Part shown: in pieces, positions 1 through 64,000 of the stretch
How the letters are laid out: each line of letters begins with the position of its first letter
Numbering within the stretch: the stretch's first letter is position 1
Sequence record: MN850610.1
Length of the DNA: 64,000 nt
Strand: one strand, 5' to 3'
Source of the DNA: Escherichia phage Andreotti
The notes under the pieces: model-generated
Told to the model about the DNA's origin: nothing
What the model saw: the letters and a program-made list of their open reading frames with translations, nothing else
The model's database searches: none
Program-made: the position numbers and the translations under genes

Positions 1-1851
1 CTCATTAGGCATGTAAGCTTCTAATACAGAGTTTCGGATTCCACCATTTTCTTTGATACGTTGTGCTAAGTCATCCCAATCATATCGTAGTTTTGCATCA
101 TGCTTCTCATCAATCTTCTTGTTGGCTGTCTTTGGAGGAACCCAGCCTTCAGGATACTTAGTGAACTTCATGTACTCTGGAACTCCACGCTCTTTAGCAA
201 GTCTCAGAGAGGCTTCATGTAGATAGTAAGAGTGCATCTCTGCAAGTTCATGAAGCTTCGTTTTACCTGCTCGTGAAGAGTAGTTCACGTAGTTCTTCGC
301 AAGGTAATGAGCCACATTTGTAAGGCCAATCCCAACAGAACGACGCTTCTGAACATGGTTACGCATCGACGGATACGGATAATCCATAAGGTCAATAACG
401 GAGTCAACCATTGCAAGAGCATAATAAGCAACGTCAGCGTATTCATCTTCTGAAATTCTCCCTGCAACCAAACTAGCTAGGAAGCAAAGAGCCACCTCAC
501 CATCCTCTTTCACAGCATCGTCTCTGTAAAGGTCTGTCTCTTTCTCAAAACCATACACTGGCAATACAATTTCCATACAAAGATTTGACATCTTCAATGG
601 TTCTTTAAATGGTGTATGTGTGTTTGCATTGTTGGTGAAGAATGGATACACACGACCTGTAGCATAACGCTGTTGAATAAACAGCTTAGCAATTTCACGA
701 GCCTTGACTCGTCTGTGCTTAACACCTGAATGTACTGCATGACCAACTGCCATAGCAAACTCATCAGCAGATGCTGTGTAGAACATGTCATAGAGTTTTG
801 GTGCATCTTTGTAAGAGAATAGCAACCAATCTGTATCATACTGAACACACTGCCAAAAATAATCGTTTGTGCCGAATGAATAGTCCATCTCATTAATACG
901 TTTAGAAGGAACCGTTGTAGGGTGCTTCAAACGCAGTAAATCTTCAATCTGCGGGTCTAGAGCAGTGTAGAAGTTATTAGCTGAACCGCCACGACTCTTC
1001 TGTTTGTTTGCCTCTACAGATGAACGTACAAGCTTGTAATAAGGTAGTTTACCCATGTGCTCAATCGTATTTTGACGGATACCATCACCAATAGTACGTG
1101 TCTCCATCAGCATACCAATACCAGCTTGCTTTGTGGTCATATCATAAGCAACCTTTGCAGCAATACCAAGAGACTCAGCAGTATCATTTGCCTTAATCAA
1201 ACAGCATGACGCATAACCTGATTTAGTTGCTCTTAACCCGTTTAAATAGGGCGTAGGAGCGTTAATCTTCAGGTCAGATAGGTAAGTGTACAGCTTGATA
1301 ACATCTTGCAGTCTACGGTGCTTTGGTTGCTTCTCAAAGGCTTTCATAGCCATACCCATGAACATAAATTGTGGTGACTCAAAAAGTCTTCCCGTTTTAA
1401 TATCACGGATACCATACTTGTCTCTGAACTGTTTCAAGACTGCATAACCGTAAGAGATATCTTTTGAGTGTACGATGTAACCTTGCAGGTATTCAAGCTC
1501 TTCCTGTGAATAGTCCATCTTCTCCCAAAGTCCCGCCCTCTCCATGTTTTTAACGAAGGTAACCAGCGTAGGAACCTTAGTAAAACCTCCAAAGGCTTCT
1601 TTGTAGATAATTCCTAGAAGTAGCCGTCCAGCCATATCTGAGTACTCTTGAGTTTGTTTATCAACACAAACATCAATCATGGCTTGGTGCATCTCTTTTG
1701 TAGTGCAACCTTCATAGACACGTTTCATGGCTTCCATAGTGACTTCTGACCAGATAATACCACGCTTATCTGCCCATGATGCCCACTTATTCAGTCTTTC
1801 TGGGTCAAAGTTTACTACTGTACCGTTTGATTTTTTAATTGTCTTAATCAT
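1..1851 (-). CDS. nrdA: ribonucleotide reductase class I large subunit (NrdA-like), partial; C-terminal part lies beyond window start
   Basis: ATG at 1851 (revcomp), open in frame to window edge; manual translation MIKTIKKSNG... contains SNLCMEIVLP, resembling the class I RNR active-site loop; hairpin just upstream. Confidence 0.8.
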   Translation of the reverse strand, partial: MIKTIKKSNGTVVNFDPERLNKWASWADKRGIIWSEVTMEAMKRVYEGCTTKEMHQAMIDVCVDKQTQEYSDMAGRLLLGIIYKEAFGGFTKVPTLVTFVKNMERAGLWEKMDYSQEELEYLQGYIVHSKDISYGYAVLKQFRDKYGIRDIKTGRLFESPQFMFMGMAMKAFEKQPKHRRLQDVIKLYTYLSDLKINAPTPYLNGLRATKSGYASCCLIKANDTAESLGIAAKVAYDMTTKQAGIGMLMETRTIGDGIRQNTIEHMGKLPYYKLVRSSVEANKQKSRGGSANNFYTALDPQIEDLLRLKHPTTVPSKRINEMDYSFGTNDYFWQCVQYDTDWLLFSYKDAPKLYDMFYTASADEFAMAVGHAVHSGVKHRRVKAREIAKLFIQQRYATGRVYPFFTNNANTHTPFKEPLKMSNLCMEIVLPVYGFEKETDLYRDDAVKEDGEVALCFLASLVAGRISEDEYADVAYYALAMVDSVIDLMDYPYPSMRNHVQKRRSVGIGLTNVAHYLAKNYVNYSSRAGKTKLHELAEMHSYYLHEASLRLAKERGVPEYMKFTKYPEGWVPPKTANKKIDEKHDAKLRYDWDDLAQRIKENGGIRNSVLEAYMPNE

Positions 1852-1874
1852 TTTTTGAATCCTACAGATGAAAA

Positions 1875-1892
1875 GAGCCTCCGAAGAGGCTC
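1875..1892 (-). terminator. hairpin GAGCCTC-CGAA-GAGGCTC between 111-aa ORF and nrdA; possible minus-strand terminator or attenuator
   Basis: perfect 7-bp stem, A-run on plus side before the stem (U-run after it on minus transcript). Confidence 0.35.
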
Positions 1893-1898
1893 CCTAGT

Positions 1899-2234
1899 TT
1901 AAATCTTGAAAATTTGCTCATTCTGCCACATATCGTAAAACTTATCACTTACCTTTGTGACTGAAGAAGTGTGCATACAGTTCAGGAACCACGATGGTGT
2001 ATTACCATTCATAATTGCTTCAAGCTCTTGTGCAGTGCTCTCATCCATGTCTGCAACAACGTAATTACCTCGTATCTTGCAAACAATTCTTCCAAACAAG
2101 ATTGCACTTCTGCCTCTTCGGTCATCACAGTACATAACTGTGTCCCCGTGCTTAACATCTTGTCCGATACTATCAACACCTAATTTAGCACCTGAGATAA
2201 TGTCATCATAAGATAGCTTTTTTGCTTTAGACAC
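1899..2234 (-). CDS. hypothetical protein (111 aa)
   Basis: ORF track; co-directional with neighbours, minimal gaps. Confidence 0.5.
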   Translation of the reverse strand: MSKAKKLSYDDIISGAKLGVDSIGQDVKHGDTVMYCDDRRGRSAILFGRIVCKIRGNYVVADMDESTAQELEAIMNGNTPSWFLNCMHTSSVTKVSDKFYDMWQNEQIFKI

Positions 2235-2559
2235 GGTATTTCTCCAAGTTTCTTTTTAGATACAACCAACCATAGTCAGTCCTTTCTACACCCATAAAGA
2301 GCGGAGCCATCACAACTTTACCGAAAGTATTCCTGTGTTGGCAGATTTCAAAGGAATACTCTTTCTCGATATCAATCCCATATTTGTACAGGACTGCTTT
2401 TAAAACTTGTTCATTATCCAGAAGTGTATCTGGAGTCTCACCATACTTCTCAAGTAACGGGTCATACATAAACACCGTCATAGAAATATTGTAGTTTGAG
2501 AAGTGGCTCTTCTGAGCCACACCTTCTTTATTAATGTTCTGTGAATCCATTATAACCAA
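2227..2559 (-). CDS. hypothetical protein (110 aa)
   Basis: ORF track; short overlaps with flanking ORFs typical of phage operons. Confidence 0.5.
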   Translation of the reverse strand: MVIMDSQNINKEGVAQKSHFSNYNISMTVFMYDPLLEKYGETPDTLLDNEQVLKAVLYKYGIDIEKEYSFEICQHRNTFGKVVMAPLFMGVERTDYGWLYLKRNLEKYRV

Positions 2560-3286
2560 CCCCTTTTAACCAGCACTTCAGGTTATTAGCATCATAATTC
2601 AGTTTCGGGTATGAGGTTACATGGAACTGCTCACCATCATAGTAGACAATATCTGCAATCCATAGTCCGTTCTCTTTACAGAAGTCTTTATCTGCTTTAG
2701 AGGTAATTGGATTAACTTCTACAAAACCATCTACACCCAAATCCTTTAAGCTACCTACAATACCTTTGCAGATAACGCATGTCTCAGATACTACCACAAA
2801 AAGTTCTTGGCTTTCAAGCTCTACAATGTATTCACCAAGCTGTACTTTAGGGAGATTTGATTGCTTCATAATCTTCCCATCGTCTGCACGGACAATCGCA
2901 TACCACTCTTTACCATCAACCACTGACATTCGAATAATACACTCTTGACCAGTACGCTTCTCAATATCTGCAAGACGTTTTAAAGCTTCTTCATAGTCAT
3001 CTGTGTACTTCAGGTCATTATTATGGCAAACAGCTTTCATAGCACCGTTATGGTCATGTTGTGACAGGTAAATCAAACCGTCAAGAACATATTGCAAATC
3101 TGCCTGAGCATCCAGTGTCTCAATGGGGTCTTTCTCTTCAATTGCTTTTACAAGCTCTTTTGCTTCTTCAAGCATACACAGAGATTGAGATTTTAAAGAT
3201 TCCCAATACTCATTACTGTAAGGTTGCTTTTGAGTGTTTCCACAACGAAGGTTCCAGTTTTTTACTGATTCTCTTGAGTTAAACAT
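2531..3286 (-). CDS. hypothetical protein (251 aa); N-terminal helical region weakly reminiscent of MazG-type NTP pyrophosphohydrolases
   Basis: ORF track; segment EEAKELVKAIEEKDPIETLDAQADLQYVLDGL resembles the EExxEL...DxL pattern; unverified. Confidence 0.5.
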   Translation of the reverse strand: MFNSRESVKNWNLRCGNTQKQPYSNEYWESLKSQSLCMLEEAKELVKAIEEKDPIETLDAQADLQYVLDGLIYLSQHDHNGAMKAVCHNNDLKYTDDYEEALKRLADIEKRTGQECIIRMSVVDGKEWYAIVRADDGKIMKQSNLPKVQLGEYIVELESQELFVVVSETCVICKGIVGSLKDLGVDGFVEVNPITSKADKDFCKENGLWIADIVYYDGEQFHVTSYPKLNYDANNLKCWLKGVGYNGFTEH

Positions 3287-3510
3287 TCGGACTCCTTAAA
3301 ATATCTGTTAACTTTTAGCTCTCGTGTTTCAATATATTCTAGATGCTCACGTAGCTCTTGACGTTTAAGCATTAGGTGCTGCATTTGTGATTCAACGGCT
3401 TCAACTTCTTTAATTATTGACTCTCTAGCATTTGCAAGAATGCGCTCAAGTTCTTCAATCTTACTGTCAACTTTTGCTACATGACTCACAGCTTTGCTTT
3501 TGTTAAACAT
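3262..3510 (-). CDS. hypothetical coiled-coil protein (82 aa)
   Basis: ORF track; heptad-like charged and hydrophobic pattern. Confidence 0.4.
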   Translation of the reverse strand: MFNKSKAVSHVAKVDSKIEELERILANARESIIKEVEAVESQMQHLMLKRQELREHLEYIETRELKVNRYFKESECLTQENQ

Positions 3511-3531
3511 TTTATTCTCTCTTAATAGTTA

Positions 3532-4032
3532 TCAAGCACAATTTGCTTTCATTACCTTATGGATTCTTTTTTCAGCATCTTCATAAGTTTCTTTAGTAAT
3601 AAACTTAATTGCTGCAATATTGGCATTGTAGAAGAGTCTGAGCTTCGAGTCAATCCTTTTTGTCATTACATCGAACTTATGCTGAAGGTTTGCTTCACCA
3701 TAAACTAGGCCACCTTTTGTGTAGTAGGTTTGGATAATGTAAAAATCAAAAGATTCCTTTCCAAAGCTCTCAATATCTTTTTTAATATACTCAGAAGAAG
3801 TTTCATAAGTCATCCAATCACTCTCCTTAGTGACTACCTTCTTCCGAGTCTTCCCAGCAACTTTTCTTTTGGTCACACTATTAAGCTGCTTCTTACCCAA
3901 ATAGTACTGTCCAGTCTTTTTGCAGTACACTAGGTAGACAAAACCAAAGTGCTTTGCTGGGTCAACTTCACCACATAGTGAAACCCAATGTCCATATTCA
4001 GGGCAATTGCCAAAACCTTTAACTTTAATCAT
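3532..4032 (-). CDS. GIY-YIG-like endonuclease (putative homing endonuclease)
   Basis: N-terminal GFVYLVYCKKTGQYYLGKK resembles the GIY...YIG motif; lies next to an HNH gene. Confidence 0.5.
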   Translation of the reverse strand: MIKVKGFGNCPEYGHWVSLCGEVDPAKHFGFVYLVYCKKTGQYYLGKKQLNSVTKRKVAGKTRKKVVTKESDWMTYETSSEYIKKDIESFGKESFDFYIIQTYYTKGGLVYGEANLQHKFDVMTKRIDSKLRLFYNANIAAIKFITKETYEDAEKRIHKVMKANCA

Positions 4033-4565
4033 TCATGAGCTTCTCCGTGATTTGTAAACTCTCTATGGAGTTCTTCTCTTTTCTTTTTGACAACTGATTC
4101 AGCCTCAGTGATAGAGTCAAATAAACCTAGATGGTAGCATACTTTATTATGCTTGACTTGTGCAGCCCACCTACCCCTTTGCTTGTGGTAATATACACCC
4201 TTCACACCAGACTTATTATCTTTTCTTTTGACTGCATTGCAGTTGTTGTCTGACCTGCTACACTCTCTCAAATTGTCGAACCAGTTGTCGTGCCTGATAC
4301 CATTCTTGTGGTCAACAAATTTTGGGAGGTATCCTTTCATATACAAGAATGCCAGTCTGTGTGCTGCATATCTTTTTCCGAAGAGTTTTATATAAATATA
4401 ACCACTATGATGTTTAAGACCTGCTACTGAGCCAGCTTTGGCCTTACCTTTTCTACCAACTAACCAAGTAAAGACCCCTGTTTCGGGGTCATAGTGCAGG
4501 TATTCTTTAAGAGTTTGTTGAGTTAACATTTGGTGTCCACCCATACTTATCAAAAGTGAAATCAT
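4029..4565 (-). CDS. HNH endonuclease with AP2-like C-terminal domain (putative homing endonuclease); true start may be internal (about 4529)
   Basis: YDPETGVFTW N-terminal motif; HNH-type region HRLAFLYMKGYLPKFVDHKNGIRHDNWFDNLRE; paralog of 14118-14633; 5' end overlaps the 3' end of the FEN gene. Confidence 0.75.
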   Translation of the reverse strand: MISLLISMGGHQMLTQQTLKEYLHYDPETGVFTWLVGRKGKAKAGSVAGLKHHSGYIYIKLFGKRYAAHRLAFLYMKGYLPKFVDHKNGIRHDNWFDNLRECSRSDNNCNAVKRKDNKSGVKGVYYHKQRGRWAAQVKHNKVCYHLGLFDSITEAESVVKKKREELHREFTNHGEAHE

Positions 4566-5553
4566 CTTTCTTGTTTCTTTCCTGATAAGCTAAGAAAAAG
4601 TGTTGCTGCATTAGCTCTAAGGGTGTTCTGGTAATTGTTTGACCATCCCACGAGACATAAGTGTATGACTCTTTCTTAGCATAAAGCTCATAAATTGCAT
4701 CAAGACACTCTTTGTAAGTGGTTTTACCTTCAAGGGCTTTCATTATAGTAACCTTACCAACACCCTTTAAACCAAAATAGTTATCCGCATTATCACCAGC
4801 CACAGCTTGGTAACAAAGAAATTTAAAACCTACCCCAACTGTCTTCTTAGCTTTTGGTGTCGATTTTATTGGGCAATCCCAAATTTCACCAACGTTGTTA
4901 TCAGCAATGAAAATCAAAGGTGACTTTTCATAGGTCATATCAATGCAGTAAGTCCCTTCAGCTTGGCGAAGGTCTTTATCAATACTCATTAAGGCAGCCT
5001 TTTTTCCCATCTTTTCAGCTTTAGCAATAACGATAGAGTCTGCTTCAAATCCATCAAGAATTAGTTTGAACTCTGGTCTTGACAGAAGATACTCACGACA
5101 AGCGACTAAGTGTGTTGGTGTGACAGCATCTTTACGGTTACCTTGATATTGGTGTTCAAGACCTTTAATGTCTTTATGTTTATGCACACCTTTCTCTGTT
5201 AAATAACCTACCCAAGTTCTTTCTTTACCCACAATCTTAAGCCATTCCTGAAGAACCTGTTGAGTAGCCATGATAGCTTCTTTTTCACTCTTAGCTTCTT
5301 TCCAAGTCTGTCTTTCCCATTCATCTTCATCAAATGTCAGGCCAAGTTCTTCCACAAGGATTCTCTGGTCTGCTAACCATCTTGCAGCGTCTTTCGCATT
5401 ATCAAATGGTTCAGATTCCTCTGCTGTGAGTTTATTGACATATTTATATTTTGCTTTCTCAACTACACAAGCACCTTTATAGGCAATACTGTCAGAGTCG
5501 ATAAAAACATGTGTAACTGAATCGGGAAGTTTTGGTAATGTGTACTTCTCCAT
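4507..5553 (-). CDS. 5'-3' exonuclease / flap endonuclease (FEN, T5 D15- or T7 gp6-like)
   Basis: motifs FIDSDSIAY, DGFEADSIVIA and GDNADNYFGLKGVGKVT match FEN-family acidic clusters and helix-hairpin-helix; RBS GGAGAG 5 nt upstream of ATG. Confidence 0.8.
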   Translation of the reverse strand: MEKYTLPKLPDSVTHVFIDSDSIAYKGACVVEKAKYKYVNKLTAEESEPFDNAKDAARWLADQRILVEELGLTFDEDEWERQTWKEAKSEKEAIMATQQVLQEWLKIVGKERTWVGYLTEKGVHKHKDIKGLEHQYQGNRKDAVTPTHLVACREYLLSRPEFKLILDGFEADSIVIAKAEKMGKKAALMSIDKDLRQAEGTYCIDMTYEKSPLIFIADNNVGEIWDCPIKSTPKAKKTVGVGFKFLCYQAVAGDNADNYFGLKGVGKVTIMKALEGKTTYKECLDAIYELYAKKESYTYVSWDGQTITRTPLELMQQHFFLAYQERNKKDDFTFDKYGWTPNVNSTNS

Positions 5554-5570
5554 TATGGCTCTCCATATGA

Positions 5571-5598
5571 AAAAGCCCCATACTAAGTACAGGGCTTT
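5571..5598 (-). terminator. candidate rho-independent terminator downstream of 5616-6473
   Basis: imperfect hairpin AGCCCC...GGGGCT with A-run on its plus side (U-run on minus transcript). Confidence 0.4.
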
Positions 5599-5615
5599 AA
5601 AGTAACTTTTAGAGA

Positions 5616-6473
5616 TTAGTCTTCTGTATCGAAGTCTTCATCTTCTTCGTCATCTGGGTCTGGCAAGTCTTCATCATCACCATCATCAGAATCGTTCGAA
5701 GGTTTGTGGTCTTTTGCGTCTTCTTCAGTGATTTCACCGTTATCTTCAACACCATCAAGACCAAGCATAGCCAGTTCATCTTCATCCAGTTCAGGTTCAC
5801 CATTAGCACCGTTACCACCAGTGTAAGGTACAAGAGTATCAATGATAAACTGTTCCTGAATAGGTTTTGTCAGAACATTGTTCTCAAAAGTGTAGAAGTG
5901 AGTAGAGAGAATCACACTACCGAAAGAACCGTTACCAACTGCAATATCTGGATGAATTACATCATAGTTCTTGTCATCTTCATGTTTATCAGATGCTTGA
6001 GCTTTGATTTTCTTCATCGGCTGTTTAACAGCTACACGCTTACCATTTACTTCTTCAATCAGCATTACAGGGAATGACTGTTTAGCTGTCCATACAGCAC
6101 CATCTTTATAAGCTGCTGCACGACTTACTTTCAAGATGTAGTAAGTGTCTGCTTCAAATGGTGGTTTGCAGCCAAACTTCTCTTCGAAGTCATCTGCATC
6201 AACTGCTTCAGTAGTAACTTTATCCCAACCTTCTGGGTTCTTCTTAGACTTAGTAAACTCTTTAAAGAGTTTGTTACCGTCTTCTGCCAGAATTGATACG
6301 CTGTAGTTACAGTCTTTGCCTGGGAATTTCTTATCAATAGACTTACCTTTTCCCGGACGTGGTGAAGTGTTCAGGTAATAAAACCAGACATCTTTCAGCA
6401 GGTAACGCAGAGTTTGACGTTCAGTACCATTGTACTTCTCTACCGGAGCTTTCATTTTAACAACTTTAGACAT
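5616..6473 (-). CDS. putative ssDNA-binding protein with acidic C-terminal tail
   Basis: strongly acidic C-terminus DDGDDEDLPDPDDEEDEDFDTED as in phage SSBs (T7 gp2.5, T4 gp32); sits between primase-helicase and FEN; inferred. Confidence 0.4.
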   Translation of the reverse strand: MSKVVKMKAPVEKYNGTERQTLRYLLKDVWFYYLNTSPRPGKGKSIDKKFPGKDCNYSVSILAEDGNKLFKEFTKSKKNPEGWDKVTTEAVDADDFEEKFGCKPPFEADTYYILKVSRAAAYKDGAVWTAKQSFPVMLIEEVNGKRVAVKQPMKKIKAQASDKHEDDKNYDVIHPDIAVGNGSFGSVILSTHFYTFENNVLTKPIQEQFIIDTLVPYTGGNGANGEPELDEDELAMLGLDGVEDNGEITEEDAKDHKPSNDSDDGDDEDLPDPDDEEDEDFDTED

Positions 6474-6545
6474 TATTTAAACCTCTATCTCAATTTATGA
6501 AGAGTACCAATTCTAGTTTGTTGATACTCTATTGTCAAATACTAA

Positions 6546-6694
6546 TTACTGGAAGTTGTGCTTATCTTTAGAAGCTGCTTTACGTGCAGTTTTTCCAGTT
6601 CTTACACGTTTTTCTTCATAGTATTTTGCTGGTTTTCCAGCAGTGGCTTTTAAGGAATCCCCAAAAACTTTTTCAAATGCTTTAGAGTGTTTCA
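6546..6694 (-). CDS. small basic protein (49 aa), not in ORF track (below length cut-off)
   Basis: manual translation MKHSKAFEKVFGDSLKATAGKPAKYYEEKRVRTGKTARKAASKDKHNFQ; GGAGA about 6 nt upstream of ATG. Confidence 0.3.
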
Positions 6695-6985
6695 TGATAT
6701 TCTCCGATATACTTGATATTCAAACACATTCTCTTTAATTATAAACAGCCAACTAATATTATGCTGAGGCAGCGCAATGATGACTGTAATCATGCTTTGG
6801 TGGAAATCTTCTTTTATCTCAACTTCCCCGTCGCATTTCATAAGGAGCATTCTATAGAACCTATCAATCTTTGTCAAACACTCTTCCTGAAATTTATTTA
6901 AACTTTTTTCTTCAAAGAAGGGTGTGAACCCCTCTCTTTTATAACTATCACTCAGTTTCGAATGGGCAGTCATCTGCATCCTCAC
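6692..6985 (-). CDS. hypothetical protein (97 aa)
   Basis: ORF track; 3' end of primase-helicase gene overlaps its 5' end. Confidence 0.45.
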   Translation of the reverse strand: MRMQMTAHSKLSDSYKREGFTPFFEEKSLNKFQEECLTKIDRFYRMLLMKCDGEVEIKEDFHQSMITVIIALPQHNISWLFIIKENVFEYQVYRRIS

Positions 6986-8933
6986 TTAATACAGGTGGAA
7001 TCGTTGAGCTTTGACGCTGCTCTTCAGTATAGACTTCACCAGTCTCACGGTCAAACACTTCATCCTCATAATGTGGCAAAGAGTCATCATAATGGTCTTC
7101 AGCTTCACCAATACCAAACTGTTGGCGAATATTTTCTGCTGCGCCATCAATGTCAACTCCACAACCAGATGCTTTGATAAGACGCCCTGTATCTGGATTG
7201 TACCAAGTATGACCAGCAATACCAGTTGACTTACCATGACGACGACATTTAGTTAGCTTGATTTTTGTCAAGTTTTTCTTAACAGGGTCTGGGTCAACCT
7301 TGTTACGCATTAACAGAATGTTGTTCATAGAAATCTGGAAATACGCACCAGAACCTTTAATATCCTCTTCAGAGATATCTCCACCTTCAGAGTTAGCCTT
7401 CTGACCACCTGCACTCTTACGAACGTGACAGACGTTCACCTGTGCATACTGGTAGCGTTTGCAACGACGCAATAGCTCAGATAAAACTTCCTCTTCATCC
7501 GTATCTGAACGTGACAGAGCCAACGTAATAGGGTCAAGAATAATAATCTTACAGTCTAAGCTGTTAACAAGATAGTCAACAAACTCCAGCAAGTTATCTT
7601 GGTCAATTGCCCCTTGATGGTCAACGATGTGGATACGACGACCTTTAGACAGTTCTGCGTGTGCCTTCTTCAATTCATCCCAATCACGTTCGTCATAAGG
7701 AATCTCAGAAATCTGCTTGCTAAGGTGGATTGCACAGAGCATCTCCATCAACTCTTCATAGGTATCTTCTACAGGAATTACACCAATATTGTAATCGGTA
7801 TCTTTCCAAGCAGTATAAATCATTTCACGGGTGTAAGCTGATTTACCTACTGAGGATGGTGCTGCCAGAGTTGTAATCTCACCTAAACCGTAACCACCAT
7901 AAGTCAGTCTGTTCAAATCCCCGAAAGATTCTGGGAAAGGAATCAATGGAATCTGACCACGATTCTTCATTGCCTCAAAACCATCTGCGAAGTTCTTGAT
8001 ACCAGCAGGACAGTAACGAGGTGCATTGTAGATACGCTGCTTAAATCCTTCCAGAACTGTATCTTTCTCTTTATAGAACTTTGTCCACCATTCGTTAAGG
8101 TCTTTTACACCCTCTGGATACTGGAATAAACGAACCTTCTCAATCGGAAGGATACCAGCAGCCTCTTTGGTAGCTTTAGCACCTGCTTCATCATTATCAA
8201 AGCACAAGTAAATCTCATCAAATGATGTGATGTACTGATAGTTGTCTTTGATAGACTTAATGTTTGCACCTGATGGGACAGATACGTGACAGTAATTCTT
8301 ACGACGAGACTTGTCCTTAATCGCAAGAGAAGTCATATAGATTGCTGTCGCACATTCCATCTCACCTTCCCAGATGAATAGGCGGTTACCACCTTCTGGA
8401 GCAATCCATGAACCGAACATTGCAAGTTCACCTTTAATATCTCCAACACCACCAGAAAAGTCTTTTAGCTTACCACGTAGGTGCTCTTTTGGATGGTCTT
8501 CTGGATAACGATGACGTACACGGTAACCGACGTGCTCTAGCTTACCATCTTCATTACGTTTGTAAGTTGGATAGAAATGCGCATCAATTTCACCGTCACT
8601 GTCAATGTCAACCTTGATACCCAAACGCTCAAGAACTTTTGCAGGAATCTTCCTATCCTTTAAGTCCATTGCTTCAAGGTTTTCTTTGACATCTTCTAAA
8701 TCCATTCCACGGAAAGTACGGTTTTTATTGTCTGAACCAGTAGAATAAGTGCTCACGATTTGTCCTTTATCAAAATCCCACTCTGGGAAACCTTTGTTAC
8801 AGCTAAAGCAAGTCATCGAATAAGAATCATCGTCATGATGATAGATTGAACCAGCATCTGATGAACCACAACGTGGACATGCACAATGACCAATAAACTG
8901 ACCAGCCTCTTTCAATTTACGACCTTTAGACAT
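6948..8933 (-). CDS. bifunctional DNA primase/helicase (T7 gp4-like)
   Basis: N-terminal Cys4 zinc ribbon (CPRCGSSD...CFSC), central TOPRIM-like region, C-terminal Walker A GLGEITTLAAPSSVGKS and Walker B IIILDPITLA; start moved to ATG at 8933 with GAAGAGG RBS. Confidence 0.85.
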   Translation of the reverse strand: MSKGRKLKEAGQFIGHCACPRCGSSDAGSIYHHDDDSYSMTCFSCNKGFPEWDFDKGQIVSTYSTGSDNKNRTFRGMDLEDVKENLEAMDLKDRKIPAKVLERLGIKVDIDSDGEIDAHFYPTYKRNEDGKLEHVGYRVRHRYPEDHPKEHLRGKLKDFSGGVGDIKGELAMFGSWIAPEGGNRLFIWEGEMECATAIYMTSLAIKDKSRRKNYCHVSVPSGANIKSIKDNYQYITSFDEIYLCFDNDEAGAKATKEAAGILPIEKVRLFQYPEGVKDLNEWWTKFYKEKDTVLEGFKQRIYNAPRYCPAGIKNFADGFEAMKNRGQIPLIPFPESFGDLNRLTYGGYGLGEITTLAAPSSVGKSAYTREMIYTAWKDTDYNIGVIPVEDTYEELMEMLCAIHLSKQISEIPYDERDWDELKKAHAELSKGRRIHIVDHQGAIDQDNLLEFVDYLVNSLDCKIIILDPITLALSRSDTDEEEVLSELLRRCKRYQYAQVNVCHVRKSAGGQKANSEGGDISEEDIKGSGAYFQISMNNILLMRNKVDPDPVKKNLTKIKLTKCRRHGKSTGIAGHTWYNPDTGRLIKASGCGVDIDGAAENIRQQFGIGEAEDHYDDSLPHYEDEVFDRETGEVYTEEQRQSSTIPPVLSEDADDCPFETE

Positions 8934-9126
8934 TAGCACCTCTTCGTTGTAGTTCTGCTTTTAATCCATTTTCAATCTTATCCAGTTCATGAATTTCATC
9001 TGCAATCTCTTTCCTTCGTGATTCAACTCTCTTAAGACGTTCAATCATTACCTCATTGGAAAGAGATGAGAGTTCCACTAAACGGTGGTCAATAACTTTA
9101 AAATTGTCTTTTACTCTCATCTTCAT
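8926..9126 (-). CDS. hypothetical protein (66 aa)
   Basis: ORF track; charged helical composition. Confidence 0.4.
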   Translation of the reverse strand: MKMRVKDNFKVIDHRLVELSSLSNEVMIERLKRVESRRKEIADEIHELDKIENGLKAELQRRGANV

Positions 9127-9134
9127 TCTCTCTT

Positions 9135-9878
9135 TTAAATCTTCAGGATAGCTCTTAGTTTGCTCTCAAGGTCTTCAAGAGTACCATTATTATGAATAAT
9201 GTCACGCTCATATTTTGTAGAAATGCCATTTTCTGAAACATGTGATGAAACTTTGTCCACATTGTCTCTTTTTACTTCAATAGTTTGGTGTGCAAATCTA
9301 CTCAGCCACTCAGCTTCAGAGTCAAATCTTAAATCACTGATTAAAACAACACCTTCTTGATTTCTAAGTGAGCAAACATCAAAGAAATTTACCATTCGTT
9401 TTTCGAGGTCTTTAGACCAGAACTTGTCACCCATAACTTTACGGATAACTTCAGTGCCCCAAATCTGTTGAATTTGTCTTGATGAGAATTTATACTTTTT
9501 ACTAAATCCCAGACGTGTTAATAGAGTCGGTTTAGCAACCTTCTTAAGCTCCATGATTAATCGTCCGGTTAACTCTGACATAAGCTTAAAATCCATATGG
9601 TAACGTTCGCCTTTGAAGGTGAACTCCATAGCTTCAGTAACTTTGAACATTAGCTCAGGATATGATAAGTCAAATACCTGTGGAGTCTCTTTAGTTTCAC
9701 CATACAGGTCATTCCAAGTCAGGTCAAATATCTTTGATGCAGATAGCTTAAGGTTGTCTGCATAAGCCATTACAGCAACATTATAGCCATATTCATCCTC
9801 TAAGATGTTCTTCACAATAGAACATGAGGTGTCTTTTCCAGAACGTGCCTTTCCAGTAAATGCGATAATATTACTCAT
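9135..9878 (-). CDS. deoxynucleoside monophosphate kinase (T4 gp1-like)
   Basis: N-terminal P-loop IAFTGKARSGKDT similar to T4 dNMP kinase FLSGVKRSGKDT; about 240 aa. Confidence 0.7.
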   Translation of the reverse strand: MSNIIAFTGKARSGKDTSCSIVKNILEDEYGYNVAVMAYADNLKLSASKIFDLTWNDLYGETKETPQVFDLSYPELMFKVTEAMEFTFKGERYHMDFKLMSELTGRLIMELKKVAKPTLLTRLGFSKKYKFSSRQIQQIWGTEVIRKVMGDKFWSKDLEKRMVNFFDVCSLRNQEGVVLISDLRFDSEAEWLSRFAHQTIEVKRDNVDKVSSHVSENGISTKYERDIIHNNGTLEDLESKLRAILKI

Positions 9879-9901
9879 TTTATCTCCCTTAATTACTAAA
9901 A

Positions 9902-9922
9902 AGCCCCCAACTAAGGAGGCTT
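9902..9922 (-). terminator. candidate terminator hairpin downstream of 9940-10740
   Basis: AGCCCCC...GGAGGCT stem with A-run on plus side. Confidence 0.35.
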
Positions 9923-9939
9923 GTAAGATTTATAAAGAC

Positions 9940-10740
9940 TTAGTGCAGTTGCTCAGCAGACTCTTTTTCAGCCATAGCTGAGATTTGCTTCACAAAATCA
10001 TCACCGAAGTTAATGCGTAGTTTCTCTTCAATGATTGAAGCACCAATGTTCACCAAAACATCATTGATTGCTTGCATACTAACGCCACCAGTCATCTCCT
10101 CAATGAACTCAATACTCACACCCATCATCTGTGAAAGTTGGATTAGTGCAACGATATTCATCATCGTGGAGATAGCTGGAATCATCAGTGCAACTTTCAC
10201 CTGAAGTGGTTCTATATCAGCTACAGAGTCATTTTCAACAGCTTCTTCCAAAGACTCTTTAGTTTGCTGGATAATCTCTTTGATTCGTGGGTTTAATTCT
10301 TCTACGCCCCAATCAAGTTTTTCATATCGTGAAAGTTTCTCTTCCATACGCTTCTCAAGAACAGCCATAACAGCACTCGTTGATGAGATAAGCGTATCAA
10401 TAATGAAATCAGTGTCCTTAGTCAGCAACAGTTCCTTATCTTCGTCTGACATCCTGATATAGTCATTCTTTTGCATTTCATAAAAAATGAACTCAGCAAG
10501 TGCATCAACACCAACCGCAATAGATGCCAGAGCAAGTGTAGTGTCTGTTAACATCATGTTGACCTGTTCTGCAAAAGCACCGTTATCAGACTTGTCTTCA
10601 GGCAAGTTATAGCTTGCAGGCATAAACTGTTCTGTGTAGTTGTTACCACGAAGAATCATAGCCATGCTTTCTACGGCATTGATTAAGAATGCTTCATCAA
10701 CACCTTTCTCTTCAAGCATCTTTTCTACATCGATATTCAT
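9940..10740 (-). CDS. hypothetical acidic protein (266 aa)
   Basis: ORF track; Asp/Glu-rich. Confidence 0.55.
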   Translation of the reverse strand: MNIDVEKMLEEKGVDEAFLINAVESMAMILRGNNYTEQFMPASYNLPEDKSDNGAFAEQVNMMLTDTTLALASIAVGVDALAEFIFYEMQKNDYIRMSDEDKELLLTKDTDFIIDTLISSTSAVMAVLEKRMEEKLSRYEKLDWGVEELNPRIKEIIQQTKESLEEAVENDSVADIEPLQVKVALMIPAISTMMNIVALIQLSQMMGVSIEFIEEMTGGVSMQAINDVLVNIGASIIEEKLRINFGDDFVKQISAMAEKESAEQLH

Positions 10741-10741
10741 A

Positions 10742-11164
10742 TTATTTCTCTCTCAGTTGGTTAAGTTTCTTTCTAGAACATTTTAAGTTTTCGGATGAAG
10801 AAAAGTCAAGTGTCTTTTCAGAACGTGGATAATAGTGCCTATCCCAAGAAGTTTCAACATCGTTAATCAGTGACGCTAGATTACACAGGTCTGTACCACT
10901 TTGCAACCTCTTTTTAAGAGAATCTAGTAAAGCAACTGTGTCTTTAGCTTTACGTCTCGCTGTAGCAACATCTTTCATATGCTCAAACACAGAGCATTTT
11001 AAGTCATCTTCATAGTTTTCAGATAACTCTATTTCATGTTGTATATCAACCATTCTCCTGTGATGGTGAGCATATTCCCGTTGAGCAGCAATGTCAAGTT
11101 CTTCCAACTTCTGCAAAGCTCTAACAAAGTCAGCTATGTCTGGGTGAACAAACATTTTCTGCAT
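10742..11164 (-). CDS. hypothetical protein (140 aa); first gene of a minus-strand operon
   Basis: ORF track; divergent from the DNA polymerase operon. Confidence 0.5.
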   Translation of the reverse strand: MQKMFVHPDIADFVRALQKLEELDIAAQREYAHHHRRMVDIQHEIELSENYEDDLKCSVFEHMKDVATARRKAKDTVALLDSLKKRLQSGTDLCNLASLINDVETSWDRHYYPRSEKTLDFSSSENLKCSRKKLNQLREK

Positions 11165-11340
11165 GTAAGCCTCTTTTAAGTAACTATTAAGTTTTAATCT
11201 TTTATCTTAACGTATTCTATACGTTATACTTTAAAGCTTTTTAAAAGCTATTAAATAATCTTTTAAGAGTTTTAAAGTATCTGTATAGTTAAACTGTTAA
11301 GTAACCTTTTAAGTAAAAACCCACTTCGCAAAGATTAACA

Positions 11341-11362
11341 CCTTGTCAAGTGCATTGTCAAC
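11341..11362. promoter_or_regulatory. conserved control element CCTTGTCAAGTGCATTGTCAAC in divergent intergenic region
   Basis: near-identical 22-mer recurs at 53989-54010 in the other divergent region; contains palindromic CTTGTCAAG core and second TTGTCAA; TATAAT at 11371-11376. Confidence 0.4.
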
Positions 11363-11421
11363 TTGCTTTTTATAATTTTTTGCAGTAATGTATGAGGTTA
11401 ATGATTTTAGAGGGAGTAAAA

Positions 11422-14121
11422 ATGGAAAACGTAGATTTTAAAAACTTACATTTAGTTGGTGATACAGAAACTGATGGTTTACTCCTTGAGTTCACTAAAG
11501 TGCACGTAATGGCTTTCGCAGACTATAAATCTGACGATGAAGAGCCGCCTGTATGGGTCTTTACAGATGAGCCTATCCTCGGTCACAAGTATACCAAGTA
11601 TATTAAGGGTGGCTTACGTGAAGGTATTGAGTTTGCGTTAAAGGCAAAACGTCTTTGCATCCATAACGGTCTCGGTTATGACTGGTGGGTTTTCAATCAC
11701 ATTGCACCTGATTTATGGAACTTTGATAATCCAAAGTGTAAACCGTGGAGTAATTTCTTTCAGGATTCTCTTATCCAGTCTCGTGTTCAGTGGATGGATA
11801 GACCAACTCCAAAGGGTTATAAAGGTGCTCATGGTTTGGCTGCATGGGGTGCTCGTGTCGGTGTTCGTAAACCAGAGATTGAACATTGGGGTGTGTGGAA
11901 TGCAGAAATCTTCACTCGTGTTGTAGAAGATATCCGTATTAACGCCAAAACTAAACGGGCACTTGATAACGAGTATCTCAAGCTTAAGAAGTGTGGTATA
12001 GACACTTATGAAACTTACATGCGAGCTAAAGAAACATCTTTCTGGATGAGTCAACAGGCTATCAATGGTTGGAAAGCTGATAAAGAGCTTATGGAGTTCC
12101 ATGTAAAGGAACTTGACAAGTTGACTAATGAACTTGCTTCAGAAGTTGAACCGCATCTACCTCCAACTATTAAGACCAAAGGTAAAGTCACTGGAGAAGA
12201 GTTTGCAAAAGCTTGGAATGAGTATGTTGAAGCATTTGGTCATGCAGATGGACTGAAAAGAATTACCAAGTACCCTAAGACGAAGTATCGTCAGCAGGTG
12301 CGTAATGGTGAGATGCAGACTTATGAAATCAAACCATTTGGTAAGCCAACTACAAAGATTTTTAACATTGAAAAAAGGAATTGCTATACACCAACCAACT
12401 CTGTAACTGGTGAAGAGTACAAGGAAGGTTTTGTAGCAATGAAGGATGCTCGTGCAATTTGCAATGAGTTGAATGCAAAGATTGGTAAGAAATGCAAAGA
12501 CTGGAAGCCAGTAAAAACAGTCAAAACTGTGAAGTACTATAACAGCCACGTTGTTAACCACTTTGAACTTGAGTCAAGTCGCTACACAGGTTTGATTGAT
12601 GCACCATATACACCAATTGAGTTTGAAGTTTCTCGTATGACTCAGGTAGCAGTTGTTAAAGACTACTTGAAATCGGTTGGTTGGATTCCAGATGACTGGA
12701 ACTACAAGAAAGACTCAGACGGTCGCCCTGTCAAAGTTTGTCGTTTCAAAGACAATAAAAAGATGATTACAAAACATCCTAAGTGGCAGGAAATGGTTGA
12801 GCGGTGTGGTTTGAGCTATGTTGAGCACGAAGGTGTACAGTACATTGAGCATAATTGGTCTGTGAAGAAATACACAGATTTGCTTGAACCTTGCTTAATC
12901 CGTACTTCACCAAAACTTACTGAATCATCTTATGATACGATTGAAGGTGAGCTTGGGCAGAAGATTGCTAAATACTACACTTTGATGCACCGACGCAGAA
13001 CTATTGAGAACTCAAAGGATGACGAGAAAGGTTGGCTGAACCAGATTCGTCCAGATGGTCGCCTTAGTGCTGGTGCAATGGTATTTGGTACTTCAACTGG
13101 ACGTATGACCCAGTATGGTATTGTAAACGTACCGTCTGGTGCTGCTGTCTATGGAGAACCAATGAGGGCAGTGTGGATTTGTGAAGAGGGAACCAACGTA
13201 GTCTCTGTTGATATGAACTCAGCCCAGCTAGTTCTACTTTGTAACTTTATGGGTGATAAAGAGTTCACCAAAGCGGTAACGCAAGGTAAAGAAGAGATTG
13301 AGTTTATTCGTCAAGAAGATGGACGCTATTACTGCAAACATTTTGATGAGTACCTAAACCCAGAGATTGATAAGTACCTTCGCTATGACTCTGAGAATGA
13401 CCTGTACGTTGTCTATTCAGGGACTGATGCACATACACTGAACAGTATTTACTTTAGCTTGAATGATGAGCAGGATATCTTGACTTGTCGAGCTACTCAG
13501 GATGAGAATCTTCTTCATGAGATTAGCAAAGGTCGTAAGAAAGCTAAGAATGGTATCTATGCACTACTGTTTGGTGCAGGTGATGAAAAGTTTGCTAAAA
13601 CTATTAAGGCAGCCACTACTCAGGAAGGTGCATTAACTAAACAGACTTACTTTGTGCGTTTGCCAAAGATTAAGAAACTATTAGATGACTTGGAAGATGA
13701 CTACAAAGCAACTAAAAAGGCACTTGAAGAGGTGTTTGGTAAGACTGCTGCAATCTCTAAAGGGGGCTTTGTAAAGGTTGCTGGAGCTTGGTTGTGGTGT
13801 AAATCTCCACATAAGTTATTGAATTATTTGCTCATGGGTTCGGAGGCTCAGATTCAGAATGAGGCAATTAACCTTGCTTGTAGAAGAGCATGTGAAGAAG
13901 GGTTGACAAAATTAAATGGACGAAAACCAGCAATTGGTGCTAGGCTTTTGCTGGCATACCACGATGAAAACAGTTGGGAGTGCCCAGAAAGTATGACTCA
14001 AGAAGTTAAAGCCATAACTGACTGGATGTATGGTCAGGCATCTAAGAATTTAGGTTTGAAGAGTGAGACGCTTGTAACTGGCACAGGAAAGGTTGGTAAG
14101 AGCTGGTATGAGGTACATTGA
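11422..14121 (+). CDS. DNA polymerase, family A (T7-like), with 3'-5' exonuclease domain
   Basis: Exo I motif DTETDGL; pol motif A-like VDMNSAQL, motif B KKAKNGIYALLFGAG, motif C HDE; start placed at ATG 11422 with GAGGGAG RBS rather than track start 11392. Confidence 0.9.
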   Translation: MENVDFKNLHLVGDTETDGLLLEFTKVHVMAFADYKSDDEEPPVWVFTDEPILGHKYTKYIKGGLREGIEFALKAKRLCIHNGLGYDWWVFNHIAPDLWNFDNPKCKPWSNFFQDSLIQSRVQWMDRPTPKGYKGAHGLAAWGARVGVRKPEIEHWGVWNAEIFTRVVEDIRINAKTKRALDNEYLKLKKCGIDTYETYMRAKETSFWMSQQAINGWKADKELMEFHVKELDKLTNELASEVEPHLPPTIKTKGKVTGEEFAKAWNEYVEAFGHADGLKRITKYPKTKYRQQVRNGEMQTYEIKPFGKPTTKIFNIEKRNCYTPTNSVTGEEYKEGFVAMKDARAICNELNAKIGKKCKDWKPVKTVKTVKYYNSHVVNHFELESSRYTGLIDAPYTPIEFEVSRMTQVAVVKDYLKSVGWIPDDWNYKKDSDGRPVKVCRFKDNKKMITKHPKWQEMVERCGLSYVEHEGVQYIEHNWSVKKYTDLLEPCLIRTSPKLTESSYDTIEGELGQKIAKYYTLMHRRRTIENSKDDEKGWLNQIRPDGRLSAGAMVFGTSTGRMTQYGIVNVPSGAAVYGEPMRAVWICEEGTNVVSVDMNSAQLVLLCNFMGDKEFTKAVTQGKEEIEFIRQEDGRYYCKHFDEYLNPEIDKYLRYDSENDLYVVYSGTDAHTLNSIYFSLNDEQDILTCRATQDENLLHEISKGRKKAKNGIYALLFGAGDEKFAKTIKAATTQEGALTKQTYFVRLPKIKKLLDDLEDDYKATKKALEEVFGKTAAISKGGFVKVAGAWLWCKSPHKLLNYLLMGSEAQIQNEAINLACRRACEEGLTKLNGRKPAIGARLLLAYHDENSWECPESMTQEVKAITDWMYGQASKNLGLKSETLVTGTGKVGKSWYEVH

Positions 14122-14633
14122 TGAGAGATTGTGGATTCACACATGAACAGTTAAAGTCTTGGTTAGATTATGACCCCGAAACAGGGGTCTTAACATGGAT
14201 TGGCAGACCCCCACATAGTAGTAGGGTGGTTATTGGAAGCCAAGCCGGAGCAATTAAGCGCACAAGGTCTGGTGTGTATATGCACACACAGATTTTAGGA
14301 TACAGGACAGGTAATCACCGAATTGCTTGGTTCTGGATGACAGGTAAGTGGCCTGATAAACACATTGACCACAAAGATGGAGATGGTTTGAATAACGCTT
14401 GGGACAATCTAAGAGAGGCCACAAAAGAACAGAATATGTCTAATAGGAGACAACCTAGAACATCAAAAAACTTAAAAGGTACAAGTAGAAGCAAGTCTGG
14501 TAAGTGGATAGCCCAGATTAACCATAATGGCAAGACTATACATATAGGAACATACACAACAGAAGAAGAAGCCCATAAAGCTTACTGTGAAGCTGCTGTG
14601 AAACTCCACGGAGAGTTTGCAAAACTATCTTGA
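14118..14633 (+). CDS. HNH endonuclease with AP2-like domain (putative homing endonuclease)
   Basis: YDPETGVLTW motif; HNH region HRIAWFWMTGKWPDKHIDHKDGDGLNNAWDNLRE; start overlaps polymerase stop (ATGA); paralog of 4029-4565. Confidence 0.75.
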   Translation: MMRDCGFTHEQLKSWLDYDPETGVLTWIGRPPHSSRVVIGSQAGAIKRTRSGVYMHTQILGYRTGNHRIAWFWMTGKWPDKHIDHKDGDGLNNAWDNLREATKEQNMSNRRQPRTSKNLKGTSRSKSGKWIAQINHNGKTIHIGTYTTEEEAHKAYCEAAVKLHGEFAKLS

Positions 14634-14684
14634 CAAGGTGCTCATGGAAGAGTACCTTATACAATATCTTATATAGGAGGGCTT

Positions 14685-14894
14685 ATGAGCCACCGTGGAA
14701 GAACCCATGCAGCGATGATGAAAGGTGCTTCAAAGGAAACTATCAAGAACCGTAAGCAGAAGTTGTTTGAGAGAATGAATAGACTCATTGATAACACTTC
14801 CCTGTCTGGTGGTGAGAAAGTTTTCCTTAAAAGTAACCTTAAAAGTATTGCACAAGAACTTGTAGATATTGAATATTGGAGACATCAAAAATGA
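14685..14894 (+). CDS. hypothetical protein (69 aa)
   Basis: ORF track; AGGAGG upstream of ATG. Confidence 0.45.
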   Translation: MSHRGRTHAAMMKGASKETIKNRKQKLFERMNRLIDNTSLSGGEKVFLKSNLKSIAQELVDIEYWRHQK

Positions 14895-15109
14895 CACTTG
14901 CAGACGTTATTCAGCAACTTCATGATAACTGCTACACTCCAGAGTTAATTCAGGAGATGTCCATTGTAGTCATGCCTAGCAAGTTCGTAAAAACCTTTAA
15001 CAACGACGCTTTAAGGTCTACACACATCCTTATCGTTGATGGTAAGATTGCAAAAGACCGTACTGGAGTACTCAAAGGCGAACGTATTGATATTCTGGAG
15101 TTGCTATGA
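14876..15109 (+). CDS. hypothetical protein (77 aa)
   Basis: ORF track; overlaps previous ORF by a few codons. Confidence 0.45.
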   Translation: METSKMTLADVIQQLHDNCYTPELIQEMSIVVMPSKFVKTFNNDALRSTHILIVDGKIAKDRTGVLKGERIDILELL

Positions 15110-15241
15110 AGAAAATGTACAGTCTATGGGGAAGGGTTGGTAAGGGTTTTGACTGGACACTTCTTCGTTCAAACGTTAAACGTAGTGAATTACCAGAACT
15201 CATCACTCACTATTTAAAAACATACAGAGAGGTAGACTATC

Positions 15242-15499
15242 GTGAACAATAAGGTTAAGAGTTGTGTGAAAGCAATGGTTGCACTTGGAGTAATTTTTCT
15301 GGCTGGCTGCAACCCATCTTATGAAAACAAAGATGCTTCTTACAGCCTCCCTCCAGAGATGCAAGACTGCAAAATCTACAAACTCAATGGTGATGCTATA
15401 AGCAGAGATATTGTTGTTGTCAGATGCCCAAACTCTCAAACAACAACATCTTATAGCTATGGCAAAAATGGTCAATCACATACTACGGTTATTGAGTGA
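15242..15499 (+). CDS. small lipoprotein (85-aa precursor), GTG start
   Basis: signal peptide MNNKVKSCVKAMVALGVIFLAGC with lipobox LAGC; two further Cys in mature part; GAGAGG RBS. Confidence 0.5.
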   Translation: MNNKVKSCVKAMVALGVIFLAGCNPSYENKDASYSLPPEMQDCKIYKLNGDAISRDIVVVRCPNSQTTTSYSYGKNGQSHTTVIE

Positions 15500-15509
15500 G
15501 GTTTTCACG

Positions 15510-15716
15510 ATGGAAGTATTAGTAAACTATATCTATCGTTATGATGTTGTTCACTCCACTACAACCATAGCTCAACGTAACCCAATAGTCCCACGAGAAG
15601 GTGAATTGGTTCGCATTGATGGTTGGACTTACACTGTTGAGAGCATCATTCATAAGTTTGATGTTGCTGGTGATGTTCAAGTTATCGACGTAGAGATTGG
15701 TGGTAAGAGAAAATGA
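15510..15716 (+). CDS. hypothetical protein (68 aa); internal start of track ORF 15411-15716
   Basis: ATG at 15510 (MEVLVNYIYRYD...) avoids overlap with lipoprotein ORF. Confidence 0.4.
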   Translation: MEVLVNYIYRYDVVHSTTTIAQRNPIVPREGELVRIDGWTYTVESIIHKFDVAGDVQVIDVEIGGKRK

Positions 15717-15931
15717 CTGTAGAAGATAAATTTAAGAACGCAGTTCTTACAGAAGATGGTGAGCTTGAAACATTCATTCTTCGTGTTGATGGTAAGCTAT
15801 TCCGGTGTCGTTGTGGGTCAAACTGTTTCCATAAACCAGATAAAAATGACTTAGAGCTTTACGCATGTAATGCTTGCAATACTTGGTATCACTCAGAGGT
15901 TAAAAATGACAATCCTATACAAACAAAATAA
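15713..15931 (+). CDS. hypothetical zinc-ribbon-like protein (72 aa)
   Basis: CRCGSNC...CNACN cysteine pairs. Confidence 0.45.
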   Translation: MTVEDKFKNAVLTEDGELETFILRVDGKLFRCRCGSNCFHKPDKNDLELYACNACNTWYHSEVKNDNPIQTK

Positions 15932-17009
15932 AGATGGTTCCTTCAACGTCTGGTCATGCGTTGCTGTAGGTGACAAAGTTATCACAACCTACGGTAAAGA
16001 AAATGGCAAGATGATGTTTGAAGAGTACACAGCAGAGCCTAAGAACATCGGTAAAAAGAATGAGCGTAACGCTGAACAGCAAGCTCTCTTTGAAGTTGCT
16101 GCTAAGTATAAAAAGCAAGTTGACCGTAAAGGCTACGCTTACACAAAAGAGTCTGCAAAGAATACTGAGAAAGTAGGTGTACAACTTGCTCATGATGCTG
16201 CAAAGGTTAGTCATGCAAAGTATCTGAAGTTCCCTGCTGATGCTCAACCAAAACTTGATGGTGTACGTTGTAGAATTTCAAGACACTTAAGTATTGGCAG
16301 TGTATTTACAGCATATTCTCGTGAGAATACTGTTTACAAAATCCCTACTGAACTAATACCTGACATTATGGCAATGTTAAGGCTCCACAAAGATGTTGAT
16401 GAATTTGATGGAGAGATTTATGCTCATGGGTGGGACTTAGAAGATATTGTCTCCATGATTAAAAATGAAGACAATCCTGACAGACACTTACTTAAGTTCT
16501 ACTGGTATGATATCTGTGACAGTACTAAAACGTGGCCTGAGCGTAGAGATATTATTGAGACTTCACCATTGAATGACTTTAGAGACGGCTGTAAAGTTGT
16601 CCCTGTTAAATCTCGTCGTGTAAATTCTTGGGAAGAGTTTGATGAAGCTCATGATAAGTGGGTTGAAGCTAAGTTTGAAGGTGCAATGTACCGTTCAATC
16701 TCTGAAGAATCTTTCTACGAGTGTGGTCACCGTTCATACTTCTTGATTAAACACAAGAAGATGCACACTGAAGAGTTTAAAGTGACTGGTGTAAAGACCG
16801 ATAAGCGTGGTCATGGCAAGTTCGTTGTAGAGACTCTTCCTAATGTCTTTGTAGATGTTTCATGGAAAACTACCCATGAGAAGAAGAAGTATCTTGCTGA
16901 ACATCCTGAAGAGTTTATCGGGAAACCTTTAACGGTTCAGTTCCAGAAGATGACTCGTAAGGGGTCTTTACAGTTCCCTGTAGGGCTAGTTATTAGGGAT
17001 TATGAATAA
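15906..17009 (+). CDS. ATP-dependent DNA ligase
   Basis: ligase motif I KLDGVR; size about 367 aa; start set to ATG 15906 (MTILYKQNKDG). Confidence 0.8.
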   Translation: MTILYKQNKDGSFNVWSCVAVGDKVITTYGKENGKMMFEEYTAEPKNIGKKNERNAEQQALFEVAAKYKKQVDRKGYAYTKESAKNTEKVGVQLAHDAAKVSHAKYLKFPADAQPKLDGVRCRISRHLSIGSVFTAYSRENTVYKIPTELIPDIMAMLRLHKDVDEFDGEIYAHGWDLEDIVSMIKNEDNPDRHLLKFYWYDICDSTKTWPERRDIIETSPLNDFRDGCKVVPVKSRRVNSWEEFDEAHDKWVEAKFEGAMYRSISEESFYECGHRSYFLIKHKKMHTEEFKVTGVKTDKRGHGKFVVETLPNVFVDVSWKTTHEKKKYLAEHPEEFIGKPLTVQFQKMTRKGSLQFPVGLVIRDYE

Positions 17010-17012
17010 ACT

Positions 17013-17171
17013 ATGTTCAGTACAGTCATTCTGTTTATACTGGTTGTCTTTGTATTGTCATACGTTGCAAGTAAGCTTTTGGACACATCTTTTGCAATGG
17101 GTGTCTTGTTTACAATCTTTTGTTTCGTGACACATATAGCTATCAGAACTTTTTTTATAAAAAGTTGTTGA
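17013..17171 (+). CDS. possible small hydrophobic protein (52 aa)
   Basis: manual ORF MFSTVILFILVVFVLSYVASKLL...; weak RBS; overlaps predicted promoter, so doubtful. Confidence 0.2.
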   Translation: MFSTVILFILVVFVLSYVASKLLDTSFAMGVLFTIFCFVTHIAIRTFFIKSC

Positions 17172-17195
17172 CATAGAAAATTTGGTGAGTATACT
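17168..17195 (+). promoter_or_regulatory. sigma70-like promoter TTGACA-N16-TATACT
   Basis: consensus -35 TTGACA at 17168-17173, 16-nt spacer, -10 TATACT at 17190-17195; upstream of repeat region and gene 17577. Confidence 0.5.
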
Positions 17196-17225
17196 GAGCA
17201 GCATAAACCAACGGGTACTCACCAA

Positions 17226-17500
17226 CATCACTTAAGAGTCTTTGAAAAGGGTTTTTTAAGTGATGTGGGGCGAGGCTCGGTGAGGTGGGGTAAGGCATAG
17301 TGCGGTGCTGTTTGGTATGGGTAGTTAGTCTCAGCTACATTAAAATGAGACTTACCTTTTTAAAAGGTCTTTAAACAGGGTCTTTTAATAAGGTTGTGTG
17401 ATGTGATGTATGGTGCTGTGGAGTTTGGTTAGGTCCGGTCAGGTATGGTATGGTGATGTGAGGTATGGGTGGATGGTAGTAGCCACGTTAAAAATCTACC
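17226..17500 (+). repeat. GT-rich composite repeat region 1: hairpin c (17226-17265), GT-rich block, hairpin e (17327-17352), conserved 37-mer f (17357-17393), GT-rich block, hairpin h (17475-17500)
   Basis: elements recur in same order at 18637-19029; blocks built from GGTNN pentamers. Confidence 0.75.
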
Positions 17501-17558
17501 AAGTTTCTAAAGAGTCTTCTGTTGAGGGTTCTTTACAAACAACTTAACAATCAACTAA

Positions 17559-18164
<606 letters not shown>

Positions 18165-18166
18165 TT

Positions 18167-18607
18167 ATGAATACAAAAGCATTAGCAGCAAAGTTTAGTT
18201 ACGGTGACACTGTATCACACTCTGAGATGGATACCTTCTTAGGTATTGTGAAGCCAACTTATCAAGGTGACATTGTTAAGTACGAAGATGAAATGAAGGC
18301 TTATGCGCTTACACGTCTAAACCGACTTGAGAAGTTTATTGAGAAGCTTCTTAAAGAAGAGAAGATTTATCTGGTTGCTTCAATGGGTGTTGGTTATCGT
18401 GTGGTTGAGCCTAAGCATCAAGCAACTATTGCAAAACGCAAAATGTCTGGTAAGATTGGTCGTGCTTTAAAGCAAGCCACTCAAGCGATTGAGAATGTGA
18501 ACACTATGGCACTTAGCCATCAAGAACGTTCACGACTAATTGAACAGCAAAACCACTTAGCTGCTATGAAAGCTAACATTAACAAGCAACGTAGAAAACC
18601 TTTCTAA
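18167..18607 (+). CDS. hypothetical protein (146 aa)
   Basis: ORF track; followed by terminator. Confidence 0.6.
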   Translation: MNTKALAAKFSYGDTVSHSEMDTFLGIVKPTYQGDIVKYEDEMKAYALTRLNRLEKFIEKLLKEEKIYLVASMGVGYRVVEPKHQATIAKRKMSGKIGRALKQATQAIENVNTMALSHQERSRLIEQQNHLAAMKANINKQRRKPF

Positions 18608-18616
18608 GTTGACTAG

Positions 18617-18641
18617 GTAGCCTCTTCGGAGGCTCCTTTTT
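18617..18641 (+). terminator. rho-independent terminator
   Basis: AGCCTC-TTCG-GAGGCT hairpin followed by CCTTTTT. Confidence 0.6.
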
Positions 18642-19029
18642 AAAAGGTCTTTAAACAGGGTCTTTTAATAAGGTATTGTTCGGTGTTGTATGGTAGGGTC
18701 TGGTCCGGCAGGGTCTGGTTCGGTCCGGTAGGGTCTGGTATGGGTAGTTAATCGGAGCTACATAAAAATTCGATTACATCACTTAAGAGTCTTTTAAGAG
18801 GGTTTTTAAGTGAGGTGTGGCACGGTAATGCTAGGTAGGGTCAGGTCAGGTCAGGTGAGGTAAGGTGTGGGTAGTTAGTCTCAGCTACATTAAAATGAGA
18901 CTTACCTTTTTAAAAGGTCTTTAAGAGGGTCTTTTAATAAGGTATTGTATGGTGTAGTTTGGTTAGGTATGGTTGGGTGTGGTAAGGTAGGGTATGGAAG
19001 GATGGCAGTAGCCTTATAAAAAATCTGCC
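18637..19029 (+). repeat. GT-rich composite repeat region 2: f (18637-18673), GT block, hairpin e' (18751-18774), hairpin c' (18777-18815), GT block, hairpin e (18877-18902), f (18906-18943), GT block, hairpin h' (19004-19029)
   Basis: direct repeats of region 1 elements; e/e' and h/h' differ by stem-preserving substitutions. Confidence 0.75.
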
Positions 19030-19048
19030 AAATAAGCTATAAAATCTG

Positions 19049-19077
19049 TTGACAAGTCAGGTGTTATAGCTTATTTT
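19049..19077 (+). promoter_or_regulatory. candidate sigma70-like promoter TTGACA-N17-TATTTT
   Basis: consensus -35 TTGACA; weak -10; 45 nt upstream of secreted-protein gene. Confidence 0.3.
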
Positions 19078-19121
19078 TATACTCAATGTAATACAAAATT
19101 TAATATAACTTTGAGGTCATT

Positions 19122-19505
19122 ATGAAAAAGGTTTTATTAGCTGCTGCAATGGTTATGGCAATGAATTTACCAGTTAATGCAACAGAACTTCCAAATGTGG
19201 ACTTATCAGGTGTTCCAGAAGACACTTGCCAGATTGTTAAAGGTGTTGCTCTAGCTAATGGTGAGTTACTTAAACCAATCTCTGAAGAGTCTTTAACAGA
19301 GATGACTGATAAGGTAACTGACTATCAGTATCGTGTTCTTGCAGAGTATTTCCTACAATCTGCAAATATTAAAGAGAAGCACCCTGATGATATTGATGTA
19401 CAGGCTATGCTCAATCATCGTATTCAGTTTAAAGAAGACTTGATGCAAAAAGCTATGTATGGTGTTGAGTATTTCTTAGAAAACAGAAGCTGCACAGGTA
19501 TTTGA
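19122..19505 (+). CDS. secreted/periplasmic protein (127 aa) with Sec-type signal peptide
   Basis: N-terminus MKKVLLAAAMVMAMNLPVNA-TE (positive n-region, hydrophobic core, AxA-like cleavage site). Confidence 0.55.
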   Translation: MKKVLLAAAMVMAMNLPVNATELPNVDLSGVPEDTCQIVKGVALANGELLKPISEESLTEMTDKVTDYQYRVLAEYFLQSANIKEKHPDDIDVQAMLNHRIQFKEDLMQKAMYGVEYFLENRSCTGI

Positions 19506-19506
19506 T

Positions 19507-19719
19507 ATGGCTCTTAAAAAGTTACATCCCAGAAGCGGTTATGGTAAGATAATTGACGATACAGACGGCTTTACAGTCTTTACAGTCATCTGTCAAGATG
19601 ATTCACAGATTGAAAAGGTTCTTGATGATTATCTTAATGATGAACGTGAAAAGGTTAGAGCTACAAACATAGATTCATTGCTTGACACTTCACGCAAACG
19701 GAAGAAGAAAGATGAATGA
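19507..19719 (+). CDS. hypothetical protein (70 aa)
   Basis: ORF track; tightly coupled to flanking ORFs. Confidence 0.4.
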   Translation: MALKKLHPRSGYGKIIDDTDGFTVFTVICQDDSQIEKVLDDYLNDEREKVRATNIDSLLDTSRKRKKKDE

Positions 19720-20011
19720 GGTTTTTGACCCTTATGCCCCACAAGATGATTGGGAGGCTGATAGAGAGGCTGAAATGGAGAGTTATATTTGTCCAATGGA
19801 TGTAGACGAAATGAGAGACTTCGTTGCACATCGTTTTAAGAGAGAGATTAAATCCAGAGGTCTTTCTCAAGAGCAAGTTGCTAAAATTTGTGGTATCTCT
19901 CAGGCTCGTGTATCCAACATAATCCATCTCACTGGTAACGTCTCCCTTGAGTATATGTTGGAAGTATGTGAAAAATTTGGTGTTAATTTCAATTTAAGGT
20001 TGGCAGATTAA
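19712..20011 (+). CDS. helix-turn-helix DNA-binding protein (about 99 aa)
   Basis: HTH-like segment LSQEQVAKICGISQARVSNI; start set to MNEV at 19712. Confidence 0.5.
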   Translation: MNEVFDPYAPQDDWEADREAEMESYICPMDVDEMRDFVAHRFKREIKSRGLSQEQVAKICGISQARVSNIIHLTGNVSLEYMLEVCEKFGVNFNLRLAD

Positions 20012-20012
20012 T

Positions 20013-20372
20013 ATGAAACGTGAAAACATTATCCACTCTGAAAACTTCGCATTAGGCTTTTATGGCGTACCAACTCACCTTGAAAAGTATTATGGTGTGA
20101 AGATTCTCTCCAATCTCATTATGGCTTACAAAGATGGTAAGATTAAGCACACTGAGAAGAAACGTGTCATGGGCTATATGGCTGTAGGTTCAGCAATCTC
20201 GAACATTAAGCTGGAAACCACTAGCAGTCAGATTGTAAAAGACCACTTCATCAAAGAGCTTTACCAGAATCTTGATGGTGTAGATGTTCAGGCTGTTTGG
20301 TTGGATGTTGATGGTCATAATTACACAAGTTTTGTTTTCAAAAACGATGACATTAAGTGTTTGTTCCCATAA
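20013..20372 (+). CDS. hypothetical protein (119 aa)
   Basis: ORF track. Confidence 0.5.
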   Translation: MKRENIIHSENFALGFYGVPTHLEKYYGVKILSNLIMAYKDGKIKHTEKKRVMGYMAVGSAISNIKLETTSSQIVKDHFIKELYQNLDGVDVQAVWLDVDGHNYTSFVFKNDDIKCLFP

Positions 20373-20385
20373 TAGGTGATTAACT

Positions 20386-20901
20386 ATGATTGATATCTTC
20401 TTACAAGATGCTCATGCAGACTTCCTTAAAGAGATGCTTAAAAAGTTTATGGCTTCACAGTATGAGAATGAAGCATCTTTTAAAATAGTTACATGTGGCG
20501 ACGAAGCTGGTTTTGTTGAGATTGAACATGAAGGTACTGGAAAGACTGTTTGTAAGCTACCTGATAGCATGTTCTCTAAAACGTTCTTAACAAAGACTAG
20601 TATAAATGTTAAGCTTGTTCCTCAGATTGAAACATACTCTGGTACAGATTACCCTAAAGGCTTCAAGTCACTGATGAAACACTTCTTAGATGACTTTGTG
20701 AGTAATCTTCTAAGTGAGGTAACAGAAAGCCGTACAATATTAACTGTAGAGAATCTAGGGAACACTATCAGGGTTACTTCTGACCGATATTCTATGAGTC
20801 TCTTCGACTTTGTACCTAAGAACTTTGATGGTATTCTGGATGAAGAAGATGACTGTGTAGACTTTATATTGGTTCTTGAACCAGTTTTTGAGGTTAAATA
20901 G
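20386..20901 (+). CDS. hypothetical acidic protein (171 aa)
   Basis: ORF track. Confidence 0.5.
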   Translation: MIDIFLQDAHADFLKEMLKKFMASQYENEASFKIVTCGDEAGFVEIEHEGTGKTVCKLPDSMFSKTFLTKTSINVKLVPQIETYSGTDYPKGFKSLMKHFLDDFVSNLLSEVTESRTILTVENLGNTIRVTSDRYSMSLFDFVPKNFDGILDEEDDCVDFILVLEPVFEVK

Positions 20902-21162
20902 ATGAAAATTGAACACTGCTATGAGTCTGATGGAACACCTATCCGTTGTCCACATTGTGGGTGTACAGACTTACAAGGCGAGGTAAGTGAAATAGTCAAC
21001 GGTCATATTGCTGAAGAAAGTACCCGATGCACAGTGTGTAATGAAATTATCGCTTTCTGGGCTTATGGTTCATACCAACCCTCTCCACATTTTATCTACC
21101 ATCGTAGTAAAGTTGTGAAGAGTGTCATCAACTGGTTCATTAAGAAAGGGTTTACAAAATGA
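20902..21162 (+). CDS. hypothetical zinc-ribbon-like protein (86 aa)
   Basis: CPHCGC...CTVCN cysteine pairs. Confidence 0.45.
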   Translation: MKIEHCYESDGTPIRCPHCGCTDLQGEVSEIVNGHIAEESTRCTVCNEIIAFWAYGSYQPSPHFIYHRSKVVKSVINWFIKKGFTK

Positions 21163-21704
21163 TTAAACTAATATTTGCAAGTGGTGAAAACGGTGAATTT
21201 GGTACTCCAACTGGTATGCCGTGGCCTCGACATAAACAGGACATGCAAGAGTTTAAGAGACTCACTAAAAATAACTTAGTAGTCATGGGTAATGAGACTT
21301 TTAAGACTCTGGGTAGTAAACCTTTACCAGAACGTTCAAACCTCATCTTAACAAATTCTGTACCATACTTAGGCATAGACTTTGGCAAAGATGATGTAAT
21401 GTATGCTAAAGCCAGTAAAGAGTCATTTGGAGCATTTTTGAAGTATCTTGATAGCTCTATTGATGAAGATGTCTTTGTAATTGGTGGTGCAGGTGTTCTT
21501 GTCGATGCTTTGCCGTATGCTGGTGTAGTTTTCCATACAGTTTTCCATAAAGTCACTGAAGAGGCCACTGTGTATTTACCTTTTGAAAACTTCTTCGATA
21601 AACTGTATGATAACCGTGTATTTGCAAAGGTGCAGTCAAGACCCTCAGATGATGGTAAAGCAACCTTTGAGATTTATGTTCCACAAGTAAAAGGACACTT
21701 TTGA
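21159..21704 (+). CDS. dihydrofolate reductase
   Basis: similar to T4 Frd pattern: MIKLIF..., GMPWPRHKQDMQEFKRLT, VVMGNETFKTLG, VIGGAGVLVDALPYAG; adjacent to thyA. Confidence 0.8.
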   Translation: MIKLIFASGENGEFGTPTGMPWPRHKQDMQEFKRLTKNNLVVMGNETFKTLGSKPLPERSNLILTNSVPYLGIDFGKDDVMYAKASKESFGAFLKYLDSSIDEDVFVIGGAGVLVDALPYAGVVFHTVFHKVTEEATVYLPFENFFDKLYDNRVFAKVQSRPSDDGKATFEIYVPQVKGHF

Positions 21705-21705
21705 T

Positions 21706-22605
21706 ATGTCACAAGCTGATTTGAGTTACAAAAATATCCTGAACCATGTTCTATCTGTTGGTGAACTGCGTACTACACGAACTGGGGATGTTATCTCTGC
21801 ATTTGCTCCACCACAGTTTCGTTTTGATATGCGTACTGGTTTCCCACTCTTAACATCTAAACAGGTGTTTACACGGCAAGTTATTGGGGAAGCTTTATGG
21901 TTCCTGAATGGTGAGAATAAACTTGGCGAACTCCGTTACCGTACTTGGGGTGAAAATGATGGGGAACGCTGGACTATCTGGTCAGATGATTTTAAACGCT
22001 GGTTAAGCTCTAACTATTCTTCTGAGCAAGACTGGTTAGAAGATGCAGGTGGGAGAATCTACGGGGTTCAGTGGAGAAACTTTGAAGGTCATAACGGTTG
22101 TGTTGTAGACCAGTTAGAGACCTTAGTAACGAAGATGAAAGGTGATATCACAGACCGTTACATGCTTGTTAATGCTTGGAATGCAGCAGATATTGCAGCT
22201 AACTCAATGGCTTTAGCACCTTGTCATGTTCTGTTTCAGATTTATATCACTAACGAAGGTGAGGTTGACTTACAATGGTATCAACGTTCTGTAGACACCT
22301 TTTTAGGTCTTCCATTTAACATTGCATCTTATGGTTTTATTCTGGAAGTACTTTGCAAGATGACTGGATATACTCCACGGTACTTGATAGGTGTCTTTGG
22401 GGATACTCAGATTTATCAGAACCATATGAAGCAGGTTTATGAACTGATGAACAATGAAGAGTTCCATGCACCAACTTTTGAGATTGGTCTACAACTTAAT
22501 ACTTTAAGTGACCTGAAACATCTTACTGCAAGTGACTTTATCGGTGGAATTAGTAACTACCAACATGCAGGAAAGATTGAAGCACCTTTGTCAGTAGGTA
22601 AGTAG
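21706..22605 (+). CDS. thyA: thymidylate synthase
   Basis: 299 aa; ThyA-like blocks (RTGDVISAFAPPQFRFDMRTGFPLLTSKQVF, LAPCHVLFQ active-site Cys context); coupled to DHFR. Confidence 0.9.
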   Translation: MSQADLSYKNILNHVLSVGELRTTRTGDVISAFAPPQFRFDMRTGFPLLTSKQVFTRQVIGEALWFLNGENKLGELRYRTWGENDGERWTIWSDDFKRWLSSNYSSEQDWLEDAGGRIYGVQWRNFEGHNGCVVDQLETLVTKMKGDITDRYMLVNAWNAADIAANSMALAPCHVLFQIYITNEGEVDLQWYQRSVDTFLGLPFNIASYGFILEVLCKMTGYTPRYLIGVFGDTQIYQNHMKQVYELMNNEEFHAPTFEIGLQLNTLSDLKHLTASDFIGGISNYQHAGKIEAPLSVGK

Positions 22606-22613
22606 AAACAAAA

Positions 22614-22637
22614 AAGGCTCCCGTAAAAAGGAGCCTT
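22614..22637. terminator. bidirectional rho-independent terminator between convergent thyA and tail-module genes
   Basis: perfect 8-bp stem AAGGCTCC / GGAGCCTT, loop CGTAAAAA, A-run before and T-run after. Confidence 0.65.
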
Positions 22638-22643
22638 AAAATT

Positions 22644-23015
22644 TTATTTTTCAGTATTCTTTGTGTTCTTCTCAGTAATAGCTTGGAGGGCTGATACTGA
22701 TTGAGCCAGATTATTTACACTGTCAGAGAATTTATCAAGAGTTTTGGTAAGTTTTGCGTTTTCACCCTTAACATTCTCTAACTGAACTTTCTGGTTCTCC
22801 ATCCCTAGCTGAATCAGTCTCATGTCAGACTGTAAATCACGAATAGCTGAATAGTTACTTTTGGAATAATTATCTAGCTGCTGTAACTTTGTTGTGACAG
22901 ACACTTCTTGCTTACCACTTGAAACTTGCATAGTGGTATACATCCCAATAACACTAAAAATACCAACAACAATTACACCAATATTGTTTTTAAAAGCTTC
23001 CTCTAGCCACTTCAT
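22644..23015 (-). CDS. membrane-anchored coiled-coil protein (123 aa)
   Basis: N-terminal hydrophobic helix IGVIVVGIFSVIGMYTT followed by coiled-coil-like sequence. Confidence 0.5.
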   Translation of the reverse strand: MKWLEEAFKNNIGVIVVGIFSVIGMYTTMQVSSGKQEVSVTTKLQQLDNYSKSNYSAIRDLQSDMRLIQLGMENQKVQLENVKGENAKLTKTLDKFSDSVNNLAQSVSALQAITEKNTKNTEK

Positions 23016-23209
23016 TTATTCTCCCCCTTAAAAGCTTTTTCTAAGTTATCTACGAACTCATCATCAATAGGTGTGTCTGTTTTACTCGCAAGATATCTTG
23101 CAAGCCTAAAGAACACTTTCTCAATCATGTATTCACTTAGAAGGGATAAAATGAGTTTCCAGAAGAAGCTACCTAGATTTTTTAGAAGAATTGCTAGGAT
23201 TGTAGGCAT
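23012..23209 (-). CDS. hypothetical small protein with hydrophobic N-terminal segment (65 aa)
   Basis: ORF track; downstream of tail fibre gene. Confidence 0.4.
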   Translation of the reverse strand: MPTILAILLKNLGSFFWKLILSLLSEYMIEKVFFRLARYLASKTDTPIDDEFVDNLEKAFKGENK

Positions 23210-23288
23210 TTAATCACCTCATCAGCCAAGATGGTGAGAATACCCATAAAGAATATTAACACCATCTTAACAATCAGTCAACAAGGGA

Positions 23289-25631
23289 TTAAGCAGTTCT
23301 CACCCAAGCCATTAACTTGTAGAACTGGTTAGTAACACTAAATGCTGAACCAGAACCTGTACCACCAGTGTTACCACTTACTGTATGACTGTGAGCACCA
23401 ATACCAACACTGTGAGCATGGTTACCAGCAGAAGCGGCAGTACCACTTACGGAGTGGGTGTGAGCACCGTTAGCATCGGTGTAACCCGGTCCTACACCAA
23501 TACTACCACCACCACCACCAGAGTAGTGTGTAGAGTTCTGACCAATCCACGAAATGGAATGGTTGTGGTTACCAGCAGATGAAGTAGAGCCACTTACAGA
23601 GTGAGTGTGAGCACCAGTCGTGTTAGTGTTTTTTGTTCCGTAGTCAAACGATGAGGTAGTCGCAGAAAAACTGTGCGTGTGCGAAGGTAAGTTACCAACA
23701 GCTAACGTTACAGAATCTGAACCACCAGTTGTAGCAACATCTGAACCATTTGCTGCTGCAATTCTAATAGTCCTACCAACACCATTCTTCAGATACGTCC
23801 AAGTTAGGCCAGGCAGTGCTGTATTAGGGTTAACATTACTGTTAAACCACGTCACAATACCTACTGGATAGATTTTATTCAGGTCTGTAGAGTCACTAAT
23901 TGCTTCTGCAATCTTCTGGTCAGTTTCAGCTTTAGTGTATGCACCAATCTCTGAAGGGGTAGGTTTCTGAGCTTCAGTGTAAACCTTAGACCATTCAACC
24001 TCAAAGCCAAGTGTGTCTCTGGCTGACCTGTACCACATCCCACCATTTTTCGATTCAAATCTTAATTGTGCAGATGGTGTTAGGGCTTTCGCATTAGAGG
24101 CCATGTGCAAGACTAAACGGTTTTGCCCACTAGATTTTGTCTCAAGATAGATTCCTGATGGTTGGTCCCAAGCCACACCACCAGCAGCCTCGGTCTTCGA
24201 AGCTCTGAATGCTGACCAGAAATACTTTGAATCGGCTTTGTCTTTACCGTAATACCTTGCATCAAAGTTTGTGAAGTTGCTAGGTTGTACTTGACCACCA
24301 ATTACTAAGTTTGCATTAATTGATACTTCGGAACCAATGCTTAGTCTTTTACCAGTTTTATAGTTATACAACCTAACAGTGTCACTGCCGTCGTCATCAT
24401 TGCCAACATACCACCTATTCGTTCCATCATAATCCTTACCCATAATGTAAAGTTCGGAGGTTGATTTTCCTTGTAACACGAGAGCTTCACCATTAGTGTT
24501 AATAACCTGCTTTGCAGTGAACGTGTTACTTCCATTAGTTCTTGCAATTGTACTTAATGTTGCTGCTGGAATGTATCTAGAGTCAATGTTAGCCCAATCT
24601 GAAGGCTGAACTTGACCAGTGATTTTCACAGTCTTAGTAGTGGTAATCACATTTGACAAAGAGATAGTTGTACTCGTGGTGTAGTTATGTAGGTTGACTA
24701 CAGAATCAGAGTTATCAGTCCCTAAGTAGAACTTGTTTGTCCCATCAGCCTTCTGCCCCAGCAAGTATAGTCCAGTTGCAGCAGTGGCATTCTTAATGAC
24801 TAGTACAGCGTTATCTCTGGTGATATTGAACTCTCCTACAAAATTGTTAATACCCCTGAAGGTGTTATTGCCAACTAGCTGTGCAAATCTCTGATTAGCT
24901 GCTGTCTGTGTGAAGTATCTTGCATCCAAGTTAGAGAAGTCAGAAGGTTGCACTTGACCATTGATTGATAAAGACCTATTAAAAGAAGCAGCCGTGCCTA
25001 GAGTGAGGATGGAACCTAGTTTACTCTCGATTTGAACATCAAGACTACCCCTAATCAGGTTCCCAATAGCCCAAGTTTTTTCATTACTTGCATCCCTACC
25101 TACAATAGCAGAGTATGCTCTATCCCCACTCACAGGAGACCTTAGTGTTAACTGTTCCCCATTTGCTACAATTGTCTGTCTAGAGTTAAATGTGTTTGTA
25201 ACAGCCAACCTTGCATATCTTGCGTCATTCTCTTCATTAGTTCTCATCCCAAGTTCATTAGGGCTTGGCTTATTCAGAGTATGATAAACAGTTGCAGACC
25301 TTGAAGCATCTGCAATAGTTAGTTTAAGACCGTTTGCATTGATTTTAAAAGCCTTTAAAACATCCCCCATAGTAATCTCAGAAGAGTCTGTAGGGTCAAA
25401 TACTGCCTTACCACCATAAAGTAACTTGACAATTCCTAAGTCACCCGTCATAGTGCTACCAGCAATCTGAACAAATCTTTCTAGTTTAAAAGACGCTAAG
25501 AAGTCTTGATAGGTCATTCGACGGTCTTCATCACCTAACATTTCAGGTCTCTTTTTAACCCTGACATGGAGAAGGTCGTCTGAACGGATTGTGTCGATTG
25601 AGTTTAATTCACTCAACTTGTAATCTGCCAT
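23289..25631 (-). CDS. tail fibre protein (780 aa) with His-rich HxH repeats near C-terminus
   Basis: Ser/Thr/Gly/Asn-rich repeats; C-terminal AHTHSV, NHNHSI, AHSHTV, NHAHSV motifs; C-terminus paralogous to 25678-26826. Confidence 0.7.
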   Translation of the reverse strand: MADYKLSELNSIDTIRSDDLLHVRVKKRPEMLGDEDRRMTYQDFLASFKLERFVQIAGSTMTGDLGIVKLLYGGKAVFDPTDSSEITMGDVLKAFKINANGLKLTIADASRSATVYHTLNKPSPNELGMRTNEENDARYARLAVTNTFNSRQTIVANGEQLTLRSPVSGDRAYSAIVGRDASNEKTWAIGNLIRGSLDVQIESKLGSILTLGTAASFNRSLSINGQVQPSDFSNLDARYFTQTAANQRFAQLVGNNTFRGINNFVGEFNITRDNAVLVIKNATAATGLYLLGQKADGTNKFYLGTDNSDSVVNLHNYTTSTTISLSNVITTTKTVKITGQVQPSDWANIDSRYIPAATLSTIARTNGSNTFTAKQVINTNGEALVLQGKSTSELYIMGKDYDGTNRWYVGNDDDGSDTVRLYNYKTGKRLSIGSEVSINANLVIGGQVQPSNFTNFDARYYGKDKADSKYFWSAFRASKTEAAGGVAWDQPSGIYLETKSSGQNRLVLHMASNAKALTPSAQLRFESKNGGMWYRSARDTLGFEVEWSKVYTEAQKPTPSEIGAYTKAETDQKIAEAISDSTDLNKIYPVGIVTWFNSNVNPNTALPGLTWTYLKNGVGRTIRIAAANGSDVATTGGSDSVTLAVGNLPSHTHSFSATTSSFDYGTKNTNTTGAHTHSVSGSTSSAGNHNHSISWIGQNSTHYSGGGGGSIGVGPGYTDANGAHTHSVSGTAASAGNHAHSVGIGAHSHTVSGNTGGTGSGSAFSVTNQFYKLMAWVRTA

Positions 25632-25677
25632 TATAAATTTTCCTCTTAAAAGGGGCTATACAGCCCCTGTAAAGAAA

Positions 25678-26826
25678 TTAAGCTGTTCTCTGCCATACAT
25701 ACAATACGAAGGATGGCTGTTCAACACTAAATGCTTGACCAGAACCAGTTGGACCAGTTGTGCCAGAGTGCGAATGCTCACCTGCTCCGGTTACTGTTAC
25801 TGTTGCTGAGTGGCTGTGGGAACCAATTGCAACAGAATGGCTGTGAGCACCAATACCAACCGTATGATTATGCGCACCAATTGCTACAGAGTGAGTGTGG
25901 TTGTTAGCTGTTGTCAACGTAGCTCTTGGGTCATAGCTTGCCCCCTCAACCGATAAACCTCTCCAGCCACCATCAGCATAGCCACGGTTAATGAATGTTG
26001 TTTGTGTTAAGCCAGCGGCACTTGTTGTTCTGTTGCCATAGTCGTAAGTAGATACGGTCTTGGTTCCGTAGTCAAACGTTGTAGTCCCTTTAGTGCCATA
26101 ATCAAAAGCACTGATAGAGGACGTTGCACCATGAGTGTGACCGCCACCAGTGACATACACTGAGTGGGTATGTGCAGGGATGTTATTAACCGTCAATGCA
26201 GTAGTCTGTGAACCAAACGTTGAACCAACTGGCCTAGAAGCACTATCATAACCTACAAGTGCTCTTCCTTTTGAAACTAACTCCCAAGTGCCTCCACAAA
26301 TTAAATATGTAGAAGGGTTTGCAGGATTCATAGAGAGATGGATAGTACCTACTGGATAAGAAGCCTGAACAGCCTTGTACAAGTTATTTACTGCTCTTGC
26401 TGTAGCATACTTATCTGCATCCTCGTTATAAAGGTTAGATGTCACCCAGTTCTGAACATTACTTAACCCAACCTGTGCCTTAGTGGTATTGTGTGGGTTG
26501 CTCTTATCATCAATATGTTGTTGAATAAGATTATTAACCTCTTCTGAAGACATAATCTGTAGATTTGCTCTTGCCTCAGCTACATTAACAATGTCTGATA
26601 AGTTATTTTCAGCAACTAACTGGAGAGCATTAATAACGTTATCTAAACCAATTTGTGTCTTAGTAACACCATGAGGGTTATTTCTTAGGCTTGAGTGTGG
26701 AGCAAGTAATTGCTCAAGAGTGCATCTCTTATCCTCGATACCCTGTTTAAGATGGAAGATATCACTAAGGTCAATTGGTAAGGCTGCTTGAGGCAAGGCA
26801 CTAATTTGAATTTCACCTACTGCCAT
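25678..26826 (-). CDS. tail fibre protein (382 aa), paralogous C-terminal domain
   Basis: HTHSV / HNHTV / HSHSV repeats; C-terminal ...GSGQAFSVEQPSFVLYVWQRTA like ...GSGSAFSVTNQFYKLMAWVRTA. Confidence 0.65.
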   Translation of the reverse strand: MAVGEIQISALPQAALPIDLSDIFHLKQGIEDKRCTLEQLLAPHSSLRNNPHGVTKTQIGLDNVINALQLVAENNLSDIVNVAEARANLQIMSSEEVNNLIQQHIDDKSNPHNTTKAQVGLSNVQNWVTSNLYNEDADKYATARAVNNLYKAVQASYPVGTIHLSMNPANPSTYLICGGTWELVSKGRALVGYDSASRPVGSTFGSQTTALTVNNIPAHTHSVYVTGGGHTHGATSSISAFDYGTKGTTTFDYGTKTVSTYDYGNRTTSAAGLTQTTFINRGYADGGWRGLSVEGASYDPRATLTTANNHTHSVAIGAHNHTVGIGAHSHSVAIGSHSHSATVTVTGAGEHSHSGTTGPTGSGQAFSVEQPSFVLYVWQRTA

Positions 26827-26828
26827 TA

Positions 26829-34844
<8,016 letters not shown>

Positions 34845-34845
<1 letters not shown>

Positions 34846-35084
34846 TACATTTTTCCTGCTCTTCTAAGTTCGTTGTAAGCAATTTCCTCTTTATACGACC
34901 TCTGAATTTCAAGAAATTGTCTCAATGATAATAAATCAGAGAATGTCATAGCAAAGAGTTGGTCAAGTGTTTCTTTACACCCTTCCATACCATAAATAGC
35001 AAGCACAAATTTCATCTCGTCTGCTTCTTCATAGGTTGCCTCTACAGCAGCATCAGTTAGTGGTGTCTGTAGAGTGTTACCCAT
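34845..35084 (-). CDS. tail assembly chaperone-like small protein (79 aa)
   Basis: position between tube and tape measure genes. Confidence 0.4.
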
Positions 35085-35086
35085 GT

Positions 35087-35485
35087 TTACTGAGAAGTTA
35101 GGCTTTTGAAAATGCTTGCTTCGAAAAAACTTCCGAAGTTTGCCTCCAGCGCAAATGCTAAGTAATCAATGAACTCACCATAGTTTGCTTGGAAGTACGT
35201 ATCAATATTAAGTGGGAAGTCATCAACAGTTGCCCCTTGAAATAACAGGGTTGCCATCTCTTCAAGGTTAATTTCTTCAATTCTGTCAAAACAAGCTTCA
35301 ACAAGCTCTTTAAATGGAACCATTGGAGCTTCTTTCTTATCTTTATCCGTAAGACTTGACAGCATCTGTGCAAATGTTGGAACAACAATTTTACCCAACT
35401 TCATAGACATCTTAATACCATCTCTTGCCCCAAGCAGGATGATATTTACTTTCTTACCATTAATTACTCTAGATTCTGTTTTCAT
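35087..35485 (-). CDS. tail assembly chaperone-like protein (132 aa)
   Basis: position between tube and tape measure genes. Confidence 0.4.
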   Translation of the reverse strand: MKTESRVINGKKVNIILLGARDGIKMSMKLGKIVVPTFAQMLSSLTDKDKKEAPMVPFKELVEACFDRIEEINLEEMATLLFQGATVDDFPLNIDTYFQANYGEFIDYLAFALEANFGSFFEASIFKSLTSQ

Positions 35486-35520
35486 TGTGATTCCTTAATA
35501 CTTTTAAAAGAAACAAAAAA

Positions 35521-35550
35521 GGGGAAGACCTTTTAAAGTCTCCCCCTTAT
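35521..35550 (-). terminator. candidate terminator/attenuator after tail tube gene
   Basis: GGGGAAGAC...GTCTCCCC hairpin with A-run on plus side (U-run on minus transcript). Confidence 0.4.
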
Positions 35551-35558
35551 AGGATTTA

Positions 35559-36005
35559 TTAAACACTTGACGCTGGAATTGTAGAAGTGTAGTCTAACTT
35601 CTCACAACCAAAAATCCAAGTTTTAGAGTTCTGGTCACGACCAAGTTCAATCTGCGGTAACTCCTGCAACCAAGCGTTAATACCAGTTGCCAGAACAGAG
35701 CCTGATGGGTCGTAGATTACGAAGTTAGAAGAGATATCTTCTTCAAGTTCCATATTGTCTTGTTTAGCTTGAATTGCAGAAAGCATCTGGTTAGAGAGAG
35801 AAGTCTGCATTAACTCAATCTCAATAGTACCTGTCTTGTCTGCATTTCTTGTCAGAGCAACTTGACCACCTGCACCAACAACTGGTGTCACGAGTGGTGA
35901 TGTTCTCTGTAGACGCAAGAATGAGTCTGGGGCAAAGCCTTCAATGGCAATACCATTCCAGCTACATACAACGTCTTTAGGGGAATATTGCTGATACATA
36001 GCCAT
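35559..36005 (-). CDS. tail tube protein (by size and position)
   Basis: 148 aa directly downstream of the 450-aa sheath-like gene. Confidence 0.5.
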   Translation of the reverse strand: MAMYQQYSPKDVVCSWNGIAIEGFAPDSFLRLQRTSPLVTPVVGAGGQVALTRNADKTGTIEIELMQTSLSNQMLSAIQAKQDNMELEEDISSNFVIYDPSGSVLATGINAWLQELPQIELGRDQNSKTWIFGCEKLDYTSTIPASSV

Positions 36006-36020
36006 TCCAATTTACCTCTA

Positions 36021-37373
36021 TTATTCGTAAGCCACTGTACCTTTCAAGTCAACATCCAAGATAGCCCCTGCTAAGATACCTGCGAAGGTAACATCTTTCA
36101 GGATACGTGCTTTCTTGTCTGCTAAAGCAACTTGAGAGGCTTTAGGAACATTAACTGTGTAAGATGACAGGAAGTTTCTGTTGACTGCTCTTTGCAGAGA
36201 GGTTTCAATGACTTGACGAATACGGGTAATACCAGTATCATCATAAGTAATCTTACCACCCTTCTGGTTAATTAGCAAGTCTCTCAGAGAAGTTTTCAGG
36301 TCTGATTCTAACCAGTCAACACCACGGACGATATCAATCCATTCCCCACCAGAAGTAATCCCTCTACGAACCACTGGAACACCACCATCAAGGTCAATAA
36401 AGTTACAGTGACGTACATCTAAAGCAGACTTCTGAATACTTGTCAGAGGTCTCTGATTAGATGGTTGTAGAGAAGCTGCTACGCCAGTTAGCTGAGCATT
36501 ACCCCAAGCAATTGAGCCTGCATCATATGGAGCACCATAAGCAATGTATGCCATCTCTGGGTAATCTTCTGCTGCTGCGTGATGCCACAAGCAAACTGTA
36601 CGAGTGTACATATTCTTAGCAAGCTGTGCTGGAACATCATTTGCACTGGCTAATTCTGTACCTTGTAGGGCTGTTACATCAGAGTTAGCCGTAAAGAAGA
36701 TTTTCTTACGAGCCTGAATCTCAGAAGCCATTGCTAAGACAAACTGTTGAGTTCTGTCTTCTGCTGCAATGAAATACCAGTCAGTAGAGTAAGCTTCGAT
36801 AGCTGCCAGAGCAGTTGCTGCTGTATCAGCAGTTGTACTTGCAATATATACAGTCTGTGCTGTGGTTGTTACTTTCACAAAGTCATTATCACCAGCTTTG
36901 GTAATAATCATTGTGGCAGAGCCATTGCTACCAGTTACATTCACAGAAACCTTATCTTTGATTGTTGGGTCAGCTTCAATCTGTGTTTTAAACTGTTGCA
37001 ACACTACCTCAGCAGTGTCTGAATCTTGTGCTGTGTACTGGTATGGTTGAGAAATTCCACCGCCAACAGCTACAGTAATTGAGTAGTCTGTACTTTCGGT
37101 AACGGCATCAGGAATTGATACAGTGTACTGCATAGCACGTCTACCAATATAAAGCTGAGTTACTTTAGGAGTCTGACTCCAAAGTTGTTTAGCAGCCTTA
37201 TATGCAGCAGACCTCTCATCGAAATCTTCAGCAACTTCAGTTAAGGAAGTGTAACCACGTACTCTTTCTTCAAAGTTATCTGTTGAAGCTAAGAATAGTG
37301 GCAAACCAAAACCTTCTCTTGTAGTTCCTGCGGTGTTCAATGTAATATCTACATTAACAATTGGATTCCACAT
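36021..37373 (-). CDS. tail sheath protein (by size and position)
   Basis: 450 aa, precedes tube gene; contractile-tail gene order. Confidence 0.5.
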   Translation of the reverse strand: MWNPIVNVDITLNTAGTTREGFGLPLFLASTDNFEERVRGYTSLTEVAEDFDERSAAYKAAKQLWSQTPKVTQLYIGRRAMQYTVSIPDAVTESTDYSITVAVGGGISQPYQYTAQDSDTAEVVLQQFKTQIEADPTIKDKVSVNVTGSNGSATMIITKAGDNDFVKVTTTAQTVYIASTTADTAATALAAIEAYSTDWYFIAAEDRTQQFVLAMASEIQARKKIFFTANSDVTALQGTELASANDVPAQLAKNMYTRTVCLWHHAAAEDYPEMAYIAYGAPYDAGSIAWGNAQLTGVAASLQPSNQRPLTSIQKSALDVRHCNFIDLDGGVPVVRRGITSGGEWIDIVRGVDWLESDLKTSLRDLLINQKGGKITYDDTGITRIRQVIETSLQRAVNRNFLSSYTVNVPKASQVALADKKARILKDVTFAGILAGAILDVDLKGTVAYE

Positions 37374-37973
37374 TTATTTTACCCCTTTGGAGTCTACATC
37401 TAGATGGATAGTATATTCTGGTGGCTCTTGTCCTTCTTCATAAACCAACTCACCATCAACAATGACACGCTCAATAATACTTCCACGTTCATCCTTCAGG
37501 ACTGAGTTTTTTACAAGAGTTACAACAAGAGGTGCAGAATTTTCGAAATCTGTATTGAGATAAGTATAGTCATTCGGGATAGCTCCAGTGTCTAGTACTG
37601 TAGCTCCTGTTTCTTCAAGGATTAAATCTCTGACTGAACTCATCTCTAATCGTTGTTTAAGCTCAAGCATAATACTGTGAGCACCTTTACCATTCACCGT
37701 AATTAATACTGGAATCTGAAAAGCAATTCTGTAGCAAACTACATCATCCTCAACAAACTTATCAAGAACCCAACCATAAGGTGTTGCAGCATCTTGACAA
37801 TATACGGTAATAAATGGCTGGTCAGGTTTTAAACCTTTGTCATTTGAGTTATCAGAAGGGTAAGCTCTAATTACATTTGGTCTATTATTTTTATCACGAG
37901 CTAGTCTGTGACCAATAACACCCACTAAGGTTCTAACTAGACCTTTTTCAAGTTCTGCTGTTTCTAACTGCAT
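37374..37973 (-). CDS. hypothetical head-tail joining/completion protein (199 aa)
   Basis: position between capsid and sheath genes. Confidence 0.4.
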   Translation of the reverse strand: MQLETAELEKGLVRTLVGVIGHRLARDKNNRPNVIRAYPSDNSNDKGLKPDQPFITVYCQDAATPYGWVLDKFVEDDVVCYRIAFQIPVLITVNGKGAHSIMLELKQRLEMSSVRDLILEETGATVLDTGAIPNDYTYLNTDFENSAPLVVTLVKNSVLKDERGSIIERVIVDGELVYEEGQEPPEYTIHLDVDSKGVK

Positions 37974-38349
37974 TCATTTTATCCCTTCTAATAATGATAT
38001 ATTCATAATGGGATGTATGGGCTAATTGCTGTGACCAATCCATAGTCATAAATACTTCATACTCATGACCATCAATCATAACAATATCAGACTCATTCCA
38101 CTCTACATCATCTGAAGTTCTAAGTCTATATGTGGTATACAGGATTCTTGTATCGGTAAGCCTGATACCTTCCGGTAAAGCAATTTGTGTACCATTCTTT
38201 ACAGAACCTTTGATATATGGCTGGATATTACCTTTACAGTTAACCTCTACAATATCTTGTGAAGCTACCCAATCACCATCATCATTATAATAACCGTCTT
38301 CAGAGACTTTACGCTTTACTACAAAGCTGTGTCTGTTTAAGAGTCTCAT
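37948..38349 (-). CDS. hypothetical head-tail joining protein (133 aa)
   Basis: position. Confidence 0.4.
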   Translation of the reverse strand: MRLLNRHSFVVKRKVSEDGYYNDDGDWVASQDIVEVNCKGNIQPYIKGSVKNGTQIALPEGIRLTDTRILYTTYRLRTSDDVEWNESDIVMIDGHEYEVFMTMDWSQQLAHTSHYEYIIIRRDKMNAVRNSRT

Positions 38350-38828
38350 TTCTTAATACCCTTCTTAGTAGAAATTTTATAAGCAAGGTTATCTCTTAAG
38401 TCACCTGTCTCAACAAGAGGTGCGTTAAAGCCTTTTTTCTTGACTGTGGAAGGTGCGTTAGGAGGGAGGATAGCAGAATTACCAAAACCCCTTTTAATTG
38501 CCTTTTGAGCATTCTTTGCAAATGCTTCTAAGGTATCTGAAGGGTCTGTGTTGAGACTGCTAAGTTGCTTATATAGATTCTTCTTAGTCTGCTCTAACAA
38601 GGTCTGTTTGTTTAGCATCATAGTGATTTCAAACAACCTACGATATACTTTACCAGAAGCTGAAGGAACCCCAATAACTTCTTGCAAATACATTAAAGCA
38701 GGATAAGAAAAACCAGAGCTATGTTGACCTTGTTCTTGAAAATACCCAACTTGAGCATTAGCCGTTTGCAAGTTCTTCATAGCCCCGACTAATTTTGCTC
38801 TAGCGGGGTGAATAACCCTTTTAACCAT
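38346..38828 (-). CDS. hypothetical head-tail joining protein (160 aa)
   Basis: position. Confidence 0.4.
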   Translation of the reverse strand: MVKRVIHPARAKLVGAMKNLQTANAQVGYFQEQGQHSSGFSYPALMYLQEVIGVPSASGKVYRRLFEITMMLNKQTLLEQTKKNLYKQLSSLNTDPSDTLEAFAKNAQKAIKRGFGNSAILPPNAPSTVKKKGFNAPLVETGDLRDNLAYKISTKKGIKK

Positions 38829-39277
38829 TATTCATCTCGCTCGATAATAAATACGCCATTAACACGGTTGCAGTAATCTCTGCCTTCGTATCTGGCAGCA
38901 TCACCATATTCTGTGTATTTCTTGACAGAGCAAGGATTCTGACGACGCATGTCAATATCACACTGATTAATACCACCTGCATAGGGTAGTCCTGAAACAG
39001 AGCTTTTAACAAGGTCGTCATAAACAGCTTTCAGAGACTTGAATCTGGAAGAGTTACGTAAATAAACACCACCAACCTTCTCATCTCCCATCTTGGCTAC
39101 TTGAAAGAGTAAATATTTAAGAGCTTTGATGGCTGCTTTCTTTTCATCCTTTCCAGATTCTAGATAGAACCACTCTAGCACAGACTGCTCAATAAGAATT
39201 TCATCATTATTGGTGTCTGTGCAGAGGATTCTTACTCTATCAAGAGGGTTATTGGCTGGGTCGCCTGTATAACACAT
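38828..39277 (-). CDS. hypothetical head completion protein (149 aa)
   Basis: position. Confidence 0.4.
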   Translation of the reverse strand: MCYTGDPANNPLDRVRILCTDTNNDEILIEQSVLEWFYLESGKDEKKAAIKALKYLLFQVAKMGDEKVGGVYLRNSSRFKSLKAVYDDLVKSSVSGLPYAGGINQCDIDMRRQNPCSVKKYTEYGDAARYEGRDYCNRVNGVFIIERDE

Positions 39278-39298
39278 TCATAACCCTCCTTAAGAATA

Positions 39299-40408
39299 TT
39301 ATTCTTGAGCGTCAGAACGAACATCTACCAGCAACTGAGGACGTGTGCAGTATGGCAGCATGTAAGAGTGAGCTTCAAAGTCAATACCTTCGTCACGGTC
39401 TTTTTCGTATTCGAATACGTACAGTTCCTGACCCAAAGTATTTGCATAACCCATCTTAGGACATGGGCCATATGCCACTTCGAAGATGTTGTTTGCTTCA
39501 CCCAGCATAGAAACGTTAGGGAAAGCATGACCTACACCTACAGTTCCATCCTGAGTAACACCATCAATACTAACCAGAGTATGAACCTTACCACGCTTGT
39601 CTTTGAACTTACCGTTGTACTGGACAAACTTAACACCACCGTAGTAGAAAGTGTTCATATGAGCCTGAACGCCGTCAGCACCACCAGTTCTCAGAGAACC
39701 AGTAATCTGTTGCCAAGCCAGTGGAGTCTGCTGTGCAAGATAAGCGTCACGAATCTTAGGGTGCTTAACCAGTTTGCTGAAGAATACACGGTCAACAACT
39801 ACGTGAATTTCTTCACCGTTGATTACAGTGCCAGTCTTAGCTTCGTCTTCCATGTGCATACGCAGTTCTTCAATAGCAGCATCGATGTCAGCATTAGGGT
39901 TGTCAAGGTCGAAGTAAATAGTCTTCTTCTCAACGTCGAACTGCTTGTACAGGTCAGCATACAGAGTACCACGAGCATCAACAACTTTACCCTTCAGAGC
40001 TTGCATAAACAAGAACTCACGAGTAATATCGAACTTGGTACGAATCTTCATCAGCTTCTTAGCACGTACTACAGCTTCAGTAGTCAGTTCGTTTGCAGTG
40101 CCTGGCTGACGTACACCCTGAATCTCATCAGGAGTAATGCTTTCAACTTCTTTGAAGTACATCATTGGGAAGCTGATTTGACGAACACGCTCAGGTGCGC
40201 TAGTCTCTGCTTTACGGCTATCACGGTCTACCGCATCAAGCAAGCTAACATCCCAATCAGTCAAGTCCATAAGGAAAGTAGTTTGGGTGATTGGTGCTGA
40301 ACGGAACAGACCTAAGTTGGAAATATACCCATAAGTATTAGGGATAGACTGGACTTCACCAGTCAGGTCAGCAAGGAAAAATCTGCTTTTTTCAGAATTA
40401 GTCAACAT
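39299..40408 (-). CDS. major capsid protein (by size and position)
   Basis: 369 aa downstream of protease/scaffold and decoration-like genes; long antisense ORF 39305-40300 judged spurious. Confidence 0.6.
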   Translation of the reverse strand: MLTNSEKSRFFLADLTGEVQSIPNTYGYISNLGLFRSAPITQTTFLMDLTDWDVSLLDAVDRDSRKAETSAPERVRQISFPMMYFKEVESITPDEIQGVRQPGTANELTTEAVVRAKKLMKIRTKFDITREFLFMQALKGKVVDARGTLYADLYKQFDVEKKTIYFDLDNPNADIDAAIEELRMHMEDEAKTGTVINGEEIHVVVDRVFFSKLVKHPKIRDAYLAQQTPLAWQQITGSLRTGGADGVQAHMNTFYYGGVKFVQYNGKFKDKRGKVHTLVSIDGVTQDGTVGVGHAFPNVSMLGEANNIFEVAYGPCPKMGYANTLGQELYVFEYEKDRDEGIDFEAHSYMLPYCTRPQLLVDVRSDAQE

Positions 40409-40441
40409 TGTAAAATTCTCCAGAATGTCTTATTATTGTTA

Positions 40442-40819
40442 TTACAGGCCAGTTGGTACGAAATCAATACCTTTAGCAGCCAGAGCTTTCTTGACTTCAG
40501 TAGCATCAACGCTTGATTCAAGAGTTAGCAGGTCTTTCAGTTCTGCATCACGGTGGATACCTACCACTTTCAACTGACCATGATAAGACAGTTGCAGGTC
40601 TGCGTAGAAATTAACGATACATACAGAGTCTGCTTGGGCTTCTTCTCCAGCTTGTACCTTAGTACCATCTGCTTTCAGAACTTCACCTACGCGGTATTCT
40701 GTTGAAGCAACTGGAGTGTACTCTTTACGAGAGTGGCCTGTTGGTGTAATCTGTTCCCAAAGAATGATATCATTCAGAGGTTCTCTGTTACCTAACTTAG
40801 TAAAACCTTGATATGCCAT
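40442..40819 (-). CDS. putative head decoration protein (125 aa)
   Basis: small protein between protease and capsid genes. Confidence 0.4.
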   Translation of the reverse strand: MAYQGFTKLGNREPLNDIILWEQITPTGHSRKEYTPVASTEYRVGEVLKADGTKVQAGEEAQADSVCIVNFYADLQLSYHGQLKVVGIHRDAELKDLLTLESSVDATEVKKALAAKGIDFVPTGL

Positions 40820-40830
40820 TATTGTGTTCC

Positions 40831-42177
40831 TTATTTGATAAGAGATTTTAGAGCATTCTGGAGAGCCAGTTTGCGTTGTTCAGCGGTGTCTTCGGAAGCA
40901 TTCTTAGCTGGTTCTTTTTCTTCTTCAACCAAATCAGCTTCGCCGTCATTACCCATTTCTTCCATAGCATTAGAATGTTCAAGAACAGCACCAGCAGTTT
41001 CTTTCAGCTTGGTAATTTCTGATTCTTTTTCTTCCATTGCAGAAGCATGGGACGCGATAGTTTCATTAAGTTTCTGGTTAGCACCTTCCATAGCATTCAT
41101 AAACAGAACACTCAGAGGGTTGTCAAGACCAGCACCTAAAATAGTCGTTGCAGCTTCTTTTGCATCAAATCCAAAAGCTTCAGCAGAAGCAGAAATCTTA
41201 TTAGTCAAATCTGACAAAGCAGCTTCCTGTTCTTTAGCTTTCATTTGAGCAACCTGAAGACGCAAAGCTTCTAGTTCTTGCTTTTCTTGTTCAGTCATTT
41301 CTTCACCTGAATTGTTAACGTTTAAACTTACAGGAGCCTCTTCAGAACCTTGTAAGTAATTTAAGAAATCATCTTGAGACATGATTGAGTTAATTAAACC
41401 AAGTTCAAGAGCTTCCTGAGCAGAATAAACATTCGCCTCAGTATTCTTTACAGCTTCTTCAGAGAGATTACGAGATTCGGCTACAAAACCTGTAAAGGTT
41501 GCGTAGGTATCATTAATTCTCTTTTGAAGTCTTTCTTTGCTTTCTTCTGAGAGTGCTTGGAATGGTGAACCCATACCTTTAAACTCACCAGCTTTGATGA
41601 CGTTAATTGTTACGCCATTCTTTTCAAATGCCTTAGTTAATTCCTGATGAACCATAATTACACCAATAGAACCAACATCTGCATCTGGTGATGCAATAAT
41701 TTCTTCAGCAGAAGATGCAAGAGCGTATGCAGCGGAACAAGCGAACTCATCTACATAAGCAATAATTTTCTTTTGGCCTCTTGAAGCCATAATGTGACGT
41801 GCTAATTCAAAGCAACCTGAAGCTTCACCACCACCGGAATCAATATGCAGAACAATAGTCTTGATTGACTCATCTGCTAAAGCTTCGTCAAAGCCTCTAC
41901 GCAAACCTTCATAAGAGCTTAATCCACCAGTACACATTGCATCAATGAATGTCATACGATGGGTTAAACCACCCATAATAGGAATAATAGCAATGTCATC
42001 TTTTACTTTTAAAAGACTTCTTGCTTCACCTTTGGGTTTATCAAAGTTTACTGCTGCTTGGACATCACCCAGCAATCTGTTATTCACATAAGTTGCTGCT
42101 GAGTGAGCTAATGATTCAGTGGCTAGTAAAGGTTGGTTGAATAATCTATCAGCAAGTCTGAAGATATTCGAACTCAT
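40831..42177 (-). CDS. prohead protease (S49/ClpP-like) fused to scaffold-like C-terminal region
   Basis: N-terminal half has ClpP/S49-like blocks (IPIMGGL..., HIDSGGGEASG, GSIGVIMVHQ); C-terminal half Ala/Glu-rich coiled coil. Confidence 0.65.
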   Translation of the reverse strand: MSSNIFRLADRLFNQPLLATESLAHSAATYVNNRLLGDVQAAVNFDKPKGEARSLLKVKDDIAIIPIMGGLTHRMTFIDAMCTGGLSSYEGLRRGFDEALADESIKTIVLHIDSGGGEASGCFELARHIMASRGQKKIIAYVDEFACSAAYALASSAEEIIASPDADVGSIGVIMVHQELTKAFEKNGVTINVIKAGEFKGMGSPFQALSEESKERLQKRINDTYATFTGFVAESRNLSEEAVKNTEANVYSAQEALELGLINSIMSQDDFLNYLQGSEEAPVSLNVNNSGEEMTEQEKQELEALRLQVAQMKAKEQEAALSDLTNKISASAEAFGFDAKEAATTILGAGLDNPLSVLFMNAMEGANQKLNETIASHASAMEEKESEITKLKETAGAVLEHSNAMEEMGNDGEADLVEEEKEPAKNASEDTAEQRKLALQNALKSLIK

Positions 42178-42188
42178 TTTTACTCACC

Positions 42189-42521
42189 CTATTTGTTTAA
42201 ATCTACAGAGACTGAAGAGATAACATAGATACCTTCTTCAGCAAAGAATTGAGGTTTGCTAAGAGCACCAGTTGCCACGCATTTATCGTTAGCATCCCAC
42301 AAGCTATAGTGTGAGACCGTTGCAGAAGCTGGAACAGTAATATTAACTGTATCTTCTGAGGCAATTAAGCCATTATCCGGTTCAGAAAAATAAATAGCCA
42401 CTGGCTGAGTAACCTTATTTGCTGTAGGGTCTGCCGTTGGGTCTACATTGTGTAAAATAATAGTCGTTGGGGTTAGCGTGGCGAGGATTTTATTCTTACC
42501 ATCAATAGTTAATGTTCCCAT
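42189..42521 (-). CDS. hypothetical virion-module protein (110 aa)
   Basis: ORF track. Confidence 0.4.
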   Translation of the reverse strand: MGTLTIDGKNKILATLTPTTIILHNVDPTADPTANKVTQPVAIYFSEPDNGLIASEDTVNITVPASATVSHYSLWDANDKCVATGALSKPQFFAEEGIYVISSVSVDLNK

Positions 42522-43021
42522 TAATTAAACCTTACTTTTTGTTTAAGGACTGTTGAATGGTTACCAGATTCATCTACCACATTTACAATCATATCATATA
42601 CTTTACCTTTGACAAGTACTTTGTAATCATTTTGTGAAAAAATGTATTCAAGTCTGTTTGTTTCTTTATTAACTGTCATTGGAGATTGAAATGCAGTGTC
42701 GAGGGTAATGAAAGCGGCTTCAATGCTATTAACATTGATACGTTTATTCTCGCAGTTATATAACTTTACACCCAAAAGGCATGAACTGTCAAATGGAATT
42801 TTAACAATTTCACTACAATTTCCTGAAATAAACGGTTTTCCACTCATTGGTGCATCAAGTAACCTGCAAATAGTGAAAACGTCAGAGGTTCCACCATCAC
42901 TTACATAACCTGAAAGGCTGACCCTTGAGCCAGCCCCTACAGATAATTTGTCAGTGATAATAAGAACACCTCTATACGAATGCACTCGTGTAGCATTTGA
43001 AATAGAGATAACTTCAGCCAT
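42521..43021 (-). CDS. hypothetical virion-module protein (166 aa)
   Basis: ORF track. Confidence 0.4.
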   Translation of the reverse strand: MAEVISISNATRVHSYRGVLIITDKLSVGAGSRVSLSGYVSDGGTSDVFTICRLLDAPMSGKPFISGNCSEIVKIPFDSSCLLGVKLYNCENKRINVNSIEAAFITLDTAFQSPMTVNKETNRLEYIFSQNDYKVLVKGKVYDMIVNVVDESGNHSTVLKQKVRFN

Positions 43022-44487
43022 TATTTATTTGCCTTATTTGCTGTGCTTGGGTCTTTCGCTGAAGGTGTCTTTGCAGTACCTTCTCCAGCGGTCTTATAAC
43101 CATCTCCTGAGCGGCTTTGACTATTTGGAGAAAGCTTTTCAGATACTGGTTGAGACTCATCAGCAGGAGGAAGACCAATATGCTCTCTAAGCTTGTTAGA
43201 TAGCTCTTTGTCAACTTCCAAAGCACCTACTGCAACAGTCTTCTGGATATAAGAGCCAATTGCTTCAAGGTCTGGAGTTTCGATATCATCATATGTGATT
43301 TGTACATGTTCTTCATCGTCCCACATATTAAGAGCATAAGTCTGTGCAACTAAATCACGGTTAATTACGTTCTTAATTTGCTTCAGCAGAATATCTACCG
43401 ACATTGCTAGTAAGCTTGTCTTAGAATCTGCAAGAGAGAATGAACCGTATTTTGACTGACCCATAGCAAGAACATCTGACATAAATGCCATCATAATCTG
43501 CTTGGAATATCTGTCAATAATAGAACCTGTGTCGTATGCTTTAGCACCCTGTCTAGAAACTAATGAGAACTCGAAAATATCCTCTTTAGTATCTGGGTCG
43601 ATATATCTAGGCCAGATTAAACCTGCTCTGTCATTTGCAATCATATCATTAACAACAGTTTTGCAGTATTGTACGAAAGCTTTCTTTTCAGGTTCTGCAT
43701 TTTCATCCAGATAGTCCGGTGGTAAACCAATCTTTGGCATACCTACCAAGTCTCTTGAAACACCAACAGCTTCATACTCTTCAATCTGTACTTTATATTT
43801 CCACGGTACATAAGCATTAAGTAATGGTGAACGACCTTCTGGGTTTCCATATTCATCGTCATACTTAAACAGCATGAATTTAGCTCGTGGAAGTTTTCTT
43901 GTCAGTGGTCTTTCTCCGAGATTAATTGCTCCAGCAATATGTGAAACATTTCTCAGATTCTGTCTAACACCAGTAACTTTTCTAAAGTCTTCGTCAAAGT
44001 ACCACTTATCAAGCGTTGACTGGTTTCTGATTGGCAATTTAGCCCATCCGATTAAACCATCATCGAATTTCGATTGGTACTTCCCTTTCTTACCCTGACG
44101 CTTCTTATAAACTTTTTCATTAACACAGAACCCATAAGTGCAGAATGACATTACAGAATTAATAAAATCTGCCCAATCATGCTCCATGTCATCCATTAAA
44201 GAATTAAAGAAGTCTGCTCTTTCAAGCATTTTAGGGTCTTGCTCTTTTCCCTTTGGAGGTACGAATCTCCAGTTGACTTTTCTGACAAACATCTTAATAA
44301 TATTTACAGATGCTGCTACAGCAGGGTCACGCATCATTAATTGGAAAGTTTTAATACTTTCAGGGAACCTTAGTGCCTGACGAGGTTCTTCATAGATTCT
44401 TCCATTCTTAACCTTCAGACCCAAAGAACCTACTTCACCCATTCTAAATGGTGGTAAGCTTTCTTGTGTTTCTGTAATATCTGCCAT
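43021..44487 (-). CDS. portal protein (by size and position)
   Basis: 488 aa immediately downstream of large terminase. Confidence 0.65.
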   Translation of the reverse strand: MADITETQESLPPFRMGEVGSLGLKVKNGRIYEEPRQALRFPESIKTFQLMMRDPAVAASVNIIKMFVRKVNWRFVPPKGKEQDPKMLERADFFNSLMDDMEHDWADFINSVMSFCTYGFCVNEKVYKKRQGKKGKYQSKFDDGLIGWAKLPIRNQSTLDKWYFDEDFRKVTGVRQNLRNVSHIAGAINLGERPLTRKLPRAKFMLFKYDDEYGNPEGRSPLLNAYVPWKYKVQIEEYEAVGVSRDLVGMPKIGLPPDYLDENAEPEKKAFVQYCKTVVNDMIANDRAGLIWPRYIDPDTKEDIFEFSLVSRQGAKAYDTGSIIDRYSKQIMMAFMSDVLAMGQSKYGSFSLADSKTSLLAMSVDILLKQIKNVINRDLVAQTYALNMWDDEEHVQITYDDIETPDLEAIGSYIQKTVAVGALEVDKELSNKLREHIGLPPADESQPVSEKLSPNSQSRSGDGYKTAGEGTAKTPSAKDPSTANKANK

Positions 44488-44504
44488 TCTTCTTCACCTA
44501 GCTA

Positions 44505-46121
44505 TCAACGTCTAAGCCCCTCATATGGGTTTCCTCTCACTAAGTCTGTGTGAGCACCCATTGATGGTGGCTTGAATAATTTAACTTCGTTAAGACTGTT
44601 GAAAGCATCACTGGTAGCATCCACTTGGTCATCTTTAGTTTTACCATCACCACAAAAACCTTCAAGTTCTTGAAAGTAAGCTTCATTCCAACTACCTCTC
44701 AAGACTTTTACAAGTCCAGCTTCAGAAGCAGCAGAAAATCCCGCAAATCGGGTAACTTTATCTTTATTTGTTGGTTTGGCTCTTGCACGATAGCCTTTCT
44801 CGGCAAGTTTCCTGATGAGGGATGTTGCGTAGGATTTACCAGCAGCGCCTGGGTCTTGAGGGATAAAAATACCAGTTCGCTTACCGTCACTTTCAGCAGT
44901 CAAATTAATTTGTGTTTCGACTCCAGAGGGTCTATCTCTAAATCTTACTACATCAATGATATAATAGCAACCGTCTTTTTTAGATTTACCCATCTTAACA
45001 CCTGCTGTCCAGTCTGGATTAGGGTTAACCTCAGATGGTAAAGTTGCTGCTAAGTCCCATGCTCTAACATCAAATACATCTTCTGGGAGTGAATCAACAA
45101 TTTCACACCATTGTCTTTGCCAATAGTTTGAACCTTCTGCACGAGCCTTCCAGTTACCGAAACGAAGTCTTGCAACGTTTACAGGAGTGTTGTTTTCAAG
45201 CTTACCGCGATACTTTGGTTCTAAGAAGTCAAGAATTGGGTTATCATCAATCGTACCAGAGATGAAGGTGTATGTTTGAGGAATCTCAAGAGGGAACATT
45301 TCAAGAATCTTGTCTCTCTCCCAATCAGAAACCATCACACCATCGTTCATTACATACCAACGAATACGACCACACTTTTCAGGGTCTGGATAACCTTCTT
45401 CATCTAAGAATGGTTCTACCCAATCATAAATAAAATGGTCTCTGTCTGGGTTCATGGAAATCTTCATGTATGAATCGCCTTCAGCACCAGAACGTAGACG
45501 GGTTTGTAGGTATGAAATCTGTGAAGCAGAGAAGTGTGTACCTTCGTCAAAGTAAATAGCTGAGTATTCAATACCCTGATGACCTTCAGCGTGCTTTTCA
45601 AGTTCTAGGTAGGTAAACTTGATAGTTGCCCCAGAAGGGAATGTAATAGTCATCTTCTGCTCGTGAGGAACCCCACCAAACTTACCAAATAGTTTCTTTG
45701 CAGCAGGCCATAAACCACCTTGTAACTGTGTTGTATTTCGACGGAAATATACAGCATTATAGTTAGGGTCTTCAATAAACCTTAAAGAGTCCATTAACAA
45801 TGCGGCAGTTTTACCAGCACCAGCAGCACCACCATAGAGAACCAAGTCAGCATTAGTATTTAAAAAGACCTCTTGAGAACCCGGTTGAGGGGCTACATAG
45901 TTCTTATCAGTCATCAATTTAAAGATGAGGCGAACTTGGTCTGGTGTGTATCTTAATAAAGTCAGAATTTGAGTTGGAAGGAATTTAGAGGGGTCTTTAC
46001 CGAATGATTTAATAATTTCTTTTACTTCATCAGAAAGCCCCAACTCTCCAGCTAGGACTTTCCTAACATCTTCCACTCGCTTCTGCTTAACAGCATTTAA
46101 GTCCATTAAGCACCTCCGCAA
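44505..46121 (-). CDS. terminase large subunit
   Basis: Walker A LYGGAAGAGKTAAL near N-terminus, C-terminal nuclease-like acidic residues; 538 aa; first large gene of virion operon. Confidence 0.85.
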   Translation of the reverse strand: MRRCLMDLNAVKQKRVEDVRKVLAGELGLSDEVKEIIKSFGKDPSKFLPTQILTLLRYTPDQVRLIFKLMTDKNYVAPQPGSQEVFLNTNADLVLYGGAAGAGKTAALLMDSLRFIEDPNYNAVYFRRNTTQLQGGLWPAAKKLFGKFGGVPHEQKMTITFPSGATIKFTYLELEKHAEGHQGIEYSAIYFDEGTHFSASQISYLQTRLRSGAEGDSYMKISMNPDRDHFIYDWVEPFLDEEGYPDPEKCGRIRWYVMNDGVMVSDWERDKILEMFPLEIPQTYTFISGTIDDNPILDFLEPKYRGKLENNTPVNVARLRFGNWKARAEGSNYWQRQWCEIVDSLPEDVFDVRAWDLAATLPSEVNPNPDWTAGVKMGKSKKDGCYYIIDVVRFRDRPSGVETQINLTAESDGKRTGIFIPQDPGAAGKSYATSLIRKLAEKGYRARAKPTNKDKVTRFAGFSAASEAGLVKVLRGSWNEAYFQELEGFCGDGKTKDDQVDATSDAFNSLNEVKLFKPPSMGAHTDLVRGNPYEGLRR

Positions 46122-46127
46122 ATAGAA

Positions 46128-46328
46128 TTATTCAGAGTCTGTAGCAGTCTCTTCTTTCTTAACTTCGAACTTTGCATCAACAGCATCAAGAAGTGCATCC
46201 ATAGATGCTTCTTTAATATCAATACCTGTTGCTACAGACAATCTGTCTGCAATTGCCATGATAGTATTCTGCATAAATTCTAGCTTTTTGTTAGCTTCAT
46301 AAAGTTCTTTATAAACGGTCTCACTCAT
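46128..46328 (-). CDS. hypothetical small protein upstream of terminase (66 aa)
   Basis: ORF track; too small to call small terminase confidently. Confidence 0.4.
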   Translation of the reverse strand: MSETVYKELYEANKKLEFMQNTIMAIADRLSVATGIDIKEASMDALLDAVDAKFEVKKEETATDSE

Positions 46329-46453
46329 TATGTTTTCTCCAAATAATTAACCATGTTTCTCCTTAAAAAAGACGGCACGGAGACCGTCAAGGAGAAACCA
46401 CAATGTACGTCAGAGACATACTGTATAAGTCTTCTTATAAAGTATAACTCTGT

Positions 46454-46514
46454 AAAAAAGCCCTGTCTAAAAATACTCTTCGGTAGCGAAAGGAAGAATA
46501 CTTATAGCAGGGCA
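46454..46514 (-). terminator. extended imperfect hairpin after tRNA array (candidate terminator)
   Basis: GCCCTG...CAGGGC long stem with A-run on plus side. Confidence 0.3.
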
Positions 46515-46540
46515 TTATTATTATTTTAATTGAGAGAGAG

Positions 46541-46616
46541 TAAAATAACTTGGAGAATCCGAAGGGACTCGAACCCTTATAAACCTGTTTTGCAGACAGG
46601 CACATATCCATTTCTG
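46541..46616 (-). tRNA. tRNA-Cys (anticodon GCA)
   Basis: manual cloverleaf: 7-bp acceptor GAATCCG/CGGATTC, T-arm AAGGG-TTCGAGT-CCCTT, anticodon loop CUGCAAA, CCA encoded. Confidence 0.75.
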
Positions 46617-46620
46617 TCAC

Positions 46621-46713
46621 GGATTCAAATTGGAGGAAGATACCAGACTTGAACTGGTACACCGATTTCTCAGCTACTGGCAGTTTAGCAAACTGCTCCC
46701 TTACCTTTTAGGG
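46621..46713 (-). tRNA. tRNA-Ser (anticodon GCU), class II with long variable arm
   Basis: 93 nt; acceptor GGAAGAT/ATCTTCC, anticodon stem GCAGT/ACTGC, loop UUGCUAA, T-loop TTCAAGT. Confidence 0.7.
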
Positions 46714-46724
46714 TTAATCTTCCA

Positions 46725-47459
46725 TTATTTCTGTAATGCGCTCTTCATTTCTGGTGTTGCAATAGTGTCAATCACACCAGTTTTACAAGCATCGTCAAAC
46801 CAGTCTGGTAAGATACCTGCTAAGAACCCATTGATATTCGTTTTAAGGTACTCTGCAATAAGGGCAGCTTCTTCTTCAATCATCTGCACAACTTCATCTG
46901 CATAAGCTGTAATCTTTGAAATACCTTCATTAATCTTACTGACAGCTTGGTTAGCTAAATCAGAAACAGTATCAAGACCCTTATCAATAGCATCTTGTAA
47001 GTCACTTAACACACCATTAACACTATCTAGTGTACTGTTCATCATGTCAATAGCTTTTTGACCATACTCTGTAGCAACACCCATGATACCACTGAATGGT
47101 GTACAACCAACTTGTTCTCCTGCTGCACCCATAACATTGGAATACCCCTTTGCTACCTGCATACGTGATGAAAACTCATCAATAGATTTTTGACCGTAGT
47201 CTGTCAGAGTTTTAGTAGTTGCTGTAGTGCTTGTAAGGCTTGTTGTAAAGCTGTTTAGAAGGACTGTTGTAAGTCCAGCAGCAACAAGTTTCTCCTTCAT
47301 TGTAGGGTCTGTTACAGAACTAATAGAGCTTACAAGTGATGTAGAAGCAGCTACGGTTCCACCGAGAACTGCTGCACCAGTAATAAGCGGGTTAGAGAAC
47401 CCTTTACCAGTTTTTAAGAGATTAAAAATCTCCTTACCTTGTTCTGTCATCTCTTTCAT
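46725..47459 (-). CDS. hypothetical protein (244 aa) embedded in tRNA array
   Basis: track ORF 46725-47522 trimmed to ATG 47459 (MKEMTEQ...) so it does not overlap tRNA-Phe; Ser/Thr/Ala-rich. Confidence 0.55.
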   Translation of the reverse strand: MKEMTEQGKEIFNLLKTGKGFSNPLITGAAVLGGTVAASTSLVSSISSVTDPTMKEKLVAAGLTTVLLNSFTTSLTSTTATTKTLTDYGQKSIDEFSSRMQVAKGYSNVMGAAGEQVGCTPFSGIMGVATEYGQKAIDMMNSTLDSVNGVLSDLQDAIDKGLDTVSDLANQAVSKINEGISKITAYADEVVQMIEEEAALIAEYLKTNINGFLAGILPDWFDDACKTGVIDTIATPEMKSALQK

Positions 47460-47475
47460 TAAGCACCTTTGAAAT

Positions 47476-47552
47476 TGGTAGTCCAGTGGGATTTGAACCC
47501 TCTTCTCATGTTTTTCAGACACGCGCTTTAACCATATAAGCTACTTGGACTA
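47476..47552 (-). tRNA. tRNA-Phe (anticodon GAA), tentative
   Basis: anticodon arm CGTGT-CUGAAAA-ACATG; T-loop TTCAAAT with one stem mismatch; ends approximate. Confidence 0.55.
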
Positions 47553-47557
47553 TAAAT

Positions 47558-47633
47558 TGGGGTGACCTACGGGATTTGAACCCGTATAGACCATGTTCAC
47601 AGCATGGGTCATTACCGTTTATGATAAGGCCAC
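47558..47633 (-). tRNA. tRNA-His (anticodon GUG)
   Basis: acceptor with one G-U, T-arm ACGGG-TTCAAAT-CCCGT, anticodon stem CCATG/CATGG, CCA encoded. Confidence 0.7.
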
Positions 47634-47664
47634 ATTTAAGGACTCTCGCAAGAATCCTTAGAAG

Positions 47665-47740
47665 TGGCAGCGGCATAAGGATTTGAACCTTAATAGGACA
47701 GCTTCAGAGGCTGCTGCATTGCCAGTTATGCTATACCGCT
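47665..47740 (-). tRNA. tRNA-Gln (anticodon CUG)
   Basis: T-arm TAAGG-TTCAAAT-CCTTA; anticodon loop CUCUGAA; CCA encoded. Confidence 0.65.
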
Positions 47741-47745
47741 AAATT

Positions 47746-47824
47746 TGGTACTCCATATCGGATTCGAACCGATACATAACACAGATTTTAAGTCTGGCCT
47801 CTCTGCCAATTGGAGTAATGGAGC
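47746..47824 (-). tRNA. tRNA with Leu anticodon UAA, short variable region (atypical)
   Basis: T-arm ATCGG-TTCGAAT-CCGAT, anticodon loop CUUAAAA, D-loop AAUUGGCAG, A73, CCA encoded, 79 nt. Confidence 0.55.
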
Positions 47825-47826
47825 AT

Positions 47827-47902
47827 TGGCGGGGGATGTTGGAATTGAACCAACTTCTTCGATTTCAAAGACCGAGGTTTTAACCTTGTAAACTAATCCC
47901 CT
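47827..47902 (-). tRNA. tRNA-Gln (anticodon UUG)
   Basis: T-arm GTTGG-TTCAATT-CCAAC, anticodon loop CUUUGAA; 1-72 mismatch. Confidence 0.6.
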
Positions 47903-47910
47903 TTAAATCT

Positions 47911-48468
47911 TTACTTTCTCAGTGGATGAATAAAGAATGCCAACATAACTCTTTCCCTTGAGAATGCTCTTTCTTCTGGGACAACACTTTTTAGTTTCCA
48001 TCCAACATAAATTCTCCAGTAAAACTGTTTACCAAAGATTTTAATTGACGGAATAAAAGCGAATAATCCCCAAGCATTGTTGTTCCACATTAGGAGATAA
48101 CCTGTCTGATTATCTTCAGGGTCAGAACTTACGTTGATATTACCTTTCCACTTAGTAACATCTTTTACATCTCTTCCTAATACATGGTAAGAGAAGTTAT
48201 AAGCTTTGTTTCTCCAGAGCCATCCAACTCTCTGCATATAAACACCGAGCTTGCCAATCTTTCTAATCTTAGCCCATCTCTCAACGTGGCCTTTATCACC
48301 ATCAATCGGGTTGTCATAGGTCTCCATCCATCTGAATCCAAAAGGTAGATGCCCTTTCTTCTCACTGTAGAATGGAACTACGAAAGGTGCTAAGATGACT
48401 GCTAGGGTTGCTGCAAATGGTTCTAGTAAAGCTAGGAAAATCCATGAAGCATACTTCAAATATCTCAT
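47911..48468 (-). CDS. hypothetical membrane protein (185 aa) within tRNA array
   Basis: N-terminal hydrophobic segment WIFLALLEPFAATLAVILAPFVVPF; AAGAGG RBS. Confidence 0.55.
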   Translation of the reverse strand: MRYLKYASWIFLALLEPFAATLAVILAPFVVPFYSEKKGHLPFGFRWMETYDNPIDGDKGHVERWAKIRKIGKLGVYMQRVGWLWRNKAYNFSYHVLGRDVKDVTKWKGNINVSSDPEDNQTGYLLMWNNNAWGLFAFIPSIKIFGKQFYWRIYVGWKLKSVVPEERAFSRERVMLAFFIHPLRK

Positions 48469-48486
48469 CTAAATAGCCTCTTAAAA

Positions 48487-48564
48487 TTGGTGTTCCAAGA
48501 CGGATTCGAACCGTCACTAATACAAGGTTTGAGCTTGCATCCTCTGCCAATTGGGATACTGGAA
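48487..48564 (-). tRNA. tRNA with Leu anticodon CAA, short variable region (atypical)
   Basis: T-arm GACGG-TTCGAAT-CCGTC, anticodon arm GCAAG-CUCAAAC-CUUGU, D-loop AAUUGGCAG, A73. Confidence 0.55.
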
Positions 48565-48565
48565 C

Positions 48566-48640
48566 ATGGTACTCACTAAAGGACTTGAACCTTTTTCTTC
48601 ATCTTGTAAGGGTGATGTTTTACCATATAAACTAAGCGAG
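48566..48640 (-). tRNA. tRNA-Val (anticodon UAC)
   Basis: T-arm AAAGG-TTCAAGT-CCTTT; anticodon stem 5 bp incl. G-U, loop CUUACAA. Confidence 0.7.
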
Positions 48641-48736
48641 TGTGAAAGAGGTCTGAAGTTGTGCCGCTAACTCAACTCCGTGGAATTTGTTACGGTCTTC
48701 AGTTGACACCAGCGGTCTTTCACTTGACCTCTGAAT

Positions 48737-48813
48737 TGGTGCTGCTCACAGGACTCGAACCTGCATTTCCATCCTTACAAGGGATGTGTAATAGCCAATT
48801 ATACGAAAGCAGC
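48737..48813 (-). tRNA. tRNA-Thr (anticodon UGU)
   Basis: T-loop TTCGAGT; anticodon stem 5 bp, loop CUUGUAA. Confidence 0.7.
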
Positions 48814-48819
48814 ATTGTT

Positions 48820-48894
48820 TGGAGCATCCAGAGGGAATCGAACCCTCAACCTCAGTTTGGAAGACTGTAATTTTCCCGTTTAAACTATGGATGC
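48820..48894 (-). tRNA. tRNA-Gly (anticodon UCC)
   Basis: perfect acceptor, T-arm GAGGG-TTCGATT-CCCTC, anticodon loop CUUCCAA. Confidence 0.7.
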
Positions 48895-48900
48895 ACTAAT

Positions 48901-48976
48901 TGGTGGAGTCACTGAGAATTGAACTCAGTTCCCAAGTTTGCAAAACTCGAATTTTAACCATATAAACTATGACCCC
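48901..48976 (-). tRNA. tRNA-Ala (anticodon UGC)
   Basis: G3-U70 pair in acceptor (Ala identity element); T-arm CTGAG-TTCAATT-CTCAG; anticodon loop UUUGCAA. Confidence 0.7.
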
Positions 48977-48982
48977 ATTGTT

Positions 48983-49058
48983 TGGTACAGGTGGAGGGAA
49001 TTGAACCCATCGTCTTACTGATTAAGAGTCAGCCGCATAACCATTTTGCTACACCTGC
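48983..49058 (-). tRNA. tRNA-Lys (anticodon CUU), tentative
   Basis: T-loop TTCAATT with one stem mismatch; anticodon loop CUCUUAA. Confidence 0.55.
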
Positions 49059-49065
49059 ATTAATT

Positions 49066-49143
49066 TGGTAGGAGACAAGGGATTCGAACCCTCAAACATC
49101 TCGTTCTAAGCGAGATAGGTTTACCAATTACCGTCAATCTCCC
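49066..49143 (-). tRNA. tRNA with Leu anticodon UAG, short variable region (atypical)
   Basis: anticodon arm TCTCG-CUUAGAA-CGAGA perfect; T-loop TTCGAAT; D-loop AAUUGGUAA; A73. Confidence 0.55.
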
Positions 49144-49400
49144 ATTAAATCTTTTTAGAGAACTCCTAAGAACCTAAGCAACAAGGTTCCACAACAAGCT
49201 GTAATAACCTTAGAAGCCCTCTAAAAAGACCTAAAAAGGTCTTTGCATAGTCTTGTTTAATCCGGTGACTAGAACCTTTGGAGAGCTTGATATTATCTCT
49301 TCTCCGTGACACCTACTAGGTGTTTTATCAGTGTGTACGACAATACACGAGGGATACCAAAGCAACATCCGAATGAAGCTTGGCTTTAAATCTTATTAGG

Positions 49401-49488
49401 CGGTAAGTAAAGGAGTCGAACCCTCACCGTATCTCTACAGTGGCAACTGTTTTCAAGACAGTTTGGCTACCATTAGCCGCTACCTACC
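49401..49488 (-). tRNA. tRNA-Ser (anticodon UGA), class II
   Basis: 88 nt; 6-bp anticodon stem AACTGT/ACAGTT, loop CUUGAAA; 19-nt variable arm; T-loop TTCGACT; CCA not encoded. Confidence 0.65.
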
Positions 49489-49501
49489 CCTAATAAGATT
49501 T

Positions 49502-49584
49502 TGGCATGGGACGGAGGAGTTGAACCCCTTTGAAACGGTGTTGGAAGCCGTTGCTCATGCCTTAGAGTCTTAACATCGTCCCAT
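49502..49584 (-). tRNA. tRNA-Trp (anticodon CCA) with enlarged D region
   Basis: perfect acceptor ATGGGAC/GTCCCAT, anticodon arm ACGGC-UUCCAAC-ACCGU; about 7 extra nt between acceptor and anticodon stem. Confidence 0.5.
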
Positions 49585-49724
49585 ACTATAATTCGAAGCT
49601 TACCGTATTATCTCAACACTGTAAAGCCCCTTCTCAGATTATTTACATGTTCTGGAAAACATGAGATACAGACCACCTCCCTACAGGAAGACCCGCTAAG
49701 GTCGTCTAAGTAATCTGCTAACTA

Positions 49725-49801
49725 ATTGGCACACCCTACAGGATTCGAACCTGTAACTAACGATTTAGAAGACCGTTGCTCTATCCAATTGAACTAAGGG
49801 T
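49725..49801 (-). tRNA. tRNA-Arg (anticodon UCU)
   Basis: T-arm ACAGG-TTCGAAT-CCTGT; anticodon loop CUUCUAA. Confidence 0.65.
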
Positions 49802-50049
49802 GCATTAATCTTTAAAGACTCTCTTAGAAAGCCCTTAAAGATGCCCACCTTATTAATCATACCGTGGGCGAGTACGCCAAATTCTTTGATGAGGGATTGG
49901 AAGACCTCACTGGTGTTTAGCCTATCAAGCTACTGCCAGAAAAACATTGTCGTTTGCATTTATTTTAAATTTGCAAAATAGACGCTACGCAACGAAAACT
50001 AAGGGTACTATAAAGTAGTCACATCTCAATGTCAACAACTTTATTGAAT

Positions 50050-50124
50050 TTGGTTGTAGGTGAGGGTATCGAACCCTCTTCTAACGGTTATCAGCCGTTT
50101 GCATTACCATTTATGCTAACCCAC
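50050..50124 (-). tRNA. tRNA-Ile (anticodon GAU)
   Basis: T-arm GAGGG-TTCGATA-CCCTC; perfect 5-bp anticodon stem, loop CUGAUAA. Confidence 0.75.
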
Positions 50125-50126
50125 AA

Positions 50127-50203
50127 TTGGAGGTTCAGATGGGATTCGAACCCACATTCATAGGGCTTATGAGACCCTTGCATTACCTTATCTGCGACTG
50201 AAC
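50127..50203 (-). tRNA. tRNA-Met (anticodon CAU), elongator-type
   Basis: perfect acceptor GGTTCAG/CTGAACC; T-loop TTCGAAT; anticodon loop CUCAUAA. Confidence 0.65.
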
Positions 50204-50207
50204 CATT

Positions 50208-50283
50208 TTGGTAGAAGTGGAGGGATTCGAACCCATCGCCTGTCAGATTAAAAGTCTGCCGCATCACCATTCTGCTACACTTC
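50208..50283 (-). tRNA. tRNA-Lys (anticodon UUU)
   Basis: T-loop TTCGAAT; anticodon loop CUUUUAA. Confidence 0.6.
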
Positions 50284-50293
50284 CATTAAATTA

Positions 50294-50440
50294 TCTTTGT
50301 AGATAAGCTACCCAGACTTGCTTAAGGTCTGTAGCGATGTGCCTTTATGGGTTTAAAATCTAGAATTTACCCTTTCACCCTTTGTGGTCGCATACTCACA
50401 GGTAAGCTTAATAACTTATCTACAAAGATAATTACCAGAC
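50294..50440 (-). repeat. structured non-coding element bounded by a perfect 17-bp inverted repeat
   Basis: TTATCTTTGTAGATAAG (50294-50310) and its exact reverse complement (50424-50440) enclose 113 nt containing nested inverted repeat GCTACCCAGAC / GTCTGTAGC. Confidence 0.6.
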
Positions 50441-50713
50441 CGTTATTTATCATCTTAAGTGCTACCATTACACCAACTCGACATCTGCCGAGTGAAGGAA
50501 TCGAACCTTCGCCTTTTCTTTACCGAGAAATAGATTGTTTAAGTTTTGCTGTAAACGGTCTTCTGTAAATTTGTTGAGCCAGACCAAGTTTTAAATTTTT
50601 CAAAATTGAATTGGCTTGAAATTTTAAGTAACTTGCTGAATTTGGTCTTCTGCTCCTTTAAAGGATACTCGTAAGAACCCTTTAAGGGAGGGGCTAAATA
50701 GCCCTCTCAAAAT

Positions 50714-50789
50714 TGGCGAGGTATGCGAGAATCGAACTCGCGGCTCAGGAGAGACAGTCCCGTATTTTGCCCATCTAAACTAATACCCC
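50714..50789 (-). tRNA. tRNA-Asp (anticodon GUC), tentative
   Basis: acceptor GGGGTAT/ATACCTC, T-arm GCGAG-TTCGATT-CTCGC; anticodon loop CUGUCUC has U at position 37. Confidence 0.55.
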
Positions 50790-50795
50790 AAAAAT

Positions 50796-51224
50796 CTATG
50801 TACCATTTCTTAGGTACTTCTCTTTACGCCTTGCTGGATTGTAGTGCTTGCGTCCTTCTGCGTTTTTAGCAAGTCTGCAAGGTTCACACCTACAACCTCT
50901 TCTATAACCAGACACTGTGCCATGTTTAATTGGTGTGTATTTCCTATCACCAATCTGGGCTGGCCTAGTTGCTTTTGAATTACATTGTATGTGGCTGTAA
51001 GATATATTGTCAAGTGAGAAGAAAAGCTCTTTTGCATTCTCTTCATGTCTCCAAGGAACTTTATGTTCTATAGAGAAATCAACTCTGGACATTTCTTTTC
51101 CACAATGGTGACACTTATTCTGTCCAGTTTTACAAACCAAATCAAAGAGTAAATCTTTAACAAGCCTGTTCTGGGCTGTTCCTAAGCTCATACCAAGTTG
51201 TGACTTGTAAACTTCATTCTTCAT
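50796..51224 (-). CDS. HNH endonuclease (putative homing endonuclease) inside tRNA array
   Basis: CHHCGKEMSRVDFSIEHKVPWRHEEN...H (HNH-type His/Asn spacing); C-terminal GYRRGCRCEPCR. Confidence 0.7.
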   Translation of the reverse strand: MKNEVYKSQLGMSLGTAQNRLVKDLLFDLVCKTGQNKCHHCGKEMSRVDFSIEHKVPWRHEENAKELFFSLDNISYSHIQCNSKATRPAQIGDRKYTPIKHGTVSGYRRGCRCEPCRLAKNAEGRKHYNPARRKEKYLRNGT

Positions 51225-51246
51225 AGTATCAACATCTTATTAAAAT

Positions 51247-51331
51247 TGGTGCGCCCATCTGGACTCGAACCAGAAACCTTGAAAGGGACAGTTTTACAGA
51301 CTGCTGCATTGACCATCTCTGCCATGAACGC
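51247..51331 (-). tRNA. tRNA-Tyr (anticodon GUA), class II
   Basis: 85 nt; T-arm TCTGG-TTCGAGT-CCAGA; anticodon loop CUGUAAA; hairpin variable arm; CCA encoded. Confidence 0.65.
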
Positions 51332-51341
51332 ATTTAAATTT

Positions 51342-51418
51342 TGGCGGTTAGTCAGGGATTCGAACCCTGTGCCATTCGCTTAACAGGCGACCGCACATAC
51401 CTTATGTGCTTCCTAACC
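51342..51418 (-). tRNA. tRNA-Asn (anticodon GUU)
   Basis: T-arm CAGGG-TTCGAAT-CCCTG; anticodon loop CUGUUAA. Confidence 0.65.
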
Positions 51419-51495
51419 TTAATACATTGCCAGACCGTGTTTTTTCTTTTATCCGCAAAAAGTATTTTGTTGCTGTAAACGGTCTTCTGTAAATT

Positions 51496-51571
51496 TGGAG
51501 GCGGGTGCAGGAGTCGAACCTGCCGATACCATGCTAATGAGACATGTGAGACGCCCTTTCTCTATACCCGC
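51496..51571 (-). tRNA. second CAU-anticodon tRNA (Met, or Ile2 via lysidine), irregular acceptor
   Basis: T-arm GCAGG-TTCGACT-CCTGC; anticodon loop CUCAUUA; acceptor pairs only with a 1-nt register shift. Confidence 0.45.
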
Positions 51572-51663
51572 AATTCTTAATGACCAGACCAAATCTCTTC
51601 TTTGTCCGATTTACCTTCAGATGAATAAGATTAAGTTTGCTGTAATTGGTCTTCTGTCAAAAC

Positions 51664-51741
51664 TGGCGTTCCAGAAGGGATTTGAACCCTCAGATATCCA
51701 CTTTGAAAGAGTGGTGACTATACCATTTTGTCTACTGGAAC
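51664..51741 (-). tRNA. tRNA-Glu (anticodon UUC)
   Basis: perfect acceptor; T-loop TTCAAAT; perfect 5-bp anticodon stem, loop CUUUCAA. Confidence 0.7.
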
Positions 51742-51748
51742 ATTAATT

Positions 51749-51825
51749 TGGTCTCTGTTGGAGGATTTGAACCTCCGGCCTTACCGCCCCAAACGGAACG
51801 CTCTACCAAGCTGAGCTAAACAGAG
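51749..51825 (-). tRNA. tRNA-Pro (anticodon UGG)
   Basis: perfect acceptor CTCTGTT/AACAGAG, T-arm GGAGG-TTCAAAT-CCTCC, anticodon loop UUUGGGG (G37). Confidence 0.7.
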
Positions 51826-51990
51826 ATAAACTTTTCAAACTCTATGTAACCACTTTAACATTATTTTTTAGTGGTTGTCAAGAACTTTTTTAAAATATTT
51901 TTCAGTATCTTAGAAAAGCTCTCGTTTCGTCTCTATGTAGAACATATTAAAGGGTATCAAACACATTGTCAATACCCTTTTTAAAACTTT

Positions 51991-53406
51991 TTACCAGATA
52001 TAACGGTCAATCATTACTGCTTTGAGCATTACACTGATTGGGTCAAACTTCTCACCACCAAGCAGAGCTTTTAAAGTGGCTGGAGAGAACCCTGATACCA
52101 TTGCTACACCGTTATCCTTAACAGATACTTCGCAAGTACCATTACGGTTTGCTAAGTACCAGAATACCAGTTGTGGCATCTCATATCCAGCTTTTTTGTA
52201 CTTACTCTGAATTGCTTCAAAGTTTGTACGTCCGTTAGCTCCATCAACCTGATTGAACTCCATATCGGAGAAGATGATAAGCTTACTTGGCATATCTTTC
52301 TGAGTCAAGTTGTTTCTTTTACCTGTTTCAAGAATGCGGTCAAAAGCTGCTTGTAAGTTAGTTGAGCCATATTCAACGTGTCGCATCACCTGACGATGAC
52401 GGTTTCGTAAATCACCACTCAGTTCGATGAAGTGAGGGTTTGTTGAATAAACCATCAACTCATTCTTAAAGCAACCTGTATTGCGTTCTGCTACATACAA
52501 GGCAAGTGATACACCAATATCAAGAGCAGTAATGGAGCCAAAATTCACCCAAGACATTGAGCTTGAAACATCAGACATACATAGAATGTTTTCACCCTCT
52601 GCCATCCAGTTTGGTAGTGCTTTCCACTGCTCATTAGCAACATCTGCATTACCATACTTAACAGATTTAATCACATCGTATGGGTAAACAGCACCAGCGT
52701 TAATCTTAGTCTCACCTTTTGATAAGGACTCGATGTAAGCTTTGTAACGTTCCCCATCTTTACGGTTAAAGAGTTTTTGGTAACGTGCAGCAGCAAGTGA
52801 AGGAATCTTACTGTAGTCAATCTTACCAAACTCATTAGCAGAGATTTTTTGCTCAACTGTATCAGAGAGTGCAGACAACAGTGTGCGGTACTCTTTCTCA
52901 CTCAAGTTGGCAAATTTGCAGAAACGTTTTACAAACTGCTTGTGACGTGGTTTGACTCGTGGTAACCACTTAGCTGCCAAACCTGCTGTTGCAGGGTCTA
53001 GTAATGCTGCTTCTAAATGTTTGAAGGCATCTGTCTCGAAACGAGTACCTACGAAGATTTTGAAGTCATCAAAACGACCAAGTTCTGCAATCTTATCCAT
53101 AATGCGAAGAACCTGTGCAGGCTCTAAAACTTTGTCTTCAATCGCTTGAAGCAAAACAGTTCTGAAGGCTTTACGCTCACCCATACCTTCTCGTACATCT
53201 CGCATATGCAGTAAAATACGAACTGAAACATCAACATCCTCACGCAAAGCTTTGTAGAACAGGTCTGGTAAGATTTCTACATTGCTACGACTTGAACCAG
53301 CAGCTTTGTAAAAGTCTACAAGAGCAGACATTGATGAAGTATGGTTTACAGCACCATTTTCAGTTCGACCTGCATGAAGGTGCGCATGTTTAAATAACTC
53401 GCTCAT
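51991..53406 (-). CDS. von Willebrand factor A (vWA) domain protein with N-terminal helical domain (471 aa)
   Basis: MIDAS-type DxSxS motif in LCMSDVSSSM followed by alternating hydrophobic strands; about 250-aa helical N-terminal region; directly upstream of tRNA array. Confidence 0.6.
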   Translation of the reverse strand: MSELFKHAHLHAGRTENGAVNHTSSMSALVDFYKAAGSSRSNVEILPDLFYKALREDVDVSVRILLHMRDVREGMGERKAFRTVLLQAIEDKVLEPAQVLRIMDKIAELGRFDDFKIFVGTRFETDAFKHLEAALLDPATAGLAAKWLPRVKPRHKQFVKRFCKFANLSEKEYRTLLSALSDTVEQKISANEFGKIDYSKIPSLAAARYQKLFNRKDGERYKAYIESLSKGETKINAGAVYPYDVIKSVKYGNADVANEQWKALPNWMAEGENILCMSDVSSSMSWVNFGSITALDIGVSLALYVAERNTGCFKNELMVYSTNPHFIELSGDLRNRHRQVMRHVEYGSTNLQAAFDRILETGKRNNLTQKDMPSKLIIFSDMEFNQVDGANGRTNFEAIQSKYKKAGYEMPQLVFWYLANRNGTCEVSVKDNGVAMVSGFSPATLKALLGGEKFDPISVMLKAVMIDRYIW

Positions 53407-53487
53407 ATTTTACTCTCTTCTCTCATTTGTTGTTTGATGTGACAGACTTTAGAGCAACTTTGTAGAGTCTGTCAACATCTTTTAAAA

Positions 53488-53859
53488 TTATTTTTTGAGG
53501 GTTGCAACAGCAGAGAACGTTGGTTTGTTATCTGTCTGAGACTGACCACCGTTATCAGGAGTCTTCTTAGTGTCTGCTGCAAGTGCTTTCATCTCACCTG
53601 CTGAGTGAGTAAAGATGGTTTTACCGACCTCAATCATGCTCTTGATGGTTACGTCATCTGTGTTTAACCCGAACTCTGCAAGCTTAGCAGCGTCCCTTGT
53701 AACAATCGCCTCAAACAACTTTGCAGCAAACTCAGCAGAATTATCAATGGTTAGTTGAGCTTTTACGAGTGAACTTTTGTTACGTGAGCCTTTCGGTCTT
53801 CCAGATGGGTTTCCAGACTGGCCTTTTTTAAACTGGCCTTTGTTTGTTCTGTTTTTCAT
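53488..53859 (-). CDS. hypothetical basic protein with N-terminal GNPSGRPKG motif (123 aa)
   Basis: N-terminus KKGQSGNPSGRPKGSRNK; Ala/Lys-rich. Confidence 0.5.
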   Translation of the reverse strand: MKNRTNKGQFKKGQSGNPSGRPKGSRNKSSLVKAQLTIDNSAEFAAKLFEAIVTRDAAKLAEFGLNTDDVTIKSMIEVGKTIFTHSAGEMKALAADTKKTPDNGGQSQTDNKPTFSAVATLKK

Positions 53860-53988
53860 TGGTATGCCTCTTATAAGACCTCTTAAAAGGCTTTTAAGAT
53901 AAAAGATAGATATCCAGAAAGATATCTGTTTAAATAGCCTTTTTAGAGGAACCTTTTAAGTTATCTTCTAAGTATTTATAAGCCTACA

Positions 53989-54010
53989 CCTTGTCAAGTA
54001 CTTTGTCAAC
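53989..54010. promoter_or_regulatory. conserved control element CCTTGTCAAGTACTTTGTCAAC in divergent intergenic region
   Basis: 20 of 22 nt identical to 11341-11362; lies between divergent operons. Confidence 0.4.
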
Positions 54011-54108
54011 AACTTTTTTAACTTGCAATAGTTCTTGACTTGTTGTATGGATTACTGTACCATCTTACTTAAAGCTGTAGGTCTGCCTTGTTCTACAAAG
54101 GAGACTTA

Positions 54109-54270
54109 ATGAGAAAATCAAATAAACCGAAGAAAGGTAAGAATACCAATCACTGTAAGGAATCAAAAAGGGTAGAGTTAATCTACTATTCATCCTCTGA
54201 AATTGGTCTGTACCTGTTCTTTCAAAATTACAGAAGACAAGAGGATTATCTATGTGTAGTTCCCAATTAG
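54109..54270 (+). CDS. hypothetical small basic protein (53 aa)
   Basis: track ORF 54088-54270 trimmed to ATG 54109 with AAAGGAGA RBS. Confidence 0.35.
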   Translation: MRKSNKPKKGKNTNHCKESKRVELIYYSSSEIGLYLFFQNYRRQEDYLCVVPN

Positions 54271-54485
54271 AAATCGCAGATATTATAGATTTATATCAAA
54301 CTGCAAAGAGTCATGGCTATATAACCTCAATTGGAAAGAATAGTCACTATGATGCTTTGACTGGAATGTATTTCAGGGCAATGGCTCAATCTAGTGAACA
54401 ACACTTAATGGTTTCTTCCAGTGAGTTTACTTCGTTTCTCTATTGCAGCAAAATTATAAATCGCAGGAGAACTGAAAAATGTTAA
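54252..54485 (+). CDS. hypothetical protein (77 aa)
   Basis: ORF track. Confidence 0.35.
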   Translation: MCSSQLEIADIIDLYQTAKSHGYITSIGKNSHYDALTGMYFRAMAQSSEQHLMVSSSEFTSFLYCSKIINRRRTEKC

Positions 54486-55069
54486 CAGTAAGTTTTAATT
54501 ACAATAGTGATGGCTCTGTATCAATTAATTCACCATATGCAAATGACCTACTTAAAGAGCTAGTCAATCAGTGTGATAGAGGTCTTCACTATGTTCAAAA
54601 TTCTTTTAAACAGAAGACTATTGCTAATAACTTGATGCGTGTAACAGTGACGGCATCGAATCCAAATTATGACTTTGATAGTGAAAGTCCGTACTCATTA
54701 GTTGCGCTTGGAGAGAGCAGCCAATTCAAACTTGTTTGCCACGACTCAGAAACATTCCTTAAGGTATTTTCAAACCTTATCCATAATAATAAGTACAGCT
54801 ACGTTGATGGTAGTGTAAACTTCTATCCAGCAAACTATACATGTTTGTTGGTTGACAATATGAGAAAAAGTAAGCAAGAACCTACAGAAATTTCATTTGA
54901 TGTGAACTCTAGTCCAGACGCAGAAACAAGTAAGAACTTTGATATGAGTTACGCATTGTCACTCAGTAAGAAATCCGAGTTCATTGATTATGTCAATGGA
55001 TTTGGTTTTAAGTTTGATGAGAGTATGAATCTTAAAAAACTTAAGAACCTACTTAAGACCAAAGCTTAA
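54479..55069 (+). CDS. hypothetical protein (196 aa)
   Basis: ORF track. Confidence 0.55.
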   Translation: MLTVSFNYNSDGSVSINSPYANDLLKELVNQCDRGLHYVQNSFKQKTIANNLMRVTVTASNPNYDFDSESPYSLVALGESSQFKLVCHDSETFLKVFSNLIHNNKYSYVDGSVNFYPANYTCLLVDNMRKSKQEPTEISFDVNSSPDAETSKNFDMSYALSLSKKSEFIDYVNGFGFKFDESMNLKKLKNLLKTKA

Positions 55070-55116
55070 GTGTGAATAGGGGCTGATGCCCCTTTAACTA
55101 TTTATAAGGATATTTA

Positions 55117-55488
55117 ATGAAAGCTAAGAGTGCAAAAGACTTTTATTACTTCCTACAATCCTATATCAATTCCGTGCAAAATGGTGAAAGGTACAACCTT
55201 AATGATGTTATCCCAACACCTTTGACATGGAGACTCAGCAAATGGCCTGAAGAAGATATTACACCAACAAGCGAACAGCGTACCTACAAACCTGAAATCA
55301 ATATTCCAGATTCTGAGAACCTATTATATCCAATGTTCCATATTGTTGGACTTGGAAGATTCCTTATGGATATCCAGTATGTAATTGGTAAAGGTTATAA
55401 GGTTAAAGGTATTGTTGTTGGTGATGTATCTCCGCATCACAAAGGTTATTTTAGACTAAACGCACATTTAGAGGCTAAAAAGAAATGA
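55117..55488 (+). CDS. hypothetical protein (123 aa), paralog of N-terminal domain of next gene
   Basis: shares pattern with N-terminus of 55485-56618 (F..F...I..V..G.RY..., YKP...P.S..LLY, FFMDLQY). Confidence 0.55.
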   Translation: MKAKSAKDFYYFLQSYINSVQNGERYNLNDVIPTPLTWRLSKWPEEDITPTSEQRTYKPEINIPDSENLLYPMFHIVGLGRFLMDIQYVIGKGYKVKGIVVGDVSPHHKGYFRLNAHLEAKKK

Positions 55489-56618
55489 TTAAAGCAAAGA
55501 CTTACCCAGACTTCAAAGAGTTTGTGAAGGGTTTCATTGCAAATGTAAAGGCTGGTAAGAGATATGATTTTAGAACATATCAAGAGGCTATTTTACCACT
55601 TACCTATAGTTCATATTGGCCTGAAGCTGATATTGCAGAAGCTGAGAAGTTTGACTACAAACCAGACTACAAAGTTCCATTTAGTGATGAATTGCTTTAC
55701 AGTGTTGGTGCACAGATGAGAACTGCTGATTTCTTCATGGATTTGCAGTATGCAATCATCAATGGTAAAGATGTTGACACAATTTACTGTGAATGGTTGG
55801 CAAGAGTTAAACCGTTCTCAATGTTGAATGCTAAGTTGAAGGATGCTATTAAGCCACCAGCAATTACTCAGCAACCAACAGGTCAAACAGTCAATGAGGG
55901 TGGCACACTTACTCTAAGCATTCTAGCAACTAACGCCACTGGATATCAGTGGAAGAAGGATGGTGAGGATATCCCTAGTGCCAATTCTGCAACTTACACA
56001 AAACAGTCAGTAGCACCTTCTGACGCTGGTTCATACACTTGTGTTGTATCTGGAGAGGGTGGAACAAGTGTTACCTCAGATGCAGCAACAGTGACTGTGA
56101 ACGCACTACCTGTGATTACCAAGCAACCTTCTAACCAGACTATTAATGAAGGTGGAAACATCAACTTAGCAGTTACTGCAACTGGTGCAACTGGTTACCA
56201 ATGGAAGAAAGATGGCTCTGACATTCCTTCAGCGACAAATGCTACCTATAGCAAGTCTGGTGCTCTGCCAGCAGATGCAGGTTCATACACTTGCGTTGTA
56301 ACAGGTGCAGGTGGTTCTGTCACTTCTAGCCCTGCAACGGTTATTGTTAACGCACTTCCGGTAATCACTCAACAGCCAACCAATCAAGAAATCACTGAAG
56401 GTGAGACTTTAATACTGAATGTTGTGGCAACAGGTGCAACAGGTTACCAGTGGAAGAAAGGTGAGGAAGACATCCTCGATGCAACTGCTGCAACTTACAC
56501 CAAAGAAGGTGCAACCACTGCTGATGCAGGAAGCTACACTTGTGTAGTTACTGGTGCAGGTGGCTCTGTAACATCTAATGCAGTAACAGTTACAGTTAAC
56601 CCAGCAGGGGAGGCATAA
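55485..56618 (+). CDS. protein with three tandem Ig-like repeats (377 aa)
   Basis: three about 80-aa repeats with conserved ATGYQWKKDG...ATYTK...ADAGSYTCVV pattern (Ig-like, Hoc-like); N-terminal domain paralogous to 55117-55488. Confidence 0.65.
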   Translation: MIKAKTYPDFKEFVKGFIANVKAGKRYDFRTYQEAILPLTYSSYWPEADIAEAEKFDYKPDYKVPFSDELLYSVGAQMRTADFFMDLQYAIINGKDVDTIYCEWLARVKPFSMLNAKLKDAIKPPAITQQPTGQTVNEGGTLTLSILATNATGYQWKKDGEDIPSANSATYTKQSVAPSDAGSYTCVVSGEGGTSVTSDAATVTVNALPVITKQPSNQTINEGGNINLAVTATGATGYQWKKDGSDIPSATNATYSKSGALPADAGSYTCVVTGAGGSVTSSPATVIVNALPVITQQPTNQEITEGETLILNVVATGATGYQWKKGEEDILDATAATYTKEGATTADAGSYTCVVTGAGGSVTSNAVTVTVNPAGEA

Positions 56619-57082
56619 TGCAACTCTCAAGAAAAGGTTTAGAAGCTATTAAGTTCTTTGAAGGTCTTAAGCTTGAGGCTTACGAAGATTCTGCTGGAAT
56701 CCCCACAATTGGGTATGGGACAATTCGTATTGGTGGGAAGCCTGTTAAGATGGGTATGAAGATTACCGCTGAACAAGCTGAACAGTATCTTCTCGCAGAT
56801 GTTGAAAAGTTCGTTGCAGCAGTGAACAAAGCTATCAAGATTCCAACTTCTCAGAACGAGTTTGATGCACTTGTAAGTGAAACATACAACATTGGTATCA
56901 CAGCTATGCAGGACTCTACATTTATCAAGCGCCACAACGCTGGTAATAAGGTAGGTTGTGCAGAAGCTATGCAGTGGTGGAACAAGGTTACAGTCAAAGG
57001 TCAGAAGGTCACTTCAAACGGCCTGAAAAACAGACGTAGAATGGAAGCTGACATTTATCTTGACAGTGTATACCCAAAGTAA
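56618..57082 (+). CDS. endolysin, lysozyme-like (GH24-type)
   Basis: N-terminal LEAIKFFEGLKLEAYEDSAGIPTIGYG resembles the catalytic Glu/Asp region of phage lysozymes; 154 aa; followed by terminator. Confidence 0.75.
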   Translation: MQLSRKGLEAIKFFEGLKLEAYEDSAGIPTIGYGTIRIGGKPVKMGMKITAEQAEQYLLADVEKFVAAVNKAIKIPTSQNEFDALVSETYNIGITAMQDSTFIKRHNAGNKVGCAEAMQWWNKVTVKGQKVTSNGLKNRRRMEADIYLDSVYPK

Positions 57083-57092
57083 TATCTTCATA

Positions 57093-57117
57093 GGCTCCTT
57101 CGGGAGCCTTTTTTTAT
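57093..57117 (+). terminator. rho-independent terminator
   Basis: AGGCTCC-TTCG-GGAGCCT hairpin followed by TTTTTTT. Confidence 0.65.
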
Positions 57118-57134
57118 TTTCTAAGGAGAAAACT

Positions 57135-57533
57135 ATGAAGCTTTGGGCTAGTGACTTTGGAACTTTTAAGTACACTCGTAACGGCTCGCTTGTACGTATC
57201 ATTGGAAGTAACGTTGTTACAGTTGGAGATAGGGTACATACAAGGTTTACTGTTGAGTTGGTTGAACTATCGCCTATTGAGTCTGCTAATAATGGTTTAT
57301 TCAAGTTTGAAACTTACCATGTAAATGAGCATGGACAGTTTAATACTCTAGGTGAAAGTGGTCTCGATATTATTTCAGAGAACCCATTGACAAGAGAGCA
57401 ACTTGCAGGTTACTATAAAACCATTCTTGAAAGAACTTTGGCGACACATGAGCATGAAGCCAGATATCACATTGAACGGTGTGAAGTTCTAAAAGCAAAA
57501 ATCGAACAAGCAGAGAGAGGTTTTTATGAATAA
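57135..57533 (+). CDS. hypothetical protein (132 aa)
   Basis: track ORF 57060-57533 trimmed to ATG 57135 with AAGGAG RBS. Confidence 0.55.
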   Translation: MKLWASDFGTFKYTRNGSLVRIIGSNVVTVGDRVHTRFTVELVELSPIESANNGLFKFETYHVNEHGQFNTLGESGLDIISENPLTREQLAGYYKTILERTLATHEHEARYHIERCEVLKAKIEQAERGFYE

Positions 57534-57924
57534 AGATGTTAGAGATATCCAAGTAAAGGTGGACACATTTGGTCATGATGGTCGAGAAGACATTGGTTTT
57601 GCCGACGCAGTAATATACAAGTGCAACGGAGATTTATTCCTTCAGTTTACAGGGTCTGGAAGCACACTTCATCGAGTACGAGATGATGAAGACGGTTGTC
57701 CTGTATTTGGTTGGTTTGATTTAGAGTTCCCTCTTTACGCAATCCACTATCCAGATGGTGGAGAAGACTGGACAACTCAATCAATCTTTGATGAGCTTAA
57801 CGGTGTTCCAGTTGAGCAAGAAGAGCAAGAGCCTGTTGAACTCACCTTCACTTTTATCAAAGAAGAGAAAGTGGGTGATTTGTCAGTAACTGAAGCAATT
57901 CAAGTCTCACAGGTTATTCGTTAA
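57526..57924 (+). CDS. hypothetical acidic protein (132 aa)
   Basis: ORF track. Confidence 0.5.
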   Translation: MNKDVRDIQVKVDTFGHDGREDIGFADAVIYKCNGDLFLQFTGSGSTLHRVRDDEDGCPVFGWFDLEFPLYAIHYPDGGEDWTTQSIFDELNGVPVEQEEQEPVELTFTFIKEEKVGDLSVTEAIQVSQVIR

Positions 57925-58217
57925 TGAGTAAAGTACAGGTTGTTTTCCCTATTTGTGACTTCTCACTAGAGCGTGAACTTGACCTGTACGAAGAAATTAC
58001 TGACGAAATCATCTGGTCTGTTGTAGAAGAGGCTATCAAGAAACTGTATGGTGGCCTCTTAAATCCATCAAGTAAAAAGCTCAACACTAAACAAGTAGCT
58101 GATACGTATACTTCATATGATGCCTACAACAAACCTTTTGAGAATACCTGCTTTGACCTTATGGTAGGTAATAATAAAGTCAACTACTTCTTCGTCAGAG
58201 AGTTTAACGATGAGTAA
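57924..58217 (+). CDS. hypothetical protein (97 aa)
   Basis: ORF track. Confidence 0.5.
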   Translation: MSKVQVVFPICDFSLERELDLYEEITDEIIWSVVEEAIKKLYGGLLNPSSKKLNTKQVADTYTSYDAYNKPFENTCFDLMVGNNKVNYFFVREFNDE

Positions 58218-58554
58218 GCTCCACGTCATAGTGTATAAAAACTTCTCAGACATCAAAGAGTCTTTAACCAATAAGCTTGATATGCAACGGAAAAGACTCT
58301 TTTTAATGTACGACATCGACAACTACAACCATCCTAAAGAGTTTAACTACAAAGATGGTACAAAGGTTGTTGAATTTGAAGATTCTGTAACGGTGTATGT
58401 CAAACATGACTTACCAGCAAAGTATATAGGGATGTTAGAGTACTATATATTCAAACACACAGGTATGCGTGGTGAATCTGTCAAGATATCTTCTATAGAA
58501 GTTTTTGAGAAACCTAACACACAACTTAAAAAGTATTTAATGAGGAAACTGTAA
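58210..58554 (+). CDS. hypothetical protein (114 aa)
   Basis: ORF track. Confidence 0.5.
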   Translation: MSKLHVIVYKNFSDIKESLTNKLDMQRKRLFLMYDIDNYNHPKEFNYKDGTKVVEFEDSVTVYVKHDLPAKYIGMLEYYIFKHTGMRGESVKISSIEVFEKPNTQLKKYLMRKL

Positions 58555-59135
58555 TGTCCGAAGAGCAACAGAATATCACTCCACAAGTAACACTGGTACA
58601 ACATTTTGGAAATATTGAAGGTTGTATTGCACTTTTTCAACCAAGTATCAACTCTCCTGCAAAAGTTTGCAAGTTGACTATGAATGTTAACAACATCAGT
58701 GTTTGCCTTGTTGAAGAAGTTCAATATTTCAAGTTCAATGACAGAGAGGTTGATGCTGCACTATTGAAGTATCGAGCAAACCTCGAAAAAGATATTGACC
58801 ACAAAGAACTTGTAACATTGTTTGGCGACCTTCACAAGCTTCTTGAAAAGGTTATGAAACGCACATACTACATGAACAATGGTTCAATTATCACCACTTT
58901 GATTTCACCATGTATTTCAGAGCCGATTTTAACTGATGACGGTGGGTACTACGTGGTAGCATCAGCAGACCCTGATTGGTGGATGAAGAACACAGCACTT
59001 AAGACGGTTATCGAGGCTATCCGTGAACATATCCCTTCATTCAGCCCGTGGAAAGGTAAAAGTGATGATTTTATCGCACTATTGAGTGAAGAGAGTAACA
59101 AGCGCAGTGCATTACTGCCTAAAAAATACTCTTGA
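58554..59135 (+). CDS. hypothetical protein (193 aa)
   Basis: ORF track. Confidence 0.55.
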   Translation: MSEEQQNITPQVTLVQHFGNIEGCIALFQPSINSPAKVCKLTMNVNNISVCLVEEVQYFKFNDREVDAALLKYRANLEKDIDHKELVTLFGDLHKLLEKVMKRTYYMNNGSIITTLISPCISEPILTDDGGYYVVASADPDWWMKNTALKTVIEAIREHIPSFSPWKGKSDDFIALLSEESNKRSALLPKKYS

Positions 59136-59218
59136 CCGAGTATACAAAACTGATTATGATGGGAGCTATCGAGAGGTAGTTCCCTTTTTAGTTTCTAGAT
59201 AAGAGACATGGTAAAAGA

Positions 59219-59437
59219 ATGAAAAAGTTAACTACAGTTGAAGATTACTACAAACTTTCCCTGTTAGAACAGTATCGTAGAAGCCAGAATATCAGAAAAT
59301 GCTATGGTAAGCACGCTGAAGGTGACTTTTACCGTTGCTATGATGCAGATTTAAAAGGCGTAACACCTAGAGGGAAAGTCCTGCAAAGACTTGTTGACCT
59401 TGAGTGGAACAAACGATTGAGAGGGGTTGGAAAATGA
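59219..59437 (+). CDS. hypothetical protein (72 aa)
   Basis: ORF track. Confidence 0.45.
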   Translation: MKKLTTVEDYYKLSLLEQYRRSQNIRKCYGKHAEGDFYRCYDADLKGVTPRGKVLQRLVDLEWNKRLRGVGK

Positions 59438-59937
59438 TTTACGAAGAAAGATACAAGATAGATTTTCAGGATACTTGCCATCATACTTCTTTAAGAGTGA
59501 CGAAACCAAATGGAGAGGTTGGTATCATAGCACATTTTGGTGGTGATTATTGGTATGGTACAGGTTGCTTTGAAGGCTACACTCAAGAATACCTGAAAGC
59601 TTTCTACAGAGACTTTGCAAATGACTACAACAGAGTTGTTGACGAAAAGAATAAGTGTATTAAGCATGAACACCATGCCAGAGGTTGCCTAAGTATTGTT
59701 ATGGTACTGGCGTTCTTCTTAGCAATGTTACTGGCAGTATCAGCAATTAGCTGCATAGCTCAAGATTTGACCATTACACAGATTACTGCAAAGATACACG
59801 ATATCTGGTACTTGTATGCTGTTCCTTTAGCTGGTATTATCATCTCACTAATAAGGTTCAGAGTTCATAAGAAACGACTTAAGGATTCTGAGGTTAAACT
59901 TGAAGAGGTAAGTAAAGAATGCAACCTACAATTATAG
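59404..59937 (+). CDS. hypothetical membrane protein (177 aa) with two C-terminal transmembrane helices
   Basis: hydrophobic segments LSIVMVLAFFLAMLLAVSAISCIA and YLYAVPLAGIIISLI. Confidence 0.5.
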   Translation: MEQTIERGWKMIYEERYKIDFQDTCHHTSLRVTKPNGEVGIIAHFGGDYWYGTGCFEGYTQEYLKAFYRDFANDYNRVVDEKNKCIKHEHHARGCLSIVMVLAFFLAMLLAVSAISCIAQDLTITQITAKIHDIWYLYAVPLAGIIISLIRFRVHKKRLKDSEVKLEEVSKECNLQL

Positions 59938-60013
59938 CTGTATGTGTTCGTTTTGCAATCGCTGAAATGATTAACAAGGCAATCTTAAAAGATGCCTATG
60001 GAGAGACTAAGTA

Positions 60014-60238
60014 ATGATTAAGACACCTGTACCAATTTTTGGATTTCCTTCTATAGAAGAGTTCAAAGTTTATCTTGACAAAAACTTCTACAACGAGCAG
60101 CCTGTTACTTTGCTGAAGAGTGACTTATCAGAGCTTCTTGATATGGTTATCAAGGCAACTTCTGAGAAGGGACCTGAGCAGAAAGCTGAGAAGAAGACTA
60201 GTAAGAAATCCGATAAGAAGACTGAAAAGTCTGAGTAA
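60014..60238 (+). CDS. hypothetical protein with lysine-rich C-terminal tail (74 aa)
   Basis: ORF track. Confidence 0.45.
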   Translation: MIKTPVPIFGFPSIEEFKVYLDKNFYNEQPVTLLKSDLSELLDMVIKATSEKGPEQKAEKKTSKKSDKKTEKSE

Positions 60239-60290
60239 TAACTTAGGGGTTACTTGATAGCCCCTTTGTAGAAACTTAGAAGGTAGCGAA

Positions 60291-60755
60291 ATGAAAATTA
60301 AAGAAGTCGTTCAAAAAGCAATGCTTGACAACTCAACTAAAGATGAAATGTACAAAGAGATTTGTGATAAGTTGAATTGTTCAAGACATGCTGCTAAGGC
60401 TCTTGTACATTGTTTTATCTGGGAATGCTCAGAGGCTTATATGCAATATGTAGCTTTTGAGAGTTCTCACTTGCTAGGTGATGTAGAAGCTGGTGATAAG
60501 CTAAAAGAGCCTGAGATGAAAACAGTCCCTAGAGTCGGTAATACATACCCTCTTAAAGATTTCAAGACTGGAAAGATTGTTGCAAAAGGTGTAGTAGAAT
60601 CTGTCTATCATGATGGTAAATACTTACTTAAAATATTTGAGTATGATAGCCGCTATACACACTTATGTGGTCTTACATTCTTAGTAACAGAAGAAGACCT
60701 CATTAAAAACAATGACAACAAGTTTGCAGTACCAGATTACCAAGTTTTACGATAA
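60291..60755 (+). CDS. hypothetical protein (154 aa)
   Basis: ORF track. Confidence 0.5.
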   Translation: MKIKEVVQKAMLDNSTKDEMYKEICDKLNCSRHAAKALVHCFIWECSEAYMQYVAFESSHLLGDVEAGDKLKEPEMKTVPRVGNTYPLKDFKTGKIVAKGVVESVYHDGKYLLKIFEYDSRYTHLCGLTFLVTEEDLIKNNDNKFAVPDYQVLR

Positions 60756-61317
60756 TGGTGTGATATCTATGGAAAAAGATAACTTAAAAGAAGTTGAAGG
60801 TAACTACCTAGTACTTGACTGGAGTGATGTTCGAGAAGCACTCTCCGAAGAAAATCTTGACTGGTTCGAACAAATTATCTTTGCAGTACGGCATAACAGA
60901 GAAGTTGAAAATGGTAAAGAGCCATTAGAAGGAATCTTTGTAGAGAAGTCTTATCCGTTCTATGAAGACACTTTACAGAAAGTTAAAATGTACTTTAAAC
61001 AGAAGAACCGTAAAGTGGTCACTATGGTATCTCTTGGTGGACAGAGTATGTCTATTATGGAAGATATCAACCCTAAGAGACCGAGTAAAGGCGTTTGTAT
61101 AAAAATCACAGGACATGAAGAGTATATCTCAGTTGATGACTTTAGTGCATTCTGTAATGGCTCTTGTGTCTTTAATGGTTTTCACTATGATATCCGAGTG
61201 TACCCAATCAAGGGAGATGATATCATGATGCAGGTATTTGATAACAACAATGGCTTTACTCATTTTTATCAGACAACCAAGTCATCACTAAAAACAGTTC
61301 TGGAAACACTGATTTAA
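60712..61317 (+). CDS. hypothetical protein (201 aa; start uncertain, alternative ATG at 60769)
   Basis: ORF track; last gene of plus operon, followed by terminator. Confidence 0.5.
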   Translation: MTTSLQYQITKFYDNGVISMEKDNLKEVEGNYLVLDWSDVREALSEENLDWFEQIIFAVRHNREVENGKEPLEGIFVEKSYPFYEDTLQKVKMYFKQKNRKVVTMVSLGGQSMSIMEDINPKRPSKGVCIKITGHEEYISVDDFSAFCNGSCVFNGFHYDIRVYPIKGDDIMMQVFDNNNGFTHFYQTTKSSLKTVLETLI

Positions 61318-61328
61318 AATATCTTAAG

Positions 61329-61356
61329 AGCCTCCTTAATTGGGGGCTTTTTATTT
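61329..61356 (+). terminator. rho-independent terminator ending plus-strand operon
   Basis: AGCCTCC-TTAATT-GGGGGCT hairpin followed by TTTTTATTTTTAT. Confidence 0.6.
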
Positions 61357-62904
61357 TTATAAAATTTTATCGGTTGTCCCAACCTCTGGGTCACCATCAT
61401 ATGTGAACAAAATATCTATCCTTCTTAACAACCCTCTTAATCTTACTCTCTATATAGTTATATAGTACTATATAGTATCTTAGTAACTATCTAGTGGTCT
61501 TAATAGCCCCTCTGTATAACCCTTCTAACAAGCCCTCTAACAAACCCTCTTAACAACCTATACAATCACCTTAACCATCCCTCTACACCTTCTTAGAAGC
61601 TCCTATACACCTCTTAATCTCTATGTCACATAGATGGCTCTCTATAGGTGTTCACTAGGTATTACTAAGCCTCTATATAGACTGTTTTAACAAACTTAAC
61701 AGGGATATCTTTACAGACCTTATCTCACAAGGTCTAACACGGTACTAACAAGGTATCTTATAAGCCTGTTATTACCTGTATTTTTAAAAGACTGTCTAGG
61801 TAATTATTCAGAATCTTAAAATTTTTATAAAATAGGACTATCAAGTCATTTTTTAGGGTCTTTGAAGGAACTGAAAAATATCTGTCTAGGATGTATATCT
61901 GCTTGGTAACCCTTAACAGCTCCCTTACAAGTACTTTGCAAAATTTTAAAATATCCTTAACAATCTCTTAACAATTCTCTCAAGCTCTTAACATCTCTTC
62001 AGAGGTCTTAACAGATTCTTAACAGAACTAACAAGGCTGTAACAAATTCTTAACAGTCGATACATGGTCTTTATAGTTTCTTAACAGATGACTAACAAGA
62101 GCTAACAAGTTAATTTTAAAGAGTTATTTTGTTAAGATAATTAACAAGTTCCTAACAAGTGTTTAATCTTTTTAACAAGCTATTAACATGGTCACTACTC
62201 TTTTCTTATCATTCCCTTTCCTTTCTTAATTGGTATTGTTACCAATCCCTAGTGATTCCTTAAACATGCCTCTTAAAAGCTCTCTATAGCCCCTTATAAG
62301 TTCTTTTAAGCCTCTTCCTAGTATTTACCCCTCAACTGTATGGATAGCTCTTTATAGGGCTTTTCAGGGGCTTTTAAGGCTATGCCAAAGGTTCTTACAA
62401 GGCTTTTACGTGGTCTTAACAGAGATTTAACAAGGGGCTAACAAGTTGCTAACAAGTGCCTTAAAAGCATAACTATGTAGGGATTGTTAAGAAATTGTTA
62501 AGAAAATGTTAAGGGGGCTAGCATTTACGTAACTTTTAAGCTACTTCAAAGTAACTTTAAAGCCCCTATAACATACTTTTAAGACACTAACAAGCCCTTT
62601 TTAGTTATTCACAAGATAGCTAACGAGATAATAAAGCTTATACCCTTATAAGATTCTTTTAAGGCTCTGGGAAGCTTTATAAAGGGCTTTTAAGGGTGAG
62701 GTAATGCAATCCCTTAAGTTAGGTTGATAAGGCTGTTATAGGGCGTTATAGAGCGTTTAAGGGGTTGCCCTTCCCTCTCGGGTTATGGGCTTATATTTAA
62801 GTTGATTTGATAAAAGGCTATAGAGTAGACTATAGAGTTATTGCTTTTTAAGGTCTGATAAGATTCTGGAAAGGAAAGGGAAAGGGATTGTATAAGGATT
62901 TGAT
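61357..62904. repeat. ORF-free iteron field: dozens of copies of CTAACAAG / CTTAACAG / TTAACAA and TATAGAG-type motifs
   Basis: no ORF of 60 aa or more in any frame across about 1.55 kb; runs with 10-11 bp phasing (TAACA starts at 62009, 62020, 62030, 62041, 62051, 62082, 62093, 62103); lies between convergent terminators. Confidence 0.8.
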
Positions 62905-62908
62905 AGAC

Positions 62909-62933
62909 GTAAAAAAGCCCCATTTAAGGGGCT
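62909..62933 (-). terminator. rho-independent terminator for minus-strand genes 62972-63830
   Basis: AGCCCC-ATTTAA-GGGGCT hairpin preceded on plus strand by GTAAAAA (U-run after hairpin on minus transcript). Confidence 0.55.
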
Positions 62934-62971
62934 GTAAAGGTATCTGGGGCTATTTAGCCCCGTTGCGGCGT

Positions 62972-63220
62972 TTAGTTAATGCCTTCTTTGTCGTAGTACA
63001 GGGATACAATTTTTTCACCCCAATAGTGATAAGTGTAACCCTCTTTGAGAACTTCCTCTTTTGTTTCTTTCCAGAATTCATCAGAGGGGTTGTAGTCACT
63101 GATGGTCTGGCTGATAAGGCCTTTCACCATTTCAAAGGCGTTATCAGTACCTACAAGGTCAAATTTAACGTCCAGAGAGTAGAAGCCAAATTCGTTAACA
63201 GTTGCGCGGATAGTAGCCAT
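62972..63220 (-). CDS. hypothetical protein (82 aa)
   Basis: RBS GGAGA 7 nt upstream of ATG; preferred over overlapping plus-strand ORF 62888-63247. Confidence 0.5.
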   Translation of the reverse strand: MATIRATVNEFGFYSLDVKFDLVGTDNAFEMVKGLISQTISDYNPSDEFWKETKEEVLKEGYTYHYWGEKIVSLYYDKEGIN

Positions 63221-63299
63221 TTTAGAATCTCCAGTTTAGGAAGTTGATTAAGGGTTTTGTTTAGCGGGGAAGGTCATCCCCTCCCCGTTGATTGACAAT

Positions 63300-63830
63300 T
63301 TACAGACTTTTGATTGTTTCGTCAATATCTTTTTCAATATCTTTTAAAGTTTTTTCTAAGTTCTTGATATTGAAAGATAAACCTTCTCCCAGTGTCTTAG
63401 AGTAACCGCTAGGTCGATGGTCGTAAAGCTCGATTTCTTCCACTTCGAAGAGGCTAACAGTCCAACCGCCTACGCCATAGGCTGAAGCAACAGAGTTTTC
63501 AGGGGCTTTATAGAACTTGTTAAGATTCTGGATAGAACGCTCATAAGCCATTTTATAGCCGTTTAAAAGGTTTTTAACGTGGTTACGAACGTTTTTACAC
63601 TCATCTAAGTAAATCTCTAAGAATAACGGCAATAATTCCGCTACAGCTTGCATAAAGTGAGAGACTACAACGGTTGCAACATTACGACGATGTACATAAT
63701 AAGCCCCGTTTTCTGACTTAGTGATGGTTGCAAAGTGTACCCCATTGCAGCGAAATTCGTAGGTATCTTTAACAGGCTTAGACATTACAGCATTTGAACG
63801 AATGTAGTTGATAGCTTGAAATTTGTTCAT
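63300..63830 (-). CDS. hypothetical protein (176 aa)
   Basis: track ORF 63300-63857 trimmed to ATG 63830 (MNKFQAINY...) with AGGAGA RBS; upstream codons of track ORF read through the palindrome centre. Confidence 0.55.
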   Translation of the reverse strand: MNKFQAINYIRSNAVMSKPVKDTYEFRCNGVHFATITKSENGAYYVHRRNVATVVVSHFMQAVAELLPLFLEIYLDECKNVRNHVKNLLNGYKMAYERSIQNLNKFYKAPENSVASAYGVGGWTVSLFEVEEIELYDHRPSGYSKTLGEGLSFNIKNLEKTLKDIEKDIDETIKSL

Positions 63831-64000
63831 TTTAGAATCTCCTAGTTTAAGGACCACTAAATAAAGTCCTTAAACTAGGAGATTCTAAAATGAACAAATT
63901 TCAAGCTATCAACTACATTCGTTCAAATGCTGTAATGTCTAAGCCTGTTAAAGATACCTACGAATTTCGCTGCAATGGGGTACACTTTGCAACCATCACT
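63712..64000. repeat. long perfect inverted repeat (palindrome) centred near 63862, truncated by window end
   Basis: plus 63879-64000 is the exact reverse complement of about 63721-63840; inner arms CCTAGTTTAAGGAC / GTCCTTAAACTAGG flank an 11-nt loop. Confidence 0.85.
63888..64000 (+). CDS. mirror copy of the 5' end of gene 63300-63830 (partial; continues past window)
   Basis: plus strand encodes MNKFQAINYIRSNAVMSKPVKDTYEFRCNGVHFATIT, identical to N-terminus of the minus-strand gene. Confidence 0.35.

Follow-up and report, generated by a model that had tools for sequence, protein, structure and literature searches.

A tandem copy of the capsid-binding domain upstream of the Hoc-like decoration protein Hex-Dec in Escherichia phage Andreotti

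Escherichia phage Andreotti (record MN850610.1, of which a window of 64,000 nucleotides was analysed) carries two overlapping genes next to its lysozyme whose products share an N-terminal domain. The product of the larger gene is, as judged by its alignment to solved chains, Hex-Dec, a Hoc-like protein that decorates the capsids of the Ounavirinae and has already been characterised in orthologs. The smaller gene is a tandem duplicate of the capsid-binding domain (CapBD) of this protein alone, devoid of Ig domains, and this copy is apparently undescribed. These statements on identity and homology are close to certain for both genes, and the account as a whole is considered very likely; its last step, in which the small paralog is a capsid-directed, non-structural or transient late accessory factor, is tentative and somewhat less likely than not.

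Locus and gene order

The source phage is a Felix O1-like myophage of the genus Felixounavirus (subfamily Ounavirinae), as indicated by locus DNA that is 92-97% identical to many Felixounavirus genomes. The features of the locus are the following:

55080..55093, + strand: terminator-like hairpin GGGGCTGATGCCCC and T-rich tract (RNA fold -14.4 kcal/mol, z=-2.0)
55117..55488, + strand: small gene, stand-alone CapBD paralog (ORF, 123 aa; phrog_4463; homology)
55485..56618, + strand: large gene, Hex-Dec (ORF, 377 aa; phrog_3995; PDB chain matches)
56618..57082, + strand: endolysin, a T4-type lysozyme of 154 aa (Phage_lysozyme PF00959, E=2.4e-40; phrog_7 endolysin)
57092..57119, + strand: strong intrinsic terminator, AGGCTCC-TTCG-GGAGCCT then T7 (terminator scan; AYO145A annotation at the equivalent place)

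Both ORFs lie on the plus strand where the first-pass annotation had placed them. They overlap in ATGA, the start of the lysozyme gene overlaps the Hex-Dec stop, and the gap between the large gene and the lysozyme gene is -1 in most loci compared. The order small, large, lysozyme is kept in 25/25 complete IMG/VR loci and in the divergent contig L061, as is an overlap of 4-8 nt between the small and large genes, and this invariant overlap with the start of Hex-Dec implies coupled expression. The small gene is preceded by the Shine-Dalgarno sequence AAGGA, 8 nt 5' of its ATG.

The terminator at 57092..57119 closes the three-gene unit of small gene, Hex-Dec and lysozyme. At the other end, the short G+C hairpin at 55080..55093, which follows the upstream gene and precedes the small paralog, is a weak terminator-like element: the AYO145A record has a rho-independent terminator at the corresponding site and the hairpin sequence is also tabulated in the Felix O1 paper (PMC3185647), while a simple terminator scan gave it no score. 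The spacer before the small gene, CTATTTATAAGG, had 2 matches against 0.45 expected when tested as a recurrent promoter-like motif and is therefore not a motif family, and a sigma-70 scan returned nothing above shuffled sequence (8 found, 11 expected).

The virion module is found in another part of the window and on the other strand, with the gene for the major capsid protein (MCP) about 15 kb from the Ig-repeat gene. The placement of the pair beside a lysozyme (the PF00959 neighbour) and away from the virion module had thus been described correctly, and the odd position of the Ig-repeat gene had already been remarked on in 2010. The Hex-Dec gene of Bas63 is likewise outside the structural module, by “more than 10 kb” in the words of its authors in 2025 (PMC12609058). 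The trio of Shigella phage Sf14 has the same order as that of Andreotti, namely gp21 (small), gp20 and gp19 (lysin), and Kolesnikvirus Fifi318 has the order gp117, CapBD-Big_2 gene and lysin, with the small copy absent. The place beside the lysin is ancestral for the Ounavirinae and not a sign of a role in lysis. A 205-aa gene 5' of a distant CapBD-Big_2 gene (contig L063) was ruled out as a further CapBD paralog (E=3.6); it is the ortholog of window positions 54479-55069.

The large gene and its decoration protein

Residues 1-371 of the large protein align with the Hex-Dec of Escherichia phage JohannRWettstein (Bas63, Felixounavirus; 9ncf_S, E=3.3e-290) and with gp20 of Sf14 (9c2d_S, E=2.5e-167). 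Its parts and its predicted binding partner are:

55485..55838, + strand: CapBD of Hex-Dec, aa 1-118 (PDB alignment from residue 1; R79 and R107 kept)
55851..56102, + strand: Ig-like repeat 1 (Pfam Ig_3 at residues 124-189; unit alignment)
56103..56351, + strand: Ig-like repeat 2 (Pfam Ig_2 and I-set at residues 209-288; unit alignment)
56352..56615, + strand: Ig-like repeat 3 and short C-terminal tail (Pfam; unit alignment)
39299..40408, - strand: MCP, binding partner of Hex-Dec (9ncf_A, E=1.4e-242; 9c2d_A, E=2.9e-233)

Three tandem Ig-like repeats, as the first-pass annotation had proposed, are borne out by Pfam Ig_3, Ig_2 and I-set, each of which matches in three stretches (E down to 6e-32), and by an alignment in which the three units of about 83 aa are about 65% identical to one another. 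Tandem Repeats Finder returned no long-period array in the Ig region because the repeats are too diverged at the DNA level. The orthologs measure 210, 294, 377 or 461 aa among the loci compared, and a polymorphism of 1-4 Ig repeats within the genus has already been described (Bas63, PMC12609058). A domain common to both genes was also recognised correctly, its extent being about 118-123 aa rather than the 125 aa first estimated.

The same annotation had regarded the function of this shared domain as unknown, which is outdated. Cryo-EM of Sf14 (PMC11821841) and Bas63 (PMC12609058) identified the N-terminal ~118 aa as the capsid-binding domain and placed it, as a monomer, in the centre of the pentamer-proximal (facet-edge) hexamers. 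The Sf14 study delimits it as the N-terminal 118 aa and describes salt bridges from R79 and R107 to MCP D221 (PMC11821841). Both arginines are present in the window Hex-Dec and invariant in 23/23 distinct Hex-Dec CapBDs, a domain with a dN/dS of 0.045. The window MCP, which is of the HK97-fold type of T=9 capsids, is about 98% identical to that of Bas63 and keeps the Asp of 'KIRDAYL', which is D221 in Sf14 numbering. By this model, the helical CapBD of about 118 aa would dock as a monomer in the 60 pentamer-proximal MCP hexamer centres of a T=9 capsid, with Arg79 and Arg107 set against MCP Asp221, and the three flexible Ig domains would project outward, probably for adhesion or aggregation by analogy with T4 Hoc. 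The capsid placement was observed in the Bas63 and Sf14 orthologs and would extend to Andreotti by orthology.

The gene's location had been offered as an argument against a virion role, and this was wrong: CsCl-purified virions of Felix O1 were found in 2010 to contain gp36, with 44% coverage (PMC3185647), Sf14 gp20 was detected by MS (PMC11821841), and orthologs sit on the capsid. The outcome that the first-pass annotation had named as refuting its reading thus applies to the large gene: the CapBD of its orthologs is solved, gp36 is in virions, ORFs 36 and 37 are late and the location is published, which makes its product an ordinary late decoration protein whose anchor is known.

A function of the Ig-repeat protein in the tail, or as a lysis-associated cell-surface binder partnered with the adjacent lysozyme, has next to no probability left. 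Such roles are suggested by database labels ('tail protein' or 'HK97 major tail subunit'), by matches to PHROG major-tail-protein families and by the direct adjacency of the endolysin gene. However, the tail-family matches (phrog_158, phrog_853, phrog_3575) are confined to the Ig region at residues ~96-208, and beyond that region the PHROG profiles found no structural domain of a tail or tail tube. The ortholog sits on capsid hexamers by cryo-EM (PMC11821841, PMC12609058), the Bas63 authors call the tail annotation incorrect (PMC12609058), and in Felix O1 the lysin is at its maximum at 25 min, against 60 min for ORFs 36 and 37 (PMC3185647). Both roles are in conflict with the structures solved as 9NCF and 9C2D.

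Relation to known decoration proteins

That phage Ig proteins usually serve in Hoc-like decoration had been stated correctly in the first-pass annotation. The closest counterpart is Bas63 Hex-Dec (9NCF chain S), a direct ortholog with the same CapBD, Ig repeat type and MCP partner, which has four Ig repeats and 460 aa in contrast to the three repeats and 377 aa of the Andreotti protein. Sf14 gp20 (9C2D/9C3A chain S) is an ortholog from a different genus, Mooglevirus, with three Ig repeats, R79 and R107 kept and a CapBD about 83-90% identical to that of Andreotti. Further away, the CapBD-Big_2 proteins of Kolesnikvirus (Erwinia phage phiEa104; Fifi318 gp116) have a homologous CapBD (HMMER E=2e-10 to 3e-8; Foldseek prob 1.00) encoded at the same position, between the phrog_4034 ortholog and the lysin, but they display Big_2 instead of the Ig_3/I-set domains of Andreotti and are accompanied by no stand-alone CapBD paralog. 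Word-indexed protein searches found close relatives alone, and the distant CapBDs required an exhaustive profile search.

The likeness to T4 Hoc lies in a non-essential monomer at hexamer centres, built from a small anchor and a string of Ig-like domains, for which roles in adhesion, aggregation or environment sensing have been proposed (PMC11821841, PMC12609058). The anchor of Hoc, on the other hand, is C-terminal and that of Hex-Dec N-terminal, and the Bas63 authors describe the Hoc anchor as smaller, topologically distinct and without pseudo-C2 symmetry (PMC12609058). Given the reversed domain order and the different topology, the two anchors are not homologous; the Hex-Dec anchor is an analogue. 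The PHROG Hoc-like families align to the Ig region of Hex-Dec only (residues ~120-370). We know of no anchor-only paralog in T4. Likewise, only the Ig domain resembles T5 pb10 in sequence (8zvi_a residues 80-159; 5lxk_A), and the CapBD matched the pb10 chains neither by sequence nor by Foldseek.

The small gene: homology, fold and sequence evolution

The proposal that the small gene is a paralog of the N-terminal domain of the large gene stands: BLASTP aligns the two proteins with 38% identity over 101 aa (E=2e-17), and the PHROG families match crosswise (phrog_3995 with the small protein, 4.6e-15; phrog_4463 with the large protein, 3.2e-16). In a phmmer search, residues 2-117 of the small protein matched 9ncf_S at 8e-12. 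Its AF2 model is of moderate confidence (pLDDT 66.7) and keeps the CapBD fold, as below E=1e-3 Foldseek returned only 9ncf_S and 9c2d_S (TM 0.68-0.70, prob 1.00). The orthologs, which are Sf14 gp21, VpaE1 gp40, AYO145A gp42 and, by gene order, Felix O1 gp37, are all 110-124 aa long. The Pfam search found no domain in the small protein and thus no Ig-like display domain, and no family was matched in Pfam, NCBIfam or PADLOC. Its product is not mentioned in the main text and supplements of the Sf14 paper, in further Sf14 papers, in the text of the Bas63 paper or in the wV8 paper.

The small paralog lacks both anchoring arginines. Gly is invariant at the R79 site, in P0097 (44% identical) as in all other small copies, and the R107 site varies between His and Gln. 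Identity between the small-protein and Hex-Dec CapBD consensus sequences is 0% in segment 73-82 and 11% in segment 96-113 as opposed to 44% elsewhere, a contrast that is only indicative, the segments having been picked after the alignment had been viewed. Both segments are conserved within each of the two families, so the small copy would have kept the CapBD fold while the two arginine-bearing segments were remodelled into a separately conserved sequence. The protein has a net charge of +4.

A dN/dS of 0.13 over 313 pairs, compared with 0.045 for the Hex-Dec CapBD, indicates that the small gene is under purifying selection. It has many invariant lineage-specific residues and is intact in about 232/252 records, as well as in a lineage of merely 44% identity. 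In REP9 and Z31 it is pseudogenised by loss of the start codon and a deletion of ~226 nt, at no obvious cost, and Hex-Dec remains intact in REP9 despite the decayed small gene. Judged from sequence, the duplication of the CapBD arose in the Felixounavirus/Mooglevirus branch after Kolesnikvirus had split off.

Expression and virion presence of the small gene

RT-PCR showed ORFs 36 and 37 of Felix O1 to be late genes (PMC3185647), and the small gene is probably transcribed together with Hex-Dec late in infection and translationally coupled to it. Its ortholog is missing from the Felix O1 virion protein list, which has a cut-off of at least 25% coverage and includes smaller proteins such as the 9.7-kDa gp23 (PMC3185647). 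The extra virion detections reported for VpaE1 do not include it either, and from these its absence from the VpaE1 list is deduced; Table 1 of the Sf14 paper is restricted to assigned structural proteins. The cryo-EM maps of Sf14 and Bas63 have no density on the other hexamers (PMC11821841, PMC12609058). The small protein therefore appears not to be a stable virion component, although its non-detection is weak evidence. As to the maps themselves, a monomer of 14 kDa lying on a strict 3-fold axis would be smeared out by icosahedral averaging.

Possible roles of the small paralog

The small protein may be a dispensable late accessory factor with another target or state than Hex-Dec, such as procapsid or true-3-fold hexamers bound transiently, free MCP, or Hex-Dec itself; this is put forward tentatively, its probability falling somewhat short of even. 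A more specific form, in which a 'headless' CapBD acts as regulator or partner of decoration by binding true-3-fold or procapsid hexamers and helps to set the site-selectivity or timing of Hex-Dec on T=9 capsids, is doubtful. The same doubt attaches to its variant in which the headless CapBD acts as competitor, or as blocker at a stage of assembly, sits transiently at hexamer centres, for example in procapsids, or on Hex-Dec, thereby sets site selectivity or timing, and departs before the virion matures. Regulation of decoration agrees with the invariant overlap with the start of Hex-Dec and the coupled expression it implies, with the late timing and the shared CapBD fold of the model, with the absence from mature virions (Felix O1 and VpaE1 lists, Bas63 cryo-EM), and with the dispensability seen in REP9 and Z31, as expected of a modulator. 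On the other hand, with both anchoring arginines lost, competition at one and the same site is less plausible, Kolesnikvirus decorates without a small copy, and any interaction is putative.

A target outside the capsid, such as a host factor or a capsid-sensing defence system, reached by neofunctionalisation of the CapBD scaffold with a new surface, is fairly unlikely. The small protein has conserved surface segments of its own that differ from those of Hex-Dec, evolves faster than the Hex-Dec CapBD, is not seen in virions and is accessory, being lost in some lineages, but searches of PADLOC, NCBIfam and Pfam matched it to no family, whether of defence, anti-defence or another kind, and being strictly linked to Hex-Dec and co-expressed with it suggests that its role is related. 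It is quite unlikely that the paralog is a second, Ig-less decoration protein on the 20 true-3-fold (facet-centre) hexamers closed to Hex-Dec, with remodelled segments that fit a shifted Asp221. This would explain why the whole CapBD fold is kept in the model, why the gene is late and co-expressed with Hex-Dec (PMC3185647) and why the paralog differs exactly in the R79- and R107-bearing segments; Asp221 positions do differ in true-3-fold hexamers, and a net charge of +4 would suit the Asp-lined hexamer centre (Sf14, PMC11821841). Against it stand the lack of density on other hexamers in both cryo-EM studies, the absence from the Felix O1 list despite detection of gp23 and from the extra VpaE1 detections, and the loss of the gene in the REP9/Z31 lineage. 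That same loss without obvious cost, together with a selection more relaxed than that on the parent CapBD, could point to a functionless remnant of the duplication heading for decay, which is very unlikely given the dN/dS of 0.13 over 313 pairs, the intact state in about 232/252 records and in the 44%-identical lineage, the many invariant lineage-specific residues and the good Shine-Dalgarno sequence.

Significance

The small gene is a modest lead, with orthologs of Sf14 gp21 in roughly 230 sequenced Ounavirinae genomes, among them those of phages used for the biocontrol of Salmonella and E. coli. The role of the anchor-only copy, once shown, could explain why Hex-Dec decorates facet-edge hexamers only, and it could guide efforts to display proteins on T=9 capsids with the CapBD as anchor. 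T5 pb10 and T4 Hoc have already served as such anchors. The large gene adds little that is new, being a further ortholog of a decoration protein whose structure is solved, with Andreotti representing the three-Ig variant; its practical value lies in correcting the widespread 'tail protein' label. This label was traced to the 'HK97 major tail subunit' annotation in record AF320576, and phrog_3995 is likewise mislabelled 'tail protein'.

Organisation of the locus

The two genes overlap by ATGA and form a trio with the lysozyme gene, bracketed as follows.

39299-40408, opposite strand: major capsid protein (MCP), about 15 kb from the pair
55080-55093: weak hairpin bracketing the trio on its 5' side, annotated as a terminator in relatives
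55117-55488, plus strand: small ORF, 123 aa
55485-56618, plus strand: large ORF, 377 aa
56618-57082: T4-type lysozyme gene (PF00959, E=2e-40), directly after the large gene
57092-57109: strong terminator bracketing the trio on its 3' side

The first-pass annotation had described a gene with three Ig-like repeats, preceded by a stand-alone paralog of its N-terminal domain and placed beside the lysozyme gene, away from the virion genes. This description is correct, as ORFs, paralogy, Ig repeats, lysozyme neighbour and MCP distance all check out. Over 101 aa, the small protein and the N-terminal part of its larger neighbour are 38% identical (E=2e-17, pairwise alignment), and each of the two is matched by the other's PHROG profile. 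Pfam Ig_3, Ig_2 and I-set each match three stretches of the large protein, in which the three Ig units are about 83 aa long and share about 65% mutual identity.

The large gene encodes a known decoration protein

The first-pass annotation had also called the function of the shared N-terminal domain unknown and the location unusual for phage Ig-like domains. For the large gene this view did not survive: structures, virion mass spectrometry (MS), late RT-PCR signals and a published remark on its location already describe a late decoration protein with a characterised anchor, the very outcome that had been named as refuting it. The gene is ordinary and explained by the literature, an ortholog of Hex-Dec, a Hoc-like decoration protein of solved structure. 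At the DNA level the locus is 92-97% identical to many Felixounavirus genomes, and a PDB sequence search with the large protein returned near-identity to 9ncf_S ("Immunoglobulin-like domain protein", E=3e-290), from the virion structure of phage Bas63 (PMC12609058), and to 9c2d_S/9c3a ("tail protein", E=2.5e-167), from Shigella phage Sf14 (PMC11821841). In these structures the capsid-binding domain (CapBD), which comprises the N-terminal ~118 aa and is largely helical with two pseudo-C2 lobes, sits as a monomer at the centre of the pentamer-proximal (facet-edge) hexamers of a T=9 capsid; the true-3-fold hexamers show no density, and the flexible Ig domains are unresolved (PMC12609058, PMC11821841). 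In the Sf14 protein, Arg79 and Arg107 are salt-bridged to the capsid-protein residue Asp221 (PMC11821841). Both arginines are kept in the window and are invariant in 23 distinct orthologs, and the window capsid protein, ~98% identical to that of Bas63, keeps the aspartate. By orthology, Hex-Dec would anchor via its CapBD to facet-edge hexamers and display its Ig domains.

Orthologs are also found in particles: MS of Sf14 detected gp20 (PMC11821841), and a 2010 study of CsCl-purified Felix O1 virions recovered gp36, a two-Ig ortholog adjoining the lysin gp35, from 14 peptides (44% coverage; PMC3185647). In RT-PCR assays ORFs 36 and 37 of Felix O1 behaved as late genes, as did portal and tail-fibre genes; lysin expression peaked earlier (PMC3185647). 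A role in adhesion, aggregation or sensing has been proposed by analogy with T4 Hoc (PMC12609058). The AF320576 record bears the label "HK97 major tail subunit"; the "tail" annotation was called wrong by the Bas63 authors in 2025 (PMC12609058). A tail assignment was likewise rejected here, as PHROG tail families match the Ig region only.

Position beside the lysin

The odd location of the gene was remarked on in 2010 and again in 2025, when it was given as more than 10 kb outside the structural module (PMC12609058). The placement of Hex-Dec next to the lysin is ancestral rather than functional evidence. Erwinia Kolesnikvirus has an ortholog of window 54479-55069, a CapBD-Big_2 protein and the lysin in this order, and Sf14 has gp21, gp20 and gp19 (lysin). 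The order small-large-lysozyme is kept in 25/25 complete IMG/VR loci and also in L061, a metagenomic contig of 87 kb that is far more diverged.

Several neighbouring features were recorded. Downstream, a listed TTG-start ORF (57060-57533, plus strand) starts within the lysozyme gene and runs across the terminator at 57092-57109; its true start is probably an ATG near 57135, past that terminator, since the match to PHROG 4266 covers residues 26-157 only. Upstream, the divergent intergenic region 53860-54090, flanked by a DUF5681 gene on the minus strand and the operon of the pair on the plus strand, has several weak sigma-70-like sites; divergent transcription at the equivalent region was called "odd" by the Felix O1 authors. 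On the minus strand, 25 tRNA genes (46551-51825) are clustered between the morphogenesis genes and the divergent control region, as in Felix O1 and Sf14, and adjoin a 471-aa protein (51991-53406) that is named "RNA-binding protein" in relatives and whose counterpart carries DUF2828 in the Sf14 record.

The small gene is a conserved, anchor-only paralog

The Sf14, Bas63 and related papers contain no relevant mention of gp21, a duplication or a paralog. The paralogy noticed in the first-pass annotation is real, and its smaller partner is a CapBD family member, apparently undescribed, that consists of the anchor alone. It is a full-length CapBD: its AF2 model, of moderate confidence (pLDDT 66.7, pTM 0.67), has no PDB matches other than 9ncf_S and 9c2d_S (TM 0.68-0.70 over ~126 columns). 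The small proteins form a narrow family, with lengths of 110-124 aa. L061 carries both lineages, as P0097 is closer to the small protein of the window (44% identity) than to its large protein (33%), and P0098 is closer to the large (57%) than to the small (29%), while Kolesnikvirus has a single CapBD copy; the tandem duplication is therefore old, and later than the Kolesnikvirus split. Two sequence types of the small paralog occur in Felixounavirus, one 95-99% and the other 84-89% identical to the window (loci L006-L032 versus L033-L060), while the neighbouring Hex-Dec CapBD stays at 94-99%; this points to mosaic exchange, or to rates that differ between the two sides of the 4-nt gene boundary.

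That the small gene is a remnant without function is very unlikely: it is intact in ~232/252 matching phage records, its NG86 dN/dS of 0.13 indicates purifying selection (0.045 for the Hex-Dec CapBD, 0.12 for Ig1, 0.08 for the lysozyme), and a good Shine-Dalgarno sequence precedes it. Its stop codon invariably overlaps the start of Hex-Dec. The gene is probably dispensable: in a Felixounavirus sub-lineage, represented by REP9 and Z31, it is a relic that has lost its start codon and carries in both phages the same ~226-nt internal deletion (2306-2497 in both L005 and L004, equivalent to window 55117-55488), while Hex-Dec of REP9 is intact. Z31 has a broken Hex-Dec gene as well, in fragments of 134 and 55 aa. 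About 19/252 records have a large-gene match only.

Gene order equates the small gene with ORF37 of Felix O1, which is expressed late (PMC3185647). Its counterpart is absent from the Felix O1 virion list (PMC3185647) and is not among the three extra detections in phage VpaE1, and neither cryo-EM study, of Sf14 or Bas63, saw extra hexamer density (PMC11821841, PMC12609058). The small protein is probably not a stable virion component, and a cryptic decoration on the 20 true-3-fold hexamers is quite improbable. The position of R79 is an invariant Gly in the small paralog, P0097 included, and that of R107 is a variable His or Gln. Divergence from Hex-Dec is clustered in segments 73-82 and 96-113, with consensus identities of 0% and 11% and 44% elsewhere; each is strongly conserved inside its own family (Fisher p=2e-4, only indicative as the segments were picked post hoc). 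A change of binding surface on a preserved fold would be expected to leave this pattern. Redirection to a new, non-capsid target is unlikely, and a transient or regulatory interaction with capsid intermediates or Hex-Dec only slightly less so. We favour a dispensable late accessory factor that would have been derived from the anchor.

CapBD family and display modules

Only 13 CapBD members emerged when 1.84 billion cluster representatives were searched exhaustively with a profile; Pfam and NCBIfam have no model for the domain, and fold searches match only Ounavirinae proteins. The anchor is modular and is evidently combined with quite different display modules, since among distant members it is joined to I-set, Big_2 or Big-like domains, to a Lys-rich tail or to a ~200-aa region without assignment. 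Two distant members have non-Ig C-termini (P0103, 153 aa; P0104, 321 aa), one with a Lys/Ser-rich, low-complexity basic tail and the other with ~200 aa lacking a Pfam match. Felixounavirus Hex-Dec proteins measure 210, 294, 377 or 461 aa, which corresponds to 1-4 Ig units, a variation already published (PMC12609058). These length steps (window 55485-56618, loci L006-L032) occur among otherwise near-identical phages, and imply that units are frequently gained or lost as the ~65%-identical repeats recombine.

Follow-up and report, generated by a model that had tools for sequence, protein, structure and literature searches.

Related systems

The parC loci of plasmids R1 and pB171 are built of short iterons in steps of ~11 bp, which are present in tens of copies and coated by ParR on one face of the DNA; they flank the parMR promoter and are encoded beside their own binding protein. 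Head-to-tail, cooperative loading along one face is the binding mode of ParR-type and also of OmpR/PhoB-type winged-helix proteins. In lambda ori and in P4 ori/crr, AT-rich segments adjoin the arrays.

Sites of phosphorylated ArcA (ArcA-P), the anaerobic regulator of enterobacterial hosts, are published as direct repeats of the core TGTTA(A) at a centre-to-centre distance of 11 bp, bound cooperatively on one helix face, with occasional sites on the opposite strand. On the chromosome (e.g., icdA, astC, phoH) they comprise 2–5 repeats, the extra ones lying at 11 or 22 bp; a spacing of 12 bp is unbound, and most of the sites overlap sigma-70 promoters. The proven origin of the Vibrio cholerae satellite PLE is a 2.7-kb non-coding region bound by RepA_N, which contains several repeat families, only one of them being the iteron; it is located between divergent operons and accompanied by its cognate rep gene, and according to the same study origins usually lie between divergent units. 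The terminal repeat of the virulent enterobacterial phage T5 harbours, at 8 % of the genome, the injection stop (iss) region, ~1.6 kb of non-coding DNA which is associated with two-step DNA transfer; its motifs are DnaA boxes and TGTGCAAATCCGAC-type repeats.

The locus compared here with these systems is a gap of about 1.6 kb, the largest non-coding feature in the genome of the Felixounavirus Escherichia phage Andreotti (MN850610.1), of which a stretch of 64,000 nucleotides (the window) was analysed. Like parC, it contains short ~11-bp iterons in tens of copies, presumably coated cooperatively on one face; unlike parC, it has no par genes beside it, and the phage is virulent. Kilobase scale, non-coding nature, several repeat families and iterons are shared with the PLE origin, the number of iterons in the gap being several-fold higher, and AT-rich segments adjoin its arrays as in lambda and P4. 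Core and spacing agree with those of chromosomal ArcA-P sites, from which the gap differs in the number (~37) and clustering (up to 10 together) of its repeats, in G/C within the flanks (TGTTAAG, TGTTAG) and in two more motif families. Judged from the sequence, the gap may represent a cis-acting nucleoprotein assembly region kept by the Ounavirinae, for which a replication origin or control region is tentatively put forward as the most likely function.

Gene-free field and bracketing terminators

The gap occupies the convergent junction corresponding to gp24|gp23 of Felix O1. The initial annotation of an ORF-free field was confirmed: at 1570 bp, 61318–62887 exceeds every other part of the window that lacks ORFs of at least 60 aa on both strands, the tRNA cluster ranking second. 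Both terminators proposed to bracket the field were recovered with their T-runs by the terminator scan, at 61326–61351 (+) and 62933–62916 (-) (Table 1); the homologous position of the left one is annotated as terminator in wV8, Moogle and AYO145A, and the right one is annotated as such in Moogle. Promoter-like sites within the gap are not above chance (10 vs 6.7 ± 2.6 in shuffles), with little conservation of the best ones. The flanking terminators would shut transcription out, and a protein complex assembled between them would be spared passing RNA polymerase.

Table 1 Features of the gene-free repeat field and its borders (window positions)
Feature	Position	Strand	Characteristics and evidence
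Rho-independent terminator	61326..61356	+	10-pair stem-loop followed by T-run; ends the + gene block (Felix O1 genes 40 to 24)
Whole gene-free repeat field	61357..62904	no strand	no ORF of at least 60 aa; 37 TAACA/TGTTA cores
Left arm, C-rich on + strand	61420..61565	+	CCCTCTTAACAA-type units in 12–13 bp steps; sequence, strand-composition map
Left-arm TAACA cores	61426, 61526, 61538, 61551	+	motif positions
Three palindromic (C)TATATAG units, second family	61449..61476	no strand	conservation 0.94, among the best-kept blocks
Two TAACA pairs (61688/61697, 61735/61746)	61688..61750	+	block conservation 0.90–0.95
AT-rich island	61797..61856	no strand	80 % A+T over 60 bp; directly left of main array; candidate melting region
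Main array, 16 TAACA cores in single orientation	61914..62188	+	steps of 11, 9–10 or 20 bp, mean 10.5 bp
Second AT-rich island	62116–62175	no strand	80 % A+T over 60 bp; inside main array
Sole poorly conserved segment	62200..62250	no strand	conservation 0.44; palindrome ATTGGTATTGTTACCAAT at 62229–62246
Four TAACA cores	62417..62454	+	exact 11-bp steps; 4 to 6 copies depending on relative
Three TGTTAA cores, inverted	62484..62512	+	exact 11-bp steps; head-to-head with the 62417..62454 array
Right arm, G-rich on + strand	62520..62900	+	GGGCTTTTAAGG-type and (C)TATAGAG-type units
Imperfect dyad of 89 bp in right arm	62665–62753	+	sequence, pairing analysis
Rho-independent terminator	62906..62933	-	T-run; terminator scan; ends the - gene block (Felix O1 genes ...1 to 23)

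Iterons and helical phasing

Motifs were counted in 61318–62971 and compared with 1000 dinucleotide shuffles. TAACA occurs 30 times on the + strand (2.8 ± 1.7 in shuffles, with a maximum of 10), corresponding to 18.1 copies per kb in the gap vs 1.7 per kb in the remaining window. Enrichment extends to [CT]TAACA[AG] (25 vs 1.0 in shuffles) and [CT]TAACA[AG]G (13 vs 0.24), and the inverted core TGTTA is found seven times (2.3 in shuffles). The resulting ~37 cores of 5–6 bp (TGTTA(A), i.e., TAACA on the + strand) form clusters of 2 to 10. Nearly all cores point one way, a single inverted cluster creating a head-to-head junction which is conserved in Felixouna-, Moogle- and Suspvirus and also present in phiEa104.

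Eleven of the 29 distances between successive TAACA cores are exactly 11 bp; 20 bp recurs in three cases and 9 bp in two, while 10, 12 and 13 bp are each represented by a single case. The pairwise phase coherence (distances up to 66 bp) peaks at 10–10.5 bp and amounts to 0.59 vs 0.02 ± 0.09 with jittered positions, a value reached by none of 5000 jitters. The combination of 11-bp steps with occasional 9–10-bp steps yields a mean of 10.5 bp and places all copies on the same helix face. TAACA-type iterons spaced by 10–11 bp, as initially described, are thereby verified, the runs at 62007–62056 and 62080–62110 lying exactly as named. A DNA-binding protein would load cooperatively and head to tail along one face of this DNA, with the palindromes bound by other factors.

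Further repeat families and the dyad

A second, TATAGAG-type family had likewise been proposed and proved to be real, albeit smaller than the TAACA family: CTATATAG (3 vs 0.11 in shuffles), TATAGAG (3 vs 0.17) and TATAG (12 vs 4.1) are all enriched, and 7/8 of the window's copies of the exact 8-mers CTCTATAG, CTATAGAG and CTATATAG reside inside the gap. A third family (CTTTTAAG, 6 vs 0.2 in shuffles) is absent from the initial annotation. Besides the TAACA iterons, two repeat families fill the arms, consisting of palindromic CTCTATAGAG-type and of GGGCTTTTAAGG-type units.

The right-arm dyad is 97.7 % paired on the + strand if G-U is allowed, its pairs varying via G-U in 11 cases and via A-C in 2. 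Together with the high conservation of the whole gap, this could point to one or several non-coding RNAs encoded here, the repeats being RNA elements. Such an explanation is nevertheless highly doubtful. No Rfam family was recognised, the only hit being a sub-threshold Phe_leader on the terminator (27 bits vs a gathering score of 55 bits), and promoter-like sites are at chance level as described above. The median structure conservation index in a sliding RNAalifold screen was 0.29, only two pairs of the dyad are changed on both sides, and its covariation score was matched by 26 of 500 shuffles. Indels in 11-bp units and conservation confined to the cores rather fit DNA sites, and the dyad can be accounted for if copies of a quasi-palindromic DNA motif pair with one another.

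Conservation across the Ounavirinae

The gap is present in more than 250 phage records covering all four Ounavirinae genera. Between genera, its identity is 82 % vs 68–74 % for the flanking genes, and 85 % of its positions are identical across 20 relatives. Conservation in 21 aligned genomes is 0.91–0.97 for the motif cores and 0.75–0.87 for the spacers. Indels cluster at 10–12 and 22–24 bp rather than at multiples of three, and copy number between relatives changes by whole units. In Erwinia phages the gap is beyond alignment, but the motif is still kept; in case of phiEa104, the motif and the 11-bp mode are retained while the rest of the gap barely exceeds the shuffled control, and an AT-rich tract is found at the same relative place as the left island. 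The higher conservation of the gap compared with both of its flanking genes suggests dense information related to several factors.

The initial view of helically phased, protein-loaded iterons is therefore well supported, i.e., by enrichment, phasing, the conservation of cores over spacers, indels in 11-bp units and retention in four genera. Tiny hypothetical ORFs are annotated within the gap in some records and could be taken as remnants of decayed genes, or the repeats as neutral, functionless satellite DNA. Both notions are extremely improbable: four gap ORFs of 31–46 aa are intact in only 0–5 of 20 relatives, no intact coding gene occurs at this place in the relatives, and decay or satellite DNA is contradicted by the number of genomes and genera involved as well as by the conservation pattern given above.

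In public records the gap is labelled at most as 'repeat_region', and it is not discussed in the papers on Felix O1, wV8 and UAB_Phi87, the comparative Felixounavirus study or the BASEL, PhageMaP and Danish wastewater papers; we found no published analysis of it. A scan of viral contigs for the exact pattern of four TAACA at 11-bp steps yielded, among the matches listed, numerous tandem repeats of unrelated kind as well as short sets of iterons, densities of 19–25 cores per kb being reached only in Ounavirinae; no conclusion on the ligand follows from it. A 128-kb contig (L051) without match to known phages shows TTAACA in a comparable head-to-head layout.

Position relative to the genome ends

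Several GenBank records start or end within the gap, five of them at one spot, and a genome terminus or packaging site was among the initially proposed functions. This proposal is contradicted by UAB_Phi87, the ends of which were mapped by Bal31 treatment and run-off sequencing: an exact terminal repeat of 542 bp is present in its record, and the first base of the record corresponds to window position 47702, 13.6 kb from the gap. The 'repeat_region' at the ends of PC79-13 represents a 127-bp assembly overlap. A terminus, terminal repeat or packaging signal within the gap is hence scarcely conceivable.

By the same homology to UAB_Phi87, the gap is located 14.5–16.2 kb (17–18 %) from one end of the virion DNA. 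Since the anatomy of the gap closely parallels that of the T5 iss region (both comprise ~1.6 kb of non-coding DNA and belong to virulent enterobacterial phages that have terminal repeats), it could serve as a pause or anchor during DNA entry, a host DNA-binding protein holding the incoming genome until early functions have been expressed. Moreover, 29 non-receptor host factors are common to FelixO1 and a T5-like phage. We nonetheless judge such a role improbable. Two-step DNA transfer was never reported for Felix O1, and the segment between end and gap contains tRNAs and genes such as lysin, with no host-takeover module. The T5 region is devoid of TGTTA arrays (3 TAACA, no TGTTA), and its top 7-mers are unrelated. 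Contrasting T5, the gap lies outside the terminal repeat as mapped from UAB_Phi87. In addition, the DnaA model for T5 itself is only a hypothesis.

ArcA-P and phage proteins as candidate ligands

Read on the - strand, the iterons appear as TGTTA at 11-bp spacing and head to tail, which is the ArcA-P box of the enterobacterial hosts. Exact TGTTA-N6-TGTTA pairs number 13 (0.01 in shuffles) and chains of 3–4 repeats at 11 bp number five (0.24 in shuffles). With a matrix made from 115 published 18-bp boxes (Table S3 of PMC3798270), 19 boxes of at least 9 bits (2.6 ± 1.8 in shuffles) and 11 of at least 13 bits (0.34 in shuffles) were obtained. Nine of the ArcA-type boxes, scoring 9–19 bits, are located on the - strand of the main array, and the top scores (22.5 and 22.7 bits) belong to the inverted TGTTAA array. 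Phage sites thus range from 9 to 22.7 bits, the best one exceeding the best chromosomal box (21.5 bits), and ChIP-defined boxes span 9.1–21 bits. Consensus patterns of three other response regulators of the same family (PmrA, PhoP and CpxR) are not enriched in the gap. Among known proteins, ArcA-P is the only one whose published site fits both core sequence and spacing, and it may be considered the leading known candidate.

One may speculate that the arrays bind ArcA-P, either as a sink removing it from host promoters while phage genomes multiply or as a sensor linking phage DNA metabolism to the redox state of the gut host, and do not constitute an origin. A virulent phage would then possess a high-capacity field which soaks up or reports ArcA-P, the decoy consisting of viral DNA instead of a protein. 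Survival of the motif in Erwinia phages despite turnover around it would be expected for a conserved host protein as ligand, and insulation by terminators would shield the bound protein. Loss of arcB protects Salmonella from FelixO1 in a transposon screen, an effect ascribed to RpoS by the authors of the screen; arcA itself did not emerge as a FelixO1 resistance hit in this screen, which was performed aerobically. The flanks of the repeats fit poorly: scored alone with the ArcA matrix, they reach -1.9 to -2.3 bits for each repeat in all four genera. They do not follow the A/T-rich ArcA repeat element (ATGTTAAAAA) and carry G at +1 in 6–30 % and at +2 in 33–46 % of cases vs 3 and 8 % in ArcA sites. 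In-phase neighbours with imperfect cores are not ArcA-like, though they are uninformative as a test of ArcA-like variants. A pure sink would need the cores alone, but it is the complete field of 1.55 kb, with its two other motif families, that surpasses the neighbouring genes in conservation, and the chance level of promoters in the gap contrasts with most chromosomal ArcA sites. Binding of a host protein, as initially envisaged, thus gained ArcA-P as a candidate on account of motif and spacing, but is not supported by the flanks, and a sink or sensor function of the gap appears rather unlikely.

As ligand of the main iterons, a conserved protein of the phage is no less likely than ArcA-P. If a phage protein coats the arrays in order to organise or protect the genome, they may serve as a handle similar to parC, as a site of condensation or anchoring, or as a barrier by which converging transcription and replication forks are kept apart, with no role in initiation. 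The gap lies exactly between converging units with terminators on both sides, and its ~37 sites of an 11-bp unit resemble the ParR-coated centromeres of R1 and pB171. A polar barrier would be compatible with the dominance of one orientation and the single inverted cluster, and the flank signature (TGTTAAG/TGTTAG) is the gap's own, unlike that of ArcA. Among the matches listed, many unrelated viral contigs have short arrays of TAACA in steps of 11 bp, which would suggest use of such iterons by various proteins. However, no partition, ParB/ParR-like or barrier gene was recognised beside the gap: the four flanking proteins have no known domains and in particular no partition-protein domains. The right-hand flanking protein of 82 aa is acidic, and the phiEa104 protein in its position is only 19 % identical. 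Of ~20 window proteins tested, only one was recognised as a DNA-binding regulator, a Cro/C1-type HTH protein (19712–20011), and this fold suits palindromes, not direct repeats. The initially suggested partition site finds no support, partition being of no obvious use to a virulent phage. Coating by a phage protein for purposes other than initiation is accordingly regarded as doubtful.

A possible replication origin

An origin or replication control region would be built from the iterons beside the two AT-rich islands. Phased repeats as putative initiator sites and adjacent AT-rich islands, the melting of which is predicted from A+T content, agree with this tentatively preferred function. The window encodes a T7-like replisome with a gp4-type primase-helicase and a family A polymerase (PolA), and the replication block also contains a ligase and an exonuclease. 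An initiator gene neither adjoins the gap nor was recognised in this replication block, the 64-kb window being part of the genome. Boxes for host accessory factors are represented in the gap by a single DnaA-like box (TTATTCACA at 62605) and a single exact match to the IHF consensus, neither of them enriched; one-mismatch IHF matches are more frequent than in shuffles (11 vs 3.1 ± 1.8), but result from the register TAACAA-N4-TTA within the iterons. Both himA and himD are host factors of FelixO1 in the Salmonella transposon screen.

Several properties speak against an origin. The junction is convergent and not divergent, and since forks leaving the gap would collide head-on with transcription, this counts against initiation at this place. 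T7-like replisomes classically start from transcripts, with which a transcriptionally insulated field sits poorly. Furthermore, the ~37 sites far exceed the typical complement of an origin.

Significance for Felix O1-like phages

Felix O1 and its relatives are classic diagnostic phages for Salmonella and common candidates for therapy and biocontrol. The ArcA match makes an anonymous repeat field quickly testable at the bench. If ArcA-P were indeed bound, ~37 half-sites per genome, multiplied by the number of replicating copies, would rewire the respiratory and carbon-oxidation programme of the host, and an ArcA-based sensor would time phage development in the oxygen-poor gut. The ligand, once named, would either locate the replication control region of the subfamily, with benefits for engineering and maps of safe deletions, or show that a phage needs nothing but DNA sites to read or drain a global regulator of its host.

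Setting and gene content of the field

More than 250 phage records align to the repeat field at 61357-62904 and its flanks with 80-95% identity; almost all belong to the genus Felixounavirus (phages of Escherichia, Salmonella, Shigella and Citrobacter). The window is oriented opposite to the Felix O1 record, and FO1a (Felix O1 species) has the same gap between gp24 and gp23. Felix O1 is described as having four transcription blocks; the gap is a convergent junction, since block 40-24 (plus strand in the window) and block 97-131/1-23 (minus strand) meet there. In agreement with the initial annotation, 61318-62887 is the window's longest stretch without an ORF of at least 60 aa, followed by the tRNA cluster, and both bracketing terminators were recovered by scan. 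Small ORFs annotated in the gap by some records are intact in only 0-5 of 20 relatives. Where public records name the field at all, the label is 'repeat_region', and no published analysis of it was found in open-access papers and preprints.

The adjoining gene (62972-63220, minus strand) encodes an acidic 82-aa protein (PHROG 4559) in which a domain search found no known domain. It is kept in Felixounavirus, Mooglevirus and Suspvirus (60-63% identity); Erwinia phage phiEa104 has an unrelated 83-aa protein there. GATC is absent from the entire 64-kb window (1-64000; 183±12 expected from dinucleotide shuffles), i.e., total avoidance of the Dam/MboI/MutH site. At the window edge, 63720-63854 recurs without mismatch as its reverse complement at 63866-64000; since four relatives continue collinearly past 63854, this fold-back appears to be an artefact of the contig end, from assembly or a chimera.

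Motif content, phasing and anatomy

The proposed packing with TAACA motifs is borne out by 30 plus-strand copies in 61318-62971, compared to 2.8±1.7 in 1000 dinucleotide shuffles of this stretch, none of which reached 30; the longer consensus first suggested is enriched 25- to 50-fold. Helical phasing is likewise evident, with a spacing of exactly 11 bp in 11 of 29 successive TAACA steps and mostly 9, 10, 12, 13 or 20 bp in the remainder. The phase stays at 10-10.5 bp between copies as far as 66 bp apart (coherence 0.59 versus 0.02±0.09 after jittering, 0/5000 reaching the observed value), implying that the 11-bp steps are occasionally corrected and that all copies lie on one helix face. The second, TATAG-type family is real but small (7 of the window's 8 exact family 8-mers are in the gap), and CTTTTAAG forms a third family, more frequent than in dinucleotide shuffles.

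Anatomy of the repeat field (window coordinates)
Feature	Position	Composition	Content
Left arm	61420-61780	C-rich on plus strand	CCCTCTTAACAA-type units, three CTATATAG palindromes, two TAACA pairs
AT island	61797-61856	80% A+T	
Main array	61914-62188		16 cores, single orientation
Second AT island	62116-62175		Enclosed by main array
Variable segment	62200-62250		Sole poorly conserved 50 bp of gap
Head-to-head junction	62417-62454 and 62484-62512		Four TAACA facing three TGTTAA, both at exact 11-bp steps
Right arm	62520-62900	G-rich	GGGCTTTTAAGG and TATAGAG units

Three genera conserve the head-to-head junction, which phiEa104 has as well. The same layout occurs in L051, an IMG/VR contig of 127,697 bp without match in the phage collection, where TTAACA at 11-bp steps stands head-to-head with TGTTAAATTTT repeats in non-coding DNA (9740-10000). 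The variable segment contains an 18-bp palindrome, ATTGGTATTGTTACCAAT (62229-62246), the reverse complement of which lies about 500 bp further right in the relatives L135 and L030, a pattern that movement of a short palindromic unit would produce. Immediately to the right of the head-to-head junction, at about 62518, five unrelated records (ECOH1, I14.1, E9, SPJ41, NBSal004) all open or close, either because assemblies break systematically at the repeats or because a convention was copied; other records break elsewhere in the gap.

Conservation across the Ounavirinae

The gap occupies the same position in four genera (Felixounavirus, Mooglevirus, Suspvirus and the Erwinia Kolesnikvirus group), with a length of 1.4-1.7 kb in each and a conserved ORF in none. 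Each genus has 21-23 TAACA and 7-11 TGTTA (inverted core) in the gap, most commonly spaced by 11 bp, versus 1-5 motif copies per 1.4-2.5 kb of flank. Compared with Moogle and SUSP1, representatives of Mooglevirus and Suspvirus, the gap is 82% identical in aligned columns; of its flanking genes, the left one reaches 68% and the right one 74%. In a 21-genome alignment the six (T/C)TAACA columns are identical in 90-97% of relatives, the spacer columns in 75-87%. Among Felixounavirus genomes, indels peak in two size classes, 10-12 bp with 23 events and 22-24 bp with 24, and one array comprises 4 to 6 units depending on the phage. That the field is junk is hardly credible.

The phiEa104 gap matches the window in 69% of aligned columns, compared to 60% for shuffled sequence; TAACA motif and phasing persist despite this near-shuffled overall similarity. 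TTAGAAG repeats replace the TATAG family there while the TAACA family is unchanged, so that the repeats probably involve at least two ligands evolving differently.

Genome end, DNA entry and RNA

The suggested role as genome terminus is contradicted by the relative UAB_Phi87, whose ends were mapped via Bal31 digestion and run-off sequencing and whose record has a 542-bp terminal repeat with identical copies. The first base of that record corresponds to 47702, which lies within the tRNA cluster at a distance of 13.6 kb from the gap. The gap was accordingly rejected as genome end, leaving this role virtually no probability. Homology with UAB_Phi87 places the virion DNA end and a direct terminal repeat of ~540-610 bp at 47702-48243; the repeat would start inside tRNA-Gln (47665-47740) and interrupt the 25 tRNA genes, all on the minus strand, at 46551-51825. 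The field is 17-18% from this end in virion coordinates.

The closest anatomical twin of the gap is the T5 injection-stop region, which is non-coding (1662 bp), has repeats and palindromes throughout and is more conserved than its neighbours. It carries host DnaA boxes and shares no motif with the gap, and its own mechanism is unproven; a DNA entry pause is improbable for the field.

A function as RNA is very improbable. No described RNA family matched in the gap, promoter-like sites are not above chance, and a sliding consensus-folding screen yielded a low median structure conservation index (0.29). The best candidate, an 89-nt dyad at 62665-62753, is 97.7% paired if G-U is counted; both partners vary in no more than two pairs, and its covariation score was reached by 26 of 500 shuffles. 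The dyad is well enough accounted for by copies of the quasi-palindromic CTCTATAGAG motif pairing with each other.

Resemblance to ArcA sites

On the opposite strand the iteron reads TGTTA(A). The minimal E. coli ArcA-P site consists of two direct repeats ATGTTAAAAA, 11 bp centre to centre, with the conserved core TGTTA; chromosomal sites mostly comprise three to five repeats spaced by 11 or 22 bp, and ArcA-P does not bind a repeat placed at 12 bp. Scanned over the whole window, a matrix derived from 115 of 128 published boxes (Table S3 of PMC3798270) found 19 boxes of at least 9 bits in the gap (2.6±1.8 in shuffles) and 11 of at least 13 bits (0.34 in shuffles), compared to seven in the other 62 kb. 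Two boxes in 62484-62512 (22.5 and 22.7 bits) exceed the best training box (21.5) and every shuffle. Exact TGTTA-N6-TGTTA pairs number 13 (0.01 expected), and matrix scores are similar in the other genera. Consensus patterns for PmrA, PhoP and CpxR are not enriched in the gap. Outside it, such TGTTA pairs occur only at 47007 and at 23256-23284, the latter a triple direct repeat with an 11-bp step; its boxes score 15.1 and 16.7 bits, and a 780-aa and a 65-aa ORF lie on either side of the 80-bp spacer that contains it.

ArcA-P would thus probably bind the gap arrays in vitro. That they evolved for ArcA is doubtful: the flank-only score per repeat lies between -1.9 and -2.3 bits in each of the four genera, G commonly occupies the two positions following TGTTA, where it is rare in ArcA sites, and in-phase neighbours other than perfect cores are not ArcA-like. 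In an aerobic Salmonella transposon screen, FelixO1 resistance hits included arcB, himA and himD, but not arcA; the authors ascribed much of this network to RpoS. A pure ArcA sink would account for site number and insulation but leaves the conservation of everything else unexplained; a role as ArcA sink or sensor seems rather unlikely.

Possible function

Of the readings considered, a replication origin or replication control region ranks first, though only tentatively, in view of the field's phased iterons, its two AT-rich islands and the information dense along its whole length; the Vibrio satellite PLE, with a 2.7-kb non-coding origin region of four repeat families, provides a precedent. 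Against an origin stand the convergent junction, a single DnaA-like box, the lack of a visible initiator gene, and a T7-like replisome combined with insulation by terminators. T7-like replisomes usually start from transcripts. Site number is also several-fold higher than in ordinary origins. A coat of phage protein acting as organiser or barrier would fit the location, but is without candidate gene and seems rather unlikely. As regards the ligand, replication origin or control and ArcA sink or sensor are not mutually exclusive.

Iteron fields are an already known kind of element. The present one is unusual in its size and site number, in its location at a convergent junction, in being conserved between genera more strongly than anything else in its neighbourhood, and in its match to a host global regulator.

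Follow-up and report, generated by a model that had tools for sequence, protein, structure and literature searches.

A perfect palindrome at the end of a Felixounavirus sequence is probably a fold-back chimera

Results

The window, by which we mean the whole stretch of DNA that was analysed, comprises 64,000 nucleotides of Escherichia phage Andreotti (MN850610.1), and megablast searches identify it as a Felixounavirus, a Felix O1-like myovirus of Escherichia and Salmonella. The first 6 kb are 96.9% identical to Felix O1, and the last 2 kb were matched by 256 records in megablast, with phage dune as the best match (93%). Local BLAST against the whole dune genome showed that the window is collinear with it across 63,854 bases (dune 27068 to 88511, continuing from 1 to 2353). 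The main collinear blocks are 84–97% identical, and the sole structural break is found at 63854. Past this junction about 24.7 kb of conserved genes are expected, corresponding to dune 2354–27067 and including rIIA, rIIB, the spanins, polynucleotide kinase and nrdD, but they are not in the window. A Pfam scan of five window proteins identified a T4-type large terminase, a family A DNA polymerase and a primase-helicase. Megablast of positions 60000–64000 gave no match in E. coli complete genomes or PLSDB plasmids.

Some other parts of the window deserve a description of their own. A cluster of 25 tRNA genes is located on the minus strand at 46551–51825, similar to other Felixounaviruses (Felix O1 has 22), and within it a gap at 50740–51327 has no alignment to dune. 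The tail-fibre gene, an ORF of 780 aa at 23289–25631, contains a segment of about 1.1 kb (24073–25186) that does not align to dune at the nucleotide level, while its flanks are 93–97% identical to dune; this pattern is typical of a host-range module swap, and judging from the alignment the segment may be one. A second noncoding repeat field, at 17250–19003 and annotated in dune as repeat_region only, consists of three related units. These share a conserved head (CCTTTTTAAAAGGTCTTTAAAcAGGGTCTTTTAATAAGGT), and in each of them a GGT-periodic tract comes next, whose period is 5 or 10 nt, for instance GGTCCGGTAG or GGTCA; the field may serve as an origin of replication or as an array of protein-binding sites.

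The early gene at the right end of the window (Table 1) encodes a protein identical to dune_2, and an exact-protein look-up matched dune alone; two other window proteins had no exact-protein match. A Pfam match to Phage_T4_Y16F is on record for the product identical to dune_2, and in the present scan the protein gave no Pfam match at E≤0.001. The gene is read from an ATG at the complement of 63828–63830, with a GGAGA ribosome-binding site at 63838–63842, and the region that natively lies upstream of it has been displaced by the fold-back described below.

A repeat search found one inverted repeat at the window end, with arms of 135 nt that are 100% complementary and separated by a spacer of 11 nt, CACTAAATAAA. 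The window cuts the right arm at base 64000, and the 135 nt are thus the visible part only. The first-pass annotation had described a perfect palindrome spanning a gene start and cut by the window end, which the repeat search bears out, but its figures of at least 140 bp per arm and a loop at 63857–63867 have to be replaced by those given here and in Table 1. The window has no second long perfect inverted repeat, and the one other inverted repeat of at least 40 nt is just 85% complementary. Folded as a single strand, the palindrome has an energy of −166.7 kcal/mol as compared to −24.5±3.5 kcal/mol for shuffled sequences (z = −40), which excludes chance.

Table 1. Features at the right end of the window and at the segment corresponding to the genome ends.
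Feature	Position	Strand	Remark
Noncoding repeat field, 1.65 kb ("iteron field")	61318..62971	.	Between convergent gene clusters; contains the terminal-repeat segment
Segment homologous to the Felixounavirus direct terminal repeat	61905..62518	+	Single, collapsed copy
GC-rich hairpin GGGGAAGGTCATCCCCTCCCC of the neighbouring cassette copy	63266..63286	.	Sister copy retained in the window
Early gene, 176 aa from ATG	63300..63830	-	Homologue of Felix O1 ORF22
Left arm	63720..63854	-	Native Felixounavirus sequence, collinear with dune up to 63854
Fold-back breakpoint	63854..63855	.	Top strand meets its own complement; inferred from the junction sequence
11-nt "loop" CACTAAATAAA	63855..63865	+	Reverse complement of native TTTATTTAGTG, which follows ...AAGGAC in relatives
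Right arm	63866..64000	+	Exact reverse complement of 63720-63854, truncated where the window stops

Within the left arm are the first 37 codons of the early gene, its start codon and ribosome-binding site, and 12 nt of the upstream cassette ending in ...TAGTTTAAGGAC. In the right arm the gene start is repeated on the plus strand, with its ATG at 63890–63892. Both the ribosome-binding site with about 37 codons in the left arm and the same N-terminus on the plus strand of the right arm had been noticed in the first reading of the sequence, and they are found at the positions given above.

The breakpoint lies in a dispersed intercistronic cassette, made up of start codon, ribosome-binding site, spacer and hairpin, which is placed ahead of many of the early-cluster genes in a constant orientation. 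In dune at least six copies are found within 2340–7440, including a 43-nt exact repeat across the breakpoint, and several further copies are present in Felix O1 and in IMG/VR contigs. The copies in the window are at 63218–63290 and 63828–63854. On the gene strand the cassette begins with the hairpin GGGGAGGG-ATGA-CCTTCCCC and goes on with ACTAArTAAAGTCCTTAAACTAGGAGATTCtAAAATG. The cassette looks like a terminator or RNA-processing hairpin combined with a standardised translation-initiation region.

The alignments of all 256 related records stop at query 1853–1855, i.e. window ~63852–63855, which is the inner end of the left arm, and megablast found the palindrome in none of them. Past the breakpoint dune and allfine have an intergenic region of about 200–220 nt and then the next minus-strand early gene, with no fold-back. 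The sequence of the relatives at the breakpoint is ...CATTTTAGAATCTCCTAGTTTAAGGAC-TTTA(C/T)TTAGTG-GGGAAGGTCAT(T/C)CCCTCCCCGTTGATT... (the hyphens mark the borders of the stretch), so that GGACTTTA(C/T)TTAGTG is found at the position of the loop. Their continuation can be written GGAC-TTTAyTTAGTG-GGGAAGGTCATyCCCTCCCC, after which comes the next gene, and the native strings leading into that gene are ...AAGGACTTTATTTAGTGGGG and GGACTTTATTTAGTGGGG. The reverse complement of the spacer in the window, TTTATTTAGTG, is exactly this native continuation in allfine, in Felix O1 and in one IMG/VR contig, and differs from that of dune by one mismatch. This implies that positions 63855–64000 are one contiguous native block that has been flipped, and that the 11-nt loop, being part of it, is not a neutral spacer. 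Compared with the left arm, the flipped block extends 11 nt deeper into the intergenic region, and the full native string is present in the window solely in the flipped orientation.

In native orientation the junction reads ...AAGGACTTTATTTAGTG-GTCCTTAAACTAGG..., where the hyphen marks the join. It means that a top strand ending in ...GTG(G) passes into a backward copy of the same-sense strand that starts at the C of GGAC. The possible microhomology at the breakpoint amounts to 1 nt (G:C), and the two break positions are offset by 11 nt; at the native site, GGACTTTATTTAGTGG, the complementarity is one G:C pair and no more. The sequence of the relatives at the breakpoint contains no pre-existing inverted repeat centred on this site. 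The native GC-rich hairpin, GGGGAAGG-TCAT-CCCCTCCCC, begins right after the 11 nt and is gone from the window here. Furthermore, the arms show zero divergence, whereas the closest relative differs by 7–8%, which implies that no evolutionary time has passed since the join.

We also searched for the arrangement outside the genus records. The exact junction string of 35–37 nt had no match in IMG/VR, JGI metagenome contigs or GTDB genome contigs, and a gapped pattern designed to catch every fold-back located no more than 30 nt from the cassette matched nothing in IMG/VR or in JGI metagenome contigs.

Discussion

The palindrome is in all likelihood a technical fold-back chimera, created during amplification, sequencing or assembly, and not a telomere or a gene duplication; it is most likely not a real biological feature. 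Both halves come from one locus on opposite strands, the loop is native and offset, and nothing like it was found in the 256 related records, in IMG/VR or in the JGI metagenome contigs. Both strands of a single locus are represented, the breakpoint is sharp, the offset small and the microhomology minimal; together with zero divergence, absence in relatives and the loss of about 24.7 kb, this is the signature of a fold-back chimera. The first-pass annotation had offered three explanations: a covalently closed hairpin telomere or other terminal structure, a true inverted gene duplication, and a fold-back assembly or library artefact. It is the last of these that is favoured by the flipped and offset native block, by the absence from all 256 relatives and by the lack of divergence between the arms.

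The physical ends of the genome bear on the first of these explanations. Felixounavirus genomes end in direct terminal repeats of 581–613 bp, as found by Bal31 digestion with run-off sequencing and by PhageTerm (PMC4837284, PMC6454146, PMC8303462). The repeat measures 608 bp in UAB_Phi87, where Bal31 digestion was combined with run-off sequencing (PMC4837284), 613 bp in Ro111lw (PMC6454146) and 581 bp in Pr103Blw (PMC8303462). For Felix O1 itself short terminal repeats have been inferred (PMC3185647). The GenBank record of UAB_Phi87 opens away from the physical ends, and the terminal repeat was therefore placed by means of SPJ41 and other records. The SPJ41 record begins and ends with the same 613 bp (100% identity), and both copies map to the terminal-repeat segment of the window (Table 1). 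The independent records of ECP2307, ZX4221, NBSal004, NBEco004 and NBEco005 begin exactly with this segment and hold it twice; that of pEP20 also begins exactly with it, yet has it in one place. The segment is single in the window because the assembly collapsed it, as happens in shotgun assembly.

The noncoding field around the terminal-repeat segment is rich in short repeats of the types TTAACAA, CTTTTAAGG and TATAG, and is about 90% conserved across the genus. A stretch of about 100 nt just to the left of the segment (61438–61541) has no counterpart in dune, at the point where both ends of that record come together; a few bases may be missing from it at its arbitrary opening point, or the stretch may be variable.

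Two genes separate the centre of the palindrome from the terminal repeat; the distance to the inner edge of the repeat is 1,337 bp, and the physical left end is about 1.95 kb away. Since the ends map to 61905–62518 and the centre is about 1.3 kb away, the palindrome is not at a genome end. The link to the genome ends that had been suspected from the adjacent iteron field is thus real insofar as the field carries the terminal repeat, but it does not extend to the palindrome, which lies 1.3–2 kb away.

A covalently closed hairpin telomere, or a replicated telomere junction at a physical genome end, is consequently a very improbable explanation. A perfect inverted repeat near a noncoding repeat field is superficially tel-like, and N15-type phages of E. 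coli are described as having such ends (PMC12624138), but the ends of the genus are direct terminal repeats mapped to the segment above and not to 63860, the window encodes a T4-type large terminase, and the relatives run straight on into 24.7 kb of conserved genes. No protelomerase is annotated among the 152 features of the collinear dune genome, and it is mainly this annotation that speaks for its absence, the Pfam scan of the window having covered five proteins. The tel sites of protelomerases are typically fully symmetric, but the central 11 nt of the palindrome are asymmetric.

A second explanation is that the palindrome is a true heritable inverted duplication (A-B-B'-C) in a viable phage, in which the native sequence resumes just past the window. 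A short inverted copy of the start of gene 63300–63830 would in this case have been inserted upstream of that gene. We find this improbable. Template-switch inverted duplications do occur in nature, and the window ends within the right arm, but the zero divergence of the arms and the absence of the palindrome from all 256 relatives speak against a heritable duplication, and there is no short inverted repeat at the centre to nucleate one. It would also leave two back-to-back start codons, 59 nt apart, with the native upstream region removed. Moreover, DNA palindromes in E. coli are described as hotspots for double-strand breaks that are processed by SbcCD (PMC4245961, PMC3315005), which implies that a perfect palindrome of at least 135 bp around a centre of 11 nt is not expected to be stable in enterobacteria.

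A technical fold-back could have come about in the following way. A normal Felixounavirus genome would have been joined to its own reverse complement at 63854/63855, when a DNA strand ending in ...AAGGACTTTATTTAGTG(G) stopped just before the GC-rich intercistronic hairpin. Its 3' end would have primed on the same-sense strand 11 nt back through the single G:C pair and copied backwards. An equivalent route would be that the template and the complement of one fragment were read as a single molecule, and both routes would lead to ...AAGGAC-CACTAAATAAA-GTCCTT.... With one or more chimeric reads, the assembler would then have lengthened a contig that was broken inside the dispersed repeat cassette. 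Positions 63855–64000 would thus lie outside the phage genome, and in the true genome the hairpin would come next, followed by about 24.7 kb of early genes. The sequences show the anatomy of the junction, how the relatives continue and where the genome ends lie; the technical origin, the stall of the polymerase at the hairpin and the exact laboratory step are what we infer.

The location of the breakpoint, in a multi-copy repeat beside a stable hairpin, makes it a natural spot for a contig to break and for a polymerase to stall. We considered a pure de Bruijn graph artefact through an inverted cassette, and rejected it because all copies in dune share one orientation; it is also contradicted by the k-mers of the junction, which are native nowhere in the window. 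With no inverted cassette and a junction string that is not native, a chimeric molecule or read must have existed, and since the junction is in the consensus, this molecule must have had some read support. Nucleation by the natural GC-rich hairpin was rejected as well, because the centre of the palindrome is 11 nt before the hairpin and outside its loop. Mirror-padding during the extraction of the window was likewise rejected, because padding leaves no asymmetric centre of 11 nt.

What can be said against a technical origin, besides the read support that it requires and the microhomology of 1 nt only, is that a real snap-back in vivo would yield the same sequence. The palindrome would then be a real but non-heritable molecule, formed by in vivo snap-back or as a head-to-head palindromic by-product of replication or packaging, and we see only a small chance of this. 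A stall of phage replication at the cassette hairpin, some 1.3 kb inward of the left terminal repeat, would give rise to it, and it would have to be abundant enough in the DNA preparation to assemble. The same junction anatomy would be expected, and 1,337 bp separate the site from the inner edge of the repeat, the physical left end being about 1.95 kb away. In phage T7, Chung, Nardone and Hinkle reportedly found in 1990 a hairpin end on concatemers, located at a natural inverted repeat beside the repeat junction, and this end is said to have been put forward as an intermediate of processing. Furthermore, palindromes in E. coli are described as giving rise to inverted chromosome duplications centred on themselves (PMC3315005). 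On the other hand, there is no natural inverted repeat at the centre of our palindrome, where the pairing is 1 bp only, and neither the 256 genus records nor the contigs of IMG/VR and JGI showed anything comparable. The centre also lies apart from the terminal repeat, unlike the hairpin reported for T7, and a head-to-head dimer with more than 64 kb per arm is too big to be packaged in a head for about 88 kb. By analogy with T7, a hairpin-capped or head-to-head molecule might be tied to the regeneration of the ends, but a real snap-back of either form seems to us unlikely. If it did arise in vivo, it would offer a handle on the replication and end-processing intermediates of myoviruses with terminal repeats.

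A technical chimera being the preferred reading, the palindrome is above all a matter of data quality. For at least the last 146 bases, and for anything beyond them, annotation as a gene duplication, inverted repeat or telomere is to be avoided, and the record probably lacks or misplaces about 24.7 kb of the genome. It is suggestive that a record starting just past the breakpoint, with the window as its last 64 kb, would have a total of about 88.7 kb, equal to one genome plus a mirrored tail of 146 nt, which is about the length of one short read. The phage is an ordinary Felixounavirus, and little biological weight should be put on the palindrome. For palindromes at contig ends in general, a quick and reusable check is to ask if the loop is the reverse complement of the native continuation in the relatives.

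Among known systems, the hairpin end of T7 is similar in that the direct terminal repeats of the phage are likewise short and exact and the snap-back is near a genome end. The T7 hairpin, which reportedly forms at a natural inverted repeat, differs from our case, where the site has no natural inverted repeat and is separated from the terminal repeat by 1.3 kb and two genes. The phages N15, PY54 and phiKO2 also have a perfect inverted repeat in the linear genome of a phage with an enterobacterial host; unlike them, Felixounavirus has direct terminal repeats and terminase packaging, dune has no annotated protelomerase, and the palindrome has an asymmetric centre and lies away from the genome end. 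The inverted duplications of E. coli that are controlled by SbcCD and RecA (PMC3315005) resemble the palindrome as large inverted duplications around a small loop, but as described in that source they need a pre-existing central palindrome, and the native site here has none.

The closest likenesses are with artefacts. Artificial palindromes are known in long reads from amplified DNA (10.1101/173872), and unamplified Nanopore and PacBio libraries also contain fold-back reads (PMC12338684). As compared to these fold-back, or duplicated inversion, reads (Heinz, Meyerson & Li 2025, PMC12338684), the join is here found in an assembled consensus. In multiple displacement amplification (MDA) with phi29 polymerase, more than 85% of the chimeras are "inverted sequences with intervening deletions", formed when displaced 3' ends re-prime within the same branched molecule (PMC1855051), and phage sequencing from MDA material has given about 50–60% chimeric reads (PMC13108922). 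More than 70% of MDA junctions have 2–21 nt of complementarity (PMC1855051), as opposed to the 1 nt at the window junction, and by this comparison the short microhomology may speak against MDA as the source. In other respects the palindrome is like the inverted chimeras of MDA: its halves are at one locus on opposite strands, the 11-nt offset resembles the "intervening deletion", and the reaction would be intramolecular, with a displaced 3' end as the primer.
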